Part shown: piece by piece, positions 1 to 64,000 of the stretch
How positions within the stretch are numbered: the stretch's first letter is position 1
Layout: each line of letters begins with the position of its first letter
Sequence record: NC_100331.1
Strand: one strand, 5' to 3'
Origin: Escherichia phage vB_EcoS_HASG4
DNA length: 64,000 nt
Notes under the pieces: model-generated
The model's database searches: none
Told to the model about the DNA's origin: nothing
The model's input: only the letters and a program-made list of their open reading frames with translations
Made by a program: the position numbers and the translations under genes

Positions 1-124
1 TGCTCACTGCCTCCGGCGGAAATACTTAGTCTGCTAACCGCCACCCTCCGTTACTATTACCATGCTAACTGTTTCACCCTGCAACCATTTTAATTGCAAG
101 GTGAAACAATTTCAACTTTAATTG

Positions 125-859
125 TTAGGCAACTTTTAATTTCTCAATATATTGTTGCGGGCTGCAACTATATTCTGCGCGTTCTTCCTCGGTCATACTT
201 TCCCAACATAATTGCAGGCGGTCGGCTAGAAATTGATAATCATTATCATCCTCAAGAGATTCATCAATAAAGGTTTCACCTATCAATGTAACCCCAATCG
301 ATAGAATATCGTTAATAGCTTGCGCGTCCAGCGTTTTAAATCCGTATGATGCCGCCGCTGATAGTACGCCTTTATGATCATCAATCATCGTAAAATCAGC
401 GTTAGGATATAACTGTTTAAATAGCTCAAAATAATGGCTTTTATAAATAGCGTCTTTACTGTGGTATATTTCGCTAACTTTATCAGCTTCAAAATATTTG
501 TGTAGTGTATCGCGGGAAAACACGCGGATATTGCTTTTATCACGACCGCGCAAGCCTTGTTTGCGCAAGAAATAATAATCCGACTTGCTCATCAATCGAG
601 CGGTGCAAATAATGTTTAACGTGTTAACGTCATTCATGCACTGGCGCATATATGTAACAAGCGGCAATAGTGTATCTTGCATTATTAAATCATGTTTGCA
701 GGCTTCATTTTTATACTTATTTAAATCTAAATTGCCCTCACTATCAAAGCAAGGCGCTACACGATGGAAAGAGTTAATGATAGTGCCATCCAGATCCCAA
801 ATCATGACGCGGGAAATATGTGGGAAGCTGCGGGAAATATTCATAATAGCTTTATTCAT
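125..859 (-). CDS. dmp: HAD-superfamily 5'-nucleotidase (deoxynucleoside-5'-monophosphatase-like)
   Basis: 244 aa; N-terminal DxDGT motif (IWDLDGTI); size and left-end position match T5 dmp as I recall it. Confidence 0.75.
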   Translation of the reverse strand: MNKAIMNISRSFPHISRVMIWDLDGTIINSFHRVAPCFDSEGNLDLNKYKNEACKHDLIMQDTLLPLVTYMRQCMNDVNTLNIICTARLMSKSDYYFLRKQGLRGRDKSNIRVFSRDTLHKYFEADKVSEIYHSKDAIYKSHYFELFKQLYPNADFTMIDDHKGVLSAAASYGFKTLDAQAINDILSIGVTLIGETFIDESLEDDNDYQFLADRLQLCWESMTEEERAEYSCSPQQYIEKLKVA

Positions 860-938
860 TTGTTACGTTCTCCATTAAAGGGATTAGATTAATTCAGCAT
901 TACCCGCTATTTATAAGCGGGTAATAATAAATTAACTA

Positions 939-1334
939 TTAAAGACCATAAGCCAACGCATCAGCGATAAAACTAACATCCTCACCGGATACGCTGGAAC
1001 GAATCCCGGCACAAGTATATACCTTTGCGCTGATCAATTGATCATCGAGGCAAGCGGGGCAAGGCGCAACCACTGCGAAAGCTAAACCGGATTTTACCGC
1101 GTCAATAATAATTGTTTCCTGCTTCATCGTGTCAACATAAACACCTTTTGCTTTAATATGGCTGGTTAGTTTACCTTGCATATATGCAAACGTTGTAACT
1201 TGCATTGCATCATTGAAATCTAACAATTCATCAATAACGTGCCCCGCCTCGACGTGGTAACGTTCACCATTAGAATAAACCAGAACAATGGAAGACTGAG
1301 CGCGGTCAAATGGAATGCGATTAGATTTAGCCAT
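939..1334 (-). CDS. hypothetical protein
   Basis: 131 aa ORF; HVE and PCPAC residues faintly deaminase-like but spacing atypical. Confidence 0.5.
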   Translation of the reverse strand: MAKSNRIPFDRAQSSIVLVYSNGERYHVEAGHVIDELLDFNDAMQVTTFAYMQGKLTSHIKAKGVYVDTMKQETIIIDAVKSGLAFAVVAPCPACLDDQLISAKVYTCAGIRSSVSGEDVSFIADALAYGL

Positions 1335-1371
1335 GTTTATAACTCCAGTTAGTTTAATAAGGGGGTTTAAT

Positions 1372-1629
1372 TTACTTGATAATAATCTGCATTTGATATG
1401 GCGTTAATTCACCATTTACGGGTAAATTATTATCACTCAACCACTCATAAAAAGCGTCATCATCGTCAAAGGGAACAATATCATTATCACGATAATCGAC
1501 CGTAATAATCCCATCTGTATTAGTTTTGGCGGCTAGGATAGGTCCGAAGCTGTAAACTTTATCGGATTCCATTTCATCCGGTGAAATAAATGCTTTTTCG
1601 TCCAGCGTTTTGGGTAATGTAACTTTCAT
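1372..1629 (-). CDS. hypothetical acidic protein
   Basis: 85 aa ORF in compact minus-strand array. Confidence 0.5.
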   Translation of the reverse strand: MKVTLPKTLDEKAFISPDEMESDKVYSFGPILAAKTNTDGIITVDYRDNDIVPFDDDDAFYEWLSDNNLPVNGELTPYQMQIIIK

Positions 1630-1686
1630 TCTAATTTAGCTCCTGTAATAGCGGCTATATTTCAAGCCGCTAGGGGAATAATTTAA

Positions 1687-3351
1687 TTACGCGAAAAATT
1701 TACCATTCTTAAAGTCAATCAAGGTGCGCTGACCGTTTGCATAGGTAATAACATGCGTTTGTGTCCAGCTTGACGCGCCAACGTTATAACCCATGTCCAG
1801 ACTACCAGACACGCCAGCGGTGTATACGCCGCCGTAAATACTGGCGGTATGAGTGTGCCCCGTGTTTAATTTGCCCAATTTCTTAAACTGTTTCGGATTG
1901 CCACGGCTGCCGTTTATGCCGTTGTGACCGTGTACGCCGCATTCAATGCCTGCAATCTTGAAAGATTGATCAGTGGTCAGAAAAATAGCGTTAAACTCAC
2001 AACCTGCAACCTTACGCAGCGCATAATCTAGCACGTTGAAAGTATCGTCTTTTTCTGCAATAGCTCCATAAATCGCAGCATTAAGGCGGTGATATAGTTC
2101 CGCGTTTGCTGGGTCGTCTTTAATGTTAGCATTACGATCATCCAGCCAACGGGATAGCGCCAAATCGTGGTTTGATTCAACAATGATCGTTTGAGCAAAA
2201 TCGCGCTCCATCGATTCCAGCACGCGCCCGGTATCGATAAGATCATCCAGAACTTTATCACGTCCGGCGGCGTATTGTTTCGCTAGGAATACACCGGAGG
2301 CACGATTATGATGATTGCGTGATGTAAAATCATGCACGTCATGGACGAATTGATATTTTGGCTTGAGAATATCAAGCAAGCTATTTTCCCCAGCCCATGA
2401 TGCAACGGCGCAAGCGTCATCCAATTTTTCGGCGTGGACGTCGCCATATTGTAAACCTAAAACGTGCCCCGATGTTTCATAGCATCCGGCGGGAGTAGCG
2501 CAAACATTCAGATCATAAAATACGCCGCTTTCATCCATCGTTTCAAGCTGGCGAACAAAAAATTCTCCGTCTTCGTCGAACTCGACAATAAGCGCACCGA
2601 AGTTATGCAGCGCCTCGGCCTTTTGTCCTGCTTTCTGCTGGATGTAGTTTTTTAACGTTGCCGTTCCGGTTGAATACATACGGCGCACAATTTCACCTTT
2701 TAAAGCTGGCACGCTTTCAGCGGTAATTTTAGCCGCTCCGATTGCCAGACCTTCGAGATTAAGCGCGGTTGCAGTTTCAGCGAATCCAGAAAGCGGATAA
2801 TCTGCGGTGGGCAAAACATTAATTTCAGCCATGAAAGCAAAACGGCGATTGTTTAAAAATACGTTTTTGCTGCAAATATATTTATCAAACGCAGAATCAT
2901 ATTTGATTCCGTCTGCCCCTTCCCCATTTTGAAAACCGTTTTTATTATAAATATACTTAGAAACAAGCAAATCAGCGCCAATAAATTGGGCATATTGTTC
3001 AAGCGAGGCTAAAAAGTTTTTATGCGGGAAAGTATTATTCTGAATCGATGTAATAATAAAGCGTTTGCCTTGTTTTACTTCCCATTGCTCCACCGTGCTA
3101 GAAATAACTCCAGCGGCTTCAGGGCGGTCATCGTTTTTTATGGCTTTTGCTGTTTTTGCCGCTTTTGGTTTCGCTGGTTTATTTGCTTCCAACCAGTCGC
3201 AGATAGCGGTCGAGTGTTTTGTAGTATCGTATACCGCTTTTGATATATCGTCGCAGACTTCCAGTTTAGTAGCGCGCAGACGTTTACCATAGAAATTAAA
3301 GTCAGCGGCAAGGTTGAGAATCTGGGCTTGTTTTTCTGCGGAAATAATCAT
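1687..3351 (-). CDS. A1: A1-like metallophosphoesterase (pre-early host takeover protein candidate)
   Basis: 554 aa; calcineurin-like motifs GDVHAE, VHDVHD, ESNHD, GHNG, GHTH; size/position match T5 A1. Confidence 0.8.
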   Translation of the reverse strand: MIISAEKQAQILNLAADFNFYGKRLRATKLEVCDDISKAVYDTTKHSTAICDWLEANKPAKPKAAKTAKAIKNDDRPEAAGVISSTVEQWEVKQGKRFIITSIQNNTFPHKNFLASLEQYAQFIGADLLVSKYIYNKNGFQNGEGADGIKYDSAFDKYICSKNVFLNNRRFAFMAEINVLPTADYPLSGFAETATALNLEGLAIGAAKITAESVPALKGEIVRRMYSTGTATLKNYIQQKAGQKAEALHNFGALIVEFDEDGEFFVRQLETMDESGVFYDLNVCATPAGCYETSGHVLGLQYGDVHAEKLDDACAVASWAGENSLLDILKPKYQFVHDVHDFTSRNHHNRASGVFLAKQYAAGRDKVLDDLIDTGRVLESMERDFAQTIIVESNHDLALSRWLDDRNANIKDDPANAELYHRLNAAIYGAIAEKDDTFNVLDYALRKVAGCEFNAIFLTTDQSFKIAGIECGVHGHNGINGSRGNPKQFKKLGKLNTGHTHTASIYGGVYTAGVSGSLDMGYNVGASSWTQTHVITYANGQRTLIDFKNGKFFA

Positions 3352-3449
3352 GGTAATAAAACTCCATTAAAGGGATTAAAAAACGTTTGTTATTGGCAAA
3401 TATTGCCAAATATAACGCCTATTATTTGAGGCGTTATAATTTGCAATAT

Positions 3450-3665
3450 TTAACTAATCGGCATCAGGCTAGAACTAACACCACAAGCAACGGCGGCAAT
3501 AAAACAAATAAGACCTAAACGCTTTGCTAACTTAGATTTACGTTTAAAATAATATGAATCCAGATCATTTTGGAAATAAGCAAACAATAACGAGGCCGCT
3601 ACAATAAATAATCCTAGAATGAGGGATTCAGTAGGGTAAAAGATCATTTTAATAACTCCAGTCAA
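3450..3665 (-). CDS. small membrane protein
   Basis: 71 aa, two hydrophobic segments. Confidence 0.4.
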   Translation of the reverse strand: MTGVIKMIFYPTESLILGLFIVAASLLFAYFQNDLDSYYFKRKSKLAKRLGLICFIAAVACGVSSSLMPIS

Positions 3666-3703
3666 AGGAAATTATAGTGGGGAGTATTCCCCACTAATTA
3701 AAT

Positions 3704-4111
3704 TTATTCACCTGCGGCCTGTTTTACTTCATCGGCAACGCCCAATAGTTGCGCCACGGCGTCCAACGTTTCTAATTTTGCGCTTTCCAGTGATGCCAGA
3801 TCGTCAACGTCTTTGATAATACCGGAATCGATGGCATGTTTTGCAATAACGCGCACATAATGCGCTTTGCGGATAGAACTGCCGCCGCCAACCTTGCGAG
3901 GTTTATCGCTTTTCTGATACGCTTTCGCGCTGGTCAATTTTGAGCGAACGGACACGGGAGAAGCCGCACCTACTGCTTTCGCGATCTCTTTCAAGCCGTC
4001 GCTATTTGCGAAATCTAAACCGTTTTCATTGATTAGCTGCTGATACATGGTAACAGCCTGCTGGGTGTTTTCTTCATTCCAAGAAAATTTTACGGTTTTA
4101 ACGTTAGTCAT
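3704..4111 (-). CDS. hypothetical protein (A2-like by size and position)
   Basis: 135 aa ORF downstream of A1-like gene. Confidence 0.55.
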   Translation of the reverse strand: MTNVKTVKFSWNEENTQQAVTMYQQLINENGLDFANSDGLKEIAKAVGAASPVSVRSKLTSAKAYQKSDKPRKVGGGSSIRKAHYVRVIAKHAIDSGIIKDVDDLASLESAKLETLDAVAQLLGVADEVKQAAGE

Positions 4112-4209
4112 GGTAAAAACTCCTATTAGTTTAATTTAAGGGATAAGATTAACATAATGTTAATCGTTATATACCCCGAACTACTGGGGTATATAAAGTT
4201 AACACTAAA

Positions 4210-4461
4210 TTACAAAACAGCTTCCCATTTTTCGTTGCGTTGAACAACCTTTACAACATCGCCGGATTTAACGCGAACGCTAAAAACGGTTTTGCCGTTG
4301 TTACTGCGTTCCGTTTCAGCGTATACCGCGTCGATTGTATCGAACGGCATAAGCGCCGCACCTTTAATGCGTTCGGCCTTTCCGGTTAACTCATCCGTTT
4401 TAGTAACGAAAGGAATAAAAACGGATTGACCAATTTTTGGCGCGGTAATAACGTTTTGCAT
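4210..4461 (-). CDS. hypothetical protein
   Basis: 83 aa ORF. Confidence 0.45.
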   Translation of the reverse strand: MQNVITAPKIGQSVFIPFVTKTDELTGKAERIKGAALMPFDTIDAVYAETERSNNGKTVFSVRVKSGDVVKVVQRNEKWEAVL

Positions 4462-4688
4462 AGTATAAACTCCTAGTTATTTGGGGATTATTCCGCATTA
4501 CCTGCTAGAAGGTAGCAGGTAATAAGTAACAATCCGCTCGCCAGTTTAACCAATTTAAAGAACTCCACGTAGGCCGCTATATCCCAGTTAGGGGGCGGGA
4601 TGCATTATGGTAAGCACCGACCGTCAAATTTTATCAAGTTATCGCTCTTATCGAACTGAGTACATCTTAAAACCTATCGGCTAGGTTG

Positions 4689-4892
4689 TCAAACGGTTTT
4701 TTGCAATTTTTTATGATTTTCTTTCAAGTCAATCATAATATTTCGCCAGATCATTTCTAGACCTTGCTGGCGACCTCTCTTGTACTGCGTGAATCGGTAT
4801 TTTACCGATCTTTGCGCTACTGTCAACAAATTTTTTGTTTTGCTATCTAGTGCCTTAATAGGCTTGCCAGTGATCAATAAAGTTTGTTTCAT
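4689..4892 (-). CDS. hypothetical basic protein
   Basis: 67 aa ORF. Confidence 0.3.
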   Translation of the reverse strand: MKQTLLITGKPIKALDSKTKNLLTVAQRSVKYRFTQYKRGRQQGLEMIWRNIMIDLKENHKKLQKTV

Positions 4893-5080
4893 ATCGTCGA
4901 TTCCTTATAATAGATAAGTTTACCGCCGATAGGCTTTAAGATGTACCCAATTTTTAAAGAGCGTGGCGGTAAACTTCCCGCCGTGTAGTTCGTCATTGCC
5001 GCCCTACGTGATAAATAATAGGGGATTCCCGAAAATGGCGCAACCTTATTTTTGTAAAGAAACGTAAAGACAAAATTCAC
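4889..5080 (-). CDS. hypothetical protein
   Basis: 63 aa ORF, overlaps previous stop. Confidence 0.25.
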   Translation of the reverse strand: MNFVFTFLYKNKVAPFSGIPYYLSRRAAMTNYTAGSLPPRSLKIGYILKPIGGKLIYYKESTI

Positions 5081-5685
5081 CGGACGGCGTGCGGTGACGG
5101 CCTAAAATTAAAAGAAACGGGCGCGCGAATACCACAAAACAAAGCAAATAGGCAAGTAATTTTTTCATTTATATTTGCTTTCCCCTACTTGACAAAATCT
5201 AAAAAGCTCGTGGTAGCGATAAACGGCTTATCCCCTTATGATGGGATGGCTAAAAACTTTATTGCGTTCTAGGGCGTTTTAGGCGGCTCATTTTCGATTT
5301 AACAAATATCTAACAAAAGCAAAATTGAAAAATAGTTGAAAAAGGTCTTGACTTTTAAAAATCAAGGGGCATTGCATTAATTTATAAAATAAATTAATTG
5401 ACTTTTATTTGTTGTTGTGTATTAGAAAGATAGCAAACTAATAATTACTAGAATGATAATCATGCTGGTGGATTGTAACGGCTTAAATTATTAGCAGACT
5501 ACTAATCCCGGAAAATCTCATTAGCCAACTAACTGTTTCATAAGTTATAATATACATATAAATTAATGAGAAATAATAATTATAAGAAAACGTAACCGAT
5601 AGGAATAATAACTATAAAAATAATCACTACTATAATAATAACTATAAGAAACTATCGGCCTAAGTGAGAACCACTATCATTTAAG

Positions 5686-5706
5686 TTATCCACAAAGTTA
5701 TCCACA
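5686..5706 (+). promoter_or_regulatory. two tandem DnaA-box consensus sites (TTATCCACA x2)
   Basis: gttatccacaaagttatccacagc read directly, in AT-rich 1 kb intergenic region. Confidence 0.6.
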
Positions 5707-6060
5707 GCACTTTTTGACTTGACACGATATGCGGCGATACAAGGACTTTTGCTCAGACTTACCCACAGGTTATCCTACTGTATAAATATACAAGGTAAAA
5801 AGATAGTGTTAACAACTGCAATCAATTTTAAGCGGCCTAAATCGCTTTCTAACGAGCAAAACGCTGTAGGGTAATATTAAAGTAAAGCCTCAACGTGTCG
5901 GCCTGGTGGCTTCGCCGTGTTTTGCTCTTTACTATACCGCTGCGCGGTTAGCATAAAAATAAGCGTTAGGCAAGGAAAATAAAAAGGTAAAATAATATTT
6001 GCCCCTAGAAAGAAAATACCTTTATCATTCACTCACCGATTAACGAGGGAGGCCGAACAA

Positions 6061-7053
6061 ATGAGGCTTTATAAACCAGATAACGCAACCGTCTTAAAAG
6101 GTGCATTGCGCAACCTGCTGGATGGTAGCAGAACAACCAGCATTAAACATTTTGTTTTCAATATTGAAACACTTCATCGTAATTTTCTTGATGATTACGA
6201 TGCTTATAATATGAATAGTTTTCTACCGTTATATAATCAAGGGGCAACGCTTGTTTTATATAATCAGGAATCTCACTTGCTTACTAGTCGAGGGCCAGAT
6301 ACTGATTTTATTATAGTGAAAGGCAGTACAGTAAAAGCCTATGATGCGGGGGCGGGCTTAGAAGTTTTCACGATAGAAAATTATGAGCCTTATGATAAGG
6401 ATCTTTATGACGTAGAAAATTTTCTCGATTCATTTTGGCGTTATTTATCAATTGGGTGGAATCGGTCGGATTATGACGGGTATCGTTTTGCGGCTGTAAT
6501 GGCTTTTGATGATAACGGTAATTTTTTGTTACCGTCGGAATTATACCCGTATGTATATAATGATTTAATAGAGGAGGCTGGTTTTACTTTCTGGAAAGAT
6601 GAAGATCAGCCTATTGACAATATAGAAAACCATGCTGTAAATTCTAACACTCAAAGCGTTAACACTCAAACTACTGAAAACAAAGGAAAAAATACCATGA
6701 CCAAGATCGCTAATATCGTTGCCGCTAATAAATCCGCTGTTGTAAATGCTGCAAAACTGGAAGCGGGTAAAATTGCACTGACTCAAATCACGAAAGTAGC
6801 GGCTAAAAAAGCGCCGTTTATGATTAAAGGTTATATTGATACGCCGATTGGTCGTGTAGTGATCGCTAACCTATTGAGTGTAGCGGTTGACCAGTACGCC
6901 CCAACTAACCAAAAGGCAAAAGCGGTAGCAGGCGCGGCTATGGAAGCGGCAATGCTGGAAATGGTGCAAAGTTTTAACATCGCTGAAATGATTGATGAAA
7001 TGGTAAAAGGTATCGATATTTCTACTTTTACCACTAACACCGAAAGCGAGTAA
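6061..7053 (+). CDS. hypothetical protein
   Basis: 330 aa; RBS GAGGGAGG upstream. Confidence 0.65.
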   Translation: MRLYKPDNATVLKGALRNLLDGSRTTSIKHFVFNIETLHRNFLDDYDAYNMNSFLPLYNQGATLVLYNQESHLLTSRGPDTDFIIVKGSTVKAYDAGAGLEVFTIENYEPYDKDLYDVENFLDSFWRYLSIGWNRSDYDGYRFAAVMAFDDNGNFLLPSELYPYVYNDLIEEAGFTFWKDEDQPIDNIENHAVNSNTQSVNTQTTENKGKNTMTKIANIVAANKSAVVNAAKLEAGKIALTQITKVAAKKAPFMIKGYIDTPIGRVVIANLLSVAVDQYAPTNQKAKAVAGAAMEAAMLEMVQSFNIAEMIDEMVKGIDISTFTTNTESE

Positions 7054-7118
7054 TAATATTTAGCGGGGATTATTTCCCCGCTTTACTATTCCCTTGTTAA
7101 CTAATAGGAGGCTAACTA

Positions 7119-7613
7119 ATGGCTGAGGAAAAATACGGCTTCTCGCTAGGGGAAGTGAGCACGGCTAAACACGATATGATCATTTTAGTTGATTGTCATA
7201 CTGGCTATTGCGGGGAAGGGAACACCGAAGAATATTTTGTTCCTGCTGGTACGGATCTGGACGCTTTAGCTCACGAAATGGCTATGGATAATGCTTCTCG
7301 TTTTGGCAGCGATGGCTATGAAGACGAGGATACTGGCGAATGGTATGAAAATGAAAACGTATACGCAAGTCTTTATCATTATCAGTTAAGTAAATCCGGC
7401 ACATATGTAAATGGCGGCGATCCTATTAATTCCGTTGTGAAATTAATTATTAAATATGGTGGCGTCGAGATAATTGATAACAAAGCGGTAATATATGCAA
7501 ACCGATTAAAACAGCTTGTTTATATTCCTGATAATACCCGATGGGAGGAATACGCTGTTTTGCATGACGAATTGAAACGATGTTTCAATATTGAAGCCCT
7601 ACAAGTAGTCTAA
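7119..7613 (+). CDS. hypothetical protein
   Basis: 164 aa; RBS AGGAGG. Confidence 0.65.
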   Translation: MAEEKYGFSLGEVSTAKHDMIILVDCHTGYCGEGNTEEYFVPAGTDLDALAHEMAMDNASRFGSDGYEDEDTGEWYENENVYASLYHYQLSKSGTYVNGGDPINSVVKLIIKYGGVEIIDNKAVIYANRLKQLVYIPDNTRWEEYAVLHDELKRCFNIEALQVV

Positions 7614-7718
7614 TGTAAAGTTTTGTAAAGGTCGCCTTTTATGGTGGCCTTTTTTGTTATAATGCCTTTACACCAAAACGGTGGATTGAAAATTTTCCCA
7701 AAAATTTGGAGGCTTAAA

Positions 7719-7949
7719 ATGGTTGCATACTCTTCTGCTAGTCATCTGTTTACCGCGCAAGGCTGGGTATCTAATCGCGTCATTATTCATGAAATGGTGC
7801 AGGAGTTCGGCATTGCTAAAACGTATAATACCATTCAGGAACTATATAACGCCGATAAAATCGATCAGCAAACGGCTGGCTTTTTGCTGGATACCCTGAA
7901 AGCTGAACATTGCACTAAAAAGCAAGCTGCAAAAATTGTCTTAATGTAA
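7719..7949 (+). CDS. hypothetical protein
   Basis: ORF 7641-7949 trimmed to internal ATG preceded by GGAGG. Confidence 0.5.
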   Translation: MVAYSSASHLFTAQGWVSNRVIIHEMVQEFGIAKTYNTIQELYNADKIDQQTAGFLLDTLKAEHCTKKQAAKIVLM

Positions 7950-7950
7950 T

Positions 7951-7985
7951 TAATAACGGGGGGGGGGTATTATATCCCCCGATAA
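7951..7985 (+). terminator. G10-tract hairpin (terminator-like)
   Basis: aataacggggggggggtattatatccccc; 10 G then 5 C. Confidence 0.4.
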
Positions 7986-8002
7986 CTAGGAGGCTATCAC
8001 AA

Positions 8003-8152
8003 ATGGTTATTTTTCGAGCTATTTTAGCGGGTATCTTGGGCGCTATTTTATCGTTATTTGCAATAGCTTTCGGTGTTCACGCCGTTATTATCGGCGCGGG
8101 TATCGCCGCATTTTCTTATCTGCTGGGCTGCATGACTAGTAAAGGAGAATAA
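8003..8152 (+). CDS. small hydrophobic peptide
   Basis: 49 aa, single TM-like helix, RBS AGGAGG. Confidence 0.45.
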   Translation: MVIFRAILAGILGAILSLFAIAFGVHAVIIGAGIAAFSYLLGCMTSKGE

Positions 8153-8154
8153 AA

Positions 8155-8367
8155 ATGATTCGTAACGTTTCCCTTGCACGTTCGAAAGGCTTTAGGCTGG
8201 TGGACGTTAACACGTTCGAGCGTGAAGATTGTAAAATCGAATATGTAGCACGTAACAAAAATGCCTTTCGTGTTACTGAGAAAAAATTCGACAAGCGCGG
8301 CAACGTGATCGCTGAAACAGTTAAACATTTTGCCACCTTTTATGCTGCGTTTCGTGGGGTATTATAA
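8155..8367 (+). CDS. hypothetical protein
   Basis: 70 aa; RBS AAAGGAGAA. Confidence 0.5.
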   Translation: MIRNVSLARSKGFRLVDVNTFEREDCKIEYVARNKNAFRVTEKKFDKRGNVIAETVKHFATFYAAFRGVL

Positions 8368-8368
8368 A

Positions 8369-8713
8369 ATGGTTATTTATGAAGGCAACCGCTTTGTTAC
8401 TAATTGCCGTCCGGCATTACTAGCAAACTACTTAAATCAGCTTTCCCCAGCTTATAAGGGCGTTATTAATATTTATGAGGGCAAGGCGCATTATAAAATC
8501 AATGCGGTCGTTGCCCGTGAACTAGCGTTTCAATTTTTGACCTTTGCATCTTGTGACGTTCAGGTCATGGGTGAGGCATTAATTGCAGAAAATGAAGATG
8601 ATTTTATTAATATTTTCCGCAAGATATGCACCGAGCGCCTGATCATGAAAGGCGCTTATATTCAATCCACTGCGGATAGTATTGAAACAGCGTTTCGAAA
8701 GGTGGCACAATGA
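8369..8713 (+). CDS. hypothetical protein
   Basis: ORF 8330-8713 trimmed to ATG abutting upstream stop. Confidence 0.5.
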   Translation: MVIYEGNRFVTNCRPALLANYLNQLSPAYKGVINIYEGKAHYKINAVVARELAFQFLTFASCDVQVMGEALIAENEDDFINIFRKICTERLIMKGAYIQSTADSIETAFRKVAQ

Positions 8714-8868
8714 AAAAGTTTTTAATAGCTGGTATGTTTCCTTTGTTGCCTTATGTAATTTGCTGGGCTTTATATGCTCATGGTGCTAGTGTTCCCGGTG
8801 TGGCTTCATTTGGTGTATCGGCTGGTTTTCTAACCGGACTATTGGCAAGCGTATATTTACGCAAATAA
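8710..8868 (+). CDS. small membrane peptide
   Basis: 52 aa hydrophobic; start overlaps upstream stop. Confidence 0.4.
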   Translation: MKKFLIAGMFPLLPYVICWALYAHGASVPGVASFGVSAGFLTGLLASVYLRK

Positions 8869-8886
8869 TTAATAACGGGAGTTATT

Positions 8887-9090
8887 ATGAGCAATAAAAT
8901 TATTGTAACCAAAATCAGTACAATGGTTGATGTTTTTTACGTGCCCGATACGCCGGAGAATCGGCAAGCGGTTGAGCGTGGCGAGTATGATAAAGTGATT
9001 TATGATCACGATGGTTATTATCAGCATTTGGCGGATTCCTACGGGGAGGAGGAAAAAATCACGCATCGACTACCGGAGGAGGATTTATGA
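8887..9090 (+). CDS. hypothetical protein
   Basis: 67 aa; RBS GGGAG. Confidence 0.5.
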   Translation: MSNKIIVTKISTMVDVFYVPDTPENRQAVERGEYDKVIYDHDGYYQHLADSYGEEEKITHRLPEEDL

Positions 9091-9240
9091 AACGATGGTT
9101 TAATCACTGGTATAAACGGTTTTTAGTACGCCGTCGCAAGTCTAGGCATCAAGATGAGTGGAGGGAGTGGGCAAAGCGTAACGGTTGCCCACTACTATAA
9201 TAATCACGGGGCGCAACTAGTAAGAAGTGCCCCCAATTCT

Positions 9241-9770
9241 CAAATGAGAATCATTCTCATTTGACCGCGCCCGCGATGATTAGCCTGCTAATGGTTAGGG
9301 TGTTACGTGTCGCCTTGTGTGATCGTTAGCGTGCTAACTAATTTTCAAGCCTCCTCCAATTTTCCCCTTGTTTTAGTATCCCCGCCAAAATTAAACGCGT
9401 TAGAATGCGATTCAGGACGTTTTAAGCCTATATTAGAATTATTCACTGCATAGGAATACTGTATATTTATACAGTAGAATAACCTGGGGATAAGTCTGTG
9501 GATAACGCTTCAAAATGGCTAGGGTTCTGTCAAGTCAAATCGTGCTGTTGATAAGTCTGTGGATAACTTAAATAACAGTGTTTCTCACTTCCGTTTTTAA
9601 ATGCGAATCATTATCATTCGCATTTCACTAGCTAACCGATAATCACTCCACTTTTTAAATGAGAATCATTTCACTTCTTGAATAGTTCTCATTCCCTTTC
9701 TTAAATGCAAATCATTATCATTCGCATTTCACTTTTTAAATGAGATTGATTCTCATTATCATTCGCATTC
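9241..9770. repeat. family of palindromes (gagaatcattctc / gcgaatcattatcattcgc)
   Basis: inverted repeats at ~9241, 9596, 9655, 9697, 9735 read directly. Confidence 0.7.
9489..9567. promoter_or_regulatory. two copies of gataagtctgtggataac, each with a DnaA-box complement TGTGGATAA
   Basis: 18-bp direct repeat at 9489-9506 and 9550-9567. Confidence 0.6.
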
Positions 9771-9800
9771 AGGCGAGCAAGGCAATTGCCCTGCGCTTTT

Positions 9801-10400
9801 GTGCAAATCCGACATTTGCCCCCATGGATTACGCGTGGGCATGTATGTGCGAATCCGACAATTTTTGGTAGTGTGCAAATCCGACCCGAAAAATTTTTAT
9901 AGTGTGCGAATCCGACAATGAATTTTCCTAAAAACTCCAGCAATCACGAACTGCGTTCGAATCCTGTGGAATTAGCTAGAGTATGTGCAAATCCGACATG
10001 TGTTGAGCTGTGCGAATCCGACAAGATTTTTGTGACTTCGATTGGAGGGTGTGTGATTGTATAGGTTTGAGGAGAAGATGAGAGAGCGAGAGAAATTTTG
10101 GGACTAGAAGGATGTGGGCGCAAGATTGGTGCGGAGCACCTGATTTGCGGGGATTTTGGGGGAGAGTTGAGATAATTTGGGAAGATTTGAGATAGGTGCA
10201 GAAAAAGTAAAATTTTATTAGCTAAATGGAGCAAAATAGCTTGACAAGTGAAAATTCTTGTGGCTCTAAAAACTCAGGCAATCATGGGCCTTCGGCCCGA
10301 AATAATGCTGCTATTTTCAGGAGAGTAAGAGTTCCTAAAAACTTAGGCGTTTGTGCAAATCCGACCATAAATTTCTAGAAACACAGTGTGCAAATCCGAC
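9801..10400 (+). repeat. GTGCRAATCCGAC direct repeats (8 copies; ninth at 12153)
   Basis: copies at 9801, 9847, 9873, 9903, 9985, 10010, 10353, 10388, same orientation, irregular spacing. Confidence 0.8.
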
Positions 10401-10936
10401 AGTAATTTCTGGAAATGTGTTTTCAAAAAATGTCTCCTAGAAATAACCGCCCTCCCTATAACCGCCCTGTATAGGAAAACCGGCCTAGGATATGTAACGT
10501 TAGAGAGAAACTGCCCTAGAATGTGAGAGTTTTCCCAGAAACTTAGGAGTCTAGAAGAAAGTATTGTGCCATCCTAGCAGATGAGCGGCAACAGGTGTAT
10601 CATCTTGAATGTAAATTATGTGGTCAAAAGTTTTACTTTTATTTTAAATATAAGATCCCCCAGGGTTCTCATATAGAGCTTTGCCCCCGCCAGAAGGTCT
10701 CGTGGTGTTTCTAGCAATTTATATTAAATTACTTATTAACTTGTCCTGTCGCTCCGTATCCTCCGCTACAAGTTAGTAATTTTAAATTACTGAACCACCA
10801 CACCTTCTGTGTGGCAACTCTAAATGGTTAATTCTATTAACTCATAGAGTTATGATAACATACATTTAGCTATCTGTCAACGACAGTTTGTATTTGAGTC
10901 TCGGTACAGGTATTGTGCACCGAGACATGCAGAGTA

Positions 10937-11821
10937 CTATAATAATTCTTGGTATGCTTTTTGATATGCCTCAGTATCTGTAGGTGTATCTTTTGCTAAT
11001 GCAATTAGTTCATCCGTTATCTGAATATTCGTATTATAACGTTGGTGGAACTCGTCAGGAATTTCTAGATATCTATTTATGAACGCTGCAGCAAGCGGTG
11101 TAACTAACCCAATTTCTAGAGATAACTTAACTTGTTTCTCATAAATTAAATACTGAGAATCAGATGGGATTGGTGGGGTTACATCAATTTTTTCTGGTTC
11201 TTTTTCTGGAAGCAATGGATTGTTATACAATGCTTCATCTGGAAGTACAGATTTACGTTCCTTAAATATATAAGTTTCTAGATCAGATGCTTTAGATCCT
11301 GAGTAAACAGCGAAGATGCTAGCTTTACCTTGTGATGCCCTAACGGGCAAATAGTTAGTTGGGTAACTCTTTAATGCATCGTGAAATGGACTTCCTGAGT
11401 ATTTGTACGTATCCCCATAGAGATCATCAATATTCATTCTTTCATCTTCAAAGATATGGAAAGAGCTAAATGATGGAATGGTGAAGTATTCCATCTGTAA
11501 CCCATAAACTAAGAAACGATGTGCATATGCACTAATCTTTAAGACTGTAAATGCTTTCTCACCTTCTTTATAAGAATTGCCTTTAGAAGTAACTTGATAA
11601 CGCTTACAGAACATCTCTACTAAACGTTTCTCATTAATATTGAGTGAGGAATATAAACGTCCATTTAGCCCTAGAAGGGCATCAAACATAAATGCTAACT
11701 TATCTTTTTCTTCTTGAGACAGTTCTGGAAATGGTAATACTTTGGCATTAGGAACATTATTGTTCTCCTTAGGTTTTGTTTTACCCGCATTTTGTCTTAG
11801 TTTATCTTTAAAGTTATACAT
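10937..11821 (-). CDS. hypothetical protein
   Basis: 294 aa; RBS GGGAGATAATA. Confidence 0.6.
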   Translation of the reverse strand: MYNFKDKLRQNAGKTKPKENNNVPNAKVLPFPELSQEEKDKLAFMFDALLGLNGRLYSSLNINEKRLVEMFCKRYQVTSKGNSYKEGEKAFTVLKISAYAHRFLVYGLQMEYFTIPSFSSFHIFEDERMNIDDLYGDTYKYSGSPFHDALKSYPTNYLPVRASQGKASIFAVYSGSKASDLETYIFKERKSVLPDEALYNNPLLPEKEPEKIDVTPPIPSDSQYLIYEKQVKLSLEIGLVTPLAAAFINRYLEIPDEFHQRYNTNIQITDELIALAKDTPTDTEAYQKAYQELL

Positions 11822-11900
11822 TATTATCTCCCGTTTTTAAGGTCTGGATGACCTTCTTTTTATTTTAGAGCCTCCGTAGAGGCTCGTGTATTAGGAATTA

Positions 11901-12158
11901 TTAATCCTTTTTACTTTCGTTAATAACAGCCCCTAGTGCTTCAAGGATAGTATCATTTATACCCCCAGGCCTAAGATTATTAAAGTGAGTAACATAGATG
12001 GGGCTTCTAAAACCTTCAGTATCCACAGGTGCTACGCTTTTCATATCAGATTCAAAAGCTTCTTGGGTATGTTTCAACTGTACAGAAGGCCCATAATCTT
12101 CCCCAACTCGATAGGACTGATTAGACGACAGTGTACCACCACATGGAACATTGTGCAA
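11901..12158 (-). CDS. hypothetical protein
   Basis: 85 aa ORF. Confidence 0.4.
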   Translation of the reverse strand: MHNVPCGGTLSSNQSYRVGEDYGPSVQLKHTQEAFESDMKSVAPVDTEGFRSPIYVTHFNNLRPGGINDTILEALGAVINESKKD

Positions 12159-12209
12159 ATCCGACGTTATTTTAGGATTATTATTTAATAGTGCAATACC
12201 ACTTTTTGA

Positions 12210-12506
12210 CTATGGATCACTAACAGTGGTACTGGGGCGGTTCACTTCAGTCTTCATGAGTTTATAGCCAGCATCTATTAATGCGTTAATAAGGTTATCC
12301 GCTGGGATGCGAGCGTTGCCAAAAATCTTACGAGCGTTGTTGAGCCTACCTTCAAAATCTTTACATGCTTTAATATTAGTGTGTGCAAAGGTTAGCTTCA
12401 TAGATTTGAATTGTACAGTAGCAGTTAAATCTTTAAAGCTATAATCCCACGTATTCAGTTCATGATCTGGTACTACTTGAATAGACTGTTGTGCATATAA
12501 AGTCAT
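12210..12506 (-). CDS. hypothetical protein
   Basis: 98 aa. Confidence 0.5.
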   Translation of the reverse strand: MTLYAQQSIQVVPDHELNTWDYSFKDLTATVQFKSMKLTFAHTNIKACKDFEGRLNNARKIFGNARIPADNLINALIDAGYKLMKTEVNRPSTTVSDP

Positions 12507-12691
12507 TATTTATTCTCCAGTTTGTCTAACAGCTTATGAGCTGCTAGATTATATTGTTTAAGTTCACGATTAAGAATTTGGTTCTCACACTTTAACTCTA
12601 AATTCTTATTATTAAGAATATTGCAGACTAGTAGAAGTGCTAGTATAACTAGTAGGGAACCTACAAGCATTAAAAGAAAAAGAGTTTCCAT
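12506..12691 (-). CDS. small membrane/coiled-coil protein
   Basis: 61 aa, N-terminal hydrophobic helix. Confidence 0.45.
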   Translation of the reverse strand: METLFLLMLVGSLLVILALLLVCNILNNKNLELKCENQILNRELKQYNLAAHKLLDKLENK

Positions 12692-13131
12692 TATTTAATC
12701 TCCATTCTTAGCTTTGAAAACTTATTATACCAAACTATATGATTATCGTCAATTACAAATTTATGGTAACATGCTGGTACGGTATAAGTTCCATAATCCG
12801 TGACGCGCTGCACAACCTTGTGTGCACACAGTCGACAACCATGCCCTTCTAAATGAGATCTAGCAGTCTGCCAGTAATAACCATCATGATCTGGACAATA
12901 AATCTCGACTTGCTGCTGCATTGTTTTATAATTTACACGCTCATATCCGAAGAAAGCCCCGTGAGCTGCAACGGCTTTCTTGATAAATATAAGGTTTAGT
13001 GCTTCTTGCTGGAAGTCGGGATGTAGCTGCTTAATCTTAGTTCTATTAATAGATCCATCCGATTTAATGAACCTATTTATTGGAAAGTTGTTAGCTTCCT
13101 CGATTAATAATTCATTTACTTTCTCTCTCAT
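12691..13131 (-). CDS. Cys/His-rich hypothetical protein
   Basis: ORF 12691-13233 trimmed to ATG abutting upstream stop; CPDHDG..HGCRLCAH. Confidence 0.5.
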   Translation of the reverse strand: MREKVNELLIEEANNFPINRFIKSDGSINRTKIKQLHPDFQQEALNLIFIKKAVAAHGAFFGYERVNYKTMQQQVEIYCPDHDGYYWQTARSHLEGHGCRLCAHKVVQRVTDYGTYTVPACYHKFVIDDNHIVWYNKFSKLRMEIK

Positions 13132-13132
13132 A

Positions 13133-13411
13133 TTAAATAGTCTCACAGTTAAGGTAGAAACATTCGTAAGCATCTCCAGTAAACTCTTTATCTTGTAGTA
13201 AACACTTAGCTTGGTCTTCCGGTACTCCAGCATCTAATAATTGTTGTTTACTTGGCTTTTCAGCGAATACTTTTACAAAATACTCACCATCCTGATTATA
13301 CTCATTTATATCTCTGGTAAGGACATATACTTGCATTTGAAGTTCCTTGAAAACATAAAAGGCCAGAACAATTAAGTCCTGGCCTCTAGAATTAGTGAAG
13401 TTGTTTACCAC
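13133..13411 (-). CDS. hypothetical protein
   Basis: 92 aa. Confidence 0.5.
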   Translation of the reverse strand: MVNNFTNSRGQDLIVLAFYVFKELQMQVYVLTRDINEYNQDGEYFVKVFAEKPSKQQLLDAGVPEDQAKCLLQDKEFTGDAYECFYLNCETI

Positions 13412-13763
13412 TTCGTAACATAGTGGCCGTTTCCATAAGACCTAGCGTAGTATCACGCTTATTGATCTGTTTACCAAGTTCATCGGTACGTTTACCAATG
13501 TAAGCGTTAATAGCCATATTCATAGCTGAGGCGAGATCTTCTTTGGTTATCTCTTCGTCATCTAAGGCTAATTTAGCCAAAGAATCAAATGTGCTAGAGA
13601 GTCCTATAAGATCGGAGGTTTCTTTGGCCAAAATAGGATTAATATTATCTACTGTTACTTCTAGCATGGAGTTAACAATATCTTCTCCGTCTACTAGACC
13701 AGATTCAATATTACTCTCCCACTCCTTCATCTGCTCCAATAATGGATTTTTCTTTTCTGTCAT
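13392..13763 (-). CDS. hypothetical acidic protein
   Basis: start moved to internal ATG with GAGGA RBS. Confidence 0.5.
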   Translation of the reverse strand: MTEKKNPLLEQMKEWESNIESGLVDGEDIVNSMLEVTVDNINPILAKETSDLIGLSSTFDSLAKLALDDEEITKEDLASAMNMAINAYIGKRTDELGKQINKRDTTLGLMETATMLRSGKQLH

Positions 13764-14172
13764 GGTAGAGGTTTCCTCTGTCAGTTGGTAAGAAGGATGA
13801 TTGAGCTTTAGGCGGATGTTGTTTAGCAATCCAGTTAAGAATCAGTACACGACTAGGAACAATATCAGTGTTGTACCAGAAATCATGGACCCATTGACGA
13901 GCATCCTCAAACTTACCAAATTTATATGCTTTCTTAAATAATTCAAACCCAAAACAATCTGGTGTAAAGTCTACTTCACGATATTGAACTACTTTAGAAC
14001 CAGTTAGGTCTTGGATCGCTGCATTAATTTCTGTATGCGAGAATTTTGTTTCGTGAAACTTATTAAAGAATCGGTAGTTGAAGCGTCCGTTCGTTTCGAC
14101 AAACAACTGGATGAAGAGATCATTAAATTGGTTATCAAACCAGTAATTCTGTAGTTGTTGTAGTGCTGTCAT
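13711..14172 (-). CDS. hypothetical protein
   Basis: 153 aa. Confidence 0.5.
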   Translation of the reverse strand: MTALQQLQNYWFDNQFNDLFIQLFVETNGRFNYRFFNKFHETKFSHTEINAAIQDLTGSKVVQYREVDFTPDCFGFELFKKAYKFGKFEDARQWVHDFWYNTDIVPSRVLILNWIAKQHPPKAQSSFLPTDRGNLYHDRKEKSIIGADEGVGE

Positions 14173-14369
14173 TTACGAACTCCGTTAATTGCCACGATGA
14201 TGCCTTCGTACATAAAAGGAAGTAGTCCAGAAGTGTAGAAGATATTTTCCGTTATTCCTAGATGTTGAAAAAGTATATTAAATAATGCTGTTAGAAATAC
14301 AATCTGAGGCAGTAATACAAAATACTCAGTTACAATCTTTGGTGCCTGATAAACAAGACGTTTTATCAT
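14169..14369 (-). CDS. small membrane protein
   Basis: 66 aa hydrophobic. Confidence 0.4.
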   Translation of the reverse strand: MIKRLVYQAPKIVTEYFVLLPQIVFLTALFNILFQHLGITENIFYTSGLLPFMYEGIIVAINGVRK

Positions 14370-14468
14370 TGTTTTTAAGTCTCCTTATTACTTTGGCCTG
14401 CTCCACAATAATGAAAACTGCGAGCACTAATAGTGCTATTAGCCCCGCAGTAATTGGTACTAAATCAA

Positions 14469-14795
14469 TCATGGGAGACGCCATACGTAATTAGCTGTCT
14501 GTAGAACCTTAGGTGTGTCATCACGATACATTACTACAGACTTTGGTGAATAACTATCAGCTAGCTCTTTACGAATCATCTTACATTCTTCACCAGTATC
14601 AATATTTTTAACTATCACTTTCATATTAAGTGGTGTTAATACAGAAAGTGGTTTCCAAGAATCCTCAATTTCAATTCCTACCTTTTTCTCGATTAACATG
14701 AGAACTTCTAGCGTATCATCTGGAATGCTAATATTATTATTCACAAACTGTAGTATCTCATGTAAGGTATTTAATTCATTAAAATTAAGCTTCAT
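14469..14795 (-). CDS. hypothetical protein
   Basis: 108 aa. Confidence 0.5.
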   Translation of the reverse strand: MKLNFNELNTLHEILQFVNNNISIPDDTLEVLMLIEKKVGIEIEDSWKPLSVLTPLNMKVIVKNIDTGEECKMIRKELADSYSPKSVVMYRDDTPKVLQTANYVWRLP

Positions 14796-15030
14796 CTTTA
14801 AGAATATCCTCTACCATATCACAAGACTGTTGCAATTCATCAGCAATGCGCTTAACATCTGTTTTTGTTACTTTACCTATTAACATCACCAGTAACATAG
14901 AAAGTATAATAAGTGGAACTGGGATAACAAACAGTGCTACCTTACCTACATTCTTTGGCGTCCATGTGTGGTACTTGGTAACCAGTACACCAACCACAAT
15001 TAGATAAAACGCTAGAATAAACATCATCAT
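14785..15030 (-). CDS. membrane protein
   Basis: 81 aa, two TM-like segments. Confidence 0.5.
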   Translation of the reverse strand: MMMFILAFYLIVVGVLVTKYHTWTPKNVGKVALFVIPVPLIILSMLLVMLIGKVTKTDVKRIADELQQSCDMVEDILKDEA

Positions 15031-15308
15031 TTTTTAATCTCCGTAATTATCTGTGCACGCATTACTTTATTAGGTAATTTTGTATTCCCAGCTATTGCTT
15101 CAATATTATTTAGTTTTTCTTTTAGAATATCTGAGCGTCTCTGTGCTAATTCAATATCTTGCTCTTGCTCTAGCAAACGGTGGTGTAGTCCATCATTAGT
15201 AATAAGCATATTTTCCATGCTTTTTCGTGCATTCACAATCCCAATAACTCCGCCAATCGCTACTAGTGTAGTAAGAACTAGTAACCCAATAAGAATTTCA
15301 ATCAACAT
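15027..15308 (-). CDS. membrane-anchored coiled-coil protein
   Basis: 93 aa, N-terminal TM. Confidence 0.5.
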   Translation of the reverse strand: MLIEILIGLLVLTTLVAIGGVIGIVNARKSMENMLITNDGLHHRLLEQEQDIELAQRRSDILKEKLNNIEAIAGNTKLPNKVMRAQIITEIKK

Positions 15309-15330
15309 TAATTATATACTCCCTTAGTCC

Positions 15331-15600
15331 TTATTTCTTACCTTTCAGTTGCTTAACTTCACGCTCAAAAGATGCTGCACGACGTTCGGCAGTCGCTTGA
15401 TGCTCTTTAGCAAAACGAGCTTCCTGTTTTGCAAGGTTGAACGCCATAGCATTCTTATTCAGAGAATCATACATCTTTTTCATTGCCGGAATAGACATCT
15501 TCATGAGCTGGCCCTCAAAACCCTGCATATCGAGGAGAATTGCCAGAACGTTAGCCATTTCATTTTTAGTCATGTTTTCCATTAGAATTTCCTCTCTCAT
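15331..15600 (-). CDS. hypothetical protein
   Basis: 89 aa; promoter cassette upstream. Confidence 0.5.
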   Translation of the reverse strand: MREEILMENMTKNEMANVLAILLDMQGFEGQLMKMSIPAMKKMYDSLNKNAMAFNLAKQEARFAKEHQATAERRAASFEREVKQLKGKK

Positions 15601-15660
15601 TAATTTATGGACTTATTATACAGAATTTTAAGGCTTAAAGCAACTGAATTTTTTAATTAC

Positions 15661-16092
15661 TTACCAATCGTTAACAACACCAGAGAACTCAGAAGCAAAA
15701 ACTTTCTCAAATTTTTCTGCAATTTCAGGATGATCTTTACAGATTAACTCAATACATGCTTCTGGAGCCATTCCTTCGTCTTCAGGATCACCATAATACT
15801 TGTCCCAAAGATCATCAGGGATGATGTGCTCCGCCAAATCTTGGAAAGAGATTAGCTGATAACGTTCTGCTTCATCGGGGATAAGGATTTCACAAAGATC
15901 TTTATCTATATCACTGCGGTAATCAGCAATTAGCAAGGCATTGCAAGCATGACATTCCCAAACCATCAATCGTTCAGAGATAGGATTAGACTTATCCTGA
16001 ACGTAGGACTGAAACAGGGTTCGGAAAGTAGCTTTAACTTGTTCAAACTTATCTGCTGCTGCAAAAACTAGAGCTTTATCAACTTTGTTCAT
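15661..16092 (-). CDS. hypothetical acidic protein
   Basis: 143 aa; promoter cassette at 16108-16132. Confidence 0.55.
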   Translation of the reverse strand: MNKVDKALVFAAADKFEQVKATFRTLFQSYVQDKSNPISERLMVWECHACNALLIADYRSDIDKDLCEILIPDEAERYQLISFQDLAEHIIPDDLWDKYYGDPEDEGMAPEACIELICKDHPEIAEKFEKVFASEFSGVVNDW

Positions 16093-16107
16093 TTTTACTC
16101 CTTCTCA

Positions 16108-16132
16108 TCAATTTATAAAGTAATTATACAGA
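16108..16132 (-). promoter_or_regulatory. conserved early promoter-leader cassette (example)
   Basis: plus-strand atttataaagtaattatacag; gene orientation TGTATAAT...TTTATAAAT then RBS. Confidence 0.6.
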
Positions 16133-16259
16133 AACTTAGGCATTTTAGCAAATAAAACTTTTAATTAAAATGCCTAATCCTGTACCAATAGTAATACAAA
16201 TGATTATAAGTATTGCTATCGCTTGTATGATTCGTTTAATAATAGCCTCGGCTATATAC

Positions 16260-16853
16260 TTATACATTTATATCGCCACGTAATACAGCAGCTACATCTT
16301 CCCCTATTTGTAATACTTCGCCGGTAGTACAATTAACTACTCTATCATAACTAGTAAACTTACCAGACACAATATCCTCTAGCGGAATTGGAGTTTTACT
16401 CAATTCAAATGAGACATTAATATAACGTGGATCACGTAGGGAAGTAGTATGTACATGTCCGTGAATATTTAGTTTGCCACGAAGTTCATTGGGATGCAAA
16501 GGGCAGTGAGATAGCCAAAACTTTTTGCCACCTCCAGTCTGTTTGCCTAGAGCTTGAATATCGTCATAAACTTCCGCTAAGTCCCTAATACTCAGCCCTT
16601 GACGCTCCGCATCATGATTACCCATAATGAGTTGATTAGGGACATTGTGGATAACCGACTTTAATTTGGCCAGACCTTCACGACCTACTGCAATATCTCC
16701 TAGCAAAATAAGTTTTGTTCGTTTACCAATATGCTTGGACAAAGTATCTAGAATATACTCATCGTGCTCTTTCATGTTCTTAAACCACGGACGGAAACGT
16801 AGTGCTCCAGGGTGGTCTAAGTGCAAGTCTGACCAGAATTTAACCTTCATCAC
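16260..16853 (-). CDS. metallophosphoesterase
   Basis: 197 aa; DLHLD, GDIA, GNHD, GHVH motifs. Confidence 0.75.
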   Translation of the reverse strand: MMKVKFWSDLHLDHPGALRFRPWFKNMKEHDEYILDTLSKHIGKRTKLILLGDIAVGREGLAKLKSVIHNVPNQLIMGNHDAERQGLSIRDLAEVYDDIQALGKQTGGGKKFWLSHCPLHPNELRGKLNIHGHVHTTSLRDPRYINVSFELSKTPIPLEDIVSGKFTSYDRVVNCTTGEVLQIGEDVAAVLRGDINV

Positions 16854-17137
16854 TTACTCCTTTTTTGTATTAAATTATCAACCCAGGTAGTTAATACTCT
16901 AGTTTTAAACTCCTCGGGAGTCTCCCCTTCCTTAAGGTCTACCTCATTAAGATAGGTAGTAAGCCTTGTTTCTATTTCTATTTCAGCAGGAGAATTAAAA
17001 TAAAAATTGACTGCTATTCCAGAATATATTACTCCGGTATCTCCTTTGACGAAAGCATTAACTAATGCCCTCCAACGAAGGGCATCAATACGCATTGCTC
17101 GTAATTCTTCTTGTACTTCTTTCATTCTATCATTCAT
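16850..17137 (-). CDS. hypothetical protein
   Basis: 95 aa. Confidence 0.5.
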   Translation of the reverse strand: MNDRMKEVQEELRAMRIDALRWRALVNAFVKGDTGVIYSGIAVNFYFNSPAEIEIETRLTTYLNEVDLKEGETPEEFKTRVLTTWVDNLIQKRSK

Positions 17138-18012
17138 TAAAGGATCCTCTGTACACCGCAGCTATCATTTTTGTCTGTGGTAAATGTGGTGATTTTGCCA
17201 GTTTCATCGTTAACCTGCGCAACCGTCAACTGCCCGTTGAAAACACCGCCAGTATCTAGGTAAACACGGTTCTGGTATAAAATCGGGTAAGGTACTCCGG
17301 TATGCCCATGAAATACAAAGTCCACTCCATTAACCGGAGGTACTTCTACCATGTATTTTTCTTTAAATCCTGCATAACGCTGGAAATAGGGGTGTTCCTC
17401 ACCATTTTTAGACAAGTGGAAGCCTATTTCTTGGATTACATCTCGATCCCATAAATATGGTTCAACATGGTATCCAGGATGGTCATGTGAGTCTTCCTTA
17501 GCTGCTTCTACGTGTGCAATAAGGTTATCCCATACTGGGGTTTCTACTTCGTTACCACATTCTTTGTACGTGAATGGTACACCACCATGAACAACACCAT
17601 ACTTTTTGCCACGATGCAGCACAGTCAGAAATACTGGAAGTTTTTCAGCCATGTCTTCGGCAATATTTTTAATGGTATCTGCATCTAGTTCATTCATAGC
17701 CCACATACCACCGTTATACATCCAGTTAGCCCAATCTCCTACAATCATAAATTGGTCATGATTACCACGTACACTGATAAAGCGTGGATTGTATAAGAAT
17801 TTGGCTAAAACTTGTAGGTTCTGCGTGCCTCGATCAATTAAATCTCCCACGCATACAACGCAATCTTTCTTACCGTTATAGCCAGCTAATTGTAGTGCAT
17901 CTTCTAGCAAATCGTTGCATCCATGAATATCACCAACAAAGAATAAGTTAACATCATCAGGTACTACTAGTGTTTTATGTACATTAAATTCTTTTTTCAT
18001 AATTATTCCCAA
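17137..18012 (-). CDS. Ser/Thr protein phosphatase (PPP family)
   Basis: 291 aa; GDIHG, GDLIDRG, GNHD, HGG motifs. Confidence 0.8.
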   Translation of the reverse strand: MGIIMKKEFNVHKTLVVPDDVNLFFVGDIHGCNDLLEDALQLAGYNGKKDCVVCVGDLIDRGTQNLQVLAKFLYNPRFISVRGNHDQFMIVGDWANWMYNGGMWAMNELDADTIKNIAEDMAEKLPVFLTVLHRGKKYGVVHGGVPFTYKECGNEVETPVWDNLIAHVEAAKEDSHDHPGYHVEPYLWDRDVIQEIGFHLSKNGEEHPYFQRYAGFKEKYMVEVPPVNGVDFVFHGHTGVPYPILYQNRVYLDTGGVFNGQLTVAQVNDETGKITTFTTDKNDSCGVQRIL

Positions 18013-18248
18013 ATAACATTTAAAATAGTTGTACCATAGTTATTCGATAGTTTGAGAGTATAACCCTCTTTATTGAGGGCTTTTATAGCTTCATAACTAA
18101 TTTCGTCACGATTAAGCTGTACAAAGGAATCTCCAATCTCGACAGAAGATACTATCCTCCGCTTAACCCATCTATACGTTTTCTTTCGGCTCTTAAGGGA
18201 CGCGGCTCTATTTATCCTAGCTAAACGTTTTGCTTGCTCTGCTAACAT
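18003..18248 (-). CDS. hypothetical protein
   Basis: 81 aa. Confidence 0.45.
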   Translation of the reverse strand: MLAEQAKRLARINRAASLKSRKKTYRWVKRRIVSSVEIGDSFVQLNRDEISYEAIKALNKEGYTLKLSNNYGTTILNVIWE

Positions 18249-18345
18249 TTAATCCTCCTATCAATCTATACAAATATTATACCAAAATTTTTAGCAAAAA
18301 GCAAGTAAAATAAAAGCCTGATCCGCTAAGATCAGGCTTGGTTTA

Positions 18346-18663
18346 TTAATCCTCTGGATTATCATCCAGGAAATTTTTAATGGCTTCGTGCATGGTTTCT
18401 TTACGAAGCTGACGTCCAATCAAAATATGATTAGCTTCTACTCGACCATTAGGTAATCGATCCGCCAGAACTACTACAGGAACTTGGCGTACACCAAATT
18501 TCTGCATTAATTCTGTATTATCAGTCTCTTTATGGATTTCCAAATTATAGTCATTGACTACTTTATCAAATACTGGTTCGAAAAGTTTACACGGGTTACA
18601 AGTGGAACCTTTTAATAGATAGACTAATTTAGACATTTTTATTTCCTTTGCTGGCAAACTCAC
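18346..18663 (-). CDS. thioredoxin/glutaredoxin-like protein
   Basis: 105 aa; CNPC redox motif near N-terminus. Confidence 0.6.
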   Translation of the reverse strand: MSLPAKEIKMSKLVYLLKGSTCNPCKLFEPVFDKVVNDYNLEIHKETDNTELMQKFGVRQVPVVVLADRLPNGRVEANHILIGRQLRKETMHEAIKNFLDDNPED

Positions 18664-19135
18664 CGTGGAGTTCTTCTAGTTTTTCATCTCTCCATGCAAT
18701 TGCTTCTTCCAAAGAACTGCACGTTTTCATATAATTGATTCCTGCCCTAGAGATTTTTACTCTAAAAGACTTCCCTCTTTGAGATATATTTTTTAATCCC
18801 AATAGGTTATTTTTATTAGCCGATTTCCTATTAAAAGCATTTTGAGCTTTTGTAGCTTCTCTTAAGTTACCAATACGATTGTTTAGCGTATTGGTATCAT
18901 CATGATCTACTATATCAGGTAAATAGCCTTTGTGCATAAAGAAGATTGCTCTATGCGCAAGTATTCGTTCTCCATCAATAGAGAGCATTAGATAGCCATC
19001 AGCATTAATAGACCCAGCAGGCATATTGTTAAGGCTAGTATTCCAACCTCTTGTACCTTCCGGTCTAGGTTTCCAGGTTAGAGTACCATCTTCGTGGTAC
19101 TCTAGTACCTCTAATAATCTCTCCCTAGTAATCAC
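18629..19135 (-). CDS. HNH homing endonuclease with AP2-like domain
   Basis: 168 aa; HNH-type histidine/asparagine motif and AP2-like C-terminus. Confidence 0.7.
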   Translation of the reverse strand: MITRERLLEVLEYHEDGTLTWKPRPEGTRGWNTSLNNMPAGSINADGYLMLSIDGERILAHRAIFFMHKGYLPDIVDHDDTNTLNNRIGNLREATKAQNAFNRKSANKNNLLGLKNISQRGKSFRVKISRAGINYMKTCSSLEEAIAWRDEKLEELHGEFASKGNKNV

Positions 19136-19560
19136 AATTTATTAATGGCCTCTAAGAAGTTTTTCATAGTTTTTACGGTTGCGGTGCTCAGATCAAGATT
19201 TACACCCAAGCACTCGGTTAATGCTTCCTGATAAGGAGCCTTTAATCTGCCTTCCGGGACTTCTACCTTCTTATATTCTTTATTTTTGACCTTTTTAATC
19301 ATAGTCTCTAGTACAAGAAGTGGTAATTTAGCACCTTCAATATCAGTACCCAAAAGTTCAGTTAAAATTTTATTAAGATCAAGACGAGTTAACTTTTTGC
19401 CTTTAGACATAGGAGCACCTACCTTTGTATCAATAGATTTTTCCGCTTTCTTTTCGAGCTTTTTGTACTCAGGAGAGTCATGATCGCGGAGTGCAATGTT
19501 TAGCTCGTAATGTGGTATACGAAAATGTTCCGCCATTTGAGTGTAGAAACGATCAGACAT
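19132..19560 (-). CDS. hypothetical protein
   Basis: 142 aa. Confidence 0.5.
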   Translation of the reverse strand: MSDRFYTQMAEHFRIPHYELNIALRDHDSPEYKKLEKKAEKSIDTKVGAPMSKGKKLTRLDLNKILTELLGTDIEGAKLPLLVLETMIKKVKNKEYKKVEVPEGRLKAPYQEALTECLGVNLDLSTATVKTMKNFLEAINKL

Positions 19561-19635
19561 AATATATACCTCTCTTAACTAATTTATGTATATATTATAT
19601 AATAACTAGGGCTAAAAGTCAACTACTTTTTTATC

Positions 19636-20052
19636 TTAATCTACTGCATGTATAAATCTTTTCCTAACTAGATACATAGTTATTGGATAAATTGAGTACA
19701 TAAGTATCGGGGAGAAAAGGGTGAAATACGCTGTAACTCCCCCAGCTAACATCAAAGGTATTAATGCTAGAGTAAGGGCCATAAGAATCATACCGAATGA
19801 AACAGCCAAAGCTATGGATATAGGATTCTCTAGTTCCATCCATAACCAACAATATTTCGTATCTCTATGGCAATTGCATTTACAAACGCCGAATGAACCC
19901 ATAATTATATACTCTAGTCCGTGAATAACCTTTATTAATAAGCTATTTCGGGTAGTTAATGCAATGATAGTAAAGACTATCATTAAAACGAATACTACTA
20001 GACTTATTTTCCAGATACCTAGCAGCATCATAGTGAATAGTTCTGCAAACAT
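19636..20052 (-). CDS. integral membrane protein
   Basis: 138 aa, several TM segments. Confidence 0.5.
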   Translation of the reverse strand: MFAELFTMMLLGIWKISLVVFVLMIVFTIIALTTRNSLLIKVIHGLEYIIMGSFGVCKCNCHRDTKYCWLWMELENPISIALAVSFGMILMALTLALIPLMLAGGVTAYFTLFSPILMYSIYPITMYLVRKRFIHAVD

Positions 20053-20129
20053 GGCTTTCTCCTATCTTCAAAAATTATTAAAGCCCCCTTTGCCTAAAAA
20101 GGCGGGAATATTCCCGCCTCAGTTATTAA

Positions 20130-20543
20130 TTAAACTAGTTCGACATGACCGCCATCATAGGTACCACGTTTTATTTCATCGTGATAGTCTCCCGAAGCAT
20201 TCCAATCAGCACCAAAACGAAGTTTAATGCCTAGCTCTTTACCAGCTTGTTCAAAAGCCTTTTTAACTGCCCAAAATGCTTCTAAGTCATTCCAATCAAT
20301 TTTGCCATTAATATATGGAGCAAAATCAATAGCATCCCCAGTAATATGTTTGCTTTTACTAGGATCTTTTAGAAATGAAGTACCATTAGCAATATTCTGG
20401 GCACTTTGTGCTACTGTACGAATACCTTGCACGATTGTGAAATCATACGGAGATAGTTCTAAAGCCCTACGAGCTACTTTTTGTAGTTCGGGCTTAACGG
20501 TAGCTAATTGTTTTTCGCTATTTTTACCAAATTTAAAACTCAT
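20130..20543 (-). CDS. endolysin, M15 zinc peptidase (L-alanyl-D-glutamate peptidase type)
   Basis: 137 aa; H..D..H zinc motif (SKHITGDAID, DGGHVE); size matches T5 endolysin. Confidence 0.8.
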   Translation of the reverse strand: MSFKFGKNSEKQLATVKPELQKVARRALELSPYDFTIVQGIRTVAQSAQNIANGTSFLKDPSKSKHITGDAIDFAPYINGKIDWNDLEAFWAVKKAFEQAGKELGIKLRFGADWNASGDYHDEIKRGTYDGGHVELV

Positions 20544-21196
20544 ATTGACCTACCTAAAGACCTCTGTTGTGGGGAACAGAGCTTTGCTAAATATTCCTTG
20601 AACTGTTCAGAATCAGCTGTATCTACTGGATTATCTTTCCAAGCAATACCAATGTACCCAGCATAGATATTTTTTAGATTGAAGTATGGACAAGTGTATA
20701 TGTAATTAAAAGTAACGTTTTTAAACGCAGGTATATTTAACCCCATATATTTATTTACTCTTACACTTAAATCCGATGCGTAGTTAAAGCCCTCTAAATG
20801 ACGTCTGTATAATTCAGACGTTTTATTTACCGCTTTATCGGCCAAGTCAGCCCTATCTAATTGCGCATTACTTTCCCATGCAATAATATTGGAATAATCA
20901 TTGATAGCATCTGGTTTATACTTGACTACAAAAACAGCATCTGCACCCGTCTGAGAGAAGAGAACCATGCTCTTTTCCCTCGCCACATTAGGGAAGTTAT
21001 CTATCCTCTGGGTTTGTAAATCCTGTAAAACTGCAGACGTGGAAAAAGTCTTTAAGAATGACATCACTTCACTAGTATTACTAACAAATAAGAAAATAAT
21101 GACAGCAACTAAGATAGTTAGCAGACGTTTAAGAAGCGATGCTGGGTCTTTCGCTTCTTGGAGCAGTACTGTTAATAATTGTAAGAACTTTTCCAA
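20540..21196 (-). CDS. holin candidate
   Basis: ORF 20540-21250 trimmed to TTG after GAGGAGG RBS (218 aa); TM segment; immediately upstream of endolysin. Confidence 0.6.
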   Translation of the reverse strand: MEKFLQLLTVLLQEAKDPASLLKRLLTILVAVIIFLFVSNTSEVMSFLKTFSTSAVLQDLQTQRIDNFPNVAREKSMVLFSQTGADAVFVVKYKPDAINDYSNIIAWESNAQLDRADLADKAVNKTSELYRRHLEGFNYASDLSVRVNKYMGLNIPAFKNVTFNYIYTCPYFNLKNIYAGYIGIAWKDNPVDTADSEQFKEYLAKLCSPQQRSLGRSI

Positions 21197-21352
21197 TTTG
21201 TAACCTCCTCTAACCAGTACCATTATACTAATTTTGGAGGAAAATTTCAATGGGTTTTTAAATGTTACACTTGGAGCACAAAATTATGTCGTTGTCAAGA
21301 AGAATTTTAGATAAAAGAAAAGCCAGGGTACTTAACCCTGGCTTAAAATTAC

Positions 21353-21952
21353 TTACTCTTCGTTGTGCTCCTCGGATTGAGGTAACTGAGCTTTATTATA
21401 TTGCTCAGATCGATATTTTGCCAAGATTTCAATACGCTTATGAATTTCCTTGCTATCTAGATAGATATTTTTGTTGTCTTTTACCATCTCGTCGATTTCA
21501 TCTATTGAGAAGAACGGATAGTAGACATCTAGCATCATATCTTCTACGAACTTGTTGTAAGATTCATAGGCTTTCTTGATTTCTTGACCTTTCTCACAGA
21601 ACCCACCAGAGAACGTGTGTCCCATTAGCGTAGCATGTGGATGTACTACCCATCCATGACAAGATAGGAAAATTGTGCAGTAAGCAGAAGCACTAGGACC
21701 AATCAGGTGTCCTATAACTGTTCCACGGCAATTAGCAATTAAGTTAGATAACTGTGCGGCAGTATCAACATAACCACCAGGGCCATTAATCATCAGATTA
21801 ATTTCGTCGTCCTCATTTGCCTGCATAAGTACCATTGATAGATCACGGTATTCATCCGGTGGACCGAGTTCTTCATCAAAGAAAAAGGTATACTCGTTAG
21901 ATTGGCGAATGGAGTGGAACAGGTTAGTCTTTTCTTCTTTTTTATTAGTCAT
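21353..21952 (-). CDS. ClpP-like serine protease
   Basis: 199 aa; INGPGG and GPSASA motifs resembling ClpP. Confidence 0.6.
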   Translation of the reverse strand: MTNKKEEKTNLFHSIRQSNEYTFFFDEELGPPDEYRDLSMVLMQANEDDEINLMINGPGGYVDTAAQLSNLIANCRGTVIGHLIGPSASAYCTIFLSCHGWVVHPHATLMGHTFSGGFCEKGQEIKKAYESYNKFVEDMMLDVYYPFFSIDEIDEMVKDNKNIYLDSKEIHKRIEILAKYRSEQYNKAQLPQSEEHNEE

Positions 21953-21964
21953 AGCGATCCTTGA

Positions 21965-22717
21965 TTATCCAACTAGTGGTTCTAGCTCTAAGTCACAGAA
22001 GTTATACACTTCTAGTTTAAGGTTATTGATACCATCGAATTTATTAACTAATTCGTGAGTAATATATTTTGCAGGAATACCACTTTCAGATGGATGATCT
22101 GATTTAATAGTGAACTTCTGCTCAGCGGGCACTACATTTATTAGTAAAGAATCCATATCTAAATGGTTTGTTTCTCTGAGTAACTCTCCTTCATTGGGGA
22201 ATCTCACATCTGTTATTACGGCGACATCTGGGTCGTCTTTAGCGATGGATTGCTCCAGAATTATGAGCCAAATGCGTTCATGTACCAGCTGCCTTCCTAG
22301 CTCTGTTCCTACGAGCTGTAACATTTTTCTCGGAGAAATAAATAAACTATAAAGTCCGTCTTCTTTATTCTCTGAGATAAGTTGTTGAGGATTAAGATAT
22401 TTTCCCTCAAAAATCGGCCAAACGTACGAGAAGTCTTCAAACTTATCGATACCGTATTTAAACCATACGTCTCTAGCTCGCTCCAATTGAGATTGTGTGA
22501 CCGTAAACCATTGGTCAATCTCTTTCCCCCTGCGCTCTCCTAGAAACTCTGGAGTTACACCGAGGATTACAGATGCAAGTTCATAAACGGGCTTGGCAAA
22601 ACTGTAACGACGTGGTAAACACGTTGGATACGTGTCGTTACACCAATCGATAATTAATTTTGCAACGGTATCTTTTCCCGAACCAGCTTCACCATGCAGA
22701 CCTACTAATACTGACAT
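21965..22717 (-). CDS. deoxynucleoside monophosphate kinase
   Basis: 250 aa; P-loop GEAGSGKDT at N-terminus. Confidence 0.7.
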   Translation of the reverse strand: MSVLVGLHGEAGSGKDTVAKLIIDWCNDTYPTCLPRRYSFAKPVYELASVILGVTPEFLGERRGKEIDQWFTVTQSQLERARDVWFKYGIDKFEDFSYVWPIFEGKYLNPQQLISENKEDGLYSLFISPRKMLQLVGTELGRQLVHERIWLIILEQSIAKDDPDVAVITDVRFPNEGELLRETNHLDMDSLLINVVPAEQKFTIKSDHPSESGIPAKYITHELVNKFDGINNLKLEVYNFCDLELEPLVG

Positions 22718-23070
22718 TAATCTTTCCTATTGTTAATGGGTGGATAGTAAACTAAGCAACGTTTTTCTTGTAAATCTTGGCGATAGAAGCAAACCATACT
22801 AGTCAGTCGTGAGATATATGAATATTCTGCCTCGCGGCATTTTGCTAACATATTCCAATCTTTATATGGTACAACAACTACTACGCCATCTTCGCCATTT
22901 GTAGCTAATTTCTTTTCGAACTTAAAGTCAAAGCTACAAGGTTGAAGCCCTTTAGGCCAATCTACGTGGGCTGTTGGTAGCTCATGTGTAGGTTCTGGCT
23001 TTATTTCTTGTGCACAGCCTGTGATTGTGATTGCGGCTGCGAGCAGTATTCCAAGTTTCCAGTTAAACAT
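22717..23070 (-). CDS. lipoprotein (o-spanin-like)
   Basis: 117 aa; signal peptide with lipobox ITGC; start embedded in upstream gene. Confidence 0.55.
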   Translation of the reverse strand: MFNWKLGILLAAAITITGCAQEIKPEPTHELPTAHVDWPKGLQPCSFDFKFEKKLATNGEDGVVVVVPYKDWNMLAKCREAEYSYISRLTSMVCFYRQDLQEKRCLVYYPPINNRKD

Positions 23071-23444
23071 GCTAATCTTTCCTCGAACTCCTTACTCTGC
23101 TTTTTAGCAATTAATGTAACCAATCCAGGCTTTGCAGCTATAATATCTTGACGACTAAGAGCTTTATCAAGCTGGGAGATCTTCTTATCAAGATCTTGTT
23201 GGGAAATATTATGGAAAGTGAAATATTGATTCATACGTGTTTCACGTTGTTCACTTTCAACTTTAATCTTGTTTAAGGAAGTTTCTAGAGTAGAGATCTT
23301 TTTAGTAGCTACTGCAAGATCACCTGATAGAGTCTCAACCTTATTAACTAAGTGATAAGCACCGAATCCGATGCCTATCGCTAGACCTGCTCCCAGGATA
23401 TACCATTTACCTTGCCATAGAGAACTAATAAAGTTTTTTATCAT
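23001..23444 (-). CDS. i-spanin-like membrane protein
   Basis: 147 aa; N-terminal TM then coiled-coil; overlaps lipoprotein gene by 70 nt out of frame. Confidence 0.55.
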   Translation of the reverse strand: MIKNFISSLWQGKWYILGAGLAIGIGFGAYHLVNKVETLSGDLAVATKKISTLETSLNKIKVESEQRETRMNQYFTFHNISQQDLDKKISQLDKALSRQDIIAAKPGLVTLIAKKQSKEFEERLACLTGNLEYCSQPQSQSQAVHKK

Positions 23445-24121
23445 CTTTTCATATTCCTGAATGACGTAACCGTATCAAATCCATGTGCTGCTAGGCGGTC
23501 TTTATCTGATACAGTAATCATATCAGGCTCACCAGTTCCTAATACACCGAAGATATACTGTTCGAGAACTTGGTGCAAACGGTATAAGTTACTTTCAATT
23601 TCCTGCCACGGAATACCTGATAGGTGTAGACGCGGATTAGTTATAACCTTGAAGTATTTATTGTTATCTTTATCATTTGGAACTAATGAATCTAGAACTA
23701 CTAATGGTACTCTTAGCTCAGATAAGGCTTCTTTAGCTTTCGGGGTAACTTCTTCTTGCCACGATAAGATAGACTCTTTTGGCTTCCCTCTATTTATGTC
23801 TAGCAAAGAAAACCCTGTTGACCACCCATTCTCCTCTAAAATTTCTAACGCCTCGTCCAGGCTGAAGGTTTTTACTTGGGTATCTAGCACGTCAATGTGG
23901 TATAACCAGTAAATCTCTCCGGCTAGGAAGAAAGGCAAAATTTTAAAGTAGCCAATCTTTCCCTCAATACGAGCAATCCTACGTTCTTGCATGATCATAT
24001 AGTTGCCATCATCTGGGGCTTTTATTGTTAGCTCTTCAGTTTTACGTTCCCAAACACGATCTGCATCGAATAAACTGTTCTGCAAATCATACACATCTGC
24101 AAATTTAGAAATGATTCTCAT
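23441..24121 (-). CDS. hypothetical protein
   Basis: 226 aa; promoter cassette upstream. Confidence 0.55.
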   Translation of the reverse strand: MRIISKFADVYDLQNSLFDADRVWERKTEELTIKAPDDGNYMIMQERRIARIEGKIGYFKILPFFLAGEIYWLYHIDVLDTQVKTFSLDEALEILEENGWSTGFSLLDINRGKPKESILSWQEEVTPKAKEALSELRVPLVVLDSLVPNDKDNNKYFKVITNPRLHLSGIPWQEIESNLYRLHQVLEQYIFGVLGTGEPDMITVSDKDRLAAHGFDTVTSFRNMKR

Positions 24122-24275
24122 ATTTAATCCTCTTGCCTCAATCTATGAATATATTATACAAAAGTTTGGGCATCTATGCAACTAAAATTTTATTACAAAA
24201 ATAGCCCAGTCGCAAAAGTGCAGGCTGGGCTTTGTCATTATTTGCTTTTGCTAGTAAGTTGACTTAGTGTCAATC

Positions 24276-24656
24276 TTATGTAATATTAGTTTCTCTAGCT
24301 TTGCGTAGTACCCCTGCATTTCTCCATAACTTAATATCGTCTACTGTTTCTTTATAAGGAGCTATGGTAAAACCTAGTGGGCCAGCACTAAATAATCCTA
24401 AGAATCCTATTGCACGCATATAGAATAAACATTCTTCGCCTGTCATTTCTTCAACTGCTTTTCTTTGTTTTTCGTTTTCAAACTCGTGATCCTTGTTGTC
24501 TATACGAAGGTGTTTAATGAACCATTCAGCAGAGTATTCGTCCAAATGTCTAATAATAGTTATTGCATACCCAGCACCTATTAAAAACCAAGTTGCAACA
24601 AGAATTAGTAATATAGTCATATCATCTCCAGTTAGGGCTAGCAGCCACCTCACCAC
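24276..24656 (-). CDS. membrane protein
   Basis: 126 aa, two TM segments. Confidence 0.5.
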   Translation of the reverse strand: MVRWLLALTGDDMTILLILVATWFLIGAGYAITIIRHLDEYSAEWFIKHLRIDNKDHEFENEKQRKAVEEMTGEECLFYMRAIGFLGLFSAGPLGFTIAPYKETVDDIKLWRNAGVLRKARETNIT

Positions 24657-24730
24657 TTACCGCACTAAGGGGCACGACTCCCTTATCCGTAACAGTTGCA
24701 GGTGACGCAACTCGGTCCTACGCGAGTTCT

Positions 24731-25015
24731 TTAAGTATTCTGCATTTCTGCTCTAAATTTTTTCATATTACGAGTTTTTCGGTAATAGAAAAATACAGAT
24801 GCTGGTCCTAGCAGAATATCCATAATAAATATCACAGACATACCACATCTGAATAGTGTTTTATCATCAAGAGGTGCTAGATCTAGTGGACGTGTTTTAT
24901 GTATAACATATAAAAGTACGTCTTTGTTCTTAGAGATATACAGATCATCAATCAAGCTGTAAATAGCAACTATAGACCCAATGACGAACCAAAGAGCAAA
25001 TGGAGAGATAATCAT
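24731..25015 (-). CDS. membrane protein
   Basis: 94 aa. Confidence 0.45.
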   Translation of the reverse strand: MIISPFALWFVIGSIVAIYSLIDDLYISKNKDVLLYVIHKTRPLDLAPLDDKTLFRCGMSVIFIMDILLGPASVFFYYRKTRNMKKFRAEMQNT

Positions 25016-25308
25016 TTCAGATCCTTTTCATTAATTAAAATATTAGTAAACAGAGGGGCAAATCCTAAACTCATAGTAGGTCCAAATGTTTTCATGGCTA
25101 TCCATAGCTGCATAGTAATCATGCCATCTTTAATTTCTGGATCTTTGTATTCCCCAATACGGGTTTTGGCAAAAGCCACTATATCTGGATTATTTTTATT
25201 TTCCTGAATATAGTCATGCCAAAATTGTGTATTCTCACTACGTAGGAATGTTAAAACATCCTTAGTTGCTGGAATCTGCACTGTGCTGTTGATGTTTAGT
25301 CTTTTCAC
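25012..25308 (-). CDS. hypothetical protein
   Basis: 98 aa. Confidence 0.45.
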   Translation of the reverse strand: MKRLNINSTVQIPATKDVLTFLRSENTQFWHDYIQENKNNPDIVAFAKTRIGEYKDPEIKDGMITMQLWIAMKTFGPTMSLGFAPLFTNILINEKDLK

Positions 25309-25681
25309 GTTCTTCTCTCCGACGTTTGCGTTCTTTCATCATATGAGCTGCTACAACTTCGTGGTAGTAGTCATTAATATTATCTTCTGGCAAGAAATGC
25401 TTAATAGTCTCTAGCTGACAAATAACTCGATGAAGATGGTTATTTGGTAGGCATAATTTCATACCCGCAACAAACCCAGAGAAGCCTGGAACACTGAACA
25501 TGGGTTGGGCTTCTACCCTACCTTCATAGTTGATATTAAGCTCAATTGAGATACCCATTTTCATGCTGTAAAGCTGGCAGTATTCCCCATTACCAGATCT
25601 TGACCAAATAGTGAAGTCTTCATCAATTTGATCTTGGATTTCTGTAATTGCAAATTTAATTCTAGGATCTAAATTATTCAT
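25262..25681 (-). CDS. hypothetical protein
   Basis: ORF 25262-25705 trimmed to internal ATG. Confidence 0.45.
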   Translation of the reverse strand: MNNLDPRIKFAITEIQDQIDEDFTIWSRSGNGEYCQLYSMKMGISIELNINYEGRVEAQPMFSVPGFSGFVAGMKLCLPNNHLHRVICQLETIKHFLPEDNINDYYHEVVAAHMMKERKRRREEREKTKHQQHSADSSN

Positions 25682-25973
25682 CTTCACCTTCAAAGTCGCA
25701 ATCATAACGACAAGTAAAAGAACTAGAGCTATTAGTACGTTGAGTAGTTATCTCACCACGTTTGCTAACAGTAACAGCCGGAGTAGAGAAGTTTTTATTA
25801 GTATATATTTCTACTCTGCCGTTACGTTCCTTAACATCACGAACTTTACCATACTCAGTAATAATGCCGTTCTGTTGGACTTTAACATTACCATTTTTCA
25901 TAAAAACTTTGGTAGATGCTAGAGAACCGAAACTAACTGCCGAAACCATCAGTGCAATAATAAACTTATTCAT
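25674..25973 (-). CDS. secreted protein
   Basis: ORF 25674-26084 trimmed to ATG starting a signal peptide (MNKFIIALMVSAVSFGSLA). Confidence 0.5.
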   Translation of the reverse strand: MNKFIIALMVSAVSFGSLASTKVFMKNGNVKVQQNGIITEYGKVRDVKERNGRVEIYTNKNFSTPAVTVSKRGEITTQRTNSSSSFTCRYDCDFEGEDE

Positions 25974-26247
25974 CAGTATCTTCCTCATTACAGTCACGGC
26001 ATACATCATAATCATTAAAGGAATGTTCGTGAGCTTCACACCACCAAGAACAAGAATCGCAGAGGAATATTTCGGTTTTCTCAAGTGCTTGGCCTAAAAG
26101 ATCATCAGCTTCATCAGCAGTAATCTTCAATCCACATACATCTGCCACACGTTCTTTAATTAAGCGACCTGCCTCATGGTAAGACATACAGGTTCCCGCA
26201 ACATCATGTTCAAGAACATGAATGGCACAGTCTAGGCGATTTTTCAT
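25966..26247 (-). CDS. Cys-rich zinc-ribbon-like protein
   Basis: 93 aa; CDSCSWWC and CRDC pairs. Confidence 0.5.
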   Translation of the reverse strand: MKNRLDCAIHVLEHDVAGTCMSYHEAGRLIKERVADVCGLKITADEADDLLGQALEKTEIFLCDSCSWWCEAHEHSFNDYDVCRDCNEEDTDE

Positions 26248-26263
26248 TTCAAACCTCTCTCAT

Positions 26264-26286
26264 CAATTTATAAATATATTATAGCA
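26264..26286 (-). promoter_or_regulatory. conserved early promoter-leader cassette (example)
   Basis: plus-strand caatttataaatatattatagc. Confidence 0.6.
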
Positions 26287-26323
26287 AGAAAAGAGAGGTT
26301 TAGCAAATGAATTATTTCAGAAA

Positions 26324-26671
26324 TTAGTTATAGCACCACCATAATCCACGCTTACGCATGTCATGATCGCGATTATAGTCATAATTTTCTGGATCTTTCA
26401 TCACGCGGTGGAGTTCTTGACGATTCCCTTGACGAACCATTTTATTAGAATGCCACTTAACATTCTTACTAACAGAATTCCAGCTATAACCATCCTTTTT
26501 CTCATTACGAATGGTTGCTTCTTCCATTTCCTGTTCTACCTCATCCCAGGATTTAGCATAAGTAACACGAATCCAGTAGCCACTTACTTTGAGGAAAGTA
26601 TATTCCTGGGTGTAATTAGCTTTAGACTTCCACCACTGATCACCAGATTGTTTACGATAAGTACGGCTCAT
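26324..26671 (-). CDS. hypothetical protein
   Basis: 115 aa, Trp-rich. Confidence 0.5.
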   Translation of the reverse strand: MSRTYRKQSGDQWWKSKANYTQEYTFLKVSGYWIRVTYAKSWDEVEQEMEEATIRNEKKDGYSWNSVSKNVKWHSNKMVRQGNRQELHRVMKDPENYDYNRDHDMRKRGLWWCYN

Positions 26672-26792
26672 ATTACCTCCATTAAGTCTTTTGAATTAAC
26701 CTAATGTGGGTGAATTTTATTATACATAAATTATTTACCTGTATATAGAAAAACCCCAGACTACTTATTCAATAGCTGGGGTTTGTTATTAA

Positions 26793-27107
26793 TTACAGAT
26801 CGGGGCGTTCATCTTCGAAACAGCCTGAGCTAATTCCTTCTCCGAATCCTACAAAGCCATCAAATTCATCATTTGAGATGCCCATAATCATTGCTTCCAT
26901 TTTCCTAATCTCCGAAATTTTCATGCCTGCTTTACTATTCTTATAATACTTGCGAGGGTTCCCACACATCCAACAAGAACAGATGCAAGGAGTAGTAGTG
27001 ATAATACCTAATCGCTTAGGGCTTTCTTCATGTGGAAAGACTGTCCAATACTTCTTGCGGTTGTTCTTCACACGTTGCCGGTGATGGCGTCTTAATGCTC
27101 GATCCAC
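26793..27107 (-). CDS. Cys-rich hypothetical protein
   Basis: 104 aa; CICSCWMC. Confidence 0.45.
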   Translation of the reverse strand: MDRALRRHHRQRVKNNRKKYWTVFPHEESPKRLGIITTTPCICSCWMCGNPRKYYKNSKAGMKISEIRKMEAMIMGISNDEFDGFVGFGEGISSGCFEDERPDL

Positions 27108-27188
27108 ACATTTCTCCTAAAACTTGGGAGATAAATGGAATTTGCTCGACTACCTCACGTAGTTCGGAGAAATCGTATCCAAACCCCA

Positions 27189-27557
27189 TTACATCGCCTG
27201 AGTAAATGTACGACTAATAACGTCGTTCTGCTGTTCACGAGTCAGTGCATTAAAACGTACAGCGTACCCTGAAACACGGATAGTTAATTGAGGGTATTTT
27301 TCAGGATGTTTCTGTGCATCCAAAAGCTGATCACGGCTTAATACATTGACATTTAGGTGCTGACCGCCTTCGATTTGAGGGGCGACTTCCACTTTGACTT
27401 CACGGAAGGCTTCGGGATCGAATTGTGGTGTGATACCTTCTAGATCTTCAACTAGAACTTTCTGTTTAAGTTCACCATTGTCGGAGTATAGCTGAATAAT
27501 CTGATTTTCATGAACAAGGTTAATTACGCCAGATTTAAGATTTTGATATGCTTTCAT
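27189..27557 (-). CDS. grcA: autonomous glycyl-radical cofactor (GrcA/YfiD-like)
   Basis: 122 aa; C-terminus [11 protein letters not shown]...[19 protein letters not shown] matches PFL/GrcA glycyl-radical domain. Confidence 0.8.
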
Positions 27558-27599
27558 TAGATCTCCCAGATGTTAGAATTTGGCTCAGCTATTTATTCT

Positions 27600-27794
27600 T
27601 TATACTTTTCCATAGTATACGGAAACTGTCTTACCAGTTTGGTTCATGACATATGCTACTTCATCTTCTTTTAAAAAGATGGCTTGGTCTACTCCAACTA
27701 TAGCCAATCTTTTATTTCTAGGATTAAAGCTTACACTTTTGCCTGTATGAATCTGTTCCCCATTCTTGGCTGACATTATTTTAATTGTTAACAT
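27600..27794 (-). CDS. hypothetical protein
   Basis: 64 aa; RBS AGGAG. Confidence 0.45.
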   Translation of the reverse strand: MLTIKIMSAKNGEQIHTGKSVSFNPRNKRLAIVGVDQAIFLKEDEVAYVMNQTGKTVSVYYGKV

Positions 27795-27831
27795 AGCTGC
27801 TCCTAAAGTTAGCTATCTCTAGCTCTTTTAA

Positions 27832-27907
27832 TGGTAGTTAGTAGTGGATTTGAACCACTGTAGTCGCTCCGTATGAAGGAGGTGCATAACCACTCTGCCA
27901 ACTAACT
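27832..27907 (-). tRNA. tRNA with CAT anticodon (Met or Ile-lysidine type)
   Basis: hand fold: acceptor AGTTAGT/ACTAACT, loop TTCATAC, T-arm GTGGTTCAAATCCAC, CCA encoded. Confidence 0.75.
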
Positions 27908-28003
27908 ATTATGTTTTATTAGACTAAGTAAGTATTCTTTATACTCTTTGGACCAATTAGCTTTTTTAAACTTTCCTGGACGCATAGTCTTAATTCCTAA
28001 ATT

Positions 28004-28080
28004 TGGTACTCCGGGAGGGATTTAAACCCTCGATCTCTCGGTTATCAGCCGAGTGCTTTAGATCGCTAAGCTACCGAAGC
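28004..28080 (-). tRNA. tRNA-Ile (GAT)
   Basis: anticodon arm CTCGG-CTGATAA-CCGAG; T-arm GAGGGTTTAAATCCCTC; CCA encoded. Confidence 0.8.
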
Positions 28081-28081
28081 A

Positions 28082-28261
28082 TTAACATTTAATTGCAGAA
28101 CGTTTACCGTTTCTAGGCGCACCTGGAAGTCGTGCACGTTCTGCCATTCTTCGCTTAATCTTTGAGATATTTTCTAGTGTTTGTTTTTCAGGTTTAATAC
28201 CTGAAACACTACACCACTGATTACCATCCCATGCGGTAATGATCATAACACCATTGCTCAT
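28082..28261 (-). CDS. small hypothetical protein
   Basis: 59 aa ORF below track cutoff; stop abuts tRNA-Ile 5' end. Confidence 0.3.
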   Translation of the reverse strand: MSNGVMIITAWDGNQWCSVSGIKPEKQTLENISKIKRRMAERARLPGAPRNGKRSAIKC

Positions 28262-28287
28262 GATCTTTTCTGTGAAAGTAATCCTAA

Positions 28288-28581
28288 TTATAGCAACTCA
28301 TCTAAGCAAGAGGTATATTTAAGTTTACCATCTTTATCTACTTTGATTTCGACTTCCGCTCGTGGTACTTGACGAACTACACCATGAATCATCTTATAGC
28401 GAATGCCTTTAGCTGGTTCATGCTCTTTTGGAAATACTTGCTTAACCGTTACTACCTTGAAACCCTCACGCGGTGTTAACACTACTACTTGATCACCTTC
28501 TTTGATCTTCCAAGAGCTGGGAAATTCATAGGTATAGCGTTGACCACCAGTTTGGAACACAACAGAAAGATAACGTTTCAT
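28288..28581 (-). CDS. hypothetical protein
   Basis: 97 aa; promoter cassette upstream. Confidence 0.5.
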   Translation of the reverse strand: MKRYLSVVFQTGGQRYTYEFPSSWKIKEGDQVVVLTPREGFKVVTVKQVFPKEHEPAKGIRYKMIHGVVRQVPRAEVEIKVDKDGKLKYTSCLDELL

Positions 28582-28648
28582 TTGGTTTCCCTCTCATTAA
28601 TTTATATAAATATTATAACAAGAAATAAGAGAGAAAGCAAATGAATTT

Positions 28649-28816
28649 TTAATAAAGTTTAGTCACTTCATAAACTATACTACGAGATTCTTTATTACGT
28701 TCTATTAAATTAGCGTATGCTTTTTCAGCTTCATTTTTAGTATTAAAGTCTATAACGTGGGAGGTATTAGCTCTGTTTGATTGACTATACCAGATAACTA
28801 CTAGGAGTTTAAACAT
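28649..28816 (-). CDS. hypothetical protein
   Basis: ORF 28649-28843 trimmed to internal ATG (RBS AAGGA) to avoid tRNA overlap. Confidence 0.4.
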   Translation of the reverse strand: MFKLLVVIWYSQSNRANTSHVIDFNTKNEAEKAYANLIERNKESRSIVYEVTKLY

Positions 28817-28830
28817 ACTAGTCCTTAAAT

Positions 28831-28917
28831 TGGTGCTGGGCACAGGATTCGAACCTGCAACGGGGTTACTCCTCCTGATTACAAATCAGGTGCATTCAAC
28901 CATTCTGCCAACCCAGC
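28831..28917 (-). tRNA. tRNA, anticodon loop TTTGTAA (reads TGT, Thr?) with long variable arm
   Basis: 87 nt; acceptor GCTGGGT/GCCCAGC; 3-bp D-stem; ~15-nt variable region; T-arm GCAGGTTCGAATCCTGT. Confidence 0.55.
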
Positions 28918-29082
28918 AGAACCCGTTATTTCAACGGGATTTCTTTTTCAATAACAGGAGACTTATCAGTCATAACTGTCATTGCCATTTGTTGTAGAAA
29001 TTCAAAGGTGAAGGCAACACGTTCTTCACCAATCTCTACTTCTACACGTTTCTTTTGTTTGTCGATCTTGACTTTTAGGTTA

Positions 29083-29334
29083 TCAGCCATTAGAGAGTAT
29101 AGTACTGGTAGTTGGCAATATTACAGATGAAGCAACAGTGTTTAAATGCTTTCTCCAGTCTAGGTTAAATTGTTTTCGAAACTCTTCATAAGGTTCTTCT
29201 GGATAAAAGCTAAAACCTCCTTTCTCATCATTCAGGATGACAGAGCCGTCAGTTTGTTCGTATGCTCGGTATGTTTCTCCAATAACAATAACTCGTTTAT
29301 CGGTACTTTTATTACGAAACTCAAAAACGTGCAT
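29083..29334 (-). CDS. hypothetical protein
   Basis: 83 aa; RBS AAGGA. Confidence 0.5.
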   Translation of the reverse strand: MHVFEFRNKSTDKRVIVIGETYRAYEQTDGSVILNDEKGGFSFYPEEPYEEFRKQFNLDWRKHLNTVASSVILPTTSTILSNG

Positions 29335-29341
29335 AACGTTT

Positions 29342-29417
29342 CCTTAAAGTTGGAGCGGCTAGAGGGAATCGAACCCTACTCAGCGAGGCTTGGAAGGCCT
29401 GCGACACAACCCGTGTG
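29342..29417 (-). tRNA. tRNA-Gly (TCC)
   Basis: loop CTTCCAA; 3' end GCCGCTCCA and T-arm GGGTTCGATTCCC as in bacterial Gly(UCC). Confidence 0.7.
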
Positions 29418-29425
29418 CTTAACCG

Positions 29426-29501
29426 CTTATTGTTTGGCTGGAGAAGGAGGAATCGAACCTACCATTAACGGAGTCAAAGGCCGTTGTGCTAACCGTTACA
29501 C
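29426..29501 (-). tRNA. tRNA-Gln (TTG)
   Basis: starts TGGAG, ends CCAGCCA (U1-A72, G73); loop centre TTG. Confidence 0.7.
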
Positions 29502-29507
29502 TACTCT

Positions 29508-29583
29508 CCAATTGTTTGGCTGGAGTGCCTGGGATCGAACCAGGAACCTTCGGAGTCAGAGGCCGACGATCTGCCAATTGATC
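29508..29583 (-). tRNA. tRNA-Gln (CTG)
   Basis: paralog of previous; loop CTCTGAC. Confidence 0.7.
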
Positions 29584-29601
29584 TACACTCCAAAAATGCT
29601 A

Positions 29602-29838
29602 TTAATTAGACGCTGTCTCTACTGGCTGAGATACAGCAGGCTGTTCTAACGTATCTGGTGCTGATACGGAGAAAAGAGCTTGTAATGCTGCAATATCACG
29701 CTCGTAAGTATCAATACGAGTAGTAAGAGTATCTACCATCTGTTTATGATAGGCTAAGTTATTCTGAGATTCATCTCGAAGAGTTTGCAGTTCTGCAAGA
29801 CGTGTTAACATAATTTCACTAATTAAAGCATTACTCAT
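29602..29838 (-). CDS. hypothetical coiled-coil protein
   Basis: 78 aa. Confidence 0.45.
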   Translation of the reverse strand: MSNALISEIMLTRLAELQTLRDESQNNLAYHKQMVDTLTTRIDTYERDIAALQALFSVSAPDTLEQPAVSQPVETASN

Positions 29839-30028
29839 TTGTTTCTCCTAAATTTTCCGGTTCTTCTAAACGTTTGCCTTCATGATCTACTCGAATAACT
29901 CCGCATCCTTCGCAAATCACAACTGCACCATAACCTTCTTTGACTTCGGCTTCTGTAATCAAACCAGAAAGATCACCAGTATCTCTGCCCCACATATCAA
30001 TGGAGCATTGTTTGCAGAAATCAGCCAT
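29831..30028 (-). CDS. small Cys-containing protein
   Basis: 65 aa; CxxC...CEGC. Confidence 0.45.
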   Translation of the reverse strand: MADFCKQCSIDMWGRDTGDLSGLITEAEVKEGYGAVVICEGCGVIRVDHEGKRLEEPENLGETNE

Positions 30029-30053
30029 ATTTTATTTCCTATTTAAGTTAATT

Positions 30054-30130
30054 TGGGGTGGCTAGTGGAATTCGAATCCACATAGGCCTGATTCACAATC
30101 AGGATCATTAACCAATTATGATATAGCCAC
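30054..30130 (-). tRNA. tRNA-His (GTG)
   Basis: anticodon arm CCTGA-TTGTGAA-TCAGG; T-arm GTGGATTCGAATTCCAC. Confidence 0.8.
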
Positions 30131-30360
30131 AATTGAAAACTCGCAGGGTTAGCGAAACCATCCTCAATTAGCATGTTCTAGAATACTAATCAAGTTATCT
30201 CCTATTGCACGCAGCTCAAGACGAGTACGAATTTTCAATTATGGCGGCTCTCAGAAACTCTTCTATTCTAGCCTCAGAAGCTTACCCCCGAACGCATGTC
30301 GGGAAAGTCTTTCCAAGCGCATCAAATAGCACCGTTACACTTTGAGCCATTGATGTATCA

Positions 30361-30460
30361 AGGAATAGAAGGACTTGAACCTTCATGAGTTAGACCATTT
30401 AACTCAACCGCTTTTAAGGTATATTTCTAGGAGTGGATGTTCCTAGTAAACCTATTCGGC
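30361..30460 (-). ncRNA. tRNA-like element with Leu-type T-arm (atypical; boundaries uncertain)
   Basis: GAAGGTTCAAGTCCTTC T-arm and two 6-bp hairpins; could not be folded into a canonical cloverleaf. Confidence 0.3.
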
Positions 30461-30691
30461 AGTCCCGTCTACCAATTCCGGCATATTCCAAGAATTTTTA
30501 TAAACCAGCAGAAGCCTCATTTAAAGCATCAACAATAGCTTCACGCTGGGTCATTCCATACCCGGTGGAATCTAGGTGTGGCAAATAAGCCATCCATCCC
30601 TTATCTGTTTCATGAAGACATGCTTTAAATTTCTTACCATCCTTCATTGTTACAGTAACTGTTTCGCTCATAAGATTTCCTTATAGTTAAT

Positions 30692-30781
30692 TGGCAGAAG
30701 ATAATGGAGTCGAACCATCACCGTATCGCTACAGCGGGCTGGTTTTCAAGACCAGTTACGTACCACTACGTCCTATCTTCT
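30692..30781 (-). tRNA. tRNA-Ser (TGA)
   Basis: 90 nt type II; acceptor AGAAGAT/ATCTTCT; anticodon arm CTGGT-CTTGAAA-ACCAG. Confidence 0.8.
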
Positions 30782-30794
30782 AGTATTTATTATA

Positions 30795-31142
30795 CTAATA
30801 GTCACTTGTACTAGTGAAGTTTTCTACTTTTCCACAGATTTTACAAGTCCTACGATGATAGTAGGTAATTTTTACTTTAGACCAGCCATCGTGATCATTA
30901 CCTAGATTTTCTGTTACTCCCCAAGTATGAGAACACTCATTTTCAATTTGCTTAGTAAGAGCGTTATAGCGAGTATAAAACTCCTCCTGAGCAATAGCAA
31001 ATTCTTTCTGTAGTTTATCACGAGCAATAATAGCACGTTCCAGATATGTTAAATCAGGCATTCCAGCTTTTTCAGCAGCATCTATAATCTTATCTTCATC
31101 TAAAGATGCTAAAAACTCTAGAGCTTTATCTTTTGCTAGCAT
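30795..31142 (-). CDS. hypothetical protein with C-terminal zinc-ribbon-like CxxC pair
   Basis: 115 aa. Confidence 0.5.
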   Translation of the reverse strand: MLAKDKALEFLASLDEDKIIDAAEKAGMPDLTYLERAIIARDKLQKEFAIAQEEFYTRYNALTKQIENECSHTWGVTENLGNDHDGWSKVKITYYHRRTCKICGKVENFTSTSDY

Positions 31143-31161
31143 TATTATTACCTCAAGTGTT

Positions 31162-31252
31162 TGGCGGAAGAGGAGAGATTTGAACTCTCAAGCCGTTTTA
31201 CCAGTCAGCCACTTTCCAAGCGGTTTTCGTCGCCAATTCGATTTGCTCTTCC
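31162..31252 (-). tRNA. tRNA-Ser (GGA)
   Basis: 91 nt type II; starts GGAAGAG; loop TTGGAAA; T-arm GAGAGTTCAAATCTCTC. Confidence 0.75.
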
Positions 31253-31364
31253 AATAATAAGATGATGCCTCTATCACACCAGGCAGTTACGCCTCGCTGG
31301 GATTCGAACCCATTAAAACAGCTCAACCGAGATAGTAGGTTTAATTTACTCTGACCATCAAATT

Positions 31365-31441
31365 TGGTGCGTGACAAGGGATTCGAACCCTCAAAACCCG
31401 ACTTCTAAGGACGGTATGTATGCCAATTCCATCAATCACGC
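31365..31441 (-). tRNA. tRNA, anticodon loop CTTAGAA (reads TAG; Leu-decoding?)
   Basis: 77 nt; acceptor GCGTGAT/GTCACGC; T-arm GAGGGTTCGAATCCCTT; short variable loop. Confidence 0.55.
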
Positions 31442-31446
31442 GTATT

Positions 31447-31525
31447 TGGTGGAGAATAACGGAATCGAACCGTTCTGATGTCCTCGGTGCAAGCGAGGTG
31501 TCCACTCCATGCAGACCCATTCCCC
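31447..31525 (-). tRNA. tRNA-Ala (TGC)
   Basis: acceptor GGGGAAT with G3-U70 wobble; anticodon arm CCTCG-CTTGCAC-CGAGG. Confidence 0.8.
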
Positions 31526-31748
31526 AAATTCTTTAGTTTACTAAGGCTATTAGCTCGGCGTAACTACAGCACCTTCGCTTCGGGCGGAAGGAACTGCGTC
31601 ATCTCGCAAACCCAATACACTATTCAGTTGCCGCTGAATCTAGTGGACCAATCTAGAACTTCTCCCGAATCATGGGGATCGTGCTTTTTGGCAGCCAGTC
31701 CTAGGTCGAGCTAATACCTTAGTGAACTATGATGAGGATCTCTCCTCA
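31526..31748 (-). ncRNA. candidate non-coding RNA region downstream of a promoter cassette
   Basis: 223 nt without ORF; cassette at ~31749-31780 points into it; hairpin ccttcgcttcgggcggaagg. Confidence 0.3.
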
Positions 31749-31784
31749 TCAATTTATATAAATATTATAACAAGAAATTAAGCA

Positions 31785-32153
31785 TTAAGCAAGTACATTT
31801 TTAGCGATTTCTTGTAGTTCCTTTACATCACGAACGTAAAGGTAATCAGAGCTTCCAGAGTGCATACTTTGCATAACCACACCTTCATCTGGTGCATTAT
31901 CCTTCAAAGTAATTCCTAACCAGAACTCGGCAAAACTAGGTGTTACCTCACCTTGACTTGCCTTGAATACATCATATTCTGTAAGTTCTTGACCAGTAGA
32001 TAATCCCAAATAGACAGAACTAAGATCAATCTCTTTATGAGACTCATAAAATTCCGATAGATCTTTTTCCATATCCCAGCCATGCTGTAACGCGAACTCC
32101 ATTGTCACATGACCGAAATAACCTTGAATCTTGCTTGATAATTGCATTTGCAA
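31785..32153 (-). CDS. hypothetical protein
   Basis: 122 aa; RBS AAGGAA. Confidence 0.5.
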   Translation of the reverse strand: MQMQLSSKIQGYFGHVTMEFALQHGWDMEKDLSEFYESHKEIDLSSVYLGLSTGQELTEYDVFKASQGEVTPSFAEFWLGITLKDNAPDEGVVMQSMHSGSSDYLYVRDVKELQEIAKNVLA

Positions 32154-32172
32154 TTCCTTATTTTGAGTTAAT

Positions 32173-32246
32173 TGGTACTCGGTGATAGAATCGAACTATC
32201 GCAACCGCCGTGTAAAGACGGGGTTCTCCCATTAAACTAACCGAGC
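32173..32246 (-). tRNA. tRNA-Val (TAC)
   Basis: anticodon arm CCGTC-TTTACAC-GGCGG; T-arm GATAGTTCGATTCTATC. Confidence 0.75.
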
Positions 32247-32250
32247 AATT

Positions 32251-32329
32251 TGGTAGATCGCCTGGGACTCGAACCCAGAACCTTCCGATTAAAAGTCGGA
32301 TGCTACTGAACCTATTGAGCTAGCGATCT
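32251..32329 (-). tRNA. tRNA-Lys (TTT)
   Basis: anticodon arm TCCGA-CTTTTAA-TCGGA; T-arm CTGGGTTCGAGTCCCAG. Confidence 0.8.
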
Positions 32330-32518
32330 ATTAGTAACCATTGTATACTTCTTTAATAGAGTGAACTTTCAAGTAGGGGTGATTAGTATTAAACTCTACC
32401 ATTACTTCATCCCAATTTTTACCATAATGAGCGAGTAAGGATTTTGATGTATTCTTACCTAAACGTTTGTCACTTACTACTAATCGAAATACTTTCATTT
32501 CGAAATCCTCTATTAAAA

Positions 32519-32596
32519 TGGGAGCGGGTGCAGGAATCGAACCTACCTCTTTCTAGCTTATGAGACTAGCGATCTCTACCAGAGATCTAACCCGCA
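32519..32596 (-). tRNA. tRNA with CAT anticodon (Met-type)
   Basis: loop CTCATAA; 1-72 mismatch; T-arm GTAGGTTCGATTCCTGC. Confidence 0.7.
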
Positions 32597-32602
32597 ATTG
32601 TT

Positions 32603-32680
32603 TGGTCTCCGTGGGAGGATTTGAACCCCCGACCCTATCGCCCCAAACGAAACGCTCTGGCCAAACTGAGCTACACGGAG
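32603..32680 (-). tRNA. tRNA-Pro (TGG)
   Basis: D-stem GCTC/GAGC; loop TTTGGGG; T-arm GGGGGTTCAAATCCTCC. Confidence 0.75.
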
Positions 32681-32684
32681 AATA

Positions 32685-32843
32685 TTATTTCTTCAACCAC
32701 AACAAAGATAAGCCCAGCATACTAAAGCCGCTAACTAATCCGATACATTTTTCTTCTGTAGTAAAAGTATCTAGATTAAATGCTGTTATAGCTATTGGCA
32801 TACACCATAATGCCATAAAAACTTGAGCTATCTTGTGTTTCAT
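32685..32843 (-). CDS. small membrane peptide
   Basis: 52 aa ORF below track cutoff; promoter cassette and RBS directly upstream. Confidence 0.35.
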   Translation of the reverse strand: MKHKIAQVFMALWCMPIAITAFNLDTFTTEEKCIGLVSGFSMLGLSLLWLKK

Positions 32844-33054
32844 TTTGCTTTCCTTCTCTTCACTTTATAAAATATATTATACAGAGAATTAAGCATAATA
32901 GCAAATGAATTTTTAATAAATTTACTTATTGTGTAGGCCACCTGGAGGCTACCAACCCCACGGCTGACAAAGAAGTTTGCGAGACCCCTCTTAAATGCCA
33001 GAATAGACCCGCCGATCTATCGGAACCTACATAATAAGTAAACTTTATAGTGTC

Positions 33055-33174
33055 ATTCTAGACAGGACTCGAACCTGTTATCACTTGTGCGGACTTACGA
33101 GAACCATTCTTTCACTCGAATCGAACGAGCTTCTGCCCTCGCCAAGCTGGTTTCCCCATCAACCACGCTAGAAT
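33055..33174 (-). ncRNA. tRNA-like RNA of atypical length (~120 nt)
   Basis: perfect 7-bp acceptor-like pairing ATTCTAG/CTAGAAT; T-arm ACAGGTTCGAGTCCTGT; second T-like hairpin; too long for a tRNA. Confidence 0.35.
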
Positions 33175-33296
33175 GTTTGATTGTTTTCAGTGCAAGAGTC
33201 CGAGTCTTGGACACGACCGCTTCGCAAATACATAGGCAGCTTATCATGAGTCAGCACTTCCGAATTGCTAGCTCCGTGTTCTGCACTGAAATTTTA

Positions 33297-33644
33297 TTAG
33301 TTTAACCGTAAAGTATTATCTACTTCACCATTAATTGTTCGGCATTCCTCAGGGATTGCTGGTGTAGTCTTATACTCCCACCATTCAGAACCATCATATT
33401 CACCACGTTCTAACCAAGTTCCGTCAGTAAACCATACGTTACCATAAAGCAATTGTCCACCGAAACCAGAATCATATTTAAAGTCTAGATTATTTAGAAA
33501 ATCTTCAATATCTTTTTCTGTATAACCTACGGGTAATACCCAAACTTCTTTGTCCCCATAATAACCGAATTCTATCTTAATACACTTAACTTCAGACTTA
33601 GTATTCTTTAGGGCAAGTAACAACTCTTCTTTAGCATTAATCAT
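33297..33644 (-). CDS. hypothetical protein
   Basis: 115 aa. Confidence 0.5.
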   Translation of the reverse strand: MINAKEELLLALKNTKSEVKCIKIEFGYYGDKEVWVLPVGYTEKDIEDFLNNLDFKYDSGFGGQLLYGNVWFTDGTWLERGEYDGSEWWEYKTTPAIPEECRTINGEVDNTLRLN

Positions 33645-33670
33645 AGCATATTTCTCGTACTAGTTTAGTT

Positions 33671-33746
33671 TGGTACACCCACTAGGACTTGAACCTAGAA
33701 CCCTCCGCTTAAGAGGCGGTAGCTCTAACCATTGAGCTATGGATGT
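33671..33746 (-). tRNA. tRNA-Lys (CTT) candidate
   Basis: acceptor ACATCCA/TGGGTGT; D-stem GCTC/GAGC; loop CTCTTAA; T-arm CTAGGTTCAAGTCCTAG. Confidence 0.6.
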
Positions 33747-33929
33747 ATATTTGAAGAATCTCTCGTAAGAATTTCTTCAAATACCCTCTCCTGTGAAAAA
33801 GGGGGGTTTGCTTAATTATTGTGGCTAGGGCGCGGTAAAGTAGCTTTCTAGTCGGAAGCCCCAGAGCATATCCGTCTAAAGACCATATGTGACCTCCCCT
33901 ATCTTTACCTACTCTGTACCATAATTGTT

Positions 33930-34006
33930 TGGCGCGACCGATGGGATTTGAACCCACATTCCCTCCCGTGACAGGGGAGTACCATTACCAAGCCAGCCCC
34001 GGTCGC
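33930..34006 (-). tRNA. tRNA-Asp (GTC)
   Basis: anticodon arm CTCCC-CTGTCAC-GGGAG; T-arm TGGGTTCAAATCCCA. Confidence 0.8.
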
Positions 34007-34015
34007 ATAATTCAT

Positions 34016-34201
34016 TTACTCAGCTTTGAGTTTTTCAATAGCTGCATTAAGTTCTTTAAGAAACTCTTTTCGTACATTAAGACGATTAAGACTTACTAGT
34101 ATATCCTGTTTAAGTTCTTCGATGTATTTCTTCTCAACTTCAATATTGTTGATAGTGCTATCACGATGAACTTCTAACTGTGCAATTACATTCTTGGACA
34201 T
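34016..34201 (-). CDS. small coiled-coil protein
   Basis: 61 aa. Confidence 0.4.
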   Translation of the reverse strand: MSKNVIAQLEVHRDSTINNIEVEKKYIEELKQDILVSLNRLNVRKEFLKELNAAIEKLKAE

Positions 34202-34303
34202 GACTGTTTCCTCAGTTATTAATGAAAATGGTATCTGTGGCTGAATTCGATATCAGCAATGATAGCTGGTTGGCTACCGGTTTACTTAACTCTACACAGA
34301 ATT

Positions 34304-34386
34304 TGGCGGGCCGTGTAGGATTCGAACCTACGTTGTCTTTCGACATGGATTAACAGTCCACCGCCAAACCGCTTGGCTAACGACCC
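34304..34386 (-). tRNA. tRNA-Asn (GTT) candidate with extended variable arm
   Basis: 83 nt; anticodon arm GTGGA-CTGTTAA-TCCAT; ~13-nt variable hairpin GTC-GAAA-GAC. Confidence 0.65.
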
Positions 34387-34396
34387 TAAATTTATA

Positions 34397-34536
34397 TTGC
34401 TGACTAGGATTTTCACCTAGACGGAGTTAGCACCGTAGCGTGTAGCGGCATACCTCTCCAAACCGTGCCTCATCTTTCAATTACGGAGACAGTGTTCCTA
34501 CGCGTGCCTGAATTGATTTAACAATTCTTTCAGCAA
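34397..34536 (-). ncRNA. tRNA-like RNA of atypical length (~140 nt)
   Basis: 7-bp acceptor-like pairing TTGCTGA/TCAGCAA; T-arm-like hairpin CTAGG-TGAAAAT-CCTAG next to the 3' strand. Confidence 0.3.
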
Positions 34537-34538
34537 AT

Positions 34539-34614
34539 TGGACGACCGCATGAGATTTGAACTCACATAAAAAGGATTTGCAATCCTTCGCCTAAGCCAT
34601 TCAGCCAACGGTCG
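34539..34614 (-). tRNA. tRNA-Cys (GCA)
   Basis: anticodon arm AAGGA-TTGCAAA-TCCTT; discriminator U; T-arm GTGAGTTCAAATCTCAT. Confidence 0.8.
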
Positions 34615-34686
34615 ATTTATCTTGTTCTGTCATGTTGCTTCTCCAGTTCAATTTATGTAATTATTATTATACAGAACTTTTGGAAA

Positions 34687-34974
34687 CTAAGCAACTACAT
34701 TTTTTAAGAATTTGATGCCTTTCTTTTTCTTCTTATATTTCCACGTTAAGGGATTCTGTCGATTATGAACGCTTGAGATCTTCGTCTCGTCAAAGTTCTT
34801 CAATATCATGTAATCACAAGATAATTGTTCTAATGGAATGTGATCACCGTCAAAAGCATATACATAAGGCTGTTGACTAGCACGATAATGATAGACTTTG
34901 TTAATTCTACGTTTCAGCGACTTATCAGCGCAGTAAATAAAGAAGTTTTCAGGATGCATCAGCAGCTCCTTCAA
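34687..34974 (-). CDS. hypothetical protein
   Basis: 95 aa. Confidence 0.5.
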   Translation of the reverse strand: MKELLMHPENFFIYCADKSLKRRINKVYHYRASQQPYVYAFDGDHIPLEQLSCDYMILKNFDETKISSVHNRQNPLTWKYKKKKKGIKFLKNVVA

Positions 34975-34976
34975 TT

Positions 34977-35051
34977 TGGTGCACCCTGTTCGTATCGAAC
35001 GAACCTCTCAAGCTCTTCAGGCAAGCGCTAATCCATCTCAGCTAAAGGTGC
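34977..35051 (-). tRNA. tRNA-Phe (GAA) candidate
   Basis: loop CTGAAGA; T-arm GTTCGTTCGATACGAAC; anticodon stem imperfect. Confidence 0.65.
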
Positions 35052-35057
35052 AAATTT

Positions 35058-35128
35058 TGGCAGGGGTAAAGGTATTCGAAACCTTTTCATGGGTTTTGGA
35101 GGCCCATTTGCAACCTATGCGTACCCCA
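35058..35128 (-). tRNA. tRNA-Trp (CCA), short D-arm
   Basis: 71 nt; loop CTCCAAA and 3' end CCCCTGCCA resemble bacterial tRNA-Trp. Confidence 0.65.
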
Positions 35129-35137
35129 ATTGTTAAT

Positions 35138-35212
35138 TGGCACACCCACGGAGAATTGAACTCCGATTCTCAGATTGAAATCCTGATGTCCTGGCCATTA
35201 GACGATAGGTGC
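35138..35212 (-). tRNA. tRNA-Glu (TTC)
   Basis: D-arm GTCTAATGGCCAGGAC resembles bacterial tRNA-Glu; anticodon arm TCAGG-ATTTCAA-TCTGA. Confidence 0.75.
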
Positions 35213-35220
35213 ATTAAATT

Positions 35221-35308
35221 TGGTGGGCGTTAATGGAGTCGAACCACTCGAGTCGCAATGACCAGGGATTTACAATCCCCTCCGCTACCACTTACGGAAT
35301 AAACGCCC
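35221..35308 (-). tRNA. tRNA-Tyr (GTA)
   Basis: 88 nt type II; anticodon arm GGGGA-TTGTAAA-TCCCT. Confidence 0.8.
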
Positions 35309-35436
35309 ATATTTAGAAGCATTCAAATACTTGTTTAAACACTTTTAAATATGTTTCCAAATTAGATAACTATTATACCAAGTTTTAAGGCACTGAGCAA
35401 GTCAAATTTTGAAGAACTTGCTCAGTGCTGTATTAG

Positions 35437-35712
35437 TTAGTCGAACTTAGGAGTGACAGCTAAGGAGAACGGAAGTTCAAAAACTTCTTCCCCCTCATTA
35501 CTAACGGTAACTACACGACCTTTAAGTTCAGACATTAAAATATCAATATCAGCTTTTGCATCTGGAGCCATGCCAGCTTCAATACATTTAGCTTTAACTT
35601 CTGGTAAAAGCTCTACGTTATAGAGATAGAGCCACTCAATCTCACCTTCCCAGTCTTCCCAGGATTTGCAGATTGCACTTTCAATACCAGTTGCTACAAC
35701 ACGATTTTGCAT
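35437..35712 (-). CDS. hypothetical acidic protein
   Basis: 91 aa; promoter cassette upstream. Confidence 0.5.
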   Translation of the reverse strand: MQNRVVATGIESAICKSWEDWEGEIEWLYLYNVELLPEVKAKCIEAGMAPDAKADIDILMSELKGRVVTVSNEGEEVFELPFSLAVTPKFD

Positions 35713-35802
35713 TAATTAACTCCTTCATCAATTTATACAACTATTATATCAGAAATTTAAAGCAAAAGGCAAGTACATTTTTAAAAATTCTATTCGGAGG
35801 AG

Positions 35803-36009
35803 CTAAACTCCAGATTCTTCAGCTAAGTCTAGGCTAATAAGAGTTATAGCCATAATTGCTGCACCGTGTTCTTTTTCTCCGGTGTTTTTAGCAGAGTCTA
35901 TAATAGTCTTAATCTGTTCGTAATAGCCTTTTACTTCTTGTTCAATACCTGCCTCGGCTATCATGCCTTTAGTCATGATTCGTTGCATAGTAATTTCACG
36001 GTTAGCCAT
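35803..36009 (-). CDS. small hypothetical protein
   Basis: 68 aa. Confidence 0.4.
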   Translation of the reverse strand: MANREITMQRIMTKGMIAEAGIEQEVKGYYEQIKTIIDSAKNTGEKEHGAAIMAITLISLDLAEESGV

Positions 36010-36198
36010 GTTGTTTCTCCAGCTTCATTTTTAATAGTTTACAAATGAAATCAACGTCTTCATCTGTACCTAGATCTCTATCTTCAAGGGTTGCCTTGAA
36101 ATTTTTCGTTAGTTCCATAAGAATAACTTCCCTAGAACGACGTGTTGGCGGAGGTGGATGTCTATACATCTTAATTCCTTAATTTGGTAGGGATTATA

Positions 36199-36882
36199 TC
36201 ATCTACTTTTCTTAATACTTTTAGGATCTTTCCCTGTTAGGGACTTATACCTTTTCCTTAATCCAGTATCAGACAATCCTAGTTCTTTGGAGGCACGAAT
36301 CCAGGAATATTTAGATACCCAGTACTCTATTTGCTCCACAGTAATATCTGGATTTATAGTTATCTCTTTAGGAGTACATGATTTACAGTGTGTTGCTCTT
36401 GAACTAATTTCGCAGTGACAAATAGCACACGTATTTACAGTTCTTTCTGTATACCTGCCAATATTTTTGCCTGCATGAGTAGGTGTTAGTGCATGGCAAT
36501 TTGGACATAGGAGGGCTAAGTTATCCCATTCATTATTATAGTGATTTCCATCCTTGTGTTCGAGTTCTAAAGGAATTGGTTTGTCTAACCAACTTTCTAA
36601 GCCACAACTCTCACACTTATGTGGTTTTAGCCCCTCGTTAAGAATTTTATTCTTTAGTTTATAGGAAGAAATAGGGCTGCCGTTATATAAATACTCTGTT
36701 GCAGACTTATATTTATTATCATACTGCCTATTCGCAGGAATAACTACTATTCCTAGTTTTCCTAAATATGCTTCCAAAGTGTTCGAGGAGCAGGATAGCA
36801 TTCTTGCTATCTCTGCTTTAGATTTTCCCTGAGCTATCCACTGAGCTATTTCTTCCTTTCTATCTAGTATATCAGTTCTCAT
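36199..36882 (-). CDS. HNH homing endonuclease with N-terminal HTH
   Basis: 227 aa; CESCG...HKDGNHYNNEWDNLALLCPNCH zinc/HNH motif. Confidence 0.7.
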   Translation of the reverse strand: MRTDILDRKEEIAQWIAQGKSKAEIARMLSCSSNTLEAYLGKLGIVVIPANRQYDNKYKSATEYLYNGSPISSYKLKNKILNEGLKPHKCESCGLESWLDKPIPLELEHKDGNHYNNEWDNLALLCPNCHALTPTHAGKNIGRYTERTVNTCAICHCEISSRATHCKSCTPKEITINPDITVEQIEYWVSKYSWIRASKELGLSDTGLRKRYKSLTGKDPKSIKKSR

Positions 36883-36905
36883 AGTTTATGACTTTATAAT
36901 TAAGT

Positions 36906-36983
36906 TGGTGGCTCCCCGAGGATTCGAACCTACGTACCTTCCGGTTATGAGCCGGGTGCTCATACCATATGAGCTTGAGAACC
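36906..36983 (-). tRNA. tRNA with CAT anticodon (third copy)
   Basis: acceptor GGTTCTC/GGGAGCC; anticodon arm CCGG-CTCATAA-CCGG. Confidence 0.7.
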
Positions 36984-36989
36984 AAAATC

Positions 36990-37079
36990 TGGCGGAAGAA
37001 GTGGGAATCGAACCCACAAGGCTATATTTCAAACCGACAGATTAGCAATCTGCTGCAATACCGTTATGCTATTCTTCCG
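36990..37079 (-). tRNA. tRNA-Ser (GCT)
   Basis: 90 nt type II; starts GGAAGAA; anticodon arm GCAGA-TTGCTAA-TCTGT; promoter cassette abuts 5' end. Confidence 0.8.
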
Positions 37080-37099
37080 AATTTATAAGATATATTATA

Positions 37100-37618
37100 T
37101 TAGAAATTTAGCTTCATAGCAAGAAAATTTTTCAAGTTTTCGGTAGACATCTCATCCACATCTACGGGAGAAACAAATCCATTTAATTGTCTAGCAAACT
37201 TTTCACCAGCAGGATCATTGTCCCCAACAGCTACCAATTTAAAAGGTAGTAATTTCAGTTGCTTTAATAACGCTTTTCCTGGAGAAGAACCCAACATTGC
37301 CAGGGCTGGATAACCAGCATTATGTAACGCAACTGCCTTAAATACAGATTCAGCAATCAATACTACTTTTTCATCTCCATTGAGAGTTTCTAGTCCCCAT
37401 ACACACTGGGTAGTAGAATAAGTAAAATATTTAGCTTCAAAGGGGCACTTACCATGACCTTTTGGAGCAGAAGGATTATAAGTTTGATAGCCCCTCAACA
37501 TCCCAGAGAAGTCATACAACGGGACTGTTAGCCATCCTTCCGGACTTAACCAGCAATGATATTTATCTGTATCAAATCCTCTAGATAAGAGGTGCTGTGT
37601 TAGCTCATCAACATTCAT
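37100..37618 (-). CDS. TOPRIM-like domain protein
   Basis: ORF 37100-37669 trimmed (track start read through promoter cassette); IAESVF...GDNDPAGEKFA resembles TOPRIM. Confidence 0.5.
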   Translation of the reverse strand: MNVDELTQHLLSRGFDTDKYHCWLSPEGWLTVPLYDFSGMLRGYQTYNPSAPKGHGKCPFEAKYFTYSTTQCVWGLETLNGDEKVVLIAESVFKAVALHNAGYPALAMLGSSPGKALLKQLKLLPFKLVAVGDNDPAGEKFARQLNGFVSPVDVDEMSTENLKNFLAMKLNF

Positions 37619-37633
37619 ATTTGGTTCCTCTCT

Positions 37634-37658
37634 CAAATTTATAGATATATTATACAGA
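37634..37658 (-). promoter_or_regulatory. conserved early promoter-leader cassette (example)
   Basis: plus-strand caaatttatagatatattatacaga. Confidence 0.6.
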
Positions 37659-37793
37659 GAATTTAGCATTCAAGCAATCAAATTTTTTAACTTTTTAGAG
37701 GAAAATCATAGGGCACTTAAGGGTAGCAGATAAGTGGTGAGGACCAAAATTTGTGACCCAACTAAAAATCCGGGGGCAATTTTTAAAGACCCC

Positions 37794-37822
37794 TTGACAT
37801 TTTCGCGGGGGTAGTGTAAAGT
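37794..37822 (+). promoter_or_regulatory. host sigma70-type promoter (TTGACA-17-TAAAGT)
   Basis: ttgaca at 37794-37799, 17-bp spacer, taaagt at 37817-37822; differs from the phage cassette used by neighbours. Confidence 0.65.
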
Positions 37823-37884
37823 ATATGTTATGGATGAGTGATCAAAGAGACACACATTTTCTATATACTAGGAGGTGTCAAAAA

Positions 37885-47044: not shown

Positions 47045-47521
47045 TCACATCTCAGCAAGTTCTTGCTCAGTAATAACTGTATTACATAGTGCATCTACAG
47101 CTTCATTACCACTAATACCAGAATGTCCTTTAACCTTAATAAAGGTAGGATTAGTATTATGAAAGTTGATATACTGCTGTGTTAATTTAAATGCTTCCTG
47201 CCAAAGTTCTAGATTAAGAGGAACTTCACCATCTGCTTTCTTCCAGCCTTTCCTTTGCCAAGAAAACATCCAACTTTCCATACCGTTTTTGCAATAAGCA
47301 GAATCAGTATAGATAACAATTGGTCTATTATCTTTTTTAACTGACCAACGTAGAGCCTCTACAATAGCCGTGAGTTCCATCTCATTATTTGTAGTTTTAG
47401 GACTATAACCAGATTTAGAACCTAAACGATCATCGTTATCATCATAGACAATAAATCCCCAAGCACCTGGACCTGGGTTAGACTTACAAGCACCATCTGT
47501 GTAAATGTGGAAAACCGACAT
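47045..47521 (-). CDS. rnhA: ribonuclease H (RNase HI type)
   Basis: 158 aa; YTDGAC and TNNEMEL motifs. Confidence 0.85.
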   Translation of the reverse strand: MSVFHIYTDGACKSNPGPGAWGFIVYDDNDDRLGSKSGYSPKTTNNEMELTAIVEALRWSVKKDNRPIVIYTDSAYCKNGMESWMFSWQRKGWKKADGEVPLNLELWQEAFKLTQQYINFHNTNPTFIKVKGHSGISGNEAVDALCNTVITEQELAEM

Positions 47522-47790
47522 TATTTGCTCCAGTCAATTTCAAGCCAAAAACCTTCACGCTGCTCATACTTAGCTTCTACGACATAGCCTAGTTTAGTGA
47601 GTCGTTGCATAACGCTGTTTCTGGCGCTTTCTGAATATTCAGTTAACCCCTGAATATGGCAGTTAAATTCTTTTTCTTTGATTGCTTTATCAATCTCTAC
47701 GGCAATAAGTGACTCTAGATTAAGTACTTCCTGTTTAATAACAGCAATAGTATTTTGTTTTGCTTCTAAAGCAGATAAAAGAATAGACAT
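47521..47790 (-). CDS. hypothetical protein
   Basis: 89 aa. Confidence 0.5.
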   Translation of the reverse strand: MSILLSALEAKQNTIAVIKQEVLNLESLIAVEIDKAIKEKEFNCHIQGLTEYSESARNSVMQRLTKLGYVVEAKYEQREGFWLEIDWSK

Positions 47791-48044
47791 TAGTTTTCGC
47801 CTTCTATAATTACCCTAGTCGCTGGAGGAATTGGCGGCATAGGAGGAATACATGGATGACCTCTCTGTGCATCATTTGGTACTCTTGGCGGTTCAGGTCT
47901 AGTTGCCTTTAATTCCTTTTCTAGGAATTGTTCTAACGCCCGTTCTACAAAATGATCGAAAGGTAAGTGATAATACTGAGACAGAGCTAAGAACCTACGT
48001 TCTTGACTTTGTGTTAAATAAACTTTCTTTTTAAAGAGTCCCAT
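47790..48044 (-). CDS. hypothetical protein
   Basis: ORF 47790-48086 trimmed (track start read through promoter cassette); RBS GGAG. Confidence 0.5.
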   Translation of the reverse strand: MGLFKKKVYLTQSQERRFLALSQYYHLPFDHFVERALEQFLEKELKATRPEPPRVPNDAQRGHPCIPPMPPIPPATRVIIEGEN

Positions 48045-48136
48045 AGTTGTCTCCGATTTATAAAATATATTATATCTAAATTTCACTCAGTAAGCAAATG
48101 AAATTTAAATATAATAGCCCCGAAGGGCTATTTGAG

Positions 48137-48976
48137 TTAGGAAGACATTTTAGCTTTAAGAGCTGGGTGAGGATCATACCCTTCCAAATGGAATGACCAA
48201 GCTGCCGTATTATTTTCTAGCAAGTCGTAAAGATCTACAAACTCTGGCATTATTAGAGTTGGCAGAGGGCGTGGCTTGCGTTTTACCTGTTCTTCTACCT
48301 GTTCCATGTGGTCATTATAGATATGAGTATCCCCGCCACTAAAGATAAGATAACGAGGTTTTAATCCTGTCAGTTTTGCTAATATATGCGTTAATAAAGC
48401 ATAACTAGCAATATTGAAAGGTAAACCGAGGAAACAATCCACAGAGCGTTGTGTCCATTTAAGATCTAGGTATCCATCGTTACTTACATAGCACTGGAAG
48501 CCGTAGTGACAAGGTGGTAATGCCATTTTATCAAGTTCAGCTACGTTCCATGCAGAAACTAGATGTCTGCGGCCATGAGGATTATTCTTGAGTCCTTCAA
48601 TAAGTTCTAGAATCTGATCTCGCCCACCAAAGTTACGCCACTGTTTACCATATACTGGTCCTAGATTACCCTTATCATACCCCATACTTATAGCTTGGTC
48701 TTCATAATTTGGAGTCCAGATGGTCCACTGTCCTTCGTCACGACCAAATGTGAATACACGTAGATCATGAAGATTTGTGGAACCAGACAAGAACCATAAA
48801 AGTTCTCCTACTACTGATTTCCAGGCCAGGCGTTTAGTAGTTACAGCCGGGAACCCTTCACGTAGGTCAAACTTAGCATAGGAATCAAAAATTGAAACTG
48901 TGCCTGTTCCTGTACGGTCATTACGGGGTTCACCTAGTAAAATTACATCTGTCAAAATTTTTAAGTATTGTTGCAT
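48137..48976 (-). CDS. thyA: thymidylate synthase
   Basis: 279 aa; RTGTGT and PPCH motifs; no intron evident. Confidence 0.9.
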   Translation of the reverse strand: MQQYLKILTDVILLGEPRNDRTGTGTVSIFDSYAKFDLREGFPAVTTKRLAWKSVVGELLWFLSGSTNLHDLRVFTFGRDEGQWTIWTPNYEDQAISMGYDKGNLGPVYGKQWRNFGGRDQILELIEGLKNNPHGRRHLVSAWNVAELDKMALPPCHYGFQCYVSNDGYLDLKWTQRSVDCFLGLPFNIASYALLTHILAKLTGLKPRYLIFSGGDTHIYNDHMEQVEEQVKRKPRPLPTLIMPEFVDLYDLLENNTAAWSFHLEGYDPHPALKAKMSS

Positions 48977-49509
48977 TAATAAGTAACCAATTCCTGTACA
49001 AATCGCAGGCTGTTATCACTGTTTGCGCCAACTGCATAGACTAATCGAGTGGATTCATAGTTATAATCCAGTATCATACTATCTAGGTGTATATCTGCCT
49101 CTAGCTTCTGCTCGCTAAAGATTGTAGATACAAAAGCACTTTCAATATGCCCATGTTGGTACATTTCTAGAAGAAGATTAGCTCCACCTAGAACTACTGT
49201 TTGCTGATCTTTTAGAAAAGTAGGTAATGTATCACCTATCATTGATATGGGAGTGTAAATATCGTGTGTAATATCATCTGGCAGTGGACGATCAGCACGA
49301 ATAAATAGGTCAGAAGCTCCAATCATACGTTCCCTAACGGCGTATGGAAGGGCTAAATAAGTACCTGCCCCAATAATAATATTATCAGGATTTAGTACAT
49401 CTAATTGTGAATAAAAAGCATCTAGTTCTTCTTTAAAAGAACCCCAGGGAAGCTTACCTCGGAGGCCGAACTCCCCATTCGGCCCAACTGCATACATTGC
49501 TGTAATCAT
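48976..49509 (-). CDS. folA: dihydrofolate reductase
   Basis: 177 aa; LPW motif. Confidence 0.85.
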   Translation of the reverse strand: MITAMYAVGPNGEFGLRGKLPWGSFKEELDAFYSQLDVLNPDNIIIGAGTYLALPYAVRERMIGASDLFIRADRPLPDDITHDIYTPISMIGDTLPTFLKDQQTVVLGGANLLLEMYQHGHIESAFVSTIFSEQKLEADIHLDSMILDYNYESTRLVYAVGANSDNSLRFVQELVTY

Positions 49510-50651
49510 AGGAAATCTCCAAATTCATTGCCCAGATCTTTCAGAGTATCAGTAGAGGTCTCAGTTACCTGACCTACACGGTAAGCTGCACCAATCTGGA
49601 TTTCTTGTGGAGCAGGCTGTAGAGAAGTAGTATCCAACCAGTTCATGATCCACGGAATAGGGTTTTTGGTGATTACTGGTAAGTGACTAGGCCATTCTAC
49701 ACCAATGTGCATAAATGCGTTACGTCCCACAAAGTACAAGTATTCTTCTAGAAGTTCTGCATTCAAACCAATCAGACTACGACCTTTGAAGATGAAATGA
49801 CCCCATTCAATTTCAGTTTTCAGAGTTTTCAGGAGCTGTGCTGGTGCTTTAGCCACTGCTTCATCTACCAGATCTTTGTCAAACTGCTGGAACATAATCT
49901 GGATGATTGTTTTAGACATCTGAGTATGTAGGGCTTCATCTTTAGCAATCAATTGCAGATTTTTAGCAATACCTTGCAGAATATCGTTCTCTGCTAACGC
50001 AAAGGTACATGCAAAGGATGCGTAGAACTGCATTGCTTCCAGACCGTAGATTGCAAAATAAGCATCTAACAGTTTAGCCTGAGTTTCACGCTTAACTTCA
50101 GGGAACTCAGTTTCTGGATACGTATTGTCACCACGATGATCACGTACTGCAATGAAATACTGACCTAACTGGTACAGTTCATCAAACAGTTCAACAGAAT
50201 CTGCGATACGTGCAAATGCTTCTTGGTTTTTAGTTACAGAATCAATAAATTCTGCCGGATCAGTCAGCACATTACGGATAATGTTGCTATACGCACGGCT
50301 ATGCAGGTCTTCGAAGTAGCTCCACTGTTTTAGCATTCCTTCCAGTTCAGGGCGGCTTACAAGCGGCATAATAGCTGCTTCAGGCGCTCGACTGATAAAG
50401 GAATCAGTTTGAGTCTGCCATGCTAAGTTCAGGAGTGTAATTTCCTGAATTTCACGTGGGAGGTTAGGCCATTGTTTCTTATCTGCTTCCAGACTGATTT
50501 CAGTTTCAGTCCAAAATTGAGAGCGTTGCAGAAGTGCCAGACGCTCTAATTCTGGATGTGCTACACGTACATAATCTGCGATACCTAGAGAATCGCCCAG
50601 GAAAAGATCAGCGTTAGTATGATCCCAATTCAGGTTTAGTAAAGTAGTCAT
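49506..50651 (-). CDS. nrdB: ribonucleotide reductase class Ia small subunit
   Basis: 381 aa; ferritin-like di-iron/tyrosyl radical protein features. Confidence 0.85.
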   Translation of the reverse strand: MTTLLNLNWDHTNADLFLGDSLGIADYVRVAHPELERLALLQRSQFWTETEISLEADKKQWPNLPREIQEITLLNLAWQTQTDSFISRAPEAAIMPLVSRPELEGMLKQWSYFEDLHSRAYSNIIRNVLTDPAEFIDSVTKNQEAFARIADSVELFDELYQLGQYFIAVRDHRGDNTYPETEFPEVKRETQAKLLDAYFAIYGLEAMQFYASFACTFALAENDILQGIAKNLQLIAKDEALHTQMSKTIIQIMFQQFDKDLVDEAVAKAPAQLLKTLKTEIEWGHFIFKGRSLIGLNAELLEEYLYFVGRNAFMHIGVEWPSHLPVITKNPIPWIMNWLDTTSLQPAPQEIQIGAAYRVGQVTETSTDTLKDLGNEFGDFL

Positions 50652-50757
50652 TGATTTTCCTCTTTCTCACTATTTCAGGAATATTATAGCAAATCTGATA
50701 GCGATTAGCAAGTAAAATTTCAAAGAAAAAGGAGACCCGAAGATCTCCTTGTTTTTA

Positions 50758-53088
50758 TTAAATAGTACAACCGCCTGATGCACAACCGGCTGCTTCTTCT
50801 CCAGCACCTCCACCATTTGCAGTGTTGAAGTTAGCATAATACCAAGTTTTCCACCCGTATTTAACAGCAGTCATGAAATCACGAACTACTACTGGGCCAG
50901 GAATAATTTCATTCTCAAACTTGGTGTAGTCATAGTACATATTCGTACTGATAGACTGACTGAAGAATTTCTGCATAGTTGCTACCCATTTGATCCACTC
51001 GATACGATCTACATCATAAGCCAGTTTATAGCTCATTAACGTTTCCCAATCGGTTGCACCTGGAGCAATTGCAATTACTTTATTCACTGCACTACCCTTG
51101 ATAGATACAATCTTACGAGGTGGTTCAATAGAGTTAGTAACGCCTAACAGAACAGAGGAACTTTCTCCCGGCATCTGCGCAGTCAGAACAGAGTTACGCA
51201 TACCGTATTTAAGAATATCTGCACGCAGAGATTCCCAATCCATTTCTAGACCTACGGATACCAGCTCATCAACAGTTTTCTTATACGTGTCGATTACCAG
51301 AACTCCTTTGGAGGGTTTAGTACGATTAAACCATTCACATGCACCTTGTTCTTTAGCCAGACGTACAGAGGCTTTATGTAGGAAGTAAGACAGTTTTTCA
51401 GCCTCACGATGAATCCAGTTACGTGCTTCAACGCCTTCGTAGGCCAAACCTTCCGCCGCCATTGCACCTGCTGCGTTCATCAGACCAATACCAACATTAC
51501 GACGTTTCTTAGCCGTATATTCCATAGTTGGGAACGGATAATCCTGAATTTCAATGATGGTATCAACGAATTTCAGAAGAATATAGCAAGTCTTTTCCCA
51601 CTCAGCCAGAGATTCCATGCGTCCTAGTACAACACCACCTAAGTTACACAGAGATACTTCCCCAATATCCTCCGGCTTCATTTGATCAAGTTGTTCTTTT
51701 GTTTTATACAGTTCCGTGATATGATGGAACGGGCGTGTAGGCTGAGTAATTTCAACACAAAGGTTTGTCATACGGATCGGATCAAGGAAGTTACCGTGAC
51801 GATTAGATTCCCCGATGTGGTGAGCATACATACGTCCTGTTTCCATTCGGATACGTAGCCAAGTATCTAGGATTTCTTTTGCAGAGACTTTAGGAGCTGC
51901 TGGAACTGTTTTTCCTTCGTGGTCGATCTTTGTAAGAGATGCCACACGTTTCTCCGCTGCCACATAGATTTCTTCAAATTTAGCCTCGTCATCACTATAA
52001 AACGCTTCATGAACTTCTGGAGCATAGAAGTATGACATTAGCGTAATATCTTCATTTTTCAGATAACGTTTTAACAAAAGATTGTTGAAGCTCAGAGAAT
52101 AATCCATCTTATCGATTTTATTCTCGTCTGTAGCACGTTGTTGCTTAACCTGCATCAACTGGATGATTTCAGGGTCAAAGTATGGATAAGACACTGTAGC
52201 AGAACCACCACGAGTTTGCTGAGTATTGGCCTTTACTGAGCGGTCAATGTGTCGATAATATGGCAGTTTTCCGGAATGCGGGAATGCCCCATTTCGCACC
52301 GGATCAGCAATTGATCGGCTTTCAAGATGATACCCGATTCCCGCTCTGGCTGCAACCATTTTGAAGACGATGTGTTCGGCCGTGTCGATTGAATCCAATG
52401 TGTCAGTGGAATCAACGAGGCAACAACTAGCAAATCCACGATCACTAGAGCGTAAGCCAACCAATGGCGGCGTGGGAACGTTGATTTTGTGTAGCGACAT
52501 TGCGTTGTAGAGGTCGATTGCATCTAGAATTGTCCAATTAGGTTGAGATAACATTGCCATTGCCATACCCATATAGGCGAATTGCGGAGTTTCGTAAATT
52601 TCTCCAGTTGCTATATTACGGCGAGAATACTTATCAAAGAATTGTTTCAGTCCTCCACTAGTGAAAAGACGGTCACGATCATGGTCAATAACCTGATTCA
52701 AAGCCTCAAACTGCTCATCGGTAATCCATGCACTCATGTCTTCCCATGCACCTACACTAACCATATGATCATGGAAGAAGCGTAGAGAAGGTGGTTCAAA
52801 GGAATCATAAAGGCGTTTACGCATCTGCGCAAGACGTAATTCCTTTGCTGGCACGTCGTATGCTGGATTATCTTTGATAAGACTTTCAGCAGCTTTAATT
52901 AAAGCATCCATCAGAGTGTCGGAATCTACAACCCCTTTAGGCAGAGTTTTTTGAGCAGCCATAGTAATGGCTGACCAACTTACATCAACTGTTTTGCAAC
53001 CATACTCTGCCCAACCATTGAGTTTTTCAGGAGCAAAGTCTTCTACAGTACCGTCACGTTTAATTACTTTTTCAATGCGATGGCTCAT
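50758..53088 (-). CDS. nrdA: ribonucleotide reductase class Ia large subunit
   Basis: start set at ATG for MSHRIEKVIKRDG (ATP-cone, RBS AAGGA); track ORF extends to 53193. Confidence 0.9.
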   Translation of the reverse strand: MSHRIEKVIKRDGTVEDFAPEKLNGWAEYGCKTVDVSWSAITMAAQKTLPKGVVDSDTLMDALIKAAESLIKDNPAYDVPAKELRLAQMRKRLYDSFEPPSLRFFHDHMVSVGAWEDMSAWITDEQFEALNQVIDHDRDRLFTSGGLKQFFDKYSRRNIATGEIYETPQFAYMGMAMAMLSQPNWTILDAIDLYNAMSLHKINVPTPPLVGLRSSDRGFASCCLVDSTDTLDSIDTAEHIVFKMVAARAGIGYHLESRSIADPVRNGAFPHSGKLPYYRHIDRSVKANTQQTRGGSATVSYPYFDPEIIQLMQVKQQRATDENKIDKMDYSLSFNNLLLKRYLKNEDITLMSYFYAPEVHEAFYSDDEAKFEEIYVAAEKRVASLTKIDHEGKTVPAAPKVSAKEILDTWLRIRMETGRMYAHHIGESNRHGNFLDPIRMTNLCVEITQPTRPFHHITELYKTKEQLDQMKPEDIGEVSLCNLGGVVLGRMESLAEWEKTCYILLKFVDTIIEIQDYPFPTMEYTAKKRRNVGIGLMNAAGAMAAEGLAYEGVEARNWIHREAEKLSYFLHKASVRLAKEQGACEWFNRTKPSKGVLVIDTYKKTVDELVSVGLEMDWESLRADILKYGMRNSVLTAQMPGESSSVLLGVTNSIEPPRKIVSIKGSAVNKVIAIAPGATDWETLMSYKLAYDVDRIEWIKWVATMQKFFSQSISTNMYYDYTKFENEIIPGPVVVRDFMTAVKYGWKTWYYANFNTANGGGAGEEAAGCASGGCTI

Positions 53089-53232
53089 TTGGTTTTCCTT
53101 TTTATAATTATCAGGATTTAGGAAATAGTTTACTTTATTCTCAGTCATTTGGCAAATAAAATTTTCTGATAGAAAAGGCCCGAGTATTTTCATACCCAGG
53201 CCTTCTGTGTTGTCAGTCTAGTTTTTGGCCAC

Positions 53233-53430
53233 TTAAGTTCTCAGCAGAATATCTATTGAGGTACTTAGTTCATTATAATTGAAGGGCCGATTTGGATTTG
53301 AGGTTACAATTTTCCACGCTAGGGTAGTCTTAGGACTTTCTTCCCCTTCCTTACGTGTAATCATATTAGCAGCACTCAATGAGGTACGGTGAATTTTAGT
53401 TTTACGGTGTAGATGTACGACGTTTCCCAT
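53233..53430 (-). CDS. small hypothetical protein
   Basis: ORF 53233-53499 trimmed to ATG abutting PhoH stop. Confidence 0.35.
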   Translation of the reverse strand: MGNVVHLHRKTKIHRTSLSAANMITRKEGEESPKTTLAWKIVTSNPNRPFNYNELSTSIDILLRT

Positions 53431-53431
53431 A

Positions 53432-54193
53432 TTACACCTTCCCCATGTCTTTAAAAATATCGTAGAATGCTTTAGACTCAGCAGAACGAACGTTATCAAT
53501 CAATTCGATCATTGAGAATGGAGCATTTTCATATTTCTCATAAACTTCCATAAGAAGTGCTAGACCTGAGTCACCTTTAATGTCTTTCTGAGCTATATCT
53601 CCGCAGATAATTAAACGGCAGTCTTGTCCTACACGAGTTAGGAGACAAACCATTGCCTCAACGGAAATATTCTGAGCTTCATCGACAATTACATAGGAGT
53701 TGTTGAAAGTTCTGCCACGAGCATGTTCTATAGCCAAAAATTTAATTTTCTGACGTTCGACATATCCCTTATAGGCATGATCACCGATGGCCCATTTCAT
53801 ACCATCAGCTATTGGCTCCAACCAAGGCTCTAGCTTTTCTGCTAGATCACCAGGAAGCATACCAAGAGACTTACCTAGAGGTTCATTAGGACGTACGAGA
53901 ATCACTTGCTCAATATCTGAGTGAATGTCTACGAGTTCCTGAGCTGCAAGAACGGACGGGATAAAGGTTTTACCGGTACCTGGCTCACCAATGCCCACAG
54001 TCACTGTGTTGTTCTTGATCATATTGATATATGATTTTTGCTCTCGGTTTTTACCTACTAGGGATTTAGCAACTGGGTTAGCGTAATCATTAGAAAAATC
54101 AGCCTGAATTACGTTATTCTCATATTTGTTGCCACGCTTTCTTGAACCATTGCGGTTCTCTCTTTTTTGACGTGCTTTTCCCATAAATAACAC
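53432..54193 (-). CDS. phoH: PhoH-like ATPase
   Basis: 253 aa; Walker A GEPGTGKTF. Confidence 0.85.
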   Translation of the reverse strand: MLFMGKARQKRENRNGSRKRGNKYENNVIQADFSNDYANPVAKSLVGKNREQKSYINMIKNNTVTVGIGEPGTGKTFIPSVLAAQELVDIHSDIEQVILVRPNEPLGKSLGMLPGDLAEKLEPWLEPIADGMKWAIGDHAYKGYVERQKIKFLAIEHARGRTFNNSYVIVDEAQNISVEAMVCLLTRVGQDCRLIICGDIAQKDIKGDSGLALLMEVYEKYENAPFSMIELIDNVRSAESKAFYDIFKDMGKV

Positions 54194-54496
54194 TCCTATA
54201 GTGTACTTCGCTAACAGAGGATCAACAAAAAGATCTTGTTTATCAACTTACAAATATATTATACCAGTATATGCAGTAAAAAGCAACTACAATTTTAAAT
54301 AAGCCTATGATATTGCATTTAAATAAAAAATTTGCTTGCTTTTAACTGGAAATGTATGGTATTAGATAATCATTTTATACCGCGTACATAGGCGCGTGAT
54401 TATACTATTTTAAGTACAAAATAGCAAATAAATTTTTTAACAATTTGCTAACTTTTTAGCACAGATCAAAATACAATATCTAAGAGAAAAATTATA

Positions 54497-54525
54497 TTGA
54501 CATTTGCCCTTGAATAAGCTATAAT
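54497..54525 (+). promoter_or_regulatory. consensus sigma70 promoter (TTGACA-17-TATAAT)
   Basis: ttgaca 54497-54502, tataat 54520-54525, then RBS AAAGGAGGG. Confidence 0.75.
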
Positions 54526-54554
54526 AGTAGTCTTAGTTAGAAAAGGAGGGTATA

Positions 54555-56429
54555 ATGAATCGCAATGATGAACTAAAATACAAGGAAATGCAGTCCTTGA
54601 TTAGAAACTGCAAAGAAATTATTGAGGGTTCTGCTGATGAAGAGCTCCTCTTTAATAATGCGAATAAACCCTCTGAGCGTTTCCCTACACAAAGGGATAT
54701 GCTTGCAGGGGAATTGAGTAAATATCTGATTCTAGAAGAAATGCCAATTCAGATTCGAAATGCTCATATGATTGGCGATATTCACTTTCATGATGCTGAT
54801 TACGCTGCTTTAGGCATGACTAACTGTTGCCTAGTAGCCCTGGAAGATATGTTGAAAAATGGTATGAAAGTTGGTAATGCTGAAATTAGCACTCCAAACT
54901 CTATCACTACTGCGGCGGCTATTACTGCTCAGATTATCACTCAGGTTAGCTCCCATCAGTATGGTGGTACTTCTGTAGATCGCCTTGATGAAGTATTAGC
55001 CCCTTATGTTCGTAAGTCCTATGATAAAAATCATGCGTTTGCAAAACGTTGGACTAAGGATGAAGCTAAAGCATCTGTAATGGCTACGGAGATGACTGAA
55101 AAAGAAGTCTATGATGCTTGTCAGGGTCTAGAGTATGAAATCAATACGATGTTCAACTCTAATGGTCAGAGTCCATTTATTACCTTTGGTTTTGGTCTAG
55201 GAACTTCTTGGGAAGCACGTCTAGTACAGAAAGCAATACTGAAAGTACGTATGGATGGCTTAGGTATCAATAAACGTACAGCTATCTTTCCGAAACTGGT
55301 GTTTGTTCTGCGTGATGGCGTAAATATGAAGCCAGGGGATGTTAACTATGACATCAAGAAGTTAGCTATGAAATGTACTGCTGAACGTATGTATCCAGAC
55401 TATATCAGCTATGATAAGGTTGTGGAAGTTACTGGTGACTATAAAGTTTCTATGGGCTGCCGTTCATTCCTAGCTGCTGCAGAAGATGGTGAAACTGCCG
55501 GTCGTAATAACTTAGGTGTTGTTTCTGTAAACTTGCCTAGAATTGCTATCGAAGCTGAAGGAAATATTGATCTATTCTTTGATTTGCTTGAGCTACGTGT
55601 TGATACAGCGTTAAAAGCGTTGGAGTGGAGAGTTGATCGCTTAAAATACATTCAAGCTAAAGCCGCGCCCATCCTCTATATGTCAGGGGCCTTTGGGTTA
55701 CGCTTAGGGCCTGATGAATATGTATTCGATCATTTCTATAACCGTGCTTCTGTATCTCTGGGGTATATTGGTTGCCATGAAATGCTACAGTTCATGTTTG
55801 GCAAAGATGTAGATACAATGTCAGATACCTGTATTAAGTTTGTACAACGTGTTCTACAGTATATGCGGGATAGAGTGGACCAGAAGAAGGAAGAGACTCA
55901 GTTAGGTTATAGCCTGTATGCTACACCATCAGAATCCCTATGTGATCGCTTTTGTCGCCTAGACCGTGAATATTTCCCGGAACATGAAGATATTATGTCC
56001 AAAGGTTACTACACTAACTCACACCACCTCGATGTGGAGCGTAAGGTTGCTCCAAACGTGAAGTTTGATTATGAATCTAATTTTACTCCAATTGCATCTG
56101 GTGGGTGTATTTCCTACGTGGAATTACCAGACATGAAACGATTCCCGGATGCACTGGAATGGGTTATTAACTATGCTGCTAGTAAGGTTCATTACTTTGG
56201 TATTAATACTCCAGTGGATTCTTGTGGTAAATGTGGGTTCTTGGGTGAGACAGTAGCTTCTGAAGATGGATTTAAGTGCCCTATCTGTGGTAATCATGAC
56301 CCTGAAACTCTTGAAGTAACTCGTCGAGTTTGTGGGTATCTTGGAAATCCAGGCGCTCGTCCGTTTAACCCAGGCAAACAACATGAGGTTATGGGCAGGG
56401 TGAAACATCAGGATATTCGAGCTAAATAA
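54555..56429 (+). CDS. nrdD: anaerobic ribonucleotide reductase (class III) large subunit
   Basis: 624 aa; C-terminal glycyl-radical motif RVCGYLG and Cys-rich zinc site. Confidence 0.9.
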   Translation: MNRNDELKYKEMQSLIRNCKEIIEGSADEELLFNNANKPSERFPTQRDMLAGELSKYLILEEMPIQIRNAHMIGDIHFHDADYAALGMTNCCLVALEDMLKNGMKVGNAEISTPNSITTAAAITAQIITQVSSHQYGGTSVDRLDEVLAPYVRKSYDKNHAFAKRWTKDEAKASVMATEMTEKEVYDACQGLEYEINTMFNSNGQSPFITFGFGLGTSWEARLVQKAILKVRMDGLGINKRTAIFPKLVFVLRDGVNMKPGDVNYDIKKLAMKCTAERMYPDYISYDKVVEVTGDYKVSMGCRSFLAAAEDGETAGRNNLGVVSVNLPRIAIEAEGNIDLFFDLLELRVDTALKALEWRVDRLKYIQAKAAPILYMSGAFGLRLGPDEYVFDHFYNRASVSLGYIGCHEMLQFMFGKDVDTMSDTCIKFVQRVLQYMRDRVDQKKEETQLGYSLYATPSESLCDRFCRLDREYFPEHEDIMSKGYYTNSHHLDVERKVAPNVKFDYESNFTPIASGGCISYVELPDMKRFPDALEWVINYAASKVHYFGINTPVDSCGKCGFLGETVASEDGFKCPICGNHDPETLEVTRRVCGYLGNPGARPFNPGKQHEVMGRVKHQDIRAK

Positions 56430-56471
56430 GCTAATCAGCCAGGTTGCTAGTCGACCTGGCTTTTATTTTAT

Positions 56472-56500
56472 TTGCTTTCAGCTAAAAATTTATGTATAAT
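56472..56500 (+). promoter_or_regulatory. T5-type early promoter (TTGCTT-17-TATAAT) with conserved leader
   Basis: ttgctt 56472-56477, tataat 56495-56500, leader agatttataaatttgagagg. Confidence 0.7.
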
Positions 56501-56528
56501 AGATTTATAAATTTGAGAGGAGAAGACT

Positions 56529-56906
56529 ATGAAAGTAAAACCCTATATCATTGTTTCAACCTGTGGGAGCTACCAATTAGCAGTAGAAACCATAGAAGAA
56601 GCTATTTTTGCTGCTACGGGTGATTATTCTCGTCTTGAGGGGGTTGGTTATCCTAGCATTATGGGTAATTGGGTGGAAACTAATTTAGATGTTAATCCAT
56701 ATAATTCTGATTATGAAGATGAAGAAGAGGTACGGAATAACATTGAATTTGTATATAAAAGAATCTTAAGTATCTATGAGTATCAGGGCAGCCCTACTGA
56801 GTATGTGGATATTACTGAAGTAGCTAAGAAGCGCCTTAAATACGTTTATGCCAATTTTTCAAATGAAGACCTGGAAACAGTTGCAGTGGAGTTTAATAAT
56901 GACTAA
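56529..56906 (+). CDS. hypothetical acidic protein
   Basis: 125 aa; RBS GAGAGGAG. Confidence 0.55.
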   Translation: MKVKPYIIVSTCGSYQLAVETIEEAIFAATGDYSRLEGVGYPSIMGNWVETNLDVNPYNSDYEDEEEVRNNIEFVYKRILSIYEYQGSPTEYVDITEVAKKRLKYVYANFSNEDLETVAVEFNND

Positions 56907-57105
56907 GAATGTGAAACACCTTAAATATCGCTTAATCTATAACGGACGTATGGAAACAGAAGAGCTAGCTCAATTAGCTATTAACTCTAATGAGGTTATG
57001 GTGCGTGCGCTAGCAATTGAAAAGTTGCGGGCTTCTTATGAAAGTCGTATTATGGAACTAGAGGAGAAACTTTATGGCATTCTCGAAGCCGATGCTGCCC
57101 GATAA
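56899..57105 (+). CDS. hypothetical protein
   Basis: ORF 56848-57105 trimmed to ATG overlapping upstream stop. Confidence 0.45.
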   Translation: MTKNVKHLKYRLIYNGRMETEELAQLAINSNEVMVRALAIEKLRASYESRIMELEEKLYGILEADAAR

Positions 57106-57295
57106 TGGCTTAAATGCTGCACTGGAAAATGCATTGATGCAGCAGTGGGAGGCTGGATATAAGGATGGGGTTGAATCTTGTGCAAAAATAATGGATATTA
57201 TGGCTAATTCTGTAGTTGGGAAAGCCCATCCAGAAGTATCTGATATACTCCATAACCTTAGTAAAAACTTCAGAGAACAGGTGAAAAATGCGTAG
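57074..57295 (+). CDS. hypothetical protein
   Basis: 73 aa. Confidence 0.45.
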   Translation: MAFSKPMLPDNGLNAALENALMQQWEAGYKDGVESCAKIMDIMANSVVGKAHPEVSDILHNLSKNFREQVKNA

Positions 57296-58109
57296 ATTAA
57301 TTATTATTAGCGGTGCAGGTTTGAGTGTTGAAAGTGGTGTACGAGCCTTCCGTACTGATACTGCTAGTGGTAAAGCATTGTGGGATGATTATGACTTAGA
57401 AGAGGTATGTAATATTCATGCCTTTCGTGGTAATTTTTATCATAAAACTCATATGTTTTACAACAAGCGTCGTGAAGAGCTAAAAACTGTTGAACCCAAT
57501 CTTGCACACTTGCGTATTGGTGAATGGTATAAGAAATATCCAGGTCAAGTAGTAAACTTGACTACCAACGTTGATGACCTTATTGAGCGTGCTGGAGTAC
57601 CAAAAGAAGACATACTCCATATTCATGGGTACCTGAAAGAAATTATCGTAGAGCACGCATTCGACCAGACACATGATATTATTGATATTGGATATAGTTC
57701 TATTGACCCCGATGACTTTGACTGGGTTAAACCTAATGTAATTTTCTTTGGGGAACATGCTCCAGCGTACAAAACAATGTATGAGATTTTTGATGGCATT
57801 ACCAGTCAAGATATGATCATTGTGGTTGGTTGCTCTAACCAAGTAATTAACTTCTACTGGGAATTATTTCCTGTTCTTAATCTGACTGCTGCAAAACTTA
57901 TGGTAGTTAACTACTATGATAGTGCCCTAGCAGCGGAACCAGGCTATCAAGGTATGACTCGTAGTGAGATGTACCAGTTGGAAGAACGTGGGATCCCTTA
58001 CTGGAGTAAAGGTGCGGTGGATGCTTTTAGTGACCCGGGTTTTATTGCTCGTGTAGAAGCTCATCTAGAGGGTAGACCTTATATGCCGGGGAAACAAATA
58101 TGTCCATAA
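57288..58109 (+). CDS. Sir2-like (sirtuin family) protein
   Basis: 273 aa; N-terminal GAGLSVESGVRAFR matches Sir2 NAD-binding motif. Confidence 0.7.
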   Translation: MRRLIIISGAGLSVESGVRAFRTDTASGKALWDDYDLEEVCNIHAFRGNFYHKTHMFYNKRREELKTVEPNLAHLRIGEWYKKYPGQVVNLTTNVDDLIERAGVPKEDILHIHGYLKEIIVEHAFDQTHDIIDIGYSSIDPDDFDWVKPNVIFFGEHAPAYKTMYEIFDGITSQDMIIVVGCSNQVINFYWELFPVLNLTAAKLMVVNYYDSALAAEPGYQGMTRSEMYQLEERGIPYWSKGAVDAFSDPGFIARVEAHLEGRPYMPGKQICP

Positions 58110-58282
58110 TTAAATCTGTGTATACACACCCTGATGATATATTTGTATGGGCGGACGGTAGTTGGTGCTATCGCTGTGAGCTGTGGGAAATGGACTATAA
58201 ATCCGATGACTATGGTGTCATATATGTTGATACGGTTGAGTATGATACGTTCTTAGAAAGGGACAAAAGTGGAAATAAGTAA
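58100..58282 (+). CDS. small hypothetical protein
   Basis: 60 aa. Confidence 0.4.
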   Translation: MSIIKSVYTHPDDIFVWADGSWCYRCELWEMDYKSDDYGVIYVDTVEYDTFLERDKSGNK

Positions 58283-58775
58283 TACTCCGATTATTTTTCT
58301 AGACATTGATGGAGTGCTCAATTCGAGCATCTCCCACCATCATGCACCTGATGATGAAAAGATTTTCTTTGGAAGTGACTGGGTTTTCAAACCGCTTCTC
58401 AAGGCTTTTCAGGACTTTATTCGTCCTTCTCCGATAATGATTGTTGGAGTATCCTCATGGTTCTCTGTCAGGAATGAGGTGGAGAACGTTCACATTATGA
58501 CCGGATTAGGTCTTATCGATCGTTTTCTAGGTACAACGGATTTTACGGGGGGTGGATTATCTAGGGGTAATTCTGTTCTTCGTTTCGTTGAAAAGCATAA
58601 GCTCAAACATTGGTGTGTGCTGGATGACGCTGGTGCTATGATGTATCAGTATCCAACAGTTATAGTCAATGGTAGGACTGGGATAAATCTTCAAGATTTA
58701 AAAGCTGTTAGCTATATGCTAGAATTTAGCCCAGATCTTGAAATGTGTAAATCCTTACAACAATTTAAGGTGTAA
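58269..58775 (+). CDS. HAD-like phosphatase candidate
   Basis: 168 aa; N-terminal FLDIDGVLN (DxDG motif). Confidence 0.55.
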   Translation: MEISNTPIIFLDIDGVLNSSISHHHAPDDEKIFFGSDWVFKPLLKAFQDFIRPSPIMIVGVSSWFSVRNEVENVHIMTGLGLIDRFLGTTDFTGGGLSRGNSVLRFVEKHKLKHWCVLDDAGAMMYQYPTVIVNGRTGINLQDLKAVSYMLEFSPDLEMCKSLQQFKV

Positions 58776-58777
58776 AT

Positions 58778-59206
58778 ATGTTCAATAATGTATTCTCTAA
58801 AGAAGCTAACCCAATTTTGGTTAACTTTTGGCGTACTCTCCCGGCTAGCCTGTATAATGAGGCTATTAACTCCTTGAAAATATGGTGTGAGAATAACGAA
58901 ATCTCCTTTGCTTTTAAAGATGATATTGATGAGGCTCCCTGTATTGGTTTAATTGTTCAGGTAGAGGAGGGTCTTGAAGAAATTGTCGGCTGGAAAGAGT
59001 TAGATGAAATGGGCTTAGTTTTTGCGTTAAACTATAAGCTGTTTATGCCTGCTAAGCATCGCCTCGTTGTTAACTATAAAACTAGTGAATCTCCTGGTTT
59101 TCAGGTTAATGAACGTTACGGTTGGTCTTACTCACCGGAAGAAGTGAATGAGGGGATTCAGAAACTTCGACGTTTCGGGTATATGATCCCAGGTTTAACT
59201 GCTTAA
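58778..59206 (+). CDS. hypothetical protein (paralog family member 1)
   Basis: 142 aa; shares ELDW/EMGL..ALN..LF.P pattern with next ORF. Confidence 0.55.
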   Translation: MFNNVFSKEANPILVNFWRTLPASLYNEAINSLKIWCENNEISFAFKDDIDEAPCIGLIVQVEEGLEEIVGWKELDEMGLVFALNYKLFMPAKHRLVVNYKTSESPGFQVNERYGWSYSPEEVNEGIQKLRRFGYMIPGLTA

Positions 59207-59215
59207 GGAGGCAGA

Positions 59216-59608
59216 ATGGAACAAGTATATTGGCGTCAGATTGACCCTAGTTTGGTGAAACGTGCGGAGAAGCTGCTACAACGTTGGTTGGGGGTAAGAC
59301 AAGCCTCCTTCACTTTTCCGGAGCAGCAAATAGACGATCCTTGTGTTGGTGTTTTCCTATCAGGCTACGCTAGGGAATGGGAATTGGATTGGAATGAATT
59401 GTCTGCTATGGGTTTAATTGTTGCACTAAATTTCTCTTTGTTCCATCCCCGTGGTTTGGCCATATGTCGTGTGCCTGATGACGGTTGTTCGCCCCATCTT
59501 TTACAGATGGAAGATGATATTTGGGAGTACACTCCAGATATTCTCAAAGAAGCTAAAGAACAATTAAATCGTGTTGGAATCTATGTTCTGGGGCTAAATG
59601 ATGAATAA
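59216..59608 (+). CDS. hypothetical protein (paralog family member 2)
   Basis: 130 aa; RBS AAGGAGG. Confidence 0.55.
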   Translation: MEQVYWRQIDPSLVKRAEKLLQRWLGVRQASFTFPEQQIDDPCVGVFLSGYAREWELDWNELSAMGLIVALNFSLFHPRGLAICRVPDDGCSPHLLQMEDDIWEYTPDILKEAKEQLNRVGIYVLGLNDE

Positions 59609-59795
59609 GGGATTTTGGAAAATAAAAGGTAAAATTTCTAAGTGGAATACTACAGGGAAAATTAGTAAGTCTCTAGAGATAGAGATAGCTAGAATGTTTA
59701 CTGATCCTGATTTTGATATAGGAAAACTAAGTAAAATAGATGCTAAAAAAGTAGATAAGTATATAGAAGAGATTAGAAGTATTTTAAGTGTCTAA
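59598..59795 (+). CDS. small hypothetical protein
   Basis: 65 aa. Confidence 0.4.
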   Translation: MMNKGFWKIKGKISKWNTTGKISKSLEIEIARMFTDPDFDIGKLSKIDAKKVDKYIEEIRSILSV

Positions 59796-59804
59796 TACAC
59801 ATAA

Positions 59805-59828
59805 CCGAGTCATTTTGGCTCGGTTTTA
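59805..59828 (+). terminator. rho-independent terminator
   Basis: ccgagtcattttggctcgg followed by tttt. Confidence 0.7.
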
Positions 59829-59871
59829 TCCGTACTCAAGACCAATGATAGCATTCTCTTTAAAAATTTAC

Positions 59872-59900
59872 TTGCACGATGCTCAAAATCTTGATATAAT
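59872..59900 (+). promoter_or_regulatory. sigma70-type promoter (TTGCAC-17-TATAAT)
   Basis: ttgcac 59872-59877, tataat 59895-59900. Confidence 0.6.
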
Positions 59901-60399
59901 AGTTATATTGAATTGAGAGACATTAGTAAAAATTGATTTTGCTAATTTTTCTTGTTTACAATCCGCGATACGGAACAGTTAGGCTGCCCCATTAAGGGTT
60001 GTTTTAACTGTTACGTGTTAGTTTTTAAACAAATAATTAATAGAATACTTAGCGATCTACACCCCGTAGGAACCCTGGTAAGGCCTCGAAGCAACCTAGT
60101 GTGAGGTGGTTGTGAAGTGAGACGGGAAGAGTGAAAAACTCTGAGAAGTGATGACGTAAGGTATACTGCATCTAGTATGAGCTAGTACATGAAGCATTAG
60201 GTGAGCAAATCTGGCTTAGCGGCCATCCTCAAGGATTTGTGCGGTATAGTGAAGCGGCAGTGTAGCGTGAAAGTGGAAGTTGCCACCCCACTTCAGTATT
60301 TGCAATTAATTTGTTGAGAAATTGACAGTAACAGTTGTTCTATTCTTTCTGAATAGTCCTAAAGAAAACTTATTTCATTTCCAACACAGGAGTATTGTT

Positions 60400-63189
60400 G
60401 TGTTTTCAATCCTACAAGGTCATGCAGGATTTCATCGCGATTTAGCCACAGGCAATTGGCGAGAAGTTAAAGCAGAAGACTATCTTTTTGCTAAAAGATT
60501 TTCCTCAAAGCATCCTGAAGGTAAACCAGCTTCAATGCCCTTCAAGTTTGATGTAATTGACGAAATTGATCCTCAAACCCTAGTAGAAATGCTTCCTCTT
60601 ATGAGACGTTTAACGTCTGACCCTCATATCGTTGCGGTACGAGGTCGATGTCTTGCACCTAAAAATAATGTGCGACGTAAGAAGGGCAACTTTAATGTAT
60701 CTAATCCAAGTCATATAATCGCAATGGATGTGGATGGTATTGTAGATACAGGAGGTTGTAACAAGTTTGATCTTGTTGGTATGGCTCGACATATTATTAG
60801 GATGTTAAATAGTATTAGTGAGGATATGTTTCCTCTTGATGCAGGGTTTATTGCTCATGCATCATCTTCGGCTGGCCTAAAACCAGGTATCCGAATGCAC
60901 TTAATACTAGAATCTAATGTTAAAGTTACACAGGGTCAGATCAAGTTCTTATTTACATCTATCAACGAAAGTAGTAGACAAAAGTATGGCTTTGATATTG
61001 CCGACTTAGCTTATTACTCCTCCGTACAGCTTCATTACTTTGCAGATCCTTTATTTATTGATGGTATAGTCGATCCGTTTAAAGCGGAGGGTGCTTCACG
61101 TCTGGTATTTGTTAAGGGTTCGAAGGTAAATTTGCCTAATAATCTAGTTGACTATGAAACAACTAGAGGTGAGTTTAAGGAGGAGTTCTATTCTTTACTC
61201 GACCAAATTAAAGGTAAAAAAGCTGCCTCTGATAAAGTAGAGGAAACTATCAGCGAACTAGAAGAAGCTGAGGATGGAGTGTATCTACGTATTATTCCAA
61301 AGCTATATCACCGAGCGCTAGAGGATGGAGTAGATTTTGGTTGGCTAGAAAAAGAAATCCGCCCAGCTTTATCAGAATATATTGCAACTAAAGATAATAG
61401 CCGTAATATTCAGGATTATTTCAATAACGGACGGAAGCAGGCATTAAAAGCCTTTGTGAATAACTCTAAGCGTGAGATCCCTGAAGTATTAAAAGGTATC
61501 CCCCTTAAAAAGCTAGAAACTAATTCACTAGAGACCGACAACTTCTTGAAATTAAATACTGTACCACCAGAAGGTTATATGACTTTTGTAAAAGCAAGTC
61601 TAGGTACAGGTAAAACTACGGCGGTTGTGCGTTGGTTAGATTCAGGAGTTATTAAGGGTAATTTCTTAGCAATTACCAATACTCGAGCACTGGTATCTTC
61701 AAATGCTAAGAAATTTAGTGCAGGACAATATGATAAGTCTGTAGATATGCTTAATTTTAAGCGTGGTGCTATTGACCGTATGTCCACAACTATTCACTCT
61801 TTGCATAAGTTCAAGAGTTTTATTGGTCAAATTGATGCAATCTTTATCGATGAATGTGATGCAGTAATGAATGACCTATTATTCGCCCCAGTTGTTAAGC
61901 AACGTCGTGAGTGTATTCAGGTTCTTCGTGATATTCTTGCAACTGCAAAAATCATTATACTATCAGATGGTGATATTAGTGCTGAAACAATTGAAGCATA
62001 TGGTTCTTTAATTGAGTTCGATAAACCAGTAGCATTTTACAATCATCACCGTAAAATGCTGTCAAAAGCTCATGCTTATGAGTTCCCTGATGAGTCCAGT
62101 ATTTGGGTTGCACTTCAGACTTCTCTAGAGATGGGTGAGAAATCTATTCTAGTATCTGATTGTGGCCCTGATGAGCTTAATGAGAAGGGTATGGCACTAC
62201 GTCGTAATACGGGTGCATTAGTTAAGGAAATCCATTCAAACTCTACCTCAGATGTGGATATTCGACGTATTCTGGATTACACAACTAATGAGTTAATTGA
62301 TCAACAAATTGATTGCTTATTATGTAGTCCATCCGTAACGAGTGGAGTTGACTTCAACTATTTTGATAACGTATTTGTTATTACTAGAACCAGTAATCAA
62401 GCGCCAAACATGCGTTTCCAAGCAATCAGGCGCGACCGTGGTGCTCAGAATATCTATTATTTTATTGATAAATCCACTAGTGGATTCTCCGCAGGTTCTG
62501 AACAGTATAACATTGATGAGGGTTGGCTGGAGTTAGCACAGCAATTATACGCACGTCGCAGGGAGCTGGAATCTAGGAACTATACTAGTACTTTACGTTA
62601 TTACTTGCTTGATCAGGGTGCAACTATTGATATTTTCAGCGAAAGCTGGGGAACTATTGAAGGTGCTGGTAAAGAGTACACAGAAGAGCGAATTAAAGCT
62701 ATTCTACATTCAACTCCGGATTATTGTGCTCCACGTCATGCGGATGCGTATGAAGCTAAGCTACTTCTTGTTCGCTATTATCATCTTGAGTCTATTAAAG
62801 ATGTAACAGTTGAGCATGTTGAACAATATATCAAGGATAAACCGAATGATCGAGCAGCATTCTTCCATAAAATGCACGCGATGTTCTGGGAAGATATTAA
62901 GAAGTGTTCAAATGTCACTATCAAACCTTTCATAGAAGCTCTGAAAGGTAAGAAGAAAGATTTCTTCCTTAAAACAGGTCAGAGTGCTAACCCAAAATAT
63001 GCGAGAATGTATCTTGGTATGATGGGTATTGGTAAGGATATGAACACTGAAAATATTGTAGACTGGTACAGAACCTATTGTAAAATCGAGTGTATGCCAA
63101 TTCCTTATAAGTTCATGACTGACGAGGAAAAACATATGCATGATGAAGCAATGTCAGAGCTAGGTGCTAGAAATGACAGTGAAGAATAA
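60400..63189 (+). CDS. SF2-type helicase-like protein (replication-origin-binding-like)
   Basis: start set at GTG 60400 after AGGAG (track uses TTG 60322); Walker A GTGKTT, Walker B IFIDECD; ~929 aa. Confidence 0.75.
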   Translation: MFSILQGHAGFHRDLATGNWREVKAEDYLFAKRFSSKHPEGKPASMPFKFDVIDEIDPQTLVEMLPLMRRLTSDPHIVAVRGRCLAPKNNVRRKKGNFNVSNPSHIIAMDVDGIVDTGGCNKFDLVGMARHIIRMLNSISEDMFPLDAGFIAHASSSAGLKPGIRMHLILESNVKVTQGQIKFLFTSINESSRQKYGFDIADLAYYSSVQLHYFADPLFIDGIVDPFKAEGASRLVFVKGSKVNLPNNLVDYETTRGEFKEEFYSLLDQIKGKKAASDKVEETISELEEAEDGVYLRIIPKLYHRALEDGVDFGWLEKEIRPALSEYIATKDNSRNIQDYFNNGRKQALKAFVNNSKREIPEVLKGIPLKKLETNSLETDNFLKLNTVPPEGYMTFVKASLGTGKTTAVVRWLDSGVIKGNFLAITNTRALVSSNAKKFSAGQYDKSVDMLNFKRGAIDRMSTTIHSLHKFKSFIGQIDAIFIDECDAVMNDLLFAPVVKQRRECIQVLRDILATAKIIILSDGDISAETIEAYGSLIEFDKPVAFYNHHRKMLSKAHAYEFPDESSIWVALQTSLEMGEKSILVSDCGPDELNEKGMALRRNTGALVKEIHSNSTSDVDIRRILDYTTNELIDQQIDCLLCSPSVTSGVDFNYFDNVFVITRTSNQAPNMRFQAIRRDRGAQNIYYFIDKSTSGFSAGSEQYNIDEGWLELAQQLYARRRELESRNYTSTLRYYLLDQGATIDIFSESWGTIEGAGKEYTEERIKAILHSTPDYCAPRHADAYEAKLLLVRYYHLESIKDVTVEHVEQYIKDKPNDRAAFFHKMHAMFWEDIKKCSNVTIKPFIEALKGKKKDFFLKTGQSANPKYARMYLGMMGIGKDMNTENIVDWYRTYCKIECMPIPYKFMTDEEKHMHDEAMSELGARNDSEE

Positions 63190-63406
63190 AAAATGGGAAA
63201 CAAGGAAGTTTCCAGTAAAAGAGCGTAAAGTTCCTGTTTATGATACTTCGGAGAAGCTATGTAGGGTGGTACCGCACAGATTAGCTGGCATCCCTAACAT
63301 ATCCGAATGGTTACTTAAACAACGGAGGACTAGCGTATCCCTTCGCATAGGGTTTGAGTTAGATAAAGTATATGCTGAACTTTCTTCTTTGCTCAAGGAA
63401 TCGTAA
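63173..63406 (+). CDS. small hypothetical protein
   Basis: ORF 63164-63406 trimmed; overlaps helicase stop. Confidence 0.35.
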   Translation: MTVKNKKWETRKFPVKERKVPVYDTSEKLCRVVPHRLAGIPNISEWLLKQRRTSVSLRIGFELDKVYAELSSLLKES

Positions 63407-63414
63407 AAATTTAT

Positions 63415-63443
63415 TTGCATAGTTCAAAAAATTTCTGTATAAT
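63415..63443 (+). promoter_or_regulatory. T5 PN25-like early promoter
   Basis: ttgcat-17-tataat with leader agattcataaatttgagagaggag; recognised from memory as near-identical to T5 PN25. Confidence 0.75.
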
Positions 63444-63474
63444 AGATTCATAAATTTGAGAGAGGAGTTTAAAT

Positions 63475-64000
63475 ATGGCCGGTTCTCGCAGAAAGAAACA
63501 TATCCATGAAATCCCGGATGAAGTCTTTAAAAAGGTTATAGAGCATCTGGAGAACGGTGGTACCAAGAAAGCAGCTTGTGAAATGATCGGCGTATCATCC
63601 AATCCGACTATGGAAAGGATGATAGAAGAGTGGCAAGATCGCCAAATTCAAGTTGCCGAGATGAAGAAAAAGAAACGTGGTACACTCATTGAAGGTATTG
63701 AGTTGGCCAACGTTATTGAACAATATCTATCTGGTGATTCTTTTGAAGAGATTGCCGATCGTAATTACCGCTCTGTAGCAATGGTTAAATCTGTTCTGGA
63801 ACGCTATGGCGCTCTGCTTCGTTTGAATGATATTGTAGATCCATTGAATCCACCAATTATTCCTGATGATGCTGTAGCAGAAGAATTTGAGGTTGGAGAA
63901 CTTGTTTGGGTTCCTGGATACCAGTGTATCGGTGAAATCAAAAAAGCAATGGATAATCCTGTTGGTTGCTATCGTGTATGGCTTCTATCGGAAGGCAAAC
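63475..64000 (+). CDS. hypothetical protein, 3'-truncated by window end
   Basis: ATG at 63475 after GAGAGGAG; open to window end; MAGSRRKKHIHEIPDEVFKK. Confidence 0.6.
   Translation, partial: MAGSRRKKHIHEIPDEVFKKVIEHLENGGTKKAACEMIGVSSNPTMERMIEEWQDRQIQVAEMKKKKRGTLIEGIELANVIEQYLSGDSFEEIADRNYRSVAMVKSVLERYGALLRLNDIVDPLNPPIIPDDAVAEEFEVGELVWVPGYQCIGEIKKAMDNPVGCYRVWLLSEGK

What the first reader, a model, noticed from the sequence alone, without database searches (positions are those of the whole stretch)
54555..56906. Class III RNR NrdD with no recognisable NrdG activase nearby
NrdD is intact (RVCGYLG), but the ORF that follows (56529-56906) lacks the CxxxCxxC radical-SAM motif, and no ORF in the window has it. 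Either the phage relies on host NrdG, the activase lies outside the window, or a non-canonical partner is used.
Basis: inference. Interest (0 to 1): 0.45.

Follow-up and report, generated by a model that had tools for sequence, protein, structure and literature searches.

The report
Phage NrdD lacking its own activase
A T5-like coliphage carries an intact anaerobic ribonucleotide reductase gene (nrdD) and no gene for its activating enzyme anywhere in the genome; this was already tabulated for T5 in 2013 and is most simply explained by use of the host's NrdG.

Summary
The window is a Tequintavirus (T5-like), 99.5% identical to Escherichia phage vB_EcoS_EASG3. nrdD (54555-56429) is a full class III reductase catalytic subunit with every hallmark residue. 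It is under strong purifying selection (dN/dS 0.024 against T5) and has its own consensus promoter and terminator.

No NrdG or radical-SAM activase was found in the window, in the complete EASG3 genome, or in the complete genome of a divergent T5 relative. The tests were motif scans, tblastn and a profile HMM with positive controls. This removes the reading that the activase lies outside the window.

The next ORF (56529-56906) is a fast-evolving ORFan found only in T5-like phages. It has one conserved cysteine and is separated from nrdD by a terminator, so it is not a plausible activase.

The best explanation is activation by host NrdG. nrdG is present in 5426 of 5426 complete E. coli genomes. 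The phage glycyl-radical loop is 81% identical to that of E. coli NrdD, against 51-53% for the protein core. This is inference; no experiment was found.

The pattern is already published: Dwivedi 2013 lists T5, SPC35 and EPS7 as nrdB-nrdA-nrdD without nrdG. The finding is real, ordinary and already known.

The parts
54497..54525 (+). Promoter of nrdD: perfect sigma-70 consensus TTGACA-17-TATAAT, about 30 nt upstream of the ATG
   Evidence: 12 of 12 matches. T5 annotates early promoters in the same intergenic region.
54555..56429 (+). nrdD, the class III (anaerobic) ribonucleoside-triphosphate reductase catalytic subunit; 624 aa, no ATP-cone
   Evidence: Pfam NRDD 1.1e-171. NCBIfam NF006732 843.7 bits against a cut-off of 657. 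54% identity to E. coli NrdD residues 113-705. PDB hits include T4 NrdD at 5e-177. dN/dS 0.024 against T5.
56223..56288 (+). Four-Cys zinc ribbon (C557, C560, C575, C578), the domain conjectured in the literature to contact NrdG
   Evidence: All four Cys columns are conserved in nine of ten aligned NrdDs; RB69 has Ser at the third. The conjecture that the Zn domain interacts with NrdG is in PMC4493059.
56325..56345 (+). Glycyl-radical motif RVCGYLG; the radical glycine is G594 (nt 56334-56336)
   Evidence: The 31-aa loop is 25/31 identical to E. coli NrdD residues 675-705.
56437..56461 (+). Intrinsic terminator (10-bp stem, T-run) directly after the nrdD stop codon, which makes nrdD monocistronic
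   Evidence: A terminator is annotated at the same place in EASG3 and T5.
56529..56906 (+). 125-aa ORFan found only in T5-like phages (T5 ORF094, phrog_11748). It is not an activase and is probably unrelated to nrdD.
   Evidence: No Pfam or NCBIfam hit. PHROG family of unknown function. 21 homologues, those with long contigs or names being T5-like phages, 59-81% identical, with one invariant Cys. AlphaFold2 mean pLDDT 58. T5 annotates a promoter of its own in front of it.
27189..27557 (-). GrcA-like autonomous glycyl-radical protein (122 aa, RVSGY intact). It is a second glycyl-radical protein in this phage with no phage-encoded activase.
   Evidence: Pfam Gly_radical 3.7e-18. 74% identity to the C-terminal 74 aa of E. 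coli GrcA. NCBIfam GrcA 121 bits, below the cut-off of 170.

Best explanation
The T5-like phage makes a catalytically competent class III ribonucleotide reductase (NrdD) from its own early promoter and depends on the host for activation.

Proposed steps:
1. Host NrdG, a radical-SAM [4Fe-4S] protein already present in anaerobically grown cells, uses host SAM and a host reductant to abstract a hydrogen from Gly594 in the C-terminal RVCGYLG loop.
2. The resulting stable glycyl radical supports many turnovers of NTP to dNTP, with formate as reductant. A small pool of host activase could therefore be enough.
3. Under aerobic conditions the phage's own NrdAB does the same job.

Shown here: the intact enzyme, purifying selection, absence of any phage activase, and universal presence of nrdG in the host species. 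Inferred: that host NrdG actually recognises and activates the phage protein.
For: - The enzyme is intact. The NRDD and NrdD equivalog models are passed far above their cut-offs. The residues aligned to the T4 catalytic set are all present: the NCC motif at C91/C92, C302 in GCRSF, N318/N319 in GRNNLG, the 4-Cys Zn ribbon, and G594.
- It is functionally constrained. dN/dS is 0.024 against T5. The motifs persist across T5-like lineages whose NrdDs are only about 60% identical.
- The phage has no activase. This rests on CxxxCxxC scans, tblastn, and an NrdG profile HMM run with filters off against all ORFs of 50 aa or more, best E=0.71, with controls at 1e-81 to 1e-84. The whole SHSML-45 genome gives the same result.
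- The pattern holds across the clade. In the phage collection 2907 records have NrdD and 2273 have NrdG. The per-genus surpluses (Salmonella 271, Escherichia 125, Shigella 4) match the number of T5-like records (267, 127, 4).
- The host supply is reliable. nrdG is present in 5426 of 5426 complete E. coli genomes.
- The activase-facing loop is host-like. It is 81% identical to E. coli in all three T5-like lineages, against 51-53% for the core. In enterobacterial phages that carry their own NrdG it is 58-65%.
- There is a parallel in the same genome. A GrcA-like glycyl-radical protein is 74% identical to host GrcA, and the phage has no PflA-type activase either.
- The literature says the glycyl radical lasts for dozens of cycles and that NrdG is a separate activating enzyme (PMC4493059; PMC2795772).
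Against: - No experiment on T5 NrdD activation was found. Dwivedi 2013 states that it is unknown whether such incomplete gene sets are functional.
- From my own recollection, T4 NrdD expressed in E. coli needed T4's own NrdG (Young et al. 1994). I could not retrieve that paper here. If correct, cross-activation by host NrdG is not automatic.
- The loop-similarity argument is weak. Only three NrdG-bearing enterobacterial phages were compared (five NrdG-bearing phages in all). The three T5-like lineages are not independent. Normalised to core divergence, phiTE (65% loop, 43% core) looks much like the T5-likes.
- From general knowledge, T5 shuts off the host and degrades its DNA. The NrdG pool would then be limited to what exists at the time of infection.
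Confidence: 0.75

Rival explanations
1. A canonical nrdG exists elsewhere in the phage genome, outside the 64-kb window.
For: The window covers only about half of a genome of roughly 120 kb. Some Demerecviridae do carry nrdG: Vibrio phage Dax has nrdD as gp73 and an NrdG homologue as gp77.
Against: The complete genome of the near-identical phage EASG3 (100% identical over the nrdD region) has no CxxxCxxC in any real ORF other than the 104-aa Zn-knuckle-type protein. It has no tblastn hit better than E=1.7 and no NrdG-profile hit better than E=0.71. None of its 226 annotated features is an activase. The whole SHSML-45 genome gives the same result, and published tables say the same for T5, SPC35 and EPS7.
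Confidence: 0.02
2. A non-canonical phage-encoded partner, such as the downstream ORF 56529-56906 or another ORFan, activates NrdD or substitutes for NrdG.
For: Many T5 early genes have unknown function. The ORF directly after nrdD is conserved in position among close T5 relatives.
Against: - The ORF has one conserved Cys, so on its own it cannot hold a [4Fe-4S] cluster.
- A terminator and a separate promoter lie between it and nrdD.
- It evolves much faster than NrdD: 59-81% identity against 95-99%.
- It is not annotated at that position in the divergent T5-likes RCIP0070 and SHSML-45, which still keep nrdD.
- No phage ORF has a radical-SAM-like Cys cluster in a protein of adequate size.
- No SAM-independent route to a glycyl radical is known to me.
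Confidence: 0.06
3. The phage nrdD is a decaying or non-functional remnant that is never activated.
For: The partner gene is missing. Dwivedi 2013 notes that function is unknown for incomplete RNR gene sets.
Against: - dN/dS is 0.024 against T5, with dS 0.23.
- The ORF is full-length with all catalytic, Zn-binding and radical residues, and these persist across lineages about 40% divergent.
- The gene is retained in roughly 550 T5-like records.
- It has a perfect consensus promoter.
Confidence: 0.04
4. NrdD is kept for a role that does not need the radical (for example nucleotide binding, a scaffold in a dNTP-synthesis complex, or a decoy that titrates host NrdG), or it is activated by a different host activase such as PflA.
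For: The phage also encodes a GrcA-like protein that would use host PflA, so host glycyl-radical activases are relevant to this phage.
Against: Selection preserves exactly the residues needed for radical chemistry and for NrdG-type recognition: RVCGYLG and the Zn ribbon. A scaffold role would not require them. As far as I know, PflA recognises the RVSGY context of PFL and GrcA, not that of NrdD.
Confidence: 0.06

Closest known systems
Bacteriophage T5 nrdD (AAX12030) and the nrdB-nrdA-phoH / nrdD arrangement of T5, SPC35 and EPS7
   Same: This is the same gene in the same synteny: nrdA, a small ORF and phoH on one strand, and nrdD diverging on the other, followed by a terminator, ORF094, ORF095 and Sir2. 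Identity is about 91% at DNA level and about 99% at protein level (pN 0.005). nrdG is equally absent.
   Different: Only allelic differences were seen. The window's phage is closest to EASG3.
Bacteriophage T4 / RB69 NrdD-NrdG
   Same: The NrdD is a short form without an ATP-cone (605 aa against 624 aa). The catalytic Cys/Asn residues and the glycyl-radical motif are the same, and the Zn ribbon is conserved apart from a Ser at the third Cys position in RB69. Identity is about 49%.
   Different: T4-type phages encode their own NrdG immediately downstream, overlapping the nrdD stop codon. Their glycyl loop has diverged further from the host's, at 58% identity against 81% here.
E. coli NrdD-NrdG (the host system)
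   Same: Identity is 54% over the catalytic region, and the C-terminal loop VTRRVCGYLG.P..RPFN.GKQ.EV..RVKH is nearly the same. The best NCBIfam model for the phage protein is the enterobacterial-type NrdD equivalog.
   Different: The phage protein lacks the N-terminal ATP-cone of about 100 residues. It is not encoded next to an nrdG, whereas the host gene pair is adjacent.
Vibrio phage Dax (Demerecviridae, Ermolyevavirinae) nrdD ... nrdG
   Same: It belongs to the same phage family, and its NrdD is 51% identical.
   Different: Dax NrdD keeps the ATP-cone (724 aa). An NrdG homologue (gp77, 57-58% identical to E. coli NrdG, annotated as hypothetical) lies three genes downstream. Absence of nrdG is therefore a trait of the T5 lineage (Markadamsvirinae) and not of the whole family.
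GrcA (YfiD) spare glycyl-radical subunit. A T4 homologue, Y06I, is recalled from memory and was not checked here.
   Same: The phage protein at 27189-27557 shares the C-terminal glycyl-radical module with host GrcA at 74% identity. Like nrdD, it would need a host activase.
   Different: Its N-terminal half is unrelated, and the full-length GrcA equivalog cut-off is not reached (121 bits against 170).

Membership tests
Class III RNR catalytic subunit (NrdD) | Full-length match to curated NrdD models above their cut-offs | tested here: met
   Pfam PF13597 572.8 bits (cut-off 26.2). NCBIfam NF006732 843.7 bits (cut-off 657) and TIGR02487 586.5 bits (cut-off 326).
Class III RNR catalytic subunit (NrdD) | C-terminal glycyl-radical motif RVCGYxG | tested here: met
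   RRVCGYLG at residues 590-597. Pfam Gly_radical 6.8e-23.
Class III RNR catalytic subunit (NrdD) | Four-Cys Zn ribbon upstream of the glycyl loop | tested here: met
   C557, C560, C575 and C578 align with the E. coli, RB69 and Dax Cys columns; RB69 has Ser at the third.
Class III RNR catalytic subunit (NrdD) | Active-site Cys and Asn residues (T4 Cys79, Cys290 and Asn311 equivalents) | tested here: met
   TNCC (C91/C92), GCRSF (C302) and GRNNLG (N318/N319) are conserved in the alignment. The T4 residue numbering is from memory.
Class III RNR catalytic subunit (NrdD) | Cognate activase NrdG encoded next to nrdD or elsewhere in the same genome | tested here: not met
   No NrdG in the window, the whole EASG3 genome or the whole SHSML-45 genome. 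This is a feature of the two-gene system, not of the NrdD protein family itself.
Class III RNR catalytic subunit (NrdD) | Glycyl radical formation and NTP reduction | not testable with these tools
   Needs EPR and activity assays.
NrdG / radical-SAM activase (candidate: ORF 56529-56906) | CxxxCxxC cluster-binding motif and similarity to NrdG or radical-SAM models | tested here: not met
   One Cys in total. No Pfam or NCBIfam hit. Not among the 20 best hits listed for the NrdG profile, the weakest of which had E=14.
NrdG / radical-SAM activase (candidate: ORF 26793-27107, CICSCWMC) | Invariant CxxxCxxC in a protein large enough for a radical-SAM core (the NrdG proteins compared here are 154-160 aa), plus model similarity | tested here: not met
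   The protein is 104 aa. The first Cys of the motif is not invariant across homologues. No Pfam or NCBIfam hit. NrdG profile E=4.9.
GrcA autonomous glycyl-radical cofactor (27189-27557) | C-terminal PFL-type glycyl-radical domain with RVSGY | tested here: met
GrcA autonomous glycyl-radical cofactor (27189-27557) | Full-length equivalog score | tested here: not met
   TIGR04365 scores 121 bits against a cut-off of 170, and only residues 50-122 match. I therefore call it GrcA-like.

The most novel reading that the evidence does not exclude
T5-like NrdD is not activated by host NrdG. Activation would instead go through an unrecognised route: a phage protein with no radical-SAM signature, or a different host activase such as PflA, which the phage's GrcA-like protein would also use. 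That would be a new way of installing a glycyl radical on a class III RNR. A milder version is that the phage loop has been shaped to out-compete host NrdD for a limiting NrdG pool.
Probability: 0.05. Interest if true: 0.7.

Novelty: already known. Interest (0 to 1): 0.15.

Why it matters
If host NrdG does activate the phage enzyme, T5-like phages show a virus keeping only the catalytic, probably rate-limiting, half of a two-protein radical system and borrowing the activase from the host.

This bears on anaerobic (gut) replication of a phage group that is widely isolated for Salmonella and E. coli biocontrol. It also predicts that an nrdG deletion host would impair anaerobic growth of T5 but not of T4.

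It is not a discovery. The gene pattern has been tabulated since 2013, and only the biochemical confirmation is missing.

Tried and rejected
- AlphaFold2 on the 125-aa downstream ORF with 17 homologues gave a mean pLDDT of 58. That is too poor for a meaningful fold search, so none was run.
- I asked whether the T5 neighbours annotated as Aeh1-ORF-like (HAD_SAK_2 at 58269-58775, DUF7415) travel with nrdG-less nrdD genes in Aeromonas phages. The HAD protein is essentially T5-specific. Its few Aeromonas and Proteus hits are weak (33-37% identity), and the one Aeromonas hit listed lies next to thymidylate synthase rather than nrdD. Aeromonas phage Ah1 does have nrdG. I dropped this lead.
- In SHSML-45 the best NrdG-profile hit is the ORF just downstream of nrdD (E=0.13). 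It is a 22-residue match with no Cys motif, which I take as chance.
- The only literal CxxxCxxC in a real ORF (26793-27107) belongs to a small, basic protein that looks like a Zn knuckle, not a radical-SAM enzyme.
- I looked for a solved NrdG or NrdD-NrdG structure to map the interface. None exists; only PflA matches.
- I looked for the T4 gene 55.9 (nrdG) paper and for any report on cross-activation of a phage NrdD by host NrdG. Neither is in the searchable library.
- A search for papers with both 'T5-like' and 'nrdD' found only gene lists.
Full report
**Identity of the window.** The finding's region is 100% identical to Escherichia phage vB_EcoS_EASG3 (MK373799.1; Demerecviridae, Markadamsvirinae, Tequintavirus) and about 91% identical to phage T5. 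The whole window aligns to that record at 99.5%. Nearly all of the differences fall in the first 10.3 kb, which is the terminal-repeat region. In the nrdD region, window coordinate = record coordinate + 39.

**Check of the observation.** ORF 54555-56429 (+) encodes a 624-aa protein. It matches Pfam NRDD (1.1e-171) and Gly_radical. It passes the NCBIfam NrdD equivalog models well above their cut-offs: 843.7 bits against 657, and 586.5 against 326. Identity is 54% to E. coli NrdD residues 113-705, so the protein lacks the N-terminal ATP-cone. It is 51% identical to the NrdD of Vibrio phage Dax. In the PDB it hits the T4 enzyme at 5e-177.

In an alignment with E. coli, RB69, Dax and other T5-like NrdDs, every hallmark is present:
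- the NCC motif (C91/C92);
- GCRSF (C302);
- GRNNLG;
- the 4-Cys Zn ribbon (C557, C560, C575, C578);
- RRVCGYLG, with the radical glycine at G594.

The next ORF (56529-56906, 125 aa) contains a single Cys and has no Pfam or NCBIfam match.

A six-frame regex scan found CxxxCxxC only in short non-coding scraps and in one real ORF, 26793-27107 (-), which has CICSCWMC. That ORF belongs to a conserved 104-aa family from T5-like phages (T5 ORF053; phrog_4499). Its invariant residues are RRHHR...TP.C.CSC.MC..PR, and the first Cys of the pattern is not invariant. It has no similarity to radical-SAM models and is well short of the 154-160 aa NrdG proteins compared here.

**Is the activase elsewhere?** I fetched the complete 120,715-bp EASG3 genome. 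None of its 226 annotated features is an activase. The tests were:
- CxxxCxxC occurs in no sizeable ORF other than the one above.
- tblastn with NrdG from E. coli, Vibrio phage Dax and Vibrio phage VMJ710 gives nothing better than E=1.7.
- An NrdG profile HMM, run with all filters off against every stop-to-stop ORF of 50 aa or more, gives a best E of 0.71. The NrdG genes of Dax and RB69 score 1e-84 and 1e-81 as controls.
- A scan for any three Cys within 16 residues turned up only homing-endonuclease and Zn-finger-type proteins and ORFans, none with a radical-SAM match.

The complete genome of Shigella phage SHSML-45, a Tequintavirus whose NrdD is only about 60% identical, is equally devoid of NrdG. 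Its best profile hit (E=0.13) is a 22-residue chance match.

Counts across the phage collection agree. tblastn finds NrdD in 2907 records and NrdG in 2273. The per-genus surplus of NrdD over NrdG is 271 for Salmonella, 125 for Escherichia and 4 for Shigella. The numbers of T5-like records found by megablast are 267, 127 and 4.

Absence is not a property of the whole family. Vibrio phage Dax (Demerecviridae, Ermolyevavirinae) has an NrdG homologue three genes downstream of its ATP-cone-bearing nrdD.

**Gene organisation.** nrdD has a perfect sigma-70 consensus promoter (TTGACA-17-TATAAT, 54497-54525). A strong intrinsic terminator (56437-56461) lies eight bases after its stop codon. Both match the T5 and EASG3 annotations. 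The gene is therefore transcribed alone.

The downstream ORF has its own annotated early promoter in T5. Its 21 homologues are 59-81% identical, and those with long contigs or names are T5-like phages, whereas NrdD is 95-99% identical across the same phages. It is not annotated at that position in the divergent T5-likes RCIP0070 and SHSML-45, which still keep nrdD. Its AlphaFold2 model is of low confidence, with a mean pLDDT of 58. Nothing links it functionally to nrdD.

**Is nrdD functional?** Against T5, dS is 0.23 and dN is 0.005, giving dN/dS = 0.024. Against the 60%-identity alleles, synonymous sites are saturated while all catalytic motifs persist. This rules out a decaying remnant. It also argues against roles that do not need radical chemistry.

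**Most likely mechanism.** Class III RNRs need the specific radical-SAM activase NrdG to install the glycyl radical, and they use formate as reductant (PMC2795772). The radical, once made, lasts for dozens of turnovers (PMC4493059). With no phage activase, the obvious source is the host. nrdG is present at 90% identity or more in 5426 of 5426 complete E. coli genomes.

The 31-residue glycyl loop of all three T5-like NrdD lineages is 25/31 (81%) identical to E. coli NrdD residues 675-705, while their cores are 51-53% identical. In enterobacterial phages that carry their own NrdG the loop is 58-65% identical, with cores as follows: RB69 59%, phAPEC8 44%, phiTE 43%.

This fits a constraint to remain a substrate of host NrdG, but it is only suggestive. 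The sample is small, the T5-like lineages are not independent, and phiTE's loop-to-core ratio is similar.

There is a parallel in the same genome. The protein at 27189-27557 (-) is GrcA-like. It is 74% identical to E. coli GrcA over the glycyl-radical module and has RVSGY intact. It too would need a host activase (PflA), because the phage has none.

I put 0.75 on host-NrdG activation. The remaining probability is spread over a non-canonical partner, another host activase, a radical-independent role, and non-function.

**Caveats.** No experiment on T5 NrdD activation was found in the searchable literature. My recollection is that T4 NrdD needed T4's own NrdG when expressed in E. coli (Young et al. 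1994). I could not check that paper. If it is right, cross-activation cannot be assumed. No NrdG structure exists for modelling the interface.

**Comparison with what is known, and novelty.** Dwivedi et al. [quoted passage not shown] They describe phoH lying between the class I and class III genes in T5, SPC35 and EPS7. Their Table S1 lists those phages as nrdB-nrdA-nrdD with no NrdG accession. They also remark that the functionality of such incomplete sets is unknown. RNRdb (2009) already counted 30 phage NrdD against 21 NrdG.

The finding is thus a correct re-observation of a published pattern in a well-known phage group. I rate novelty as "already known" and interest as low. The one open point is biochemical: whether host NrdG cross-activates the phage enzyme. 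The experiments listed under next steps would test that directly.

Noticed in passing
window 27189-27557 (-): A GrcA-like 122-aa autonomous glycyl-radical protein. It is 74% identical to E. coli GrcA over the C-terminal 74 aa, with RVSGY intact and an unrelated N-terminal half. It is a second glycyl-radical protein with no phage activase. PFL makes formate, the class III RNR reductant, so the two genes may be functionally connected; this link is my speculation.
   Followed up: partly
window 26793-27107 (-): A conserved 104-aa protein from T5-like phages (T5 ORF053/T5.055, phrog_4499) with an RRHHR...TPCxCSCxMCGNPRK motif. It is probably a small Zn-binding basic protein. The EASG3 record annotates only a 35-aa fragment of it. 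It lies two genes downstream of the GrcA-like gene and holds the only literal CxxxCxxC in a real ORF of the window.
   Followed up: partly
L011 3136-5812 (Shigella phage SHSML-45); L010 4007-5836 (Klebsiella phage RCIP0070): These T5-like genomes carry nrdD alleles only about 60% identical to T5's, in the same synteny. In SHSML-45 an endonuclease gene abuts and overlaps the nrdD start. This suggests replacement of the nrdD allele by horizontal exchange. Both alleles lack nrdG.
   Followed up: partly
window 1-10266: 241 of the 244 mismatches and all 30 gap openings between the window and MK373799.1 lie in the first 10.3 kb, the terminal-repeat / first-step-transfer region, which is 97% identical. 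The remaining 54 kb are essentially identical. The window therefore comes from a different isolate or assembly, or that end is recombinant.
   Followed up: no
L007 6001-6483 (Vibrio phage Dax gp77); L013 3001-3474 (Escherichia phage nomo_130): Clear NrdG homologues are annotated as 'hypothetical protein' (Dax; 57% identical to E. coli NrdG in tblastn) and 'putative minor capsid protein' (nomo). These look like public annotation errors.
   Followed up: no
window 57288-59608 (+): Downstream of nrdD lie a Sir2-family protein (57288-58109), a HAD_SAK_2 domain protein (58269-58775) and a tandem pair of DUF7415 paralogues (58778-59206 and 59216-59608). All are conserved in T5-like phages and of unknown role.
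   Followed up: partly
window 53233-53430 (-): A small ORF between nrdA and phoH matches Pfam DUF7430 at 3e-38. The SHSML-45 RefSeq record names its counterpart 'tail length tape measure protein', which is implausible for a 65-aa protein.
   Followed up: no

What the first reader, a model, noticed from the sequence alone, without database searches (positions are those of the whole stretch)
57288..59608. Sir2-like protein clustered with a HAD-like phosphatase and a pair of small paralogs downstream of nrdD
GAGLSVESGVRAFR is a Sir2 NAD-binding signature. Sir2 domains in bacterial immunity deplete NAD+; a phage-encoded Sir2, followed by a DxDG phosphatase and two paralogous ~135-aa proteins, could instead be an NAD+/ADP-ribose processing or salvage module.
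Basis: partly seen in the sequence, partly recalled or inferred. Interest (0 to 1): 0.6.

Follow-up and report, generated by a model that had tools for sequence, protein, structure and literature searches.

The report
Phage T5-type sirtuin and phosphatase genes

Summary
The window is Escherichia phage vB_EcoS_EASG3, a T5-like phage. Window 57288-58109 encodes a 273-aa sirtuin with a complete NAD+ pocket and the catalytic Asn, Asp and His. Window 58269-58775 encodes a 168-aa HAD phosphatase of family HAD_SAK_2. Window 58778-59206 and 59216-59608 encode two DUF7415 paralogs, 31% identical to each other.

The sirtuin is closest in sequence and fold to E. coli CobB and SIRT5 (class III deacylases). 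It matches no defence-type SIR2 model and has lost the zinc ribbon. About 976 phage records carry a homolog, usually annotated "Sir2".

Iyer et al. 2022 (PMC9503650) already described this sirtuin + "Swiss-army-knife" HAD neighbourhood in the close relative phage SP15. They predicted a KptA/Tpt1-like, NAD+-dependent RNA 2'-phosphate removal.

I re-derived the supporting context. Orthologs at 62% identity sit in operons of metallophosphoesterase, Rnl1-type RNA ligase, cREC, kinase and Sir2. A distant megaphage also pairs an Rnl1 ligase with Sir2.

Against this, T5-like phages show no detectable RNA ligase or kinase. Phage DT57C has lost Sir2 and HAD together, so the pair is dispensable. DUF7415 has no known fold relative and is only loosely linked. 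NAD+ salvage is not supported. Function remains untested.

The parts
56437..56461 (+). Intrinsic terminator after nrdD. It marks the upstream boundary of the transcription unit.
   Evidence: 10-bp stem with 6 GC pairs followed by a T-run. It is also annotated in the GenBank record.
56529..56906 (+). 125-aa ORF of unknown function (phrog_11748). Its homolog sits directly upstream of Sir2 in Erwinia phage KEY.
   Evidence: phrog_11748 at E 6.9e-50 and no Pfam hit. A 58%-identical homolog lies between HAD and Sir2 in L005.
56899..57105 (+). Small ORF of unknown function (phrog_5236).
   Evidence: It is conserved at 83-96% identity in T5-like loci.
57074..57295 (+). 73-aa ORF of unknown function (phrog_5827). 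It is highly variable between T5-like phages.
   Evidence: Identity ranges from 30% to 100% across otherwise near-identical loci.
57288..58109 (+). Zinc-less sirtuin of the class III (CobB/SIRT5-like) type. It belongs to a phage-specific clade. Gene name in T5 annotation: sir2.
   Evidence: PF02146 at E 1.8e-23. Invariant in 23 homologs: GAGxSxxSG..FR, Y58-x-x-R61, N94, D96, H113-G114, F154-x-E156, G181-x-S183, N208. Best PDB sequence match is E. coli CobB 1s5p at E 4.5e-18. The AF2 model has pLDDT 88.5, and Foldseek's top hit is CobB with TM 0.82. There are no Cys between H113 and F153.
58100..58282 (+). 60-aa ORF of unknown function (phrog_5116) between Sir2 and HAD.
   Evidence: phrog_5116 at E 7.9e-29. 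It is missing in some T5-like loci and was deleted together with Sir2 and HAD in DT57C.
58269..58775 (+). Small stand-alone HAD-superfamily phosphatase of family HAD_SAK_2.
   Evidence: PF18143 at E 1e-19. The four HAD motifs are invariant. No relative of solved structure was found by sequence.
58778..59206 (+). DUF7415 paralog A (T5.106 homolog), function unknown.
   Evidence: PF24187 at E 5.3e-36. Homologs were found only in T5-like phages at this sensitivity.
59216..59608 (+). DUF7415 paralog B (T5.107 homolog), function unknown. It has a compact alpha/beta fold with no solved relative.
59598..59795 (+). 65-aa ORF of unknown function (phrog_29527), the last gene of the unit.
   Evidence: It is present in only a minority of T5-like loci.
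59804..59824 (+). Weak intrinsic terminator ending the unit, before the origin-binding helicase gene.
   Evidence: Annotated in the record. The sequence is CCGAGTCATTTTGGCTCGG followed by TTTTAT. My consensus scan did not detect it.

Best explanation
This is an accessory early-gene module of T5-like phages.

Its core is an NAD+-consuming sirtuin that evolved from a CobB-like deacylase but has lost the zinc ribbon. The sirtuin is paired with a small HAD phosphatase.

The most likely job is repair of damaged RNA ends, chiefly tRNAs cut or blocked by host anticodon nucleases or toxins, rather than protein deacetylation or NAD+ salvage.

Proposed mechanism (inferred, not shown):
1. A phosphate oxygen on the RNA (a 2'-phosphate) attacks C1'' of NAD+ in the sirtuin active site and expels nicotinamide.
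2. The conserved His then promotes attack by the ADP-ribose 2''-OH. This releases clean 2'-OH RNA plus ADP-ribose cyclic phosphate.
3. This is the same two-step logic as Tpt1/KptA and as normal sirtuin deacylation.
4. The HAD enzyme either removes the remaining terminal RNA phosphate, like the HAD domain of T4 Pnkp, or dephosphorylates the ADPR-phosphate by-product.

What is shown: gene content, intact active sites, clade membership and the gene neighbourhoods. What is inferred: substrate and chemistry.

The DUF7415 paralogs and the small ORFs are co-transcribed neighbours of unknown role.
For: 1. The active site is complete and invariant in 23 phage homologs. The fold is a sirtuin fold. The protein is therefore an enzyme that uses NAD+.

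2. It deviates from canonical deacylases in exactly the elements that hold a peptide substrate:
- No zinc-ribbon Cys.
- The V-Y-P motif of CobB is V-I-N here.
- The Gly of the FGE loop is variable.
- TQN is replaced by TTN.
- It scores far below every NCBIfam CobB cutoff, 98 against 243 bits.

3. Orthologs at 62-66% identity in roughly 145-kb Klebsiella and Raoultella phages lie in tightly packed operons. The order is metallophosphoesterase, Rnl1-type RNA ligase (PF09511), cREC, AAA_33 kinase, SIR2. This holds in 11 of 55 viral loci.

4. A distant megaphage contig (Sir2 36% identical) also has an Rnl1-type ligase 1.2 kb upstream of Sir2.

5. HAD_SAK_2 adjoins Sir2 in 28 of 55 loci. In Erwinia phage KEY it adjoins Sir2 with the gene order rearranged. 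A weaker HAD lies 3 kb from Sir2 in an unrelated contig, L057.

6. A Prevotellaceae contig carries HAD_SAK_2, Metallophos, a zinc-ribbon protein, SIR2 and an ADP-ribosylglycohydrolase in a row.

7. Sir2 and HAD were lost together in DT57C.

8. The same conclusion was published from independent comparative genomics (PMC9503650 section 3.7.3).

9. The Tpt1 two-step mechanism is as described in PMC11417386 (abstract).
Against: - No sirtuin has ever been shown to act on RNA, and there are no biochemical data for any member of this clade.
- The nearest characterised relatives are all protein lysine deacylases. The Y-x-x-R motif that binds acidic acyl-lysines is retained.
- T5-like genomes have no detectable RNA ligase or polynucleotide kinase. 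tblastn of the Mydo-type proteins against the window plus the record from position 63000 to 112000 found only a distant metallophosphoesterase. A self-contained heal-and-seal pathway is therefore missing.
- A 2'-OH/3'-OH end is not a substrate for the host ligase RtcB (established knowledge).
- HAD_SAK_2-like genes in 51 other phage loci have no Sir2 nearby and have heterogeneous neighbours. The 'RNA' label of this HAD rests on the Pfam family name and on the literature.
- Conserved gene order within one phage family is partly shared descent, not independent evidence.
Confidence: 0.4

Rival explanations
1. It is a conventional CobB-like protein lysine deacylase (deacetylase or desuccinylase). 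The phage uses it to reprogram host or phage proteins, for example by re-activating acetyl-CoA synthetase or removing inhibitory acylation. The HAD is an unrelated neighbouring phosphatase.
For: - The best sequence and fold matches are E. coli CobB, Sir2Af1/2 and SIRT5.
- NCBIfam hits are all deacylase models.
- The catalytic His, Asn and Asp are invariant. So are the class III Y58-x-x-R61 pair, F154 and E156 of the FGE loop, and V186.
- This is the standard database annotation.
- It is also the reading offered for Vibrio phage sirtuins (PMC5107563).
Against: - The zinc ribbon is lost, the V-Y-P motif has changed and the FGE glycine is variable. These alter the peptide-binding cleft.
- Scores fall far below the equivalog cutoffs.
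- The repeated, independent neighbourhood with RNA ligase, kinase and phosphoesterase genes has no obvious rationale for a protein deacylase.
- Sir2 and HAD were lost jointly in DT57C.
Confidence: 0.3
2. It is an NAD+ hydrolase or an ADP-ribosyltransferase used in conflict. It might lower or reshape the NAD+ pool, modify a host protein or nucleic acid, destroy NAD-derived immune signals, or exclude superinfecting phages. The HAD would trim the phosphorylated ADPR products.
For: - Zinc-less sirtuin domains are typical of NADase effectors (established knowledge; PMC9503650).
- The gene shows arms-race-like mosaicism. In four T5-like loci the flanks are 90-98% identical while Sir2 is only 51% identical. 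Sir2 lineages of T5-like phages interleave with those of unrelated phages.
- The gene is dispensable.
- ADPR-related genes lie nearby in some relatives: an ADP-ribosylglycohydrolase next to Sir2 in L162, a nucleoside deoxyribosyltransferase-like gene next to Sir2 in L058, and NADAR genes in the T5-like and Ro1 genomes.
Against: - No similarity to any defence SIR2 model.
- The top 50 fold matches are all deacylases.
- T5-like phages depend on NAD+ for their own NAD-dependent DNA ligase. Some relatives even carry the NAD+-rebuilding NARP3 pathway. Wholesale NAD+ depletion would therefore be self-harming.
- Retention of the catalytic His argues for a two-step transfer rather than plain hydrolysis. 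This last point is a weak inference.
Confidence: 0.15
3. One reading: the four genes form an NAD+ or ADP-ribose salvage module that protects the phage against NAD+-depleting immunity.
For: - The HAD could in principle dephosphorylate an ADPR-phosphate. Phages do use such a step, though with a Macro-domain enzyme (bioRxiv 10.64898/2026.01.28.702374).
- NAD+ supply clearly matters to T5-like phages.
Against: - The cluster holds no NAD+-synthesising enzyme.
- A sirtuin breaks NAD+ rather than making it.
- The known reconstitution pathways NARP1, NARP2 and NARP3 use unrelated proteins.
- DUF7415 has no enzyme-like conserved residues and no fold relative.
Confidence: 0.05

Closest known systems
Phage sirtuin-centred predicted RNA-repair neighbourhoods, type 3 ('Escherichia phage SP15' type), Iyer, Burroughs, Anantharaman & Aravind 2022 (PMC9503650)
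   Same: The same sirtuin clade sits next to the same 'Swiss-army-knife-like' HAD phosphatase in a T5-like phage. The SP15 protein E0157_105 is 92% identical to the window's DUF7415 paralog A.
   Different: Nothing substantive; this is the described arrangement. That paper does not discuss the DUF7415 pair, the small ORFs, or the joint loss in DT57C. The function is a prediction only.
E. coli CobB and human SIRT5 (class III sirtuin deacylases)
   Same: The fold matches (TM 0.82 to CobB). The GAGxS..FR NAD loop is shared. So are the Y-x-x-R pair, the N/D of the nicotinamide pocket, the catalytic His, and the FGE-loop Phe and Glu.
   Different: - Only 24% identity.
- No CxxC...CxxC zinc ribbon.
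- TQN becomes TTN, and V-Y-P becomes V-I-N.
- There are two variable insertion sites.
- It scores below all CobB family cutoffs.
Tpt1/KptA RNA 2'-phosphotransferase
   Same: [quoted passage not shown] So is the genomic company of RNA ligase, kinase and phosphoesterase genes in related phages.
   Different: The fold is unrelated; Tpt1 is an ADP-ribosyltransferase fold. The similarity is a functional analogy that has not been tested.
T4 Pnkp + Rnl1 tRNA repair pathway
   Same: The phosphatase is of the HAD type with a DxDG motif, as in the Pnkp phosphatase domain. An Rnl1-type ligase and a P-loop kinase accompany the orthologous sirtuin in Mydo-type phages.
   Different: No ligase or kinase is detectable in the T5-like genome. 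T4 needs no sirtuin. The HAD here is a stand-alone 168-aa protein of a different subfamily (PF18143).
Defence-associated SIR2 NADases (ThsA, DSR1/2, SIR2-HerA, KomC)
   Same: Sirtuin superfamily, NAD+ as substrate, and no zinc ribbon.
   Different: There are no hits to PADLOC models. The Pfam family differs: PF02146, not the defence-type family. The protein is a single domain with no sensor domain, and it is encoded by the phage.

Membership tests
Sirtuin (Sir2) superfamily, Pfam PF02146 | Rossmann NAD+-binding domain with the GAGxSxxSGIPxFR loop | tested here: met
   GAGLSVESGVRAFR at residues 9-22. PF02146 at E 1.8e-23 covering model positions 1-178 of 180. G9, A10, G11, S13, S16, G17, F21 and R22 are invariant in 23 homologs.
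Sirtuin (Sir2) superfamily, Pfam PF02146 | Catalytic His (HG) plus Asn/Asp of the nicotinamide pocket (TQNxD) | tested here: met
   H113-G114, N94 and D96 are invariant and align to the CobB equivalents. The Gln is replaced by Thr (T93) in most zinc-less relatives.
Sirtuin (Sir2) superfamily, Pfam PF02146 | Sirtuin fold | tested here: met
   The AF2 model has pLDDT 88.5. Foldseek gives 285 PDB hits at E<=1e-3, and the top 50 are all sirtuins, with CobB at TM 0.82.
Sirtuin (Sir2) superfamily, Pfam PF02146 | Zinc-binding CxxC...CxxC module in the small domain | tested here: not met
   There are no Cys in the 40 residues between H113 and F153. The same holds for the nearest roughly 30 cluster representatives. 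More distant relatives have 4 Cys.
CobB-type NAD-dependent protein deacylase (NCBIfam equivalogs) | Score above the curated family cutoff | tested here: not met
   The best score is 98.2 bits against a cutoff of 243 (NF001753). For NF040867 it is 87.8 against 320.
CobB-type NAD-dependent protein deacylase (NCBIfam equivalogs) | Class III Tyr-x-x-Arg acyl-recognition pair and peptide-binding FGE / V-Y-P elements | tested here: inconclusive
   Y58 and R61 are invariant, and F154 and E156 are kept. However, the FGE Gly is variable and V-Y-P is V-I-N.
CobB-type NAD-dependent protein deacylase (NCBIfam equivalogs) | NAD+-dependent deacylation of acyl-lysine | not testable with these tools
   This needs an enzyme assay.
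Defence-type SIR2 NADases (Thoeris ThsA, DSR, SIR2-HerA etc.) | Match to defence-system SIR2 profiles, and fusion or pairing with a sensor domain | tested here: not met
   No PADLOC family matches at E<=0.01. The protein is a single domain, and none of its neighbours matches a defence model.
HAD phosphatase superfamily, HAD_SAK_2 (PF18143) | Four HAD motifs: DxDx[TV], S/T, K/R, DD | tested here: met
   PF18143 at E 1e-19 over model positions 1-138 of 139. D12, D14, S62-S63, R99 and D119-D120 are invariant in homologs that are 42-96% identical to it.
Phage sirtuin + SAK-like HAD neighbourhood (PMC9503650, type 3) | A sirtuin of the phage clade encoded next to a SAK-like HAD in a proteobacterial phage | tested here: met
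   (28 of 55 loci). The described prototype SP15 is a close relative.
Tpt1/KptA RNA 2'-phosphotransferase | KptA/Tpt1 (ADP-ribosyltransferase-fold) domain | tested here: not met
   Pfam finds only SIR2 in this protein, and the fold is a sirtuin fold. Any likeness is functional analogy only.
Tpt1/KptA RNA 2'-phosphotransferase | NAD+-dependent removal of RNA 2'-phosphate | not testable with these tools
   This needs an assay with 2'-PO4 RNA and NAD+.
Phage NAD+ reconstitution pathways (NARP1, NARP2, NARP3) | Adps+Namat, or NadV+NMNAT, or PnuC+NadR-like genes | tested here: not met
   None of the nine proteins of the unit matches such families. No such domains are noted in the record's annotation of positions 1-112000.

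The most novel reading that the evidence does not exclude
The T5-type Sir2 is the first RNA-directed sirtuin: a CobB-derived enzyme re-tooled to use NAD+ on a modified RNA end. It would act with a small HAD phosphatase and host factors to restore tRNAs attacked by bacterial immunity.

Two candidate reactions are open:
- Removing a 2'-phosphate, as Tpt1 does.
- A reading of my own that nothing here excludes: stripping an acyl or phosphoryl block from the tRNA 3' end, such as those made by GNAT or RelA-SpoT-type toxins.

The second reading would explain why T5-like phages need no ligase of their own.
Probability: 0.3. Interest if true: 0.75.

Novelty: already known. Interest (0 to 1): 0.3.

Why it matters
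Roughly 2% of sequenced phages carry this sirtuin (976 of 50,697 records), yet no member has been assayed.

If the published RNA-repair prediction is right, three things follow:
- It would be a new reaction class for sirtuins.
- It would be a second, convergent solution to Tpt1 chemistry.
- It would add a layer to the tRNA-centred arms race in which T5-like phages already take part. This window alone carries 23 tRNA genes.

If instead it is a plain deacylase or an NADase, it bears on how phages handle host acylation or the contested NAD+ pool.

Either way the question is cheap to settle. As a scan finding, though, it re-discovers an annotated and published feature.

Tried and rejected
- Defence-type SIR2: rejected. 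No PADLOC hits.
- HAD against solved structures: no hits, either as a single sequence or as a profile.
- Search for an RNA ligase, kinase or cREC in the T5-like genome by tblastn with the Mydo-type proteins: nothing except a distant metallophosphoesterase at 16260-16853.
- My suspicion that the 161-aa protein next to Sir2 in L042, L048 and L052 is a NADAR: not supported by Pfam or BLAST.
- The idea that the small ORFs at 57074-57295 and 58100-58282 co-vary with Sir2 alleles, and so might be partners: rejected. Their variants combine freely with either Sir2 type.
- Neighbours of HAD_SAK_2-like genes in 47 other phage loci: heterogeneous. The families seen twice were PhoH, Glycos_transf_2, HNH, PTH2 and AAA_30; the rest, mostly replication genes, appeared once. 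No RNA-repair theme emerged.
- V5-like contexts: only DUF7277/DUF7275 and proteins with no hits. The pol-beta-like GS...DxD motif in DUF7277 is my reading of the alignment and is untested.
- Literature: no paper was found with experimental data on any phage sirtuin of this clade, or on T5 genes T5.102-T5.107.
- The Burroughs & Aravind 2016 paper that defines SAK proteins is not held in the library.
- A structure for the HAD could not be predicted with an alignment.
Full report
**Identity of the window**

The region 56400-60400 is 100% identical to Escherichia phage vB_EcoS_EASG3. This is MK373799.1, family Demerecviridae, genus Tequintavirus, a T5-like phage. The region is about 90% identical to many other T5-like phages of Escherichia and Salmonella. 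In that record the genes are all 'hypothetical protein'. Other records annotate it as 'Sir2-like protein' or 'NAD-dependent deacetylase'.

**Check of the observation**

All four genes exist as described.

Sir2 is at 57288-58109.
- It matches Pfam SIR2 end to end (E 1.8e-23) and phrog_2162 (E 2.9e-117).
- In an alignment of 23 phage homologs that are 55-80% identical to it, the following are invariant:
  - the NAD loop G9-A10-G11-x-S13..S16-G17..F21-R22;
  - Y58-x-x-R61-R62;
  - T92-T93-N94-V95-D96;
  - H113-G114;
  - K148-P149..F153-F154-x-E156;
  - G181-x-S183;
  - N208.

The HAD is at 58269-58775. It matches PF18143 (HAD_SAK_2) at E 1e-19. All four HAD motifs are invariant in homologs that are 42-96% identical to it.

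The two downstream proteins are paralogs at 31% identity. Both belong to DUF7415.

It runs from the terminator after nrdD (56437-56461) to a weak terminator at 59804-59824. It contains nine ORFs, including a 60-aa ORF between Sir2 and HAD.

**What kind of sirtuin**

- By sequence, the best solved relatives are E. coli CobB (1s5p, E 4.5e-18), Sir2Af1/2 and SIRT5.
- The AlphaFold model (pLDDT 88.5) matches CobB best (TM 0.82 on the target). The top 50 Foldseek hits are all deacylase sirtuins.
- No profile of a defence-system protein matches.
- It is nevertheless not a CobB equivalog, scoring 98 bits against a cutoff of 243.
- It has no Cys in the segment where sirtuins bind zinc.
- CobB's V-Y-P is V-I-N here.
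- The Gly of the FGE loop varies within the clade.
- TQN is TTN.

An exhaustive search of 1.84 billion cluster representatives found 3,045 relatives at E<=1e-3. Of these, 44 are at E<=1e-30. The nearest ones lack the zinc Cys, and more distant ones have CxxC...CxxC. The Y-x-x-R pair is kept almost everywhere, so it marks class III ancestry and not a phage-specific trait.

**Distribution and dispensability**

- 976 of 50,697 phage records hold a homolog at E<=1e-10. They include T5-like, rV5-like, phi92-like, Mydo-like, KVP40-like and jumbo phages.
- Phage Shivani lacks the gene (PMC4342426).
- In DT57C two deletions removed Sir2 residues 1-169, and the Sir2 C-terminus plus the 60-aa ORF plus the first roughly 130 residues of HAD. 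A 90-aa chimera is left, annotated 'sir2 (defective)'. The DUF7415 pair is intact.
- The Sir2-HAD pair is therefore accessory and was lost as a unit. DUF7415 is separable from it.

**Context in relatives**

Among 55 viral contigs encoding a member of the clade, with ±7 kb inspected:

| Loci | Content near Sir2 |
|---|---|
| 28 | Sir2 + HAD_SAK_2 + DUF7415 (T5-like) |
| 3 | Sir2 + DUF7415, no HAD (divergent T5-like) |
| 11 | Metallophosphoesterase, Rnl1-type RNA ligase and AAA_33 kinase; 8 of these also have cREC |
| 4 | V5-like DUF7277/DUF7275 protein upstream |
| 9 | Other: 6 with none of these, 3 with partial content (a truncated contig with the kinase only, one with the metallophosphoesterase only, and L057) |

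- In Raoultella phage Ro1 the genes are packed in the order ligase, cREC, kinase, SIR2, ATP-dependent DNA ligase.
- Erwinia phage KEY is T5-like but lacks nrdD and DUF7415 at this locus. Its order is HAD, a homolog of the 125-aa ORF, then Sir2. The HAD-Sir2 link thus survives rearrangement.
- A 608-kb megaphage contig whose Sir2 is only 36% identical has an Rnl1-type ligase 1.2 kb upstream.
- A distant 86-kb contig has a weak HAD 3 kb from Sir2 and a metallophosphoesterase 6 kb away.
- Among 53 bacterial loci with HAD_SAK_2-like genes, two have a sirtuin within 4 kb. One is a Prevotellaceae operon: bpMoxR, vWA, HAD_SAK_2, Metallophos, zinc ribbon, SIR2, ADP-ribosylglycohydrolase. These two cases are anecdotal.
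- In the other direction, 51 phage loci with HAD_SAK_2-like genes outside T5-like phages have no Sir2 or DUF7415 nearby. Their neighbours are mixed.

**Prior knowledge**

Iyer et al. [quoted passage not shown]
1. Jumbo phages, with 2H, Nudix, cREC and PIN genes.
2. V5/Mydo type, with a T4-like tRNA ligase, cREC, a kinase, MazG and a calcineurin-like phosphoesterase.
3. [quoted passage not shown]

They propose that the sirtuin acts like KptA in removing 2'-phosphates. SP15 is a close relative of this phage: its DUF7415 protein is 92% identical. The T5 Sir2-like gene has been noted since the T5 genome paper, as cited in PMC5107563. I found no experimental study of any member.

**Mechanism**

The RNA-repair reading is the best supported at about 0.4. 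The sirtuin-RNA ligase association recurs in phage groups whose sirtuins are 62% and 36% identical to this one. The elements that normally clamp a peptide substrate have changed. The Tpt1 reaction is also chemically parallel to the sirtuin reaction: a nucleophilic oxygen attacks C1'' of NAD+, and the ribose 2''-OH then attacks the adduct, helped by the conserved His. This last parallel is an inference from established mechanisms.

The main weakness is specific to T5-like phages. No RNA ligase or polynucleotide kinase is detectable in the window or in the record from position 63000 to 112000. A full heal-and-seal route would therefore need host enzymes, or the true substrate is an RNA end that needs no ligation.

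The rivals are:
- a plain CobB-like deacylase, about 0.3;
- an NADase or ADP-ribosyltransferase used in conflict, about 0.15;
- NAD+ salvage, about 0.05, which is contradicted by gene content.

**DUF7415**

**Verdict**

It is partly unsupported: salvage, and the four genes as one module. The feature is already annotated and published, so novelty is low. The open and cheaply testable question is the enzyme's true substrate.

Noticed in passing
L127 (DT57C) 2980-3252; window 58269-58775: Annotation artefact. phrog_18062 is labelled 'Sir2' but matches the HAD protein (E 6e-58), and matches Sir2 only at residues 168-215. DT57C carries a 90-aa deletion chimera made of the Sir2 C-terminal part fused to the HAD C-terminus. 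That chimera fits this profile. It likely explains why many phage records annotate two 'Sir2' genes, one of which is really the HAD phosphatase.
   Followed up: yes
L039, L041, L046, L047 around 7001-7850, compared with window 57288-58109: In four T5-like contigs the flanking genes (PhoH, nrdD, origin-binding protein) are 90-98% identical to the window, but Sir2 is only about 51% identical. In a rough tree, Sir2 lineages of T5-like phages interleave with those of 140-154 kb phages. Two insertion sites come and go. This indicates allele replacement or mosaicism at this locus.
   Followed up: partly
window 46238-46687 (-): A NADAR-domain protein (PF08719, E 2.3e-21), a family linked to ADP-ribose derivatives, is encoded about 10 kb from Sir2. 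Raoultella phage Ro1 also has a NADAR gene about 6 kb from its Sir2 (L003 12608 onward).
   Followed up: partly
window 16260-16853 (-): A 197-aa calcineurin-like phosphoesterase (Metallophos_2, E 4.6e-5). It is weakly related (26% identity) to the metallophosphoesterase that sits in the Rnl1-kinase-Sir2 operons of Mydo-type phages. Here it lies 40 kb away. A lambda-type Ser/Thr phosphatase is next to it (17137-18012).
   Followed up: partly
window 27832-41271 (-): An array of 23 tRNA genes interspersed with small ORFs, including one called tRNA-Ser with anticodon ACT at 41198-41271. This is typical of T5-like phages and relevant to tRNA-targeting host defences.
   Followed up: no
L162 891-7611 (Prevotellaceae MAG contig CADCBZ010000005.1): A bacterial gene row: bpMoxR AAA+ ATPase, vWA protein, HAD_SAK_2, Metallophos, zinc-ribbon protein, SIR2, ADP-ribosylglycohydrolase. 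It is a cellular, conflict-system-like setting that combines the same HAD family with a sirtuin.
   Followed up: partly
L059 4582-7705 (608-kb viral contig) and L058 6721-8195 (279-kb viral contig): In the megaphage contig L059 the order is Rnl1-type RNA ligase, arginase-family protein, a 109-aa ORF, then Sir2. In the jumbo contig L058 the order is DUF4326, Sir2, then a nucleoside 2-deoxyribosyltransferase-like protein.
   Followed up: partly
L004 2806-3744, L043 3747-4673 and relatives (V5-like phages): A DUF7277+DUF7275 protein lies four genes upstream of Sir2. It begins with G-S...D-x-D, which resembles a polymerase-beta-type nucleotidyltransferase motif. This is my reading of the alignment only.
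   Followed up: no
L061 2951-4904 (record 65950-67903, just beyond the window end): The phage's NAD-dependent DNA ligase is encoded as two separate ORFs about 6 kb downstream of Sir2. The phage's own replication therefore also draws on NAD+.
   Followed up: no
window coordinates versus MK373799.1: Window coordinates are offset by +39 from the GenBank record over 27.8-59.8 kb. Window position 1 would therefore fall before the record's first base. The window probably comes from a differently started copy of the same genome.
   Followed up: no

What the first reader, a model, noticed from the sequence alone, without database searches (positions are those of the whole stretch)
59900..60400. Purine-rich ~0.5-kb leader upstream of the helicase-like gene, which appears to start at GTG
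After a consensus-like promoter (59872-59900), ~500 nt of G/A-rich sequence precede the helicase gene, whose best RBS-supported start is GTG at 60400. A long structured 5'-UTR with a non-ATG start suggests post-transcriptional control of a replication protein, or an embedded small RNA.
Basis: seen in the sequence. Interest (0 to 1): 0.4.

Follow-up and report, generated by a model that had tools for sequence, protein, structure and literature searches.

The report
Large structured RNA before T5 helicase
The 0.5-kb gap in front of the replication helicase gene (D2) of this T5-like phage is not empty spacer: it is a transcribed leader that folds into a large RNA structure conserved across T5-like phages, matches no catalogued RNA family, and has an unknown role.

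Summary
The window is Escherichia phage vB_EcoS_EASG3, a T5-like phage. The promoter (59872-59900), the ~490-nt untranslated leader and the GTG start of the helicase gene D2 (60400) are all real. "Purine-rich" holds only for the central 250 nt.

The leader is a conserved structured RNA. It has a 5' hairpin (59915-59953), a sequence-invariant hairpin (59958-60002), a 331-nt multi-helix domain (60006-60336) closed by a ~30-bp stem, a 3' hairpin (60340-60356), and a small hairpin holding the start codon.

- Domain length (319-331 nt) and distance to the start codon (55-63 nt) are kept in seven lineages.
- About 50 base pairs show changes on both sides, far above the shuffled and slid controls.
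- G-U pairs place the structure on the D2 strand.
- T5 itself carries a second version whose core is only 28-52% identical in sequence. A covariance model never trained on it still finds it.
- Rfam 15, E. coli genomes and the searchable literature hold nothing like it, and no ORF in it is conserved.

Function is inferred, not shown. A cis-acting regulatory or processing leader for D2 is most likely. A released trans-acting RNA is the main rival, and a replication-primer RNA a weaker one.

The parts
59803..59825 (+). Intrinsic terminator hairpin of the upstream small gene (AACCGAGUCA/UGGCUCGGUU followed by U's). It marks the 5' boundary of the unit.
   Evidence: Inverted repeat I9. Annotated as a terminator in MK373799.
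59872..59900 (+). Early sigma-70-type promoter: -35 TTGCAC, 17-nt spacer, extended -10 TGaTATAAT, A-rich upstream tract. Predicted transcription start near 59907.
   Evidence: Sequence. Annotated as a putative promoter in T5. Conserved in other lineages. Not called by the consensus scan.
59915..59953 (+). H0, a long hairpin at the 5' end of the transcript (GAGAGA-AUUAGUAAAA / UUUUGCUAAU-UUUUCU). In T5-like phages it ends in a U-run and was annotated as a terminator in Stitch and Shivani.
   Evidence: Folds. The stem sequence differs but still pairs in L065, L067 and L068. Terminator annotations.
59958..60002 (+). P0, a hairpin that is invariant in T5-like phages. Its tip is CAGU-UAG-GCUG, inside the motif AUACGGAACAGUUAGGCUGCCCCAU.
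   Evidence: Invariant in 27 sequences. The motif is kept in L065, L067 and L068. L081 has CGGU/GCCG at the tip, an A-U to G-C compensatory change. This stretch is 98-100% identical between phages whose neighbouring genes are 80-98% identical.
60006..60336 (+). Main structured domain, 331 nt. Closing stem P1 pairs 60006-60038 with 60304-60336 (31 pairs in the minimum-energy fold). Inside are helices P2-P10 and P8.
   Evidence: The minimum-energy fold of seven lineages, each folded alone, gives an 18-37-bp closing stem and a 319-331-nt domain. Pair counts on the plain MAFFT alignment A4: 85.7% paired against 76.0% in shuffles, and 51 pairs changed on both sides against 31.4.
60049..60296 (+). 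Core of the domain, modelled as covariance model R1 (248 positions, 65 pairs): P2, P3, P3a, P4, P5, P10, P9, P6, P7 and P8.
   Evidence: R1 scores 287 bits here and nowhere else in the window. It finds untrained Klebsiella-type loci (E about 4e-12) and T5-type loci (E 2e-4 to 5e-3). 49 of 65 pairs change on both sides.
60215..60222 (+). Invariant CUUAGCGG at the tip of helix P7, the most conserved motif of the family.
   Evidence: Invariant in alignments A2, A4 and A9. Present in the same hairpin-in-helix setting in the Providencia and Proteus phages.
60271..60293 (+). P8 hairpin (AAGUGG / CCACUU) with the conserved loop AAGUUGCCACC.
   Evidence: U-A to G-C compensatory change within type A. 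Motif G(U/A)(U/G)(G/A)CCA(C/U)CCC in types A, L065, L067 and L068.
60340..60356 (+). P11, the 3' hairpin (CUAUUC-UUUCU-GAAUAG) between the domain and the ribosome-binding site.
   Evidence: Alifold. The stem is CUUUCC/GGAAAG in L067, CUAUC/GAUAG in L065 and ACUAU/AUAGU in L081.
60383..60404 (+). Translation-initiation hairpin AACACAG / UUGUGUU. The Shine-Dalgarno AGGAG (60388-60392) lies partly in the loop and the GTG start (60400-60402) in the stem.
   Evidence: Alifold pairs 482-488/497-503, with three sequences changing C-G to U-G. AACA...UGUU around the start recurs in L065, L068 and L081.
60400..63189 (+). D2 gene, the T5 'bipolar helicase', also annotated 'replication origin binding protein'. 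This is the gene the leader precedes.
   Evidence: ORF list. Annotations. Pfam Herpes_ori_bp at residues 394-533. PHROG 3712. Wong et al. 2013, PMC3632103.

Best explanation
Shown: the spacer is the transcribed 5' leader of the D2 helicase mRNA. It is a member of a previously undescribed family of large structured RNAs found in T5-like phages (Demerecviridae). The order of elements is promoter, 5' hairpin H0, invariant hairpin P0, a ~330-nt domain closed by a ~30-bp stem (P1) with at least ten covarying helices and an invariant CUUAGCGG loop, 3' hairpin P11, and a small hairpin that contains the GTG start.

Inferred: the RNA acts in cis on D2 expression. Its fold would set how much D2 mRNA is made, how it is processed and how well it is translated. 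The long P1 duplex is a plausible RNase III-type processing site. Cleavage there would cut the folded domain away from a short D2 mRNA that begins near P11. The start-codon hairpin and the weak GTG codon would keep translation of the replication helicase low. Whether the core senses a ligand or a protein is unknown.
For: Structure
- Alignment-independent folds in seven lineages give the same architecture and size.
- On the MAFFT alignment A4, 85.7% of cells pair against 76.0% in shuffles (0 of 500 shuffles reach it). 51 of 96 pairs change on both sides against 31.4. Slid controls give 35-47%.
- On the model-fitted alignment A8, 91.9% pair against 74.4%, and 49 of 65 pairs change on both sides.
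- There are 452 G-U cells against 59 A-C cells, so the fold belongs to the D2 strand.
- Model R1 recovers untrained Klebsiella-type and T5-type loci at the expected place.

Action in cis
- The RNA is on the D2 strand and directly upstream of D2 in every T5-like, Klebsiella-type, L067, My1 and L081 phage examined.
- The distance from the domain end to the start codon stays at 55-63 nt.
- No terminator-like site lies between the domain and D2.
- A hairpin covers the start codon.
- A promoter is kept directly before H0 even where upstream genes differ.
Against: - No ligand, protein partner or expression platform (terminator/antiterminator pair, clear anti-Shine-Dalgarno) could be identified.
- At 330 nt with more than ten helices, the domain is larger than almost all known cis-regulators.
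- In Proteus phages a consensus promoter (TTGACA-18-TATAAT) lies between the RNA-like region and D2.
- In Vibrio D51 and D145 and Aeromonas TS3, hairpins followed by U-runs (read as terminators from the fold, not run through the terminator scan) lie between the long upstream non-coding region and D2. Homology of those regions to this RNA is unproven. If they are homologous, they suggest the RNA can be an independent unit.
- The core differs strongly between alleles (28-52% identity) while its flanks are invariant. This is not the usual pattern for a simple regulator.
Confidence: 0.45

Rival explanations
1. The folded domain is the functional product. It would be co-transcribed with D2, excised at the long P1 duplex and accumulate as a stable ~300-nt RNA. 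That RNA would then act in trans, for example as the RNA part of a phage ribonucleoprotein, or as a decoy or sponge for a host factor or defence system. D2 would simply share its promoter.
For: - P1 is an 18-37-bp duplex in all lineages, the kind of substrate RNase III cuts.
- The promoter is strong and of the early type.
- The core comes in two very divergent alleles between invariant flanks. Cassette-like turnover of this sort is typical of loci in conflict with the host.
- In Proteus phages a promoter separates the RNA-like region from D2.
- In some Vibrio and Aeromonas relatives, hairpin-plus-U-run terminators, read by eye from the fold, do the same.
- Size and complexity resemble large ornate non-coding RNAs more than riboswitches.
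Against: - The spacing to the D2 start codon is tightly conserved, and T5-like, Klebsiella-type, L067, My1 and L081 phages have no terminator after the domain.
- No second copy and no uncoupled copy were found: none elsewhere in the window, none in E. coli genomes, and none in the unrelated loci scanned.
- Homology of the Vibrio and Aeromonas upstream regions is not shown.
Confidence: 0.3
2. The transcript is a replication-initiation RNA. The strong promoter would drive a G-rich, folded transcript that forms a persistent RNA-DNA hybrid next to the gene of the origin-binding helicase. This would prime or open a replication origin, as in ColE1 RNA II, the T7 primary origin or the T4 oriF and oriG origins.
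For: - It lies directly upstream of the gene annotated as origin-binding protein.
- It sits at ~50% of the 120.7-kb genome, and the D2 homologue lies near the middle of most complete phage records listed.
- The core is G-rich on the non-template strand, with GC skew 0.25-0.34.
- The flanks are AT-rich.
- The 5' 150 nt are ultra-conserved, which could reflect a constraint at the DNA level.
Against: - Compensatory changes and the G-U bias show selection on the RNA fold itself. R-loop priming alone does not need that.
- No iterons or repeated binding sites are present.
- No antisense promoter was found inside the leader.
- Recombitron editing of T5 showed a strand bias that its authors read as dominant unidirectional replication from one genome end (PMC10055335). 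A central origin does not predict that.
Confidence: 0.1
3. The region has no RNA-level function. It would be mosaic spacer, contain small protein-coding genes as annotated in some records, or act only as a DNA element such as a cruciform or protein-binding site.
For: - Several GenBank records annotate 38-50-aa ORFs here.
- The region is a recombination hot-spot: an HNH gene is inserted upstream in some phages and a ~97-nt insertion lies inside the leader in others.
Against: - No ORF is conserved in position, frame or sequence. Stitch-type phages have none of 25 aa or more.
- Length and helices are conserved with changes on both sides of pairs.
- The strand asymmetry of G-U against A-C pairs excludes a double-stranded DNA cruciform as the selected form.
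Confidence: 0.03

Closest known systems
Riboswitch, T-box and ribosomal-protein-leader type cis-regulatory 5' leaders
   Same: It lies in the 5' UTR, on the same strand and at a fixed distance from the regulated start codon. Helices covary and a few loop and junction nucleotides are invariant. The start codon lies in a hairpin.
   Different: - It matches no Rfam family, even at E up to 10.
- The domain is 330 nt with at least ten helices, larger than almost all aptamers.
- No terminator/antiterminator pair or clear anti-Shine-Dalgarno platform was found.
- No ligand is known.
Large ornate non-coding RNAs of phages and bacteria with unknown function (GOLLD, ROOL, raiA, OLE)
   Same: It is large (over 300 nt), multi-helix, strongly covarying and phage-encoded. 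Primary sequence is poorly conserved apart from a few motifs, and the function is unknown.
   Different: - It does not match their Rfam models.
- It is embedded in an mRNA leader rather than standing alone.
- It is not next to tRNA genes; the tRNA cluster is about 19 kb away.
- It is known so far only from Demerecviridae.
ColE1 RNA II and the T7 and T4 transcript-primed origins
   Same: A strong promoter drives a ~500-nt folded, G-rich transcript in a replication locus.
   Different: No antisense RNA I-like promoter, no known hybrid-forming site, and no evidence for an origin here. The published strand-bias data for T5 point to replication from one genome end.
RNase III-processed phage leaders (T7 early mRNA sites, lambda N leader)
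   Same: A long near-perfect RNA duplex (P1, about 30 bp) lies in a phage early transcript just upstream of a gene.
   Different: Here the duplex encloses a 260-nt conserved, structured core instead of being a simple hairpin. Cleavage has not been tested.
HK022 put and EAR-type cis-acting antitermination RNAs
   Same: A promoter-proximal folded RNA at the head of a long phage early transcription unit. In T5-like phages a terminator-like hairpin (H0) is nearby.
   Different: The put and EAR RNAs are 70-120 nt. H0 lies upstream of the large domain, not downstream. There is no sequence or model similarity.

Membership tests
Any Rfam 15 family (4227 models) | Covariance-model score at or near the family's gathering threshold | tested here: not met
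   In window 59000-61000 and 59900-60410 the only hits are archaeal C/D-box sRNA models at 10-17 bits, against gathering scores of 36-54. Nothing falls in the leader of T5, L060, L062, L065, L067, L068, L081 or the Vibrio and Aeromonas loci. The only hits in those loci are three sub-threshold matches outside the structured domain, including 28.7 bits against a gathering score of 100 at L068 875-975.
Riboswitch-type cis-regulator | Conserved folded aptamer-like domain in the 5' UTR of the regulated gene | tested here: met
   The domain is conserved and covarying, and sits 55-63 nt upstream of the D2 start in seven lineages.
Riboswitch-type cis-regulator | Expression platform: mutually exclusive terminator/antiterminator helices or Shine-Dalgarno sequestering helices | tested here: inconclusive
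   No terminator follows the domain. A hairpin covers the start codon, but it is invariant in T5-like phages, so there is no covariation to judge it by. AACUGUU (60006-60012) can pair either with AACAGUU in P0 (inverted repeat I5) or with the 3' strand of P1; covariation supports only the P1 pairing.
Riboswitch-type cis-regulator | Specific ligand binding that changes the fold | not testable with these tools
   Needs in-line probing or ITC.
RNase III processing site | RNA duplex of about 20 bp or more | tested here: met
   The P1 outer stem has 18-37 pairs in the minimum-energy fold of each of seven lineages. Its pairs vary and stay paired (helix 1).
RNase III processing site | Cleavage in vivo that depends on rnc | not testable with these tools
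   Needs Northern blots or RACE in rnc+ and rnc- hosts.
ColE1 RNA II-like primer RNA | Antisense regulator RNA transcribed from the opposite strand of the leader | tested here: not met
   The consensus scan finds no minus-strand promoter-like site inside 59900-60400.
ColE1 RNA II-like primer RNA | Persistent RNA-DNA hybrid and replication initiation at the 3' end of the transcript | not testable with these tools
Replication origin (DNA element) | Iterons or repeated initiator-binding sites next to an AT-rich unwinding element | tested here: not met
   Only short two-copy repeats (9-11 nt) occur in 59700-60500.
Intrinsic terminator or attenuator (hairpin H0) | Stable stem directly followed by a U-tract | tested here: inconclusive
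   In T5-like phages H0 is followed by UUUUUCUUGUUU and was annotated as a terminator in Stitch and Shivani. In Shivani a copy of H0 sits where the upstream gene's terminator normally is. The stem is AU-rich and the scan did not call it. The Klebsiella-type H0 has no U-tract.
C/D-box (kink-turn) RNA | Conserved C box RUGAUGA and D box CUGA | tested here: not met
   GUGAUGA is present in the window, but other type A phages have GUGAUUC at that position. Rfam scores are far below threshold.

The most novel reading that the evidence does not exclude
The D2 leader domain is a new class of large functional RNA in a classic model phage. It could be a ribozyme, a sensor, or an RNA subunit that works with the D2 helicase. 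It would couple transcription of the locus to replication start or to evasion of host defence, and its two sequence-divergent but structure-preserving alleles would reflect an arms race.
Probability: 0.2. Interest if true: 0.85.

Novelty: new variant of a known kind. Interest (0 to 1): 0.62.

Why it matters
T5 has been studied for seventy years, yet how it starts DNA replication and how it controls its helicase D2 are still unclear. An unannotated 330-nt RNA fold directly in front of D2, with recognisable modules in several genera of the family, is a concrete new handle on that problem.

It also adds a new family to the short list of large structured phage RNAs. Genome annotators currently fill the region with spurious 30-50-aa ORFs; one is even labelled 'replication origin-binding protein'. 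A covariance model would correct hundreds of phage records, many from phages used in therapy and biocontrol. The two alleles, with the same fold but unalignable core sequence, offer a natural experiment for RNA structure-function work.

Tried and rejected
- Rfam at permissive thresholds on the window and ten related loci gave nothing relevant.
- tRNA and tmRNA scan: none near the region.
- Small ORFs in the leader were rejected because none is conserved.
- No iterons or origin-type repeats were found.
- blastn against E. coli genomes found no host counterpart.
- Model R1 found no second copy in the window.
- A degenerate P0 motif scanned over bacterial genomes returned only chance matches. None carries the RNA core.
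- Extending the family by model or profile to more distant relatives gave no significant hits. R1 with filters off and nhmmer were run on the Providencia, Proteus, Vibrio, Aeromonas and L083 loci. For Providencia and Proteus only a hand comparison supports homology: the P7 module lies inside an 82-92-nt branch closed by a P9-like helix.
- CsrB-like sponge idea: rejected from reading the sequence. I counted about 4-5 GGA motifs in the core by eye, against roughly 8 expected from base composition; no tool count was run.
- Technical dead ends:
  - mafft-qinsi is not usable in the sandbox.
  - A filters-off search of 92 kb failed.
  - Padding a hand alignment with N to force it through MAFFT failed.
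- Six literature searches found no description of this RNA and no mapped T5 origin at this locus. Bourguignon et al. 1976 is not in the held library.
Full report
**Identity of the window.** The region is 100% identical to Escherichia phage vB_EcoS_EASG3 (MK373799, Tequintavirus; window coordinate = record coordinate + 39). The gene downstream of the finding is D2. It is the T5 'bipolar helicase' studied by Wong et al. 2013 (PMC3632103) and is usually annotated 'replication origin binding protein'. Pfam finds Herpes_ori_bp at residues 394-533, and the protein belongs to PHROG 3712.

**Check of the observation.**
- Promoter. TTGCAC, a 17-nt spacer and TGaTATAAT lie at 59872-59900. T5 record AY692264 annotates the same site as a putative promoter. 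A promoter directly before the transcript's first hairpin is kept in other lineages, and also where an HNH endonuclease gene has replaced the upstream context. The simple scan missed it because the -35 hexamer matches only 3 of 6 bases.
- Start codon. GTG at 60400 has AGGAG 7 nt upstream. Four independent records annotate it as the start. The start position is conserved: the N-terminus MF(S/T)IL is kept, while the codon is GTG in T5-like phages and Providencia phage PR1, ATG in the Klebsiella-type, L067, My1 and Proteus phages, and TTG in L081.
- Leader. It is about 492 nt long, has no conserved ORF and has no terminator-like site before D2.
- Purine content. The whole leader is 53.5% purine, and 11% of 500-nt windows are as high. 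The 248-nt core is 58.5% purine, in the top 2% of 250-nt windows.

**What is there.** Twenty-seven distinct T5-like leaders were aligned. Their length is almost constant at 504-508 nt. The first ~150 nt and the last ~40 nt before the ribosome-binding region are invariant. The central ~300 nt exist in two versions:
- type A, the window's version;
- type B, found in T5 itself and in Stitch.

The two versions are 28-52% identical in the core, while the neighbouring genes are 80-98% identical. Both share islands such as GAUCU and GGCUUAGCGGCC at the same positions.

More distant relatives were reached through D2 homologues. They are the Klebsiella-type loci L065, L066, L080 and L082, locus L067, Pectobacterium phage My1 (L068) and a metagenomic contig (L081). 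All show the same layout: promoter, 5' hairpin, the motif AUACGGAACAGUU(A/C)GGCUGCCCCAU, a domain of 319-331 nt closed by a long stem, a 3' hairpin, and the start codon 55-63 nt after the domain.

**Evidence for RNA structure.**
1. Each lineage folded alone gives an 18-37-bp closing stem P1. Its sequence differs between lineages but stays complementary:
   - AACUGUUAC/GUAACAGUU (type A)
   - AACUAUUAC/GUAAUAGUU (type B)
   - GAUUAUUAUACA/UGUAUAAUAAUU (L067)
   - GGUUAUUAUAUA/UAUAUAAUAACC (My1)
   - GCUGCUACU/AGUAGUGGC (L081)
2. Comparison by hand defined helices P2-P10 and P8. One example is P9:
   - UAUACUGC/GCGGUAUA (type A)
   - UAUAUUC/GAGUAUA (L067)
   - CCUCAAU/AUUGAGG (My1)
   - GUACAG/CUGUAU (T5)
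   - GUCCAG/CUGGAU (Stitch)
3. Pair counts on the plain MAFFT alignment A4 (33 sequences, 96 pairs) were compared with shuffled and slid controls.

| Measure on A4 | Observed | Control |
|---|---|---|
| Cells paired | 85.7% | 76.0 ± 0.3% in shuffles (0 of 500 reach the observed value) |
| Pairs changed on both sides | 51 | 31.4 ± 2.5 in shuffles |
| Cells paired, partner slid by 1-3 columns | - | 35-47% |
| Pairs changed on both sides, slid | - | 17-27 |

4. Covariance model R1 has 248 positions and 65 pairs. It was built only from type A, L067, L068 and L081.
   - It finds the untrained Klebsiella-type loci at E about 4e-12.
   - It finds all eight untrained type B loci, T5 included, at E 2e-4 to 5e-3. 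These hits are full length and at the expected position.
   - On the resulting alignment A8, 91.9% of cells pair against 74.4% in shuffles, and 49 of 65 pairs change on both sides. This alignment is fitted to the model, so it leans towards the structure.
5. There are 452 G-U cells against 59 A-C cells. Read as the opposite strand, pairing drops from 85.7% to 72.5%. The selected molecule is therefore the plus-strand RNA, which is the D2 strand.
6. The window leader has a minimum free energy z-score of -2.84.

**Range of the family.** Rfam 15 has no match, even at E up to 10. E. coli genomes hold nothing similar, and the window has no second copy. Eighty bacterial loci picked up by a degenerate motif were chance matches and lack the core.

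In Providencia phage PR1 and Proteus phage Stubb the P7 module is recognisable by eye. It consists of a helix, the CUUAGCGG hairpin and a ~8-nt 3' internal loop. It sits inside an 82-92-nt branch closed by a P9-like helix: AAACUUC/GAAGUUU in PR1 and GUAACU/GGUUAU in Stubb. R1 does not reach significance on these loci.

Vibrio and Aeromonas Demerecviridae also have 700-1600 nt without credible genes upstream of their D2 homologue, but homology is not shown. The annotators of Stubb had themselves noted an 'empty low gene density area' there.

**How it may work.** Only the structure and its linkage to D2 are shown; everything else is inference.

I favour a cis-acting leader (confidence about 0.45). 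The reasons are the fixed spacing to the start codon, the shared strand, the absence of a terminator, the hairpin that holds the GTG start (60383-60404), and a promoter kept directly in front of the element. The ~30-bp P1 duplex is a plausible RNase III site. Cleavage there would separate the core from a short D2 mRNA headed by hairpin P11.

The main rival (about 0.3) is that the excised core is itself the product and acts in trans. Three things speak for it: the size of the domain, the cassette-like allelic divergence between invariant flanks, and a promoter (Proteus) or hairpins with U-runs that look like terminators (some Vibrio and Aeromonas relatives, read by eye from the fold) between the upstream region and D2. 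The two models do not exclude each other.

A primer or R-loop RNA for a central origin (about 0.1) is suggested by the position next to the 'origin-binding' gene at 50% of the genome. Against it:
- selection acts on the RNA fold;
- there are no iterons;
- there is no antisense promoter;
- recombitron data indicate dominant unidirectional T5 replication from one end (PMC10055335).

**Unexplained.** The first ~150 nt of the unit (promoter, H0 and P0) are 98-100% identical across phages whose coding neighbours differ by up to 20%. An RNA fold alone does not explain such invariance. It suggests a second constraint, such as a protein-binding site or a DNA-level role.

**Verdict.** The RNA is a new family with unknown function in a classic model phage.

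Noticed in passing
L059:957-1045 and L042:958-1046 (between H0 and P0, equivalent to window ~59953): Some type A phages carry a ~97-nt insertion inside the leader, flanked by the direct repeat TTTTTCTT and containing its own hairpin (ATTTACGG...CCGTAAAT). It explains the ~97-nt-longer two-piece hits. It may be a miniature mobile element, and the leader evidently tolerates it.
   Followed up: partly
L005 (Shivani) 1002-1454 and L044:~516-966, upstream of the leader promoter: An HNH homing endonuclease gene is inserted just upstream of the D2 leader in several T5-like phages. In Shivani a second copy of hairpin H0 sits where the upstream gene's terminator normally lies, which suggests H0 can act as a terminator.
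   Followed up: partly
L002 (GEC_vB_N5) 3189-3718, equivalent to window 59788-60317: This GenBank record annotates three ORFs of 38-50 aa inside the leader and labels one 'putative replication origin-binding protein'. None is conserved, so these are very likely mis-annotations of the structured RNA.
   Followed up: yes
L073 (Aeromonas phage TS3) 18-1609; L069 and L070 (Vibrio VPG01, Skimmer) ~1004-1717; L071 and L072 (Vibrio D51, D145): Distant Demerecviridae have 700-1600 nt without credible genes upstream of the D2 homologue. The regions are GC-richer and fold strongly. In D51, D145 and TS3 they end in hairpins with U-runs that look like intrinsic terminators, 75-130 nt before D2. They may hold an analogous or very diverged RNA.
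   Followed up: partly
L071 (Vibrio phage D51) 1801-1936: The tblastn match to the D2 N-terminus starts 135 nt upstream of the annotated CDS start, so the D51 gene start is probably annotated too far downstream.
   Followed up: no
window 60111-60120, 60142-60151, 60270-60279 and 60288-60294: Three copies of GAAGUG-like sequence could each pair with CCACUUC, the 3' strand of P8 (repeat D2 and inverted repeat I2). Covariation supports only the local P8 hairpin, but alternative pairings, and so a conformational switch, are possible.
   Followed up: partly
window 60105-60109 (GGUGG, P4 loop and 3' strand) and 60283-60287 (CCACC, P8 loop): The P4 loop and the P8 loop are complementary in type A (GGUGG/CCACC), and differently so in type B (GUUA/UAAC). 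This hints at a loop-loop tertiary contact. It was not tested statistically.
   Followed up: no
window 27832-41271, minus strand: A cluster of 23 tRNA genes lies here. One tRNA-Ser (41198-41271) is called with the unusual anticodon ACT.
   Followed up: no
window 57288-58109: A Sir2-family (NAD-dependent deacetylase-like) gene lies 2 kb upstream in the same early transcription block.
   Followed up: no
window 60118-60182: Weak matches to archaeal C/D-box sRNA models come from GUGAUGA and CUGA motifs (17 bits against a gathering score of 36). The C-box-like motif is not conserved among type A phages, so this is probably chance, though a kink-turn is not excluded.
   Followed up: partly
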